The notes under the pieces are model-generated. The model was not told where the DNA came from. It saw nothing but the letters and a program-made list of their open reading frames with translations, and searched no databases. 22,189 bases of DNA. Source: Fidelibacterota bacterium. Lineage in GTDB: Bacteria; Fidelibacterota; Marinisomatia; Marinisomatales; UBA2128. Both the position numbers and the translations under genes were made by a program. This document shows positions 1 to 22,189 of this stretch, in pieces (positions within the stretch are counted from its first letter, which is position 1; each line of letters opens with the position of its first letter). The stretch lies in the NCBI GenBank assembly GCA_046861645.1, contig JBHHUM010000034.1, positions 1 through 22,189 on the forward strand, written 5' to 3'.

Positions 1-59
1 AGCTCCTTACCCTGATACACTCCCCGATACAGTCACTCCGTTCCCTACGAGGCCGGCGT

Positions 60-290
60 TCCTCATTACCGGGCAAGCAGGGCAGGCGCAGGGCAGGCAG
101 CGTTGGCGATCTATTATGATTGCCTGCCTGTCGACAGACCGGGAGGTTATAGACCTTTGACTCCTAACGGAGTCTATAAATATGAATAAAAATCCCGTAG
201 GCTTACAGACCCGTACTTCATGTCGGGAGATTGTATGTCTATAAAGGCACAGAACACGGTAAACACGAACTCCGTCAGAGATCAACTGAG
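60..290. repeat. Cluster of REP/REPIN-like short palindromes and repeats
   Basis: Tandem 11-mer GCAGGGCAGGC x2 at 77-98, partly complementary to TGCCTGCC at 121-128. Hairpin GACTCC-TAAC-GGAGTC at 159-174, with an alternative pairing TTATAGAC (147-154)/GTCTATAA (172-179). Related AATCCCGTAGG...GATTGTATGTCTATA and AACTCCGTCAG motifs follow. The cluster lies just downstream of the operon's last gene. Confidence 0.5.
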
Positions 291-337
291 TGGTGTAAAC
301 AACATGCAAATCAGTTTATCTTTAGAACATAGCCATT

Positions 338-1399
338 TCAATATATTCTTTTCTGTGATACTGAATCAAAAAGACACAGTTTTTTAACATTAAACCCTAT
401 TTCTATCTTATCTTTTAAGTCGTCAATATCTAATCCCCGTACTTTTGCCGTTAGCACATTTTCGCCAACCTTGAGATGCAGAATAGTCTCATTACCCAGA
501 GGCTCAGCCACAATGAGAGGGAGGGCATTCCCACCGGTAACTACCCGTATTGTACCTGGTCTGATTCCTATCACAACGGACTGGCCTTCAAACTCCCTGA
601 TCCCCGTTTTCCTTCCCAAATCAATTGACAACCCATCAGTTTTGAATATGCCGTTTTCAATAATGCCTTTCAGCAAGTTCATGGGAGGGGAGCCAATGAA
701 ACCCGCAACAAAAATATTGTCTGGATTCCGGTAAACCTTCATAGGAATACCTACCTGCTGAATATGACCCTCATTAATGACAACAATCCGGTCACCCATG
801 GTCATGGCCTCGACCTGATCGTGAGTAACATAGATCATGGTATTCCCCAACCGTTGATGGAGTCGTTTGATTTCAGCCCGCATTTGAACCCTTAGTTTTG
901 AATCAAGATTGGACAGTGGTTCATCAAAAAGAAACACCTGAGGATCACGTATTATCGCTCGTCCCAGGGCAACTCTTTGCCGTTGACCCCCCGAAAGCTG
1001 TTTGGGTTTACGTTGCAATAGATTCTGTATCCCCAGTATGTCAGCTACGGACGAAACTCGCTGAGCTATCTCCACTTTAGGGACCTTGCGTAACTTCAAT
1101 CCGAAAGCAAGATTATCATATACATTTAGATGGGGATAAAGGGCATAATTCTGGAATACCATGGCAATATCCCTATCCTTGGGCGGTACTTTATTGACCT
1201 GCTTTTCCGCAATAAATACTTCACCCGTGGTGGGTGTTTCCAAACCGGCAATAATCCGCAATAGAGTTGATTTACCACACCCCGAGGGTCCAACCAATAC
1301 GAGAAACTCTCCATCGTTCACCTCTAATGAAAAATTTTCTATTATACTCTGACCTTTCTGAAAGGACTTGTTAATATTTTTCAAAGTAACTGATGCCAT
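338..1399 (-). CDS. Sugar ABC transporter ATP-binding protein (MalK/MsmX/UgpC type)
   Basis: Walker A GPSGCGKS, signature LSGGQRQR, Walker B FLFDEPLSNLD, H-loop YVTHDQVEAMT and FVAGFIGSPPMN, plus a C-terminal TOBE-like tail. AAGGA SD upstream. Confidence 0.97.
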   Translation of the reverse strand: MASVTLKNINKSFQKGQSIIENFSLEVNDGEFLVLVGPSGCGKSTLLRIIAGLETPTTGEVFIAEKQVNKVPPKDRDIAMVFQNYALYPHLNVYDNLAFGLKLRKVPKVEIAQRVSSVADILGIQNLLQRKPKQLSGGQRQRVALGRAIIRDPQVFLFDEPLSNLDSKLRVQMRAEIKRLHQRLGNTMIYVTHDQVEAMTMGDRIVVINEGHIQQVGIPMKVYRNPDNIFVAGFIGSPPMNLLKGIIENGIFKTDGLSIDLGRKTGIREFEGQSVVIGIRPGTIRVVTGGNALPLIVAEPLGNETILHLKVGENVLTAKVRGLDIDDLKDKIEIGFNVKKLCLFDSVSQKRIY

Positions 1400-1517
1400 A
1401 ATACATCCTTATTTTTCTACAGGATCTCCGTACGAAGGAGGATAAATACTACGGATATTGATAATTTTCAATTTACTCGTTCCCCACTGTCTGCATCCCA
1501 AAGTTGAATAAACGCCA

Positions 1518-2753
1518 TCAGAAATATCCTCGTTTCTGAATGGCTGACAGACATTCAATCGTAGATTCAGCTCCGGAATTAATATTGACTGAGTTGGAAT
1601 TATCTATTCCGTCATAACAGCGACCGGACTCGGGTTGATACATTTGTACCGCAGCGATATTTTCACCAGCAAACCATTGAAAAACCTTTTCCGAACGCTC
1701 AGCATAAACAGAATCTCCTGTCATCTCAGCCAGTAACTTCACCCCCCTGTAAAGTGAATGAATTCCATAAGCTATTTGTGGAACTTCCTTCAGTGAATAT
1801 TCTCCGCTGAAACTCAAAGTTATTTCCCAGGGAAAATCATTTTCAATAACATAAGGTACAAATGAATCCCCCCAGTCAATTACACTCTTTAACAGGGTGG
1901 AATCACTCGTGATTGTAAACGCCTTTAATAGGCTGAAGGCTTGATTATTACCCCAATTATGCCAGATGTTTTTCCAGCAGAGATACATTCCGTCCAGGTC
2001 ATGATCCGGAGAAAAAAATTGATATCCAATGATTCCTTCCGCAATCTTTTCAATAGTCTCAAGATAATCAAAATCACCACTACTATGCAGTTTGGTCAAG
2101 GCGATCAACAACTCACTATTCATATCCGGAGCACTCTTTATCAACCAAGCCGGTTTCATTCCCAGTGAGGTTAATTCCTGCTCAGGATAATGACTAACCG
2201 CTTCCTGTATATAAACATCTGCTGCTATTATTCTTGCTCTAACTTCCACCATCAATTCTACATATTCAGGACGGTCAACAAAGATAAGATAGGCAGCCGC
2301 CAGGCCCCTTAACCCGCGAACAGCCCACCAACCAAAATCAGCCTGACTGTTCTGGTGAGTGGTATTAATTGAACCATCGGTATATATGAAATTGTACCAT
2401 AAACCGTCTTCCCTGCTCATATATAGAAGAAATTGGGTCAATCCTCTGGCAAGGGGTAATAGTTCACTACTGTGGTACGTCAAAATTTCCGTTTCCAATA
2501 CTTCCATAAAACGACCGGCATCATCGACACAGGCAATCCCCTCACCCGTCGCTGCGACAGGTTCATAACCAGGCGCATCAGCATAAATCCGGATATAGGA
2601 GATAGTCTCCCCTTCAACCTGCATACTATCAACTAACGAAAGGGCGTGCGATAAGTTAACTGGAGATGAAACAAGATCCTGGCTAACGTCTTTTCCCGGC
2701 ATAGTACATCCTGCCAGGGAAATAAAAATTGAAAAGGGGATAATTGACTTCAT
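1518..2753 (-). CDS. Uncharacterised lipoprotein, probable (alpha/alpha)6-barrel carbohydrate-active enzyme
   Basis: Lipobox LAGC (Cys16). Motifs EGIACVDDAGR, DGLWYNF, GRCYDGI and NINSGAESTI. Predominantly helical pattern. The start codon directly abuts the upstream GH130 stop. Confidence 0.7.
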   Translation of the reverse strand: MKSIIPFSIFISLAGCTMPGKDVSQDLVSSPVNLSHALSLVDSMQVEGETISYIRIYADAPGYEPVAATGEGIACVDDAGRFMEVLETEILTYHSSELLPLARGLTQFLLYMSREDGLWYNFIYTDGSINTTHQNSQADFGWWAVRGLRGLAAAYLIFVDRPEYVELMVEVRARIIAADVYIQEAVSHYPEQELTSLGMKPAWLIKSAPDMNSELLIALTKLHSSGDFDYLETIEKIAEGIIGYQFFSPDHDLDGMYLCWKNIWHNWGNNQAFSLLKAFTITSDSTLLKSVIDWGDSFVPYVIENDFPWEITLSFSGEYSLKEVPQIAYGIHSLYRGVKLLAEMTGDSVYAERSEKVFQWFAGENIAAVQMYQPESGRCYDGIDNSNSVNINSGAESTIECLSAIQKRGYF

Positions 2754-3662
2754 CTAAAGAAGCCGACTTTCTTCGTCAAAGATTATATCGTTTAAGTCGA
2801 TATAGGCAGCTCCGATTACTGTATCTGCACCTCCATAAATACAAAATATCCGACCATCTTTCTGTACTGTGGCACAAGAAAAAATGACATTGGGTACAAA
2901 ACCATTAATTTCCCAATCCAGTTTGGGTTCGATAATAGGGTCTTTCTGGCGGGCAATGACCTTCGTAGGATTATCAGCATCCAGTAGTACTGCTCCTAAA
3001 CGGTAGTGATTTTTCTCATCTACTCCGTGAAAAATCAGAAACCATCCTTCATCAATCTTTACTGGCGGACCCGCAATGCCGATCCTGGTTTGATTCCAGG
3101 AACCTGGTAACGGTGACATCACTTTTACATGATCTCCCCAACTCTCCATATCGTCAGAGAAACAAATCCAGATATCCTGGTGTCGCCGGTGAAACATACA
3201 ATATCTTCCTTCAATTTTTTCGGGAAAGAGAGCGGCGTTCTTGTTGGGTTCGTCCAGGACCGTTCCATGTCTTCGCCAGTGAATCAGATCCGAGGAAGAA
3301 GCCAGGCAAATTCTATAATCACTTGGGAATCTACCTGAAAATCCAGTATATGTCATGTAGAACCGATCCTCAAGTTCTACAATCCTGGGATCTTCAGGTC
3401 CTCTCATTTCTTGAGCTACATCATTTATTAGAATGGGCTCGGGTTTTCTTTCCCAATGAATTAAATCGCTGCTGGTCGCATATCCGAGGGAGTTGATATA
3501 GGATCCAAACTTTTCGTCTCCCCCTATGTCCGTTGCCCGATAGATCATATGATACCGTCCCTCGTGGTAAACGGCTCCAGCGTTAAAAACTGCTGCTCTT
3601 TCCCATTCATGCTCCTCGATCGGTTTTAATATCGGTTCTTTCCGCAGTCGTGTCAGTTTCAT
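2754..3662 (-). CDS. GH130 beta-mannoside phosphorylase, resembling beta-1,2-mannobiose/1,2-beta-oligomannan phosphorylases
   Basis: GH130 motifs AVFNAG, EDPRI, NKNAALFPEKI, FHRR, FHGV, YRLG, VPNVIFSC and YGGAD. From recall, it closely resembles Thermoanaerobacter Teth514_1788/1789 (HEWE..AVFN; IGIAGPP; IARQK.PI.EP.LDWEING.VPNV). No signal peptide. Confidence 0.9.
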   Translation of the reverse strand: MKLTRLRKEPILKPIEEHEWERAAVFNAGAVYHEGRYHMIYRATDIGGDEKFGSYINSLGYATSSDLIHWERKPEPILINDVAQEMRGPEDPRIVELEDRFYMTYTGFSGRFPSDYRICLASSSDLIHWRRHGTVLDEPNKNAALFPEKIEGRYCMFHRRHQDIWICFSDDMESWGDHVKVMSPLPGSWNQTRIGIAGPPVKIDEGWFLIFHGVDEKNHYRLGAVLLDADNPTKVIARQKDPIIEPKLDWEINGFVPNVIFSCATVQKDGRIFCIYGGADTVIGAAYIDLNDIIFDEESRLL

Positions 3663-3687
3663 GGATCCCTTATTATGATTTTGAGTG

Positions 3688-4497
3688 TTAACCTTTAATA
3701 CCTGACGTTGCCATACTCTCGATAAAATAACGCTGGAAAAACATATAGACTATGATTACTGGAATAGCTAAAAACATTGCCGCAGCGAGGATCACTCCCT
3801 GCTGCATTTCCGCCGAACCACCAAGAGCGAACAGGGTCACCATTTGTGGCATGGTCATCAGGTTTTGTTCGCGGATGACTATCAGCGGCCAGAGCACCTC
3901 GTTCCAGGCGGTGAGGAATGTAATAATTCCTACAGCCACCATAGCCGGCAATGCATTTGGCCATACTACACGAAACAGAATGGTCAGTTCACTGGACCCG
4001 TCTATCCTTGCAGCGTCAATCAGATTTTTAGGAATGGACTGAAAATATTGCCGAAATAAAAATATTCCAAAACCACTGACCGTAAAGGGAACAATCAGAG
4101 CCAAATATGAATCAGTCCATCCTAACTTAACAATAAGAATATAAGTGGGTATAAGGGTGATCTGAAAAGGAATCATCATGGTGAATAAAATCAAGTAGAA
4201 TAAAGCAGACTTCCCTCTAAAATTCAAATAGGCAAGGGCATAACCAACCATAGAGCTGAATAACAACACCGCAGCCGTAATTGCTGAAGACACTAAGAGA
4301 CTGTTAAGAAATGCTCTGGTGATGGGTATCTTCTCTAAAACGGATTGATAACTTTGGAGGGTAAACTGTGAGGGCCAAAGTGACAATTGCATGATTTCAC
4401 TCTCTGGCTTTAAGGTTGCAAAGGCCATCCACACAAAGGGGTAGAGAAAGGAAAGCGCTCCTAAGGTTAGAATGCCATAGTGGACGATCTTTCTCAT
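3688..4497 (-). CDS. Carbohydrate ABC transporter permease (MalG-type)
   Basis: About six hydrophobic segments, EAA-loop variant IPKNLIDAARIDGS, AWNEVLWPL and terminal FQRYFIESMATSGIKG. Confidence 0.96.
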   Translation of the reverse strand: MRKIVHYGILTLGALSFLYPFVWMAFATLKPESEIMQLSLWPSQFTLQSYQSVLEKIPITRAFLNSLLVSSAITAAVLLFSSMVGYALAYLNFRGKSALFYLILFTMMIPFQITLIPTYILIVKLGWTDSYLALIVPFTVSGFGIFLFRQYFQSIPKNLIDAARIDGSSELTILFRVVWPNALPAMVAVGIITFLTAWNEVLWPLIVIREQNLMTMPQMVTLFALGGSAEMQQGVILAAAMFLAIPVIIVYMFFQRYFIESMATSGIKG

Positions 4498-4600
4498 CTG
4501 CTCACTGTACTGATAATTACAACTTGATTATTTCAGTCAACATATGATGCCAGCACTCAGTTTTCTGAATGGGACGGTATCGGTCAAGGGGAGCCATGTT

Positions 4601-5455
4601 CTACTCCTTTTCAAGGATTTTCTTCTGAATTAGCGTAACGGAGAATATCATCAGCGCCAAGGCAAAGCCTACCGTGGCAGCATAGCCCATCTTATAGAAG
4701 CTGAAGGCTTGGCGGTAGATATAGAGTACCACCGATAGGGTGCTTTGTACTGGACCTCCACCTGTCATCACATAAGGTTCGATAAAGAGATTGAAACCCC
4801 CTATAGTGGACAAAATGACAACCATGATCACTACCGGATTAAGCATGGGAATGGTGATTTTAAAGAATTGCTGGAATTTAGAGGCTCCATCAAGTTCTGC
4901 CGCTTCGTATAAATGTCTCGGTATTCCCTGCAAGCCAGCAAGAAACAAAACGGTATAAAGACCCACATTTTTCCATGTCGCCATAACGGCGATGGACGGC
5001 ATGGCCCAAGCGGTATCAGTCAGCCAGGGAACTCTGGGCAAGCCCACTAATGATAAAACACTGTTCAACAACCCCGTCTCGGTGGAATAGAGATTCTTCC
5101 AAAGAATGGTCACCACCACACCTGAAATCACAACCGGTAAAAAGAAGGAGGCTCGAAAAAACATTACGCCCCGAATGTTTTTATTCAGGGCGTTGGCTAG
5201 AACCAGCGCCACAGCTACCTGGAGAGGAATATGAATCACCAGAAACCAAAGGGTATTTGCCATCGATTTCCAGAAAAGGGGATCATGGGCCAGATAGCGA
5301 ATATTTTCAAGCCCGATAAATTCCATGGGACCTAAAATGTTCCAGCGGTGAAAAACAAGCAATAACGAAAAAGCTATAGGATAAGCAGAGAATAACAGAA
5401 AAAATATGATATAAGGTGAGGCGAACAGCCAACCAACCTTAGATTGGTTGACCAT
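4601..5455 (-). CDS. Carbohydrate ABC transporter permease (MalF/UgpA-type)
   Basis: FIGLEN, EAA loop IPRHLYEAAELDGA, MTGGGP and MGYAA motifs. The start directly abuts the stop of the binding-protein gene. Confidence 0.96.
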   Translation of the reverse strand: MVNQSKVGWLFASPYIIFFLLFSAYPIAFSLLLVFHRWNILGPMEFIGLENIRYLAHDPLFWKSMANTLWFLVIHIPLQVAVALVLANALNKNIRGVMFFRASFFLPVVISGVVVTILWKNLYSTETGLLNSVLSLVGLPRVPWLTDTAWAMPSIAVMATWKNVGLYTVLFLAGLQGIPRHLYEAAELDGASKFQQFFKITIPMLNPVVIMVVILSTIGGFNLFIEPYVMTGGGPVQSTLSVVLYIYRQAFSFYKMGYAATVGFALALMIFSVTLIQKKILEKE

Positions 5456-6757
5456 TTATGTTTTCTCCCGCAAGACAAGTACCTGGCACCGCTGGGCAGC
5501 ATCACGAAGTGCTTCCGCACTGCTTTTCATTCCGTGGAGACAGGCAGCATCAAACTCTTGTGAGATAATATCAAACATTTCCTGCAAATAAATGGACTGA
5601 TCCGCACCTCCAATATTAGGTATCATCTCAGCAAAAAATCTATACTGGGGGTACTCATAAAAGTAATTATAGAAGAGTGAATCTGTCAATAGACCTGCTC
5701 GAATGGGCATCTGATTGGTAATATCCAAAAGTTTCTTATCATTCGAGCGAGACACCATGAACTTCACAAATTCCCACGCTATAGCAGGTCGCTTTGTTGA
5801 TGCAAAAATACAGATGTTCTTGGGATCGCCATACGTATACAGTTTACCCTGATAATCATCTGGTACAGGAATGGGCATAATTCCATACTGAAACCCTTCC
5901 GGTCTGAATTTCTCAATGTGAGCAATATTCCACGGTCCACTAATGTGAGTTGCCACCTTACCCTGTAAAAACACATCACCCTGGAAAAAAGCATTAGGAA
6001 AATATCCACGTTGAAATCCCTTACTCAGAAAATCAAAGACAGCTTTACCTACCGGCGAGTCAATCGTGATCTCGTTATCTGCTCCAATGAGTGTGCTTCC
6101 TCCTGAAGCTGCAATATAAAAAGTGTAAAAATCAAAGAAGCGGTGCCACCATTCCGTATTAATATCTATATCCATCATCCACTGATCAAAATAACCATCA
6201 TGATCAAGGTCTTGAGTCAATATCTCAGCAGCCGCGAAATAATCTGAATAAGTCTTCAACGGTGCAGTAATGCCATTTTCCTTAAATAACTGTCTGTTGT
6301 AATAGAGCACAATAGGATTGCATTTCCAGGGCATCTGATAAATGAAACCATCTTTGGATCGAAATTGATCATGCAATTCCACAGGAATACGGGAGGTAAA
6401 GAGGCTATCGAATCCTGGCAGAGTATCCATTCTGACGACAACTCCCGCTTCCACATATTGCTGCGCGGTTCCAGGCCAGAGGTTGGAATAGATATCCGGG
6501 GTTGTATTGCTGACAATCGCCGCAAGTATCACCTCCTCGCTGGATCGTCCTTCAGGTATGGGCTGATGTTTCACCAACCATGCGGGATGAAGCTCATTCC
6601 ACTGTTTAACAACTTCTAATGCCAAAGTGATTTCGTGGGGATTATTAGAAGACCAATAGGTAAGGAGGTAAGGGCTTTCTGAGGATCCTGATCGAGAGCA
6701 ACCGGAAAACAACATACCGGTTAGTATGACAATAGAAGTTACTCCCATGATTTTCAT
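5456..6757 (-). CDS. Sugar ABC transporter substrate-binding lipoprotein (SBP family 1)
   Basis: Lipobox-like LFSGC, then PDI, LYYNRQLF, F.QGKVA..ISGPW and AWEFVKFM motifs. Adjacent to two permeases. Confidence 0.93.
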   Translation of the reverse strand: MKIMGVTSIVILTGMLFSGCSRSGSSESPYLLTYWSSNNPHEITLALEVVKQWNELHPAWLVKHQPIPEGRSSEEVILAAIVSNTTPDIYSNLWPGTAQQYVEAGVVVRMDTLPGFDSLFTSRIPVELHDQFRSKDGFIYQMPWKCNPIVLYYNRQLFKENGITAPLKTYSDYFAAAEILTQDLDHDGYFDQWMMDIDINTEWWHRFFDFYTFYIAASGGSTLIGADNEITIDSPVGKAVFDFLSKGFQRGYFPNAFFQGDVFLQGKVATHISGPWNIAHIEKFRPEGFQYGIMPIPVPDDYQGKLYTYGDPKNICIFASTKRPAIAWEFVKFMVSRSNDKKLLDITNQMPIRAGLLTDSLFYNYFYEYPQYRFFAEMIPNIGGADQSIYLQEMFDIISQEFDAACLHGMKSSAEALRDAAQRCQVLVLREKT

Positions 6758-6762
6758 GGAAA

Positions 6763-7782
6763 TCAGGAGGTAAAGCTTATGGTGACAGCCTGTAAAAAGC
6801 CCAGGTGGCCAAAATCGCGGTACCCGTAATCCACAGCAATTGATCCAAATGAAGTAGGTACTATTACACCACCCCCCAGACTAAAACCCTCTATACTATC
6901 ATCCTGTTGAAGACTACTACTTCCCAATCTTAAAAAGACTGAATTCCACAGGGAAATTTCAACGCCCGCATCAATAGCTTCATAATTATTGCTGGGATGA
7001 ATGGCATCTACTTCCGCCGATACTCTCAACTGTTTACTTTTTATGATATCGGTGGCCAGTCCAAAGCGGAAGTTCAGCGGCAGCGACCAGACATCCAAAC
7101 CGTATTCAGCCGGGATAAGATTGTTATTTCCTTCAATAGTAGGATCAGGATCATGTACAATGTCCATATCCCGACCGTCCATCTGCATATCAGTTCCATA
7201 GTTACTCAACACCACGATTACCTTTAAACCGTTGAACAGGTTCGTAGTATATGAAGTGCCAAAATCGATGGCGGTACCCCGGGCCACCGAGTGCCAGATA
7301 CGCTCCTGTACATACTTGATATTGGCTCCGATGGCAAATCTGTCCGTGAGGGCTCTGGCGGCAGAGACAGCAATGACCATATCCCCGGCATCAAAGAATT
7401 GACCAGTTCCCTCCTGTTCAATCTCAGTACGTACCGGCATATCATCCATCGACCAGGTTGATATAAAGGCTCCCAACACAAACTGCTGTCTCAGGGGAAC
7501 TACTACAGAAAAATGTTGAACTCGCGTATCGACAAACCAGGGCAAATAGGAAGCGCTTATTAGGAGTGATTTGACCGTGGCTGCTGAGGCGGGATTCCAA
7601 AAGAACACCGTGGCATCCTCGGTTAATCCACCCACAGCGTTTCCCAGAGCCATCCCCCTGGCACTACCAGGAAAGCTGAGAATTTCACCAGCAGTAGTCC
7701 CCACTTTGGAAACGTTACTGACAAAATTCTGGGAGCTGGCAACTCCTACCATCAACAGAACGATGAATGTGAGCTTCTGCAT
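6763..7782 (-). CDS. PorV/PorQ-family (UPF0164-like) outer-membrane beta-barrel protein
   Basis: Signal peptide followed by SKVGTT..IL.FPGSARGMALGNA...D...FWNPA, typical of PorV/FadL-like barrels, then amphipathic beta-strands. Start reassigned to the ATG at 7782 (MQKL), 1 nt after the upstream stop. Confidence 0.85.
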   Translation of the reverse strand: MQKLTFIVLLMVGVASSQNFVSNVSKVGTTAGEILSFPGSARGMALGNAVGGLTEDATVFFWNPASAATVKSLLISASYLPWFVDTRVQHFSVVVPLRQQFVLGAFISTWSMDDMPVRTEIEQEGTGQFFDAGDMVIAVSAARALTDRFAIGANIKYVQERIWHSVARGTAIDFGTSYTTNLFNGLKVIVVLSNYGTDMQMDGRDMDIVHDPDPTIEGNNNLIPAEYGLDVWSLPLNFRFGLATDIIKSKQLRVSAEVDAIHPSNNYEAIDAGVEISLWNSVFLRLGSSSLQQDDSIEGFSLGGGVIVPTSFGSIAVDYGYRDFGHLGFLQAVTISFTS

Positions 7783-7783
7783 C

Positions 7784-10700
7784 TTACTTGATAACAGCAA
7801 ATTTCCCCACAGCCTCTTGCCCGAAGGCCTCTATGACGTAGAAGTAGATTCCATAGGCAATGTTCATTCCATCCTTACTTACCAGATCCCATGCTTCCTG
7901 TCCACTTCCTCCCGTCCCATTATGCTCGATTGTATCTACCAGTTTTCCTGATTTGGTGTAAATGGTAATCGTGCACTGTTCAGGAAGACCCATAAAGTAA
8001 ATTCGACGTTCTCCCCGACCTGATTTGTACAGATTGGATGGCTCAAAAATGCTCGTGGCTACATAAGGATTAGGAACCACAAAAACTTCATCCATGGCAT
8101 CCTTACCCATCTTTTCATCAACCTCAGCCCCTTGCACCGTAAAGCGGTATCGCTCGCTATTACGGAAAGGTTTAGTGGTTGTCACACGAACAAGATCCCC
8201 CGCACCGGGAGGCAGTGGCGTAACGCCCTCTTCGGGAGCAAACAGTCTGATTACCCATGATACCCAGTAATTCGGATATACAGGATCGGCACCCGCACTA
8301 TCACCCGCTAAAATGATTATAGGTTCATTGGCTTGCCATTCATGATCATAAGACAGTGAATCTCCTTGCAGTCTCTCGACAACACCAAACTTGGCATATT
8401 TCTGTTCTGTAGCATTCCATACTCGGAACGGGACTGGTATTCCCGGTCGACCAACGGGTCCATAGGGCCATCCTAACTGGAAAGAAGTATCCACTACCTC
8501 ATTTTCAAAAATTATCATATAATCGGCAGGATAAAGAAGCTTGCGGTTGCCGTAATCGCCCCAGACGTTATCACCCAAAATAAGTTCCTTGACCGTAACA
8601 ACATAATTGGATTGGTGATCACCATACCAGCCACTGGCACTGTCCACAATACTTATTGTTGTGTCGTTGTAAACCACAATACCCAGTCCATTTGTAATAG
8701 GCATTTCCTGTCCATAGAGCTTCACCTCGATAGAGTCAAATAAAGTCGTCTGGCTGGTGTTATCCTGGAGACTTACCATTGGTATTGAATCATCGTAATG
8801 GGAGGACTCCTCGGAAAAAACCAATTGGTATTCATGTCCATCTTTCAGGGAATCGCTTTGCACGACAAAAACATCAACGTATCCTGTGGCAGGACCCGGC
8901 AGTGTATCCCACTCAACAAAAATTTGTTCGTCGATACTTCCTTCTGTATAACCTGCGGCTTTCACCCGGGGTGTAACTACAGCCGTATTGATATCGGTCT
9001 CCACATTTTGAGAAATATCCACTTGAATAATAGCCGAACATTCACTCGGTGACAATCCTCTCACATGACCATTCTGATCTAACTGAAAATTCCCATCAGA
9101 ATCTATAGCAATCAGCCCGCGATCATAGGACACCACCGCATAGTAGTAGGTCTGCCCATTAATGACATTCCTATCAATATAATAGTGGCGAAGACCGGTA
9201 TCATTGCCGAGATTGTACTTGAGACCATCAATATCAACTGGATGCAAACCCGATATTCCATTTGCCATATCAAACTGTGCTATCCCCTTCTTAAAAGTCT
9301 CTTCCCCGTAGGTGTTGGTGATGGTTCGAATCTCATTGAAAAAAGGTTCGGTACTGCGGTATATCTTATAGCCCTCAAAGTCATAATCACCTAAAAATGG
9401 GTCAAAGGAATCTTCAGCCCTATCATCCCAATAAAGGATAACCTGTCCATCACCAGGTATAGCTGTTAATATGGGTTTCAGTGGCGGTTGAGCAAAGCGG
9501 TAGTCAGCATTATAAATCTGTTGTACTGTCTCTTTTTTCCGAGCCAGGGAGGAGTTTCTTATTTCATCACTACTGGGAGCATCAGGAAAATCCTTATCAG
9601 CAAAAATCAGAGCCATGGAGAATCTCTCTGTATGTCCCGCGGGCATAGGAAAAGGTCCAGATGAGAAAAACATACCGAGATTCCTTCCCCCTTCCAGGTA
9701 AACCTCTTCAGGTCGTTGCAGCACAGTAAATATCTCATGCCAATTTTCTTCATCGTTGATAAGCTCATAATCATGTACATCGAAGACGCTAAAACCGGTC
9801 AATCCCAATTGATCAGATTCATCTTTGTCCGTTTGATTATAGTCAGGTTCTCCATCAGTAGGTATGCCATCCCCCTCTCCCGTATCTCGCCCGGGATAGC
9901 TGGGATGATACGGCGCCAGTCCATCCACGCCAACATCATCATTAAGCGGTTCATCTGGATCCCATATCCCATTTCCATTCTCGTCTGAATAGCCTTCCCA
10001 ATCCTGGTCCTCATCACCTTCCCAGTGGGGTCTCGGCTCACGACTGTAAAACTCTTCAAACTTGACCACATCGTCTACTCCATAAGGATACACATCAAGC
10101 CAGGACCCGGGGTCATTATCACGCTCTTCGTCAACAATGCCATCCTCGTCGTTATCTAAATCATCAAAAGGATTTCCTGGGCTTTCCAGGAAGGCATAAG
10201 CAGCGACACCGGTAGGAGCCCACTGTCCGGGTTGACCAATGCCATTGAAATCCCAGGCAAAGGCTATATCAAGATAGGTGCTATATCCCCCTTCATCATC
10301 ACCGGAGTCATCTGTACCACCAATCCCCCAGTCGATGTATTGGGAAAAGTAAACGGAATCGTAATCAGTTTTACCTTCATTGATAATCTCATAGTGCCAA
10401 AAAATGACGTCTTGAGCGAGGACGTGAGACCACTGAAAACCTCTCACTCTAACTTCCATACCAGCTCCGCCACGGGTTGTATCGTCCGGATCAGGATAGA
10501 AGACCCCTGCCCCAGTAGTCGTATCACTGGCATAGAACCACTCTTCGTCGGGGGAATCATCGCATACGAAATAAGTTTCCACATCAGCATTGGTCATGTC
10601 CCGACCGAAATAGCCATTCCATTCTCCCGCCCATTCTGGTTTATCTGCCCAGGCATCCGGCCAGGTAAAGGGATCATCGCTTCTGGCGGGAGAGCTCTGT

Positions 10701-11074
10701 CTTGGATTAGAGTAGCCAGGTAAGGGACCCCAACCCCAGGCGGTTTTATCTACTGGATCAATATCCTTAAATTCTCGATAATTTGTAGACATGGGATGAA
10801 TTCTATTACCGAGGGTATCCAATGTCGATACGGCAATAACAAGCGCCACACCATCCACATAGGAATGACCGGTACCTTTAGGCCATTCCCCTGAGGGTTG
10901 ATCAGGCCAACGGGCGACTTCGGCATGATTGGCGTAGAGGGTTCGAACCGCATTCCCATCCAGTATGCCCCATTGGGTATATTTCACATCGCCCTTTTGA
11001 GGATCTCCCTGGCTGAAGAGTAATGAAGGGAGGGCAAATAGGAACAGTACGCAGATTAATGGAACTTTGTTCAT
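7784..11074 (-). CDS. Large secreted hypothetical protein (~1096 aa) with acidic Ca-binding-like repeats, FN3-like domain and T9SS-type C-terminal domain
   Basis: True start is probably the ATG at 11074 (MNKVPLICVLFLFALPSLLFS signal peptide), 2 nt after the receptor stop. It has DxDxDG-like motifs (DDLDNDEDGIVDE, DENGNGIWD) and an FN3-like segment (GDGQVILYW...FEGYKIYRS...NGQTYYYAVVSYD). The C-terminus reads VVPNPY...IYTKSGKLV...WDL...GIYFY...KFAVIK. Confidence 0.85.
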   Translation of the reverse strand: MNKVPLICVLFLFALPSLLFSQGDPQKGDVKYTQWGILDGNAVRTLYANHAEVARWPDQPSGEWPKGTGHSYVDGVALVIAVSTLDTLGNRIHPMSTNYREFKDIDPVDKTAWGWGPLPGYSNPRQSSPARSDDPFTWPDAWADKPEWAGEWNGYFGRDMTNADVETYFVCDDSPDEEWFYASDTTTGAGVFYPDPDDTTRGGAGMEVRVRGFQWSHVLAQDVIFWHYEIINEGKTDYDSVYFSQYIDWGIGGTDDSGDDEGGYSTYLDIAFAWDFNGIGQPGQWAPTGVAAYAFLESPGNPFDDLDNDEDGIVDEERDNDPGSWLDVYPYGVDDVVKFEEFYSREPRPHWEGDEDQDWEGYSDENGNGIWDPDEPLNDDVGVDGLAPYHPSYPGRDTGEGDGIPTDGEPDYNQTDKDESDQLGLTGFSVFDVHDYELINDEENWHEIFTVLQRPEEVYLEGGRNLGMFFSSGPFPMPAGHTERFSMALIFADKDFPDAPSSDEIRNSSLARKKETVQQIYNADYRFAQPPLKPILTAIPGDGQVILYWDDRAEDSFDPFLGDYDFEGYKIYRSTEPFFNEIRTITNTYGEETFKKGIAQFDMANGISGLHPVDIDGLKYNLGNDTGLRHYYIDRNVINGQTYYYAVVSYDRGLIAIDSDGNFQLDQNGHVRGLSPSECSAIIQVDISQNVETDINTAVVTPRVKAAGYTEGSIDEQIFVEWDTLPGPATGYVDVFVVQSDSLKDGHEYQLVFSEESSHYDDSIPMVSLQDNTSQTTLFDSIEVKLYGQEMPITNGLGIVVYNDTTISIVDSASGWYGDHQSNYVVTVKELILGDNVWGDYGNRKLLYPADYMIIFENEVVDTSFQLGWPYGPVGRPGIPVPFRVWNATEQKYAKFGVVERLQGDSLSYDHEWQANEPIIILAGDSAGADPVYPNYWVSWVIRLFAPEEGVTPLPPGAGDLVRVTTTKPFRNSERYRFTVQGAEVDEKMGKDAMDEVFVVPNPYVATSIFEPSNLYKSGRGERRIYFMGLPEQCTITIYTKSGKLVDTIEHNGTGGSGQEAWDLVSKDGMNIAYGIYFYVIEAFGQEAVGKFAVIK

Positions 11075-11076
11075 GT

Positions 11077-13758
11077 TCAAAAATCCACCGAGAGTCCCAG
11101 GAGAATTTGCCGGGGCGGGCTGTACCAATCCGGTCGAGTGAAAAATTCCTCCTTGGTGTTCCACCCCTGGACTTCTCCAGGACGATTCAACTCTTCCGTA
11201 TAGGTCGCTCGTCCTGAATCACCATAGACATTTCTTTCATTAAGACGATCAAATAAGTTATATATTTTCAGAACCAATTTTACGGACACTCCTGGAAAGG
11301 AGATTTCTTTTCTGGCAAAAAGATCAAAGATTAGTTGTTGAGGTTTACGATCACTATTTTCTATAACTGCACGGGTTTTATCAACGCTGGGTGTGTAGGG
11401 CATTCCGCTTCCGTACCTGCCAACCATGGTAACCACTGTTTTAGATGCAGGTTGCAATGAAATCTGAGCATTAAGTGTATGAGTCTGATCCCAATCGAGA
11501 AATACCAGCTGCTTTTCCGACTCTATCGGTGGGTCACTTTGGTTATCAATTAGAACCGCTTTGGGATCGGACGCATTCCCCCGAGCTACCTGGTAAGTAT
11601 AATCTATACTGGCTCCGATCCCCATGATCAACCTTTTTTCCAGCATTAGAGTAAAGCCTCTAACTTGACCATAATCCCTATTGATGTATCGCCCATAGTC
11701 TATCCCCGCATGATTTTCACCTGTGGCAATTGTGTGAATCTCTGTACCCAGGAGATTTCTGATATCCTTATAATAAGCCGTGGCTTCAATTCTGACGTCA
11801 GCAGTAATCTGTTGCTGGATGCCCACTTCATAAGCTACGGTCTTTTGTGGTTTTAACTCAGCATTTCCAAAGGGAAAATTCAATACATTGGCGCGGCCGC
11901 CTTCCGGGTTAATGGTAAACTCAGGATTCGTGTAAAGGACTTCAAACCGCGGCACCTGAAAGAAATGACCGTAGGATGCATGCATGACTCCTTTATCGGA
12001 GATGGGATAAGCGAGACCGAATCTAGGACTCCACTGAACATACGGTTTGGAAGTAGAACGCTCTGAACTCTGAGGGCGCTCTAAATCATTAACCACCTCT
12101 CCCCTGGCATCGAAATAGTCCAGTCTAACTCCAGCATTGATAATCAAATCTTTAGACTCCACCTTGGTTTGCAGATAGGCAGCACCTTCAAGGGGATCTC
12201 GATTGTATTCCTGATTATCCGCAGTATTGGGAGGAGGAACCTGTATTTCAAAACCGGTCTCGGGGTTTCGTTTAAGTTCCAGGTCATGAAGATATAACTG
12301 ATGCAATTGCCATTCGGTACCAGTGCTCACTTCGACTGTTCGGTTCAATTGCGAGGTAATATCCGCTTTAAAGGTCGCTGTTTGTGTGCTTCTTTCATAA
12401 TAACGCATATCAGTACCACCGGTATAAAAAGAGAAATTACCATGATCTTCGAGTCTCGTATCGGTTGAGTACCGGGTATCAAGGGAGTCATCGAATAAGA
12501 AACGATCATATTCTTTCCATAAATAAGAAAGTGCCAAGTTGAAATAGGTGCGTTGAGAAAGAAGAAAATTCCAGGACACATAACCAATTATATTTCTTTC
12601 CCCAATGCGACTATTCCCCTTGGGAGTGAATGAAAACATGTGTTCATAGATTCCATAGTTTCGATTCTGGTAAGTCATGTTAAAAGCAATTCTGCTGCGA
12701 GAAGTCAGGGGAAACGAAATCTTACCAAATATTGATTCACGACGATAGTCTGACATCGGCACAAAACCAAGAGTATCCCGGAAAACAACACTATCATCCA
12801 GAACGGAAGGTTCAAAATAATCTCTCCCAAAAAGATGTCCTTCGTCAGTAGTTAACTGGTAATTAAAGAGGTATCTCATGCGACCCAGCAGAGGACCATT
12901 CAGAAATAGTGAATATTCACTGTAAGCCAGGGGATTAATTTCATCGATGTTGCGAAAGATGTCTGTATTGGTGGAATAATAGTCTCCCAATGTAGTGCTG
13001 AAGTTACCTCCAAAATTATCCATCCCTTCCCGAGTAATAATTTCTACGATACCCGATTGAGCCTGACCATACTCAGCATTAAAGGTTCCACTGACGACTT
13101 TCAATTCCTGAATTACACTATTTTCTACAAGTAAGGCAGCATTACTGGCGAAGACATCATTCACCGGAATGCCATCAATCAGGTACGAGACTTCCTGACT
13201 CCGGCCACCCCGAAAGTGCCCATCAACAACACCAGCCTGAAGATTCAACAGGTCATCTACCGTTTGCACAGGCATAATCTCTATTTGTTGAGCAGATACC
13301 GAAGCGGATGTAGATGTTCGATCGATCTCAATAACCGGTTTTTCAGCAACTACAGTCACTGCTTCAGCCGCTTCAAGAACCGTCGGGTGGAGTGCACCGT
13401 TCACTTCAGTAGTATGATCAGAGCGAACATCAATATTATCAATGATGAGTTCTGTATAGCCAATCATGGAAAACTTCAAGGAGTACAGTCCCGGGCTTAC
13501 ATTCAGAATCAAGTAAAAACCATCCGCTCTGCTGGCAGCACCTAATTGCGTACCAGTGATGACTACATTAACACCAGCCAGAGGATCTCCTTCGGAATCG
13601 GTAACGGTGCCCATGATTTTACCAGTGGTCGCCCCCTGTGACAATGTTGTAATTCCTATTAAAAAAGTAATGAAAACCAGGTTATAAAAGACCCCTGAAC
13701 GGGAATTATTGATCTGTTGCTTCTGCCTGGTCAAAATGACAGTCCTTTTGTTATCCAA
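11077..13758 (-). CDS. TonB-dependent receptor
   Basis: N-terminal carboxypeptidase-regulatory-like domain (GKIMGTVTD..G.PL.GVNV), plug (FRGGRS.EV.YLIDG; GTFNAEYGQAQSG), barrel motifs (GVRLDY, SPRFG, LKPQKT..YEVG) and terminal Phe (GLSVDF). The start is uncertain: TTG at 13758, or TTG at 13734 with an AAGGA SD. Confidence 0.93.
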   Translation of the reverse strand: MDNKRTVILTRQKQQINNSRSGVFYNLVFITFLIGITTLSQGATTGKIMGTVTDSEGDPLAGVNVVITGTQLGAASRADGFYLILNVSPGLYSLKFSMIGYTELIIDNIDVRSDHTTEVNGALHPTVLEAAEAVTVVAEKPVIEIDRTSTSASVSAQQIEIMPVQTVDDLLNLQAGVVDGHFRGGRSQEVSYLIDGIPVNDVFASNAALLVENSVIQELKVVSGTFNAEYGQAQSGIVEIITREGMDNFGGNFSTTLGDYYSTNTDIFRNIDEINPLAYSEYSLFLNGPLLGRMRYLFNYQLTTDEGHLFGRDYFEPSVLDDSVVFRDTLGFVPMSDYRRESIFGKISFPLTSRSRIAFNMTYQNRNYGIYEHMFSFTPKGNSRIGERNIIGYVSWNFLLSQRTYFNLALSYLWKEYDRFLFDDSLDTRYSTDTRLEDHGNFSFYTGGTDMRYYERSTQTATFKADITSQLNRTVEVSTGTEWQLHQLYLHDLELKRNPETGFEIQVPPPNTADNQEYNRDPLEGAAYLQTKVESKDLIINAGVRLDYFDARGEVVNDLERPQSSERSTSKPYVQWSPRFGLAYPISDKGVMHASYGHFFQVPRFEVLYTNPEFTINPEGGRANVLNFPFGNAELKPQKTVAYEVGIQQQITADVRIEATAYYKDIRNLLGTEIHTIATGENHAGIDYGRYINRDYGQVRGFTLMLEKRLIMGIGASIDYTYQVARGNASDPKAVLIDNQSDPPIESEKQLVFLDWDQTHTLNAQISLQPASKTVVTMVGRYGSGMPYTPSVDKTRAVIENSDRKPQQLIFDLFARKEISFPGVSVKLVLKIYNLFDRLNERNVYGDSGRATYTEELNRPGEVQGWNTKEEFFTRPDWYSPPRQILLGLSVDF

Positions 13759-13807
13759 ACTACTACTAAATATCCGTTAGCTCAAGATTCCATTCAAGAC
13801 GAATGAG

Positions 13808-13845
13808 AGAAGGAAAAGGGGCGAAAATAAACTCGCCCCTTTCCT
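13808..13845 (-). terminator. Intrinsic terminator-like hairpin between the CBM protein gene and the TonB receptor gene
   Basis: 10-bp stem AAAGGGGCGA (13815-13824)/TCGCCCCTTT (13833-13842) with an 8-nt loop. On the minus strand it ends in a pyrimidine tail, TTTTCCTTCTCT. It begins ~16 nt after the stop at 13859. Confidence 0.7.
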
Positions 13846-13858
13846 CATCACTATCACT

Positions 13859-16372
13859 TTACTTAAGGTAAGTGATCTTGCGGACTTGAGATTCCTTATG
13901 ATCCAGAAGGATCCGTGCAAAATAAGGACCTGATGGAGCAGGTGTTCCATCACTTCTCTTACCGTTCCATTGAACCTGATGTCGGCCCCGCTCAAGATTC
14001 TCATCAATGAGAGTAGCTACTTCACGTCCGAGAATATCATAGATTATCAATTTGACATGCTCCAGTTGTGGAATGTCAAAAACAATATTGATAGTCGGAT
14101 TGAACGGGTTGGGATATGCTGTAAGTAGTTTAAACTCCTCCGGCATAATTCCATCAGTATACTGGTCTTCAATGGCAAGAGGTGTAGTCTTCATCACCAT
14201 AAAGTCATCCCAGTAGCTCGTCCCACGGAAGAAATGCCAGTACCGAGCTCTCAAACTGAACTGGGTAGCATCATCAGGTGGTGTCAATACCGCCTGATAC
14301 AGCGTCCAATCCGTAGTGTCACCAGCCACTTCAAACCGGTAATCACTACCGCCAACTTCTCCCCAGTTATCTGCACCCATCGTGCCATCATGCCAGGTAA
14401 CTGTGAAACCCATACCATAACTCGGATCGCTGTTTACTGAATCGGCCAGCCCATCAGCTAACTCGGCCTTGATGTAAACCGAAAATACCAGTGGTGAACC
14501 ATCATTGACAAACTCCGTGGGATCAGAGTTGACCACCACTTCATAGCCGGTACCATCCTTAACCAACTTCAAGGAAGCGTCTCCCGAATGGGACTCCTCT
14601 GTCGTCTGTCCGGCAAAGACCGGCACTTCCGTGTCCCATGCAGAATCGCCCCAACTGAAATTAGGCCACCAGTAAAACCAGCCCTCCGGTACATCTACAT
14701 TGGGATTGAAGAAATCTCCAGCCCACTCTCCGTCCGTCGTATTCCTGATGAAATAATCATCTAAATACGCCGTACCTGTGGCTGCCGAACCCATCTTGAA
14801 CTCCGTCGTGATCTGTGATACGGTCACCGGAAACGAAAGGGGATCGGTACTCTTTACCTCCACCCAATCAGTACTGGCTGACGTCTGCGGAACATCTATG
14901 ACATACGGCGCCCCTAACAGATCATCACCATTTTCATCCAGAAAATTGAATATGACCTGTATCTTCTCGTCATCTGAAGACGGATTTGTATTCACTCCGT
15001 CCAACTTCACCCAAGCGCCAACTTCCATCCCTACATTCTGACCTACAAACACTGACCAGTAACGATATAAATCATCACTGAGCCAGGATGCCGTGCCGTC
15101 AGAACTGGTCTTGGATATCTTCAACGAGTGACCACCTGTCCGTGACTCCGCTGTGCTCCAGCTTATGTCAGCGGTCGTTGAGGTGCCTCCTGTGGTGAAA
15201 TAATTCGGTGTATCACCCTCAAAGCTACTATTGGGCAGATCGTTATCAGCAGCAGTTGCCTGTTCCACAAAGAAGTCATCCCAGTAGGTAGTCCCACGGA
15301 AGAAATGCCAGTACCGAGCTCTCAAACTGAACTGGGTAGCATCATCAGGTGGTGTCAATACCGCCTGATACAGCGTCCAATCCGTAGTGTCACCAGCCAC
15401 TTCAAACCGGTAATCACTACCGCCAACTTCTCCCCAGTTATCTGCACCCATCGTGCCATCATGCCAGGTAACTGTGAAACCCATACCATAACTCGGATCG
15501 CTGTTTACTGAATCGGCCAGCCCATCAGCTAACTCGGCCTTGATGTAAACCGAAAATACCAGTGGTGAACCATCATTGACAAACTCCGTGGGATCAGAGT
15601 TGACCACCACTTCATAGCCGGTACCATCCTTAACCAACTTCAAGGAAGCGTCTCCCGAATGGGACTCCTCTGTCGTCTGTCCGGCAAAGACCGGCACTTC
15701 CGTGTCCCATGCAGAATCGCCCCAACTGAAATTAGGCCACCAGTAAAACCAGCCCTCCGGTACATCTACATTGGGATTGAAGAAATCTCCAGCCCACTCT
15801 CCGTCCGTCGTATTCCTGATGAAATAATCATCTAAATACGCCGTACCTGTGGCTGCCGAACCCATCTTGAACTCCGTCGTGATCTGTGATACGGTCACCG
15901 GAAACGAAAGGGGATCGGTACTCTTTACCTCCACCCAATCAGTACTGGCTGACGTCTGCGGAACATCTATGACATACGGCGCCCCTAACAGATCATCACC
16001 ATTTTCATCCAGAAAATTGAATATGACCTGTATCTTCTCGTCATCTGAAGACGGATTTGTATTCACTCCGTCCAACTTCACCCAAGCGCCAACTTCCATC
16101 CCTACATTCTGACCTACAAACACTGACCAGTAACGATATAAATCATCACTGAGCCAGGATGCCGTGCCGTCAGAACTGGTCTTGGATATCTTCAACGAGT
16201 GACCACCTGTCCGTGACTCCGCTGTGCTCCAGCTTATGTCAGCGGTCGTTGAGGTGCCTCCTGTGGTGAAATAATTCGGTGTATCACCCTCAAAACCACC
16301 GTTGGGAAGGCCACCCAACAGCAGGGAGGTCGTCATTAGCGTCCCTATGATCACGCTTATTACGTTTCTCAT
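13859..16372 (-). CDS. Secreted multi-module carbohydrate-binding protein (4 CBM4/9-like beta-sandwich modules) with T9SS type A/FlgD-like C-terminal domain
   Basis: Strong SD (GAGGAGG/AAGGA) and a signal peptide. Modules carry N..FE...RTG..SLK...W.....DD patterns, two per 357-aa repeat unit. The C-terminus reads AYPNPFNP...IYDILGREV..L...G.H.V.WNG...SG.YF...KITYLK. No catalytic domain was recognised. Confidence 0.85.
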   Translation of the reverse strand: MRNVISVIIGTLMTTSLLLGGLPNGGFEGDTPNYFTTGGTSTTADISWSTAESRTGGHSLKISKTSSDGTASWLSDDLYRYWSVFVGQNVGMEVGAWVKLDGVNTNPSSDDEKIQVIFNFLDENGDDLLGAPYVIDVPQTSASTDWVEVKSTDPLSFPVTVSQITTEFKMGSAATGTAYLDDYFIRNTTDGEWAGDFFNPNVDVPEGWFYWWPNFSWGDSAWDTEVPVFAGQTTEESHSGDASLKLVKDGTGYEVVVNSDPTEFVNDGSPLVFSVYIKAELADGLADSVNSDPSYGMGFTVTWHDGTMGADNWGEVGGSDYRFEVAGDTTDWTLYQAVLTPPDDATQFSLRARYWHFFRGTTYWDDFFVEQATAADNDLPNSSFEGDTPNYFTTGGTSTTADISWSTAESRTGGHSLKISKTSSDGTASWLSDDLYRYWSVFVGQNVGMEVGAWVKLDGVNTNPSSDDEKIQVIFNFLDENGDDLLGAPYVIDVPQTSASTDWVEVKSTDPLSFPVTVSQITTEFKMGSAATGTAYLDDYFIRNTTDGEWAGDFFNPNVDVPEGWFYWWPNFSWGDSAWDTEVPVFAGQTTEESHSGDASLKLVKDGTGYEVVVNSDPTEFVNDGSPLVFSVYIKAELADGLADSVNSDPSYGMGFTVTWHDGTMGADNWGEVGGSDYRFEVAGDTTDWTLYQAVLTPPDDATQFSLRARYWHFFRGTSYWDDFMVMKTTPLAIEDQYTDGIMPEEFKLLTAYPNPFNPTINIVFDIPQLEHVKLIIYDILGREVATLIDENLERGRHQVQWNGKRSDGTPAPSGPYFARILLDHKESQVRKITYLK
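14220..15223. repeat. Intragenic direct repeat, copy 1 (1004 bp)
   Basis: No mismatch found by eye against 15291-16294 (offset 1071 bp = 357 codons). Opposite-strand shadow ORFs are also identical between the copies. Confidence 0.95.
15291..16294. repeat. Intragenic direct repeat, copy 2 (1004 bp)
   Basis: Matches 14220-15223 and is separated from it by a 67-bp linker. Confidence 0.95.
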
Positions 16373-16544
16373 GTCCTTTCCTCCTCTCTTGCAGTCAAAC
16401 CCCGTGAGGCTTACTAAGCAAATTATTTTCTACACCTGCTACGAAGTACGACAAACTCAATCCTGCAGGGAATGACTGCTCTTTTGCTTATCTTCAATTA
16501 ATAAGTCCACATTGCTCACAGTTTATCCACTATTCTCCCACTGT

Positions 16545-17495
16545 TCATAAAGGTGAACGAGAATTCTGTAAGCACATCTCAACCAAATCCTTAATTTTAG
16601 CCGTCCCCACACACATGACCGTATCAGCTCCCCCCCAATAAATCCTCACTGAGCCATCATTTTCCGGTACCGCTCCACAGGAAAACACCACATTGTCTAC
16701 ATAACCTGTTACTTCCCAGGGATCTTCCGGTTGGAGAATCCAGTCATCGGACACTCCAATGATATTCGCCGGATCATCTATATCATGGAGTGCTACACCT
16801 AATCTGTAGACACAGCCATTCATCGTGGGAAATACACCATGATAAATACTCAACCAACCACTCTCCGTCTCAATTGGAGTTGCCCCCGGACCTATTTTCA
16901 TTTCATCCCAGTGATAAGGTACCGGTTTGATCAACAGTTGCGAATTCCCCCAATTAACCAGGTCTGGAGAATAGGAAATCCACATTGACCAGGGTGAAAT
17001 CTCAGAGTTGGGTCGATCAAGCCTAACATACAATCCGTTAAATTTTTTGGGGAAAAGAACAAGATTTCGATAGTCAGCCTGAGTAATCATAGAAATTCTT
17101 TCTAACTCTTCAAAGTTAGAGGTTTTTGCCAGGCCAATTCTGACACCAAAACGAGAATAAGCACTATATGTAATGTAAAACTCGTCATCAATCTCACATA
17201 TTCTGGGATCCTCTACCCCATATTCTTCATAGATCGAGAATCCACCACTGTTACCTGGTACAAGAAAAGGTTCAGGGCGTACATTAAAGCAAAACCCATC
17301 ATCGCTATCTGCAATCCCGATAATCGAACGTCCATTCCTGCGGTGGGCTCGGAATAACATAACATAGGAACCATTTTTTTTTACTACGGCAGCATTATGT
17401 ACCGTTTCTACTGGATAAGGGACATCCTTTTTTGTCAATATAGGATTACCTTCGTAGCGCTTGACTATAGGCTCCCTGTTTTCAGGCTTATTCAT
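16545..17495 (-). CDS. GH130 family glycoside phosphorylase/hydrolase (beta-mannoside-active)
   Basis: RYEGNPIL, VHNAAV, GVEDPRI, RNLVLFPKK, RLDRP, KIGPG, IYHGV, YRLG, NVVFSCG and YWGGADT motifs. No signal peptide. Confidence 0.92.
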   Translation of the reverse strand: MNKPENREPIVKRYEGNPILTKKDVPYPVETVHNAAVVKKNGSYVMLFRAHRRNGRSIIGIADSDDGFCFNVRPEPFLVPGNSGGFSIYEEYGVEDPRICEIDDEFYITYSAYSRFGVRIGLAKTSNFEELERISMITQADYRNLVLFPKKFNGLYVRLDRPNSEISPWSMWISYSPDLVNWGNSQLLIKPVPYHWDEMKIGPGATPIETESGWLSIYHGVFPTMNGCVYRLGVALHDIDDPANIIGVSDDWILQPEDPWEVTGYVDNVVFSCGAVPENDGSVRIYWGGADTVMCVGTAKIKDLVEMCLQNSRSPL

Positions 17496-17558
17496 GTGGA
17501 ATATTCTGACACTTGTACTTGGAACAAAATGGAAGTTGTAATAATCTCATATTATCTG

Positions 17559-17572
17559 TCGAACCGTTTCGA
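17559..17572. promoter_or_regulatory. LacI-family operator upstream of the catabolic operon
   Basis: Palindrome TCGAACCGTTTCGA with central CG. Its reverse complement matches the site at 18953-18966 at 13 of 14 positions. Confidence 0.8.
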
Positions 17573-17601
17573 GTTTATATATGAGTTAACTAAAATGTCA
17601 A
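17572..17601 (-). promoter_or_regulatory. Sigma70-type promoter of the operon
   Basis: Minus strand TTGACA (17601-17596), 18-nt spacer, TAAACT (17577-17572). An alternative -10 is TATAAA at 16-nt spacing. It abuts the operator. Confidence 0.7.
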
Positions 17602-17892
17602 TTAAAATTTTCAACGTTTTGTTAGGTCAATATCTAGCCTCTTCCACAGCGAAAGGCAACATGTCTTGAAAATATTACCACTCACACCGGGGGAGCTAAT
17701 TCCTACAACAATTCGGGTAAAGAAAATAAGCAACCGTAGAGTTTAAAATGGTGATAATTGATTAAAAAATTATTCCAGAAGATGTAATAACTAAGTGACA
17801 CAACTAAAAGAGGTTTAATAATTCAAGTGATTTATAAAGGATTAGACTGACTGTAACCAGCCAGGAATTGCCAGATCGGGTCGTTACTTGTG

Positions 17893-18927
17893 TTACGGAC
17901 TTGAGTTCTTTTGGCTGGATTCTCTTACCACTAACTCAACGGGAATTAAACGGGTTTGGTACAGTCGTTCGCTGTTTTTGATTCTATCCATGAGTAACCT
18001 GACCGCCTCCATACCCATCTCAATTTTGGGAACATGAACGGTAGAAAGCGGGGGATGGGTCACAGCAGCATAATTAACATCATCGAAACCGATTACAGCA
18101 ATTTCATCCGGGATGCGTTTATTTTGTTTATCAAGCTCTTGCAGACAACCCAGGGCAATCGTATCATTGACACAAATAATGGCTTGAATATCAGGCACAC
18201 TTTCCAGAACAGAGGACGTCCCTGCAACTCCTACTTCAGGAGTAGCTTCATCATCAATCATGTAATAGAAAGCTTTGTCTCTTGCTGAATCACCCAAACC
18301 GAATTCATCCATACTCGCCTGATAACTCTGAAAACGCTCCCTGATAGAAGGATGATAGAAAGACCCTCCAATAAAACCAATCCTCTTCATACCTTGATTG
18401 ACCAAATGCTCAACAGCCTGATAAACTCCTGAGCGATTGTCCATAAATACAGAATCGACCCTTAGGTCAGATAAGCTGAAATCTATCAACACCTGGGGAA
18501 GATTCACTTTGCGGATGTAGCGAATCAAGTCCTCATGGATGCTGCCAGCAACGATAATACCATCCACATCTCGGCCCTTTAGAAATCTCGGTATGTGACG
18601 GGGAACCTCTAAATCAGCACCTACAGTGGAAAGAAGTAGATAGGTATCATAATTCCGTGCCTCCAACTCCGCCCCTAATAGAATCCTTGAGTAAAATGCT
18701 TCAGATCGGGATAGGTGTACGTCCGATATAATGAAGCCTATATTCCCGGTGTGATTGGAGGCTAATTGTTGAGCACTGCGCAGAGGTCTATAGTTGTACT
18801 CATCAATGATCTTCTGGACTTTTGCTCTGGTGGCATCACTGACATAACCTCGCCCCGACAGGACGAGAGAGACTGTGGATATCGACACCCCCGCAAACTT
18901 GGCGATATCTCTGATTGTAATGCCCAC
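17893..18927 (-). CDS. LacI-family transcriptional repressor
   Basis: N-terminal HTH ITIRDIAKFAGVSISTVSLVL, hinge YRP...AQQL, and ND..ALG, IPDEIAVIGFDD, PPLSTV and LVVRES motifs. GTG start. Confidence 0.97.
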   Translation of the reverse strand: MGITIRDIAKFAGVSISTVSLVLSGRGYVSDATRAKVQKIIDEYNYRPLRSAQQLASNHTGNIGFIISDVHLSRSEAFYSRILLGAELEARNYDTYLLLSTVGADLEVPRHIPRFLKGRDVDGIIVAGSIHEDLIRYIRKVNLPQVLIDFSLSDLRVDSVFMDNRSGVYQAVEHLVNQGMKRIGFIGGSFYHPSIRERFQSYQASMDEFGLGDSARDKAFYYMIDDEATPEVGVAGTSSVLESVPDIQAIICVNDTIALGCLQELDKQNKRIPDEIAVIGFDDVNYAAVTHPPLSTVHVPKIEMGMEAVRLLMDRIKNSERLYQTRLIPVELVVRESSQKNSSP

Positions 18928-18949
18928 TTTATAACTTTCTCATAATGCG

Positions 18950-18969
18950 ATATCGAAACAGTTCGATAT
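18950..18969. promoter_or_regulatory. LacI-family operator (autoregulatory)
   Basis: Palindrome ATATCGAA-ACAG-TTCGATAT, ~23 nt upstream of the repressor start codon. Confidence 0.8.
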
Positions 18970-18994
18970 TATTCACGAATTATTACAAAATCAA
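18966..18994 (-). promoter_or_regulatory. Putative sigma70 promoter of the lacI-family gene
   Basis: Minus strand TTGATT (18994-18989), 17-nt spacer, TAATAT (18971-18966). It overlaps the operator. Confidence 0.5.
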
Positions 18995-19140
18995 TTAGAA
19001 TAGGTTCAAGACTCCAGTTCTTTCTATATCTTTTTGGGAATACAGTATGTAGTATGTACAGAATAACGTTAAGGATTACAGGTTAAAAATTATGGTAATG
19101 GGGTATTTTTCAGACCTGATATTAAATTAACCTGGTTATA

Positions 19141-19742
19141 ATAAGAAAAGCTGAAGAATATATTGCTGGAATAAAGTGTCCCAGATGTGATTTCGACAAG
19201 CTTTACCCACTGTCTGCTCAGCATTTCAAATGTACGTTTGACCATCTGAAATACAGTCCAATGAACTGAAAAAAGATTGGAGATTCCTGCCAATAAAGCT
19301 TCTAAAGACCTTTAATTGAATTATAAGAATGCCCGTCACAAATATATGCAATACCACCAGGAAATTGTGGAGTACCTGGTCCTGTAGTTCAAGAAACTTT
19401 CTGGAAAACTATAATGTGACGAGTCATATATTGGTGGGAAGAATAAAGGCCCAAGAGGGCGAAGTGCTCTTCAGATAATGAAGGTTTTAGTATACTTGAA
19501 TGACCGGGAAAGATCTTTACCACAGTCGTAGATGATGTGTCAGCTGAAACCCTTTTGCTGGTCATTAGTAAGTACGCATAAAAAGGGGTGTGTTTTACAC
19601 CGACAATTTCAAATCGCATAAATCACTAACGTTTGACGGTAAACATATTACGGTTGACCATAAGAAGGAATTTGGGAAAGGGAAGTGTAGTATTAACGGT
19701 CTTGCTCCGACGGGTCGGGGTGTTCGTTTGCTAAAGAACGTT
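19141..19742 (+). pseudogene. Decayed IS1595-family transposase
   Basis: Manual translation across stops and frameshifts gives IKCPRCDFDKLYPL..HFKC (zinc ribbon), LEIPANKASKDL*LNYK, LSGKL*CDESY/GGKNKGPRGRSA, FSILE*PGKIFTTVVDDVSAETLL, FYTDNFKSHKSL...VDHKKEFGKG..INGL and SFAKER. These follow the canonical IS1595 DDE motif order. Confidence 0.85.
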
Positions 19743-19797
19743 TGTAAATGGTCGTATTAAATTTTACCAAAAATGGTCGTTGAAAAGTTTACCACTT
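19743..19797. mobile_element. IS21-like transposon terminus (TGT end with two tandem transposase-binding repeats)
   Basis: TGT at 19743, then AAATGGTCGTATTAAATTTTACCA (19746-19769) and AAATGGTCGTTGAAAAGTTTACCA (19771-19794). It starts exactly where IS1595 homology stops. Confidence 0.75.
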
Positions 19798-19894
19798 TGA
19801 GTTTGAAGTTCTGTTTTTCCTTATTCATTTTCAATTTTTTTACAGTAATGAAGATCATAGTAAATTTCTCTTTACGATTTTTTTATCCCTCCGG

Positions 19895-21052
19895 TTACTC
19901 TGTACCCTGATTAATAATTTCTATAAAACTGAAATAGCTAAATATCCGATTTCGTTTTTGGGCCGTCAGTTCTGTAACAATTCCCAGTTCTATTAAATGT
20001 ACTAGACATTTATTGACAGTTGCGGGGCTAATTCCGGTCTTTTCAACTAAAAAACCGGATGTGGCGATGGGATTCTCCATAAGTACCCGGTGTAATTGCA
20101 GAGTAGAGGCAGCAGCCCTTCCAATCCGGCTAATATTAACCCTGTCTCTATTCATCAAATCAATCAGCTTTTGTGTAGTTTCTACTGCTTGAGTAGCAGT
20201 AATAATTACAGCATCAGCGAAAAAATCAAGCCAAGCTTCCCAGTCACCAGTGAGACGTACATTGTTAAGTAATTCATAATAATAATGTCGATGGGTTTTA
20301 AAATACAAACTGAGATAAAGCATTGGCTTCTTTAAGACTTCATAATCGCACAATATGAGAGTGATCAACAAGCGTCCTAACCTGCCATTACCATCTAAAA
20401 ATGGATGGATGGATTCAAATTGCACATGAGATAAAGCTGCTTTTAGTAATACCGGTGTAGCTCCGGGTTGATCGTGCAGAAATAATTCCAAATCCCCCAT
20501 ACAATCGACAATATTATCAGCTGGTGGTGGTACGTAAACTGCATTTCCCGGACGAGACCCCCCAATCCAATTCTGACTGCGGCGGAATTCACCCGGGGTC
20601 TTATTACTTCCACGACCCTTATTTAAAAGAACACCATGAATTTCCTTGATTAGCCTTAGAGAAAGCGGGAAACCATCCTCTAAACGATTCAAACCATGAT
20701 AGAGTGCAGCAACATAATTGCTCACTTCCCGGACATCATCTATTGGGACACCGGGCTCCTGATCCAGTTCAAAGAGCAGTAAATCCGAAAGTGAGGACTG
20801 GGTACCCTCAATCATTGACGATAGTACTGCTTCCTTCCGGATGTACATGCAAAGGAATATCGAAGTCTCCGGCAACATTATAGAAATACTATCCAATCGG
20901 CCCAGTGCCAATAGCGCTTGGTCAAATTTGTTACGCCGTTCAGGCGTCCAATCAATAGGAGGATGCGGCGGCAGCGGTGCAGGCACGAAAGCCTGCGCTT
21001 TTTCACCCATCGTTGATATTGTTACGTATTTTCCCTGGAGTTTTCTGTTCAT
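19895..21052 (-). CDS. Fic family protein (class II, with C-terminal HTH)
   Basis: Intact catalytic motif HPFLDGNGRLGR, N-terminal inhibitory motif SSMIEGT, PGEFRRSQNWIGG, and a C-terminal winged-helix-like segment (GISPATVNKCL..L.ELGIV.E). Confidence 0.95.
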   Translation of the reverse strand: MNRKLQGKYVTISTMGEKAQAFVPAPLPPHPPIDWTPERRNKFDQALLALGRLDSISIMLPETSIFLCMYIRKEAVLSSMIEGTQSSLSDLLLFELDQEPGVPIDDVREVSNYVAALYHGLNRLEDGFPLSLRLIKEIHGVLLNKGRGSNKTPGEFRRSQNWIGGSRPGNAVYVPPPADNIVDCMGDLELFLHDQPGATPVLLKAALSHVQFESIHPFLDGNGRLGRLLITLILCDYEVLKKPMLYLSLYFKTHRHYYYELLNNVRLTGDWEAWLDFFADAVIITATQAVETTQKLIDLMNRDRVNISRIGRAAASTLQLHRVLMENPIATSGFLVEKTGISPATVNKCLVHLIELGIVTELTAQKRNRIFSYFSFIEIINQGTE

Positions 21053-21194
21053 TTATTCCGAATTCAACCTAAAACAAGAATTGACTTTATTTTACTTTAT
21101 GCCAATATCGTAAAATAACGATGGGAAAGCAAAAACCAAATAACTATTCACTCAGGATGGAAACCTGCTGTGGAAAGTTGCGGGCAACTACCCT

Positions 21195-21218
21195 ATTGCC
21201 TCATAATTAAATGTAACC
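21195..21218. mobile_element. Probable right end of the adjacent IS
   Basis: Minus strand GGTTACATTTAATTATGAGGCAAT lies immediately after the transposase stop. From recall, a GGT.AC...TATGAGGCAA-like end is typical of this transposase group. The partner end is absent. Confidence 0.5.
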
Positions 21219-21222
21219 ATGA

Positions 21223-22137
21223 TCAGTTAAGAGCAGCAGAGTTTTCTGGGGCAGTTTGTAGTGTTGTTTGTTTCAGGATTCTCACCACCTTTTCTTTGAT
21301 CTGCTTTTGCAGCCTGAACGGATCAAGACTTTTGAACACTCTGTTTAGTTCACGTTTAGTTTTATCAGATACTTCCTGGGATTCTATCACTCTTTGGTAC
21401 GGTGTCTTCGGATTATCATACCGTTTTATCAGTTTGGAACCGGAGCGCTGTTTAAGCACCAGTTTTGATGAAGGGACGAAGAAGTTCATGAACAGACGCC
21501 ACTGAGTTGTATAAAGGGTATTAAGTGCCTCTGCCAGTTCAGCTTTCTCAAAACGGTTATAGCCCAGGTACTGCCGTACGATGGTCCAGTTCTTTTCTTC
21601 AATATGAGCATTATCATTTTTGTAGTAAGGACGGGAACGGGTATACTGTACAGGTCTTTTGCGTTTTGTGAAATATTTCAAGAGATGCCAGTTGAGAAAT
21701 TCAGATCCATTGTCACAGTCAAAGCCAAGGATTGGGAAAGGAAGTTCTTTTTCAATATCTTCAACGGCTCCAAACACTCCTTTCTCGCCTCTTCCCCAGA
21801 CAGCTCTTTGTTCTGTCCACCCTGTAGCAATATCGACTGCATTGACGGTATATACAAACATACCGGCCACAGAGGTTCCACAGTGAGCCACTGTATCGGC
21901 TTCCAGAAACCCGGGACGTGTTTCATCCCATTGGTTTGTCTTAATGGGGATATGCTTTTTGAGGATAGAACCAGGCTTGGTTGTGGCGAAGCCTAGTTTA
22001 TGGTACCTGGCACGCAATGGTGCCATAAGACGATCAATGGTGGCCGGTGAGATGGACAATAACAGACGTTTGATTTCAACAGGCAGGGATATGCCATAAT
22101 GATTCTCATAGTAAGGTAACCAGAGAGGAATGGCTGC
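21223..22137 (-). pseudogene. 5'-truncated DDE integrase-core transposase (ISNCY-like)
   Basis: Motifs SPATIDR, PGFLEADTVAHCG, DIATGWTE, GFDCDNGSEF, TRSRPYYKNDNAHIEEKN and KTPYQR. The frame stays open upstream of the track's TTG (AAIPLWLPYYENHYG...KRLLLSIS) until an in-frame TAA at 22138-22140. There is no real start codon and the N-terminal DNA-binding part is missing. Confidence 0.85.
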
Positions 22138-22189
22138 TTATCCACAGTCATTATGTTTAATAGAGAAAGGCAAGTCTCGCTAACTTGTT

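Follow-up and report, generated by a model that had tools for sequence, protein, structure and literature searches.

A widespread exported (alpha/alpha)6-barrel family beside beta-1,2-mannoside phosphorylases: a candidate new family of glycoside hydrolases

What does an exported protein of no curated family do directly beside a GH130 phosphorylase gene? The question is raised by a 411-aa protein (here the target) encoded in the window, the whole stretch of 22,189 nt analysed here, which is an entire contig of a 2.5 Mb genome (94% complete) with a single copy of the target gene. The locus, all on the minus strand, runs LacI, GH130, 837-aa repeat protein, TonB receptor, 1126-aa partner, PorV, solute-binding protein (SBP), two permeases, GH130, target and ABC ATPase. 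The original prediction took the target to be an unclassified lipoprotein enzyme, directly coupled to the GH130 and possibly the missing depolymerase of the locus. The genes are as follows:

338..1399, minus strand: ABC ATPase, MalK/UgpC type (Pfam, NCBIfam)
1518..2753, minus strand: target gene, YPO2471/7TEM-family (alpha/alpha)6-barrel protein, 411 aa (ORF, homology, fold model)
2706..2753, minus strand: predicted lipoprotein signal peptide of the target, residues 1-16, lipobox LAGC at 13-16 (sequence)
2754..3662, minus strand: GH130 beta-1,2-mannoside phosphorylase, Teth514_1788/1789 clade, E/K signature (NF052550 477 bits, cut-off 450; PDB 9FJ8 E 3e-124)
3688..4497, minus strand: sugar ABC permease (PF00528)
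4601..5455, minus strand: sugar ABC permease (PF00528)
5456..6757, minus strand: ABC solute-binding protein (Pfam; barrel-fused homologue in Gemmatirosa)
6763..7800, minus strand: PorV/PorQ-family protein (NF033709 above cut-off)
7784..11164, minus strand: 1126-aa exported TonB-receptor partner, weak C-terminal sorting-domain match (Pfam, genome paralogues)
11077..13758, minus strand: TonB-dependent receptor (Pfam)
13859..16372, minus strand: 837-aa exported protein with a pair of 357-aa CBM4/9-like repeats and, at the C-terminus, a sorting domain (Pfam; Atlas lead, no family assignment)
16545..17495, minus strand: second GH130, E/R signature, beta-1,3 predicted, beta-1,2 possible (Pfam, signature typing)
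17893..18927, minus strand: LacI-family regulator (Pfam)

The proposed coupling is tight, the GH130 stop codon (2754-2756) abutting the target ATG (2751-2753); a promoter/terminator scan of window positions 1-3000 gave chance-level results (7 vs. 6.5 expected; 3 vs. 2.6 expected). This GH130 matches the Teth514_1788/1789 structures with E 3e-124 and 1e-106, and is above the NCBIfam beta-1,2-mannobiose phosphorylase cut-off. The export signal is also where it was said to be: a hydrophobic stretch is followed by the lipobox Cys of LAGC, predicting lipidation, and 102 of 120 close homologues have a Cys at positions 11-28, while several homologues, by inspection, have a signal peptide without one. 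The claim that the locus encodes no other exported catalytic protein is borne out, since the 837-aa ORF looks like tandem CBM4/9-type modules, and what the 1126-aa ORF encodes is a partner of the TonB receptor, with paralogues elsewhere in the genome.

The target reaches the cut-off of no Pfam or NCBIfam model, so that its description as unclassified stands; its sole Pfam match is to GH76 (PF03663), with 18.4 bits against a cut-off of 25.9, over residues 341-392. The nearest named relatives are from Marinimicrobia/Neomarinimicrobiota. Its novelty has to be qualified in one respect: the family already has a solved structure. PDB 7TEM (YPO2471, annotated “putative exported protein”) is its only solved relative, and is homologous over the full length (phmmer E 1.3e-52; profile E 9.4e-79), with the same DD, YDG-like, and GAEST motifs; a difference is the lipobox present in the window protein. 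A literature search whose scope ended short of CAZy and most subscription journals, where a recent family assignment is possible, found no characterisation of YPO2471 or of the family. Among the entries listed for its identifiers, two AlphaFold benchmarking preprints name 7TEM, beside unrelated papers.

An AlphaFold2 model of the target (pLDDT 94.2, from a 62-sequence alignment) has an alternating helix pattern, and both the model and its fold matches show the kind of (alpha/alpha)6 barrel anticipated for a glycosidase. The top match is 7TEM (Z 54.6, TM 0.87, rmsd 1.9, 381 residues, 32% identity over the structural alignment), followed by AGE/cellobiose 2-epimerases (Z 26-30), GH9 (22-27), GH76 (23-25), MmpH (23-24), and then other (alpha/alpha)6 barrels. 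In such barrels the N-termini of the inner helices line the pocket. The most conserved residues of the target lie at or just ahead of the helix starts at 76, 142, 209, 271, 328, and 395; five of the six are the protein's least charged helices, as expected for inner helices. The model combines, as in barrel glycosidases, a helical barrel with conserved polar residues at six alternating inner-helix starts, and the helix order would place the conserved acids in the central pocket.

Three motifs stand out, of which the outer two had been noted beforehand as conserved-looking:

2511..2531, minus strand: CVDDAGR (D77, D78, R81), residues 75-81, start of the first inner helix (conservation, model)
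1608..1616, minus strand: YDG (D381), strand between the last two helices, candidate catalytic acid (124/126; kept in GT4-fused domains)
1560..1586, minus strand: NINSGAEST (N390, E396), residues 390-398, start of the last helix (conservation, model)

Among 126 full-domain representatives (out of 151 examined), D78 is kept in all, D381 in 124, D77 and E396 in 123 each, E71 in 121, E400 in 114, and D210 in 106, while most of the target's 54 acidic residues are less than 50% conserved. Other residues kept are R81 (124), G394, R146, and Y329 (123 each), W143 (122), and H265 and Q326 (115 each). The acidic motifs are thus conserved as claimed, and the DD pair and the GAEST Glu, put forward as catalytic candidates, are near-invariant; D381, equally conserved, had been missed. 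The exported branch of the family also conserves E71 and D210. Domains fused to GT4 glycosyltransferases (see below) have lost both of these and H265, but keep DD, D381, and E396, which are therefore the shared core; the residues that are near-invariant in the target family and common to the GT4-fused domains are D77, D78, R81, N121, R146, Q326, D381, N390, and E396.

The family is real and widespread: 1380 of 7110 candidates are members, and at 50% identity it has 936 representatives. Of the genomes sampled in the window's phylum, 59 of 201 have a full-length match, as do 33 of 301 in the phylum of a Flavobacterium locus; the family also occurs in several other phyla. Neither the target nor a GH130 is present in two genomes of the same genus as the window, a pattern consistent with patchy gain or loss. 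The original prediction had mentioned fusions of such DD/GAEST domains to GT4, and these do occur: a GT4 with a C-terminal target-homologous domain (profile probability 99.96%) is found in 4 of 79 loci, and there are at least 7998 GT4-fused barrel proteins. On a Gemmatirosa plasmid (L212:11434-14472), downstream of two GH130 genes, the barrel is instead fused to an ABC solute-binding protein, which is 36% identical to the window's SBP; the Atlas contains a 70-member cluster of this barrel-SBP type. Fifty-three long homologues include five with CBM9-like appendages, five with T9SS-type tails, and one with a dockerin-like match; some of those with CBM9-like or T9SS-type modules may act outside the cell.

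The GH130 neighbours give a clue to the substrate. GH130 linkage can be read from a two-residue signature, Y/R for beta-1,4, E/K for beta-1,2, and E/R for beta-1,3 (PMC7660257), with 10% of beta-1,2 sequences reported to carry R (Li et al., PMC7660257); the signature tells what linkage the neighbour acts on rather than the barrel's own specificity. Of 79 loci in a GTDB set, 66 have a GH130, and in 65 of those a target ORF was called as well; among these 65, the nearest GH130 has the E/K signature 63 times and E/R twice. A GH130 lies within 300 bases of the target in 48 of 78 loci. GH130s of more than 250 aa occur in 56 of 81 metagenome/plasmid loci (n = 95: 86 E/K, 9 E/R, 0 Y/R). A Bacteroidota set (20 regions picked for long contigs among 34 full-length matches) has 30 GH130-like ORFs in 19 loci, 29 of them E/K and one unalignable. 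There is no Y/R (beta-1,4) GH130 among the 88, 95, and 30 typed neighbours in these sets, which overlap in part and contain kin, and so are phylogenetically non-independent. Twenty control GH130s from family-free genomes, by comparison, are 11 Y/R (seven of them read from the motif, owing to an alignment gap), 4 E/K, 4 E/R, and 1 Q/R. Around the motif, the sequences of the E/K neighbours fall into several different types, so the signal does not depend on a single inherited gene pair. In the window's phylum, a hand count finds a GH130 in 58 of 59 genomes carrying the full-length target vs. 26 of 142 non-carriers.

Other arrangements are also found. A Sphingomonas plasmid has a target homologue with an ABC system, a Lin0857-like GH130 (signature E/R, yet E 9e-103 to Lin0857), and a protein of DUF1861, which corresponds to GT108; in some Bacteroidota-type loci, the homologue stands behind SusC/SusD genes. 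Taken together, gene context points to beta-1,2-mannosides as the substrate class. Of the mannans named in advance as candidates, the beta-1,2-linked one is thus favoured, while beta-1,4-mannan is rejected by the E/K typing of the neighbours and their lack of Y/R.

The target is probably a member of a new glycoside hydrolase family that acts outside the cytoplasm, releasing short beta-1,2-manno-oligosaccharides for ABC import and phosphorolysis. As a pathway, a glycan containing beta-1,2-mannosides would enter via the TonB receptor and meet the barrel, which would work outside the cytoplasm and is most likely periplasmic and membrane-anchored. The glycan would be cut by carboxylates at the inner-helix starts, one side supplying D77/D78 and the opposite side D381 or E396, with single displacement as the likelier mechanism. 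The short beta-1,2-manno-oligosaccharides produced would be imported by the ABC system and phosphorolysed by the adjacent GH130 to mannose 1-phosphate. A periplasmic step fits better than a surface depolymerase, since the target has no sorting domain of the kind found in the 837-aa protein and several homologues have signal peptides without a Cys.

As to the bond, it is quite possible that the target cuts beta-1,2-Man linkages themselves, in endo fashion or releasing mannobiose; a cut at the bond joining a beta-1,2 chain to alpha-mannan or an aglycone is conceivable, if somewhat less likely. In Candida mannan, beta-1,2 chains are described as capping alpha-mannan or hanging on phosphate (PMC4599007). 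We would tentatively extend the first variant to an endo-beta-1,2-mannanase or beta-1,2-mannobiohydrolase that founds a new GH family and that might provide the uptake side, with the GT4-fused paralogue in the cytoplasm as the turnover side, of a widespread beta-1,2-mannan (“bacterial mannogen”) metabolism in bacteria. Our search, with the scope given above (outside CAZy and most subscription journals), found no description of an endo-beta-1,2-mannanase; in the literature covered, the enzymes cleaving beta-1,2-mannosides are exo-acting GH130 and GT108 propellers.

Several known barrels have properties that suggest other roles. The AGE superfamily (cellobiose 2-epimerase, GlcNAc 2-epimerase, mannose isomerase) consists, like the target, of single-domain (alpha/alpha)6 barrels with an Arg on the first inner helix, and its AGE/CE structures are the best characterised fold matches (over ~330 residues at the Z-scores above). 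The target might then be a divergent epimerase or isomerase acting on the reducing-end sugar of a beta-1,2-mannoside (e.g., Man-1,2-Glc to Man-1,2-Man), with H265 and E396 replacing the His pair; in an approximate profile alignment, R81 aligns with the conserved AGE Arg, and H265 is near one catalytic His. A pairing of CE with GH130 is known from beta-1,4-mannan use, although the Cellvibrio epimerase is predicted to be cytoplasmic (PMC12871903), whereas the target family is exported, sometimes with CBM9-like or sorting domains. Cellobiose 2-epimerases are moreover reported to require a three-His centre (PMC5726027). The only conserved His residues of the target family are 36 and 265, one of them near the three AGE positions (H188, H247, and H377 in CsCE); at the other two helix starts, approximate profile mapping puts D210 and E396. 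H265 is absent from the GT4-fused branch. Identity to AGE proteins is just 9-14%, four near-invariant carboxylates set the target apart, and the AGE Pfam model PF07221 has no match to the target at E <=0.1 and none in the whole genome; we consider this role improbable. It also seems unlikely that the target remodels glycans without hydrolysis, as a transglycosylase or otherwise, or that it is no enzyme but a beta-1,2-mannoside binder passing sugar to the ABC SBP. The GT4 fusions suggest a synthesis or turnover role for the domain, the Gemmatirosa SBP fusion also counts in favour of such readings, and GH189 is a retaining transglycosylase among the beta-1,2-glucan barrels (PMC12102758); against these, the target genes sit within uptake/catabolism loci, and four near-invariant carboxylates with Arg, Asn, and Trp at helix starts are more enzyme-like than lectin-like.

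The GH76 alpha-1,6-mannanases share with the target a barrel fold, a DD pair, and a mannan context, and account for the weak Pfam match. That match, however, spans only residues 341-392 and so excludes the DD pair, which the target has on the first inner helix and GH76 on a later one. The neighbours of the target are beta-1,2-type phosphorylases, the absence of Y/R types argues against a beta-1,4-mannanase, and a scan of cluster representatives found no GH76, GH92, or GH38 match among recurrent neighbour clusters. An endo-mannanase for a common mannan, of either kind, is accordingly very unlikely. GH9 resembles the target in its N-terminal Asp pair, C-terminal Glu, and a G-x-N motif after the penultimate helix, and gives the longest structural alignment after 7TEM (346-348 residues). 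The profile match is not stable: its probability is 97% when whole proteins are used but 36% for trimmed catalytic domains. GH9 catalytic residues therefore cannot be transferred, and profile alignments to the GH9 and AGE sets do not fix the catalytic residues. Nor is the target a GH9 member as defined by PF00759 and the DAGD and NE..I..N motifs: PF00759 has no hit in it or in the genome, with weak sub-cut-off matches in 2 of the 53 long homologues. MmpH, a barrel that cuts mannosides, sets a precedent with its two N-terminal Asp residues and one C-terminal Glu (D47/D50/E262; PMC9883506). A phosphorylase role was rejected on account of the export signal: among the characterised phosphorylases checked in PMC7660257, none has a signal peptide, so an exported one would be unexpected.

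Glycoside hydrolysis outside the cytoplasm remains the reading we prefer for the target, and a functional analogy is available. Beta-1,2-glucanase pathways feed a binding protein and a phosphorylase. The enzymes themselves (SGL; GH144/162/192-194) are barrels acting on a beta-1,2-linked glycan, although a glucan rather than a mannan (PMC12102758). Compared with the target by fold score alone, EeSGL1 (8XUJ) reaches a Z of only 19.8; XcSGL has a conserved triad, E239/F286/Y367. The closest described mannoside system is the Thermoanaerobacter beta-1,2-oligomannan cluster Teth514_1785-1796 (PMC4264767), which like the window encodes an ABC transporter and two GH130s, but differs in having GH5, GT4, and two hypothetical proteins; the locus tags of the latter have no match in the text supplements of that paper. 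Chiku et al. state that there is no known source of beta-1,2-oligomannan for Thermoanaerobacter (PMC4264767).

Whether the target is “the” missing depolymerase, as originally proposed, has a divided answer. For this genome the idea holds: the other candidate glycosidases of related loci have no tblastn match in it. Six of 41 loci of at least 15 kb likewise have no other candidate glycosidase within reach, so that the minimal pathway appears to be receptor, ABC system, GH130, and target. As a general statement it does not, since the other 35 carry further candidates (a secreted orphan barrel in 24, GH94/GDE-like proteins in 26, GH2 in 20, and GH5 in 2). That it is the depolymerase is not established, because in most of the richer loci the target is accompanied by another, secreted orphan barrel, a GH94/GDE-like protein, and GH2. 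The second orphan family (L019:2762-5890; 24 of 41 loci) is ~1040 aa long and carries, besides LamG/PKD modules, a tail of T9SS type; the N-terminal portion is confidently modelled as a helical barrel and a beta domain (pLDDT 91), with weak GH127/GH146 matches (TM <=0.4), making it a candidate extracellular enzyme of these loci. It has no profile similarity to the target (probability <5%) and no match in the window's genome. The same lack of a match in that genome applies to an unclassified 850-aa exported protein (L070:5407-7953; 26 of 41 loci) with weak GH94/GDE/MGH1-like matches, which recurs next to the target. Also recurrent are a zinc alcohol dehydrogenase (in 11 of the 41 loci) and a PfkB kinase (in 9), now and then with an aldo-keto reductase (L070:7960-8973, L050:1477-2445, L153:9078-10043), a hint that the released sugar or aglycone might follow a polyol or fructose route.

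With a widespread barrel family, a solved structure, a well-supported substrate class, and an activity that we infer, the target qualifies as a good candidate to found a new GH family, and its substrate is predicted sharply enough for this to be tested by one assay. If the assignment is true, the enzyme would be a tool for the analysis of Candida mannan caps and Leishmania mannogen, and would indicate an unrecognised environmental mannan pool; the uptake and turnover reading, if true, would explain the beta-1,2-mannoside phosphorylases of sediment, groundwater, and marine bacteria.

Some other features of the window can be noted. The second GH130 (16545-17495) has TM1225 as its best PDB match despite its E/R signature, with near relatives in five related loci. 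The 837-aa ORF contains a duplication (14195-15239 / 15266-16310; 1071-bp spacing) with zero mismatches over ~1000 bases, which suggests either a very recent duplication or an assembly artefact; the two-repeat architecture itself appears natural, since a homologue in locus L027 (31% identity to the repeat unit) also has two copies. The locus is flanked by a Fic-domain gene (19895-21052; Pfam) and an integrase-like ORF (21223-22059; by eye, with no Pfam match). Triplets of TonB receptor, 1100-aa partner, and PorV recur on contigs C115, C145, and C165 of the same genome, as a repeated uptake module.
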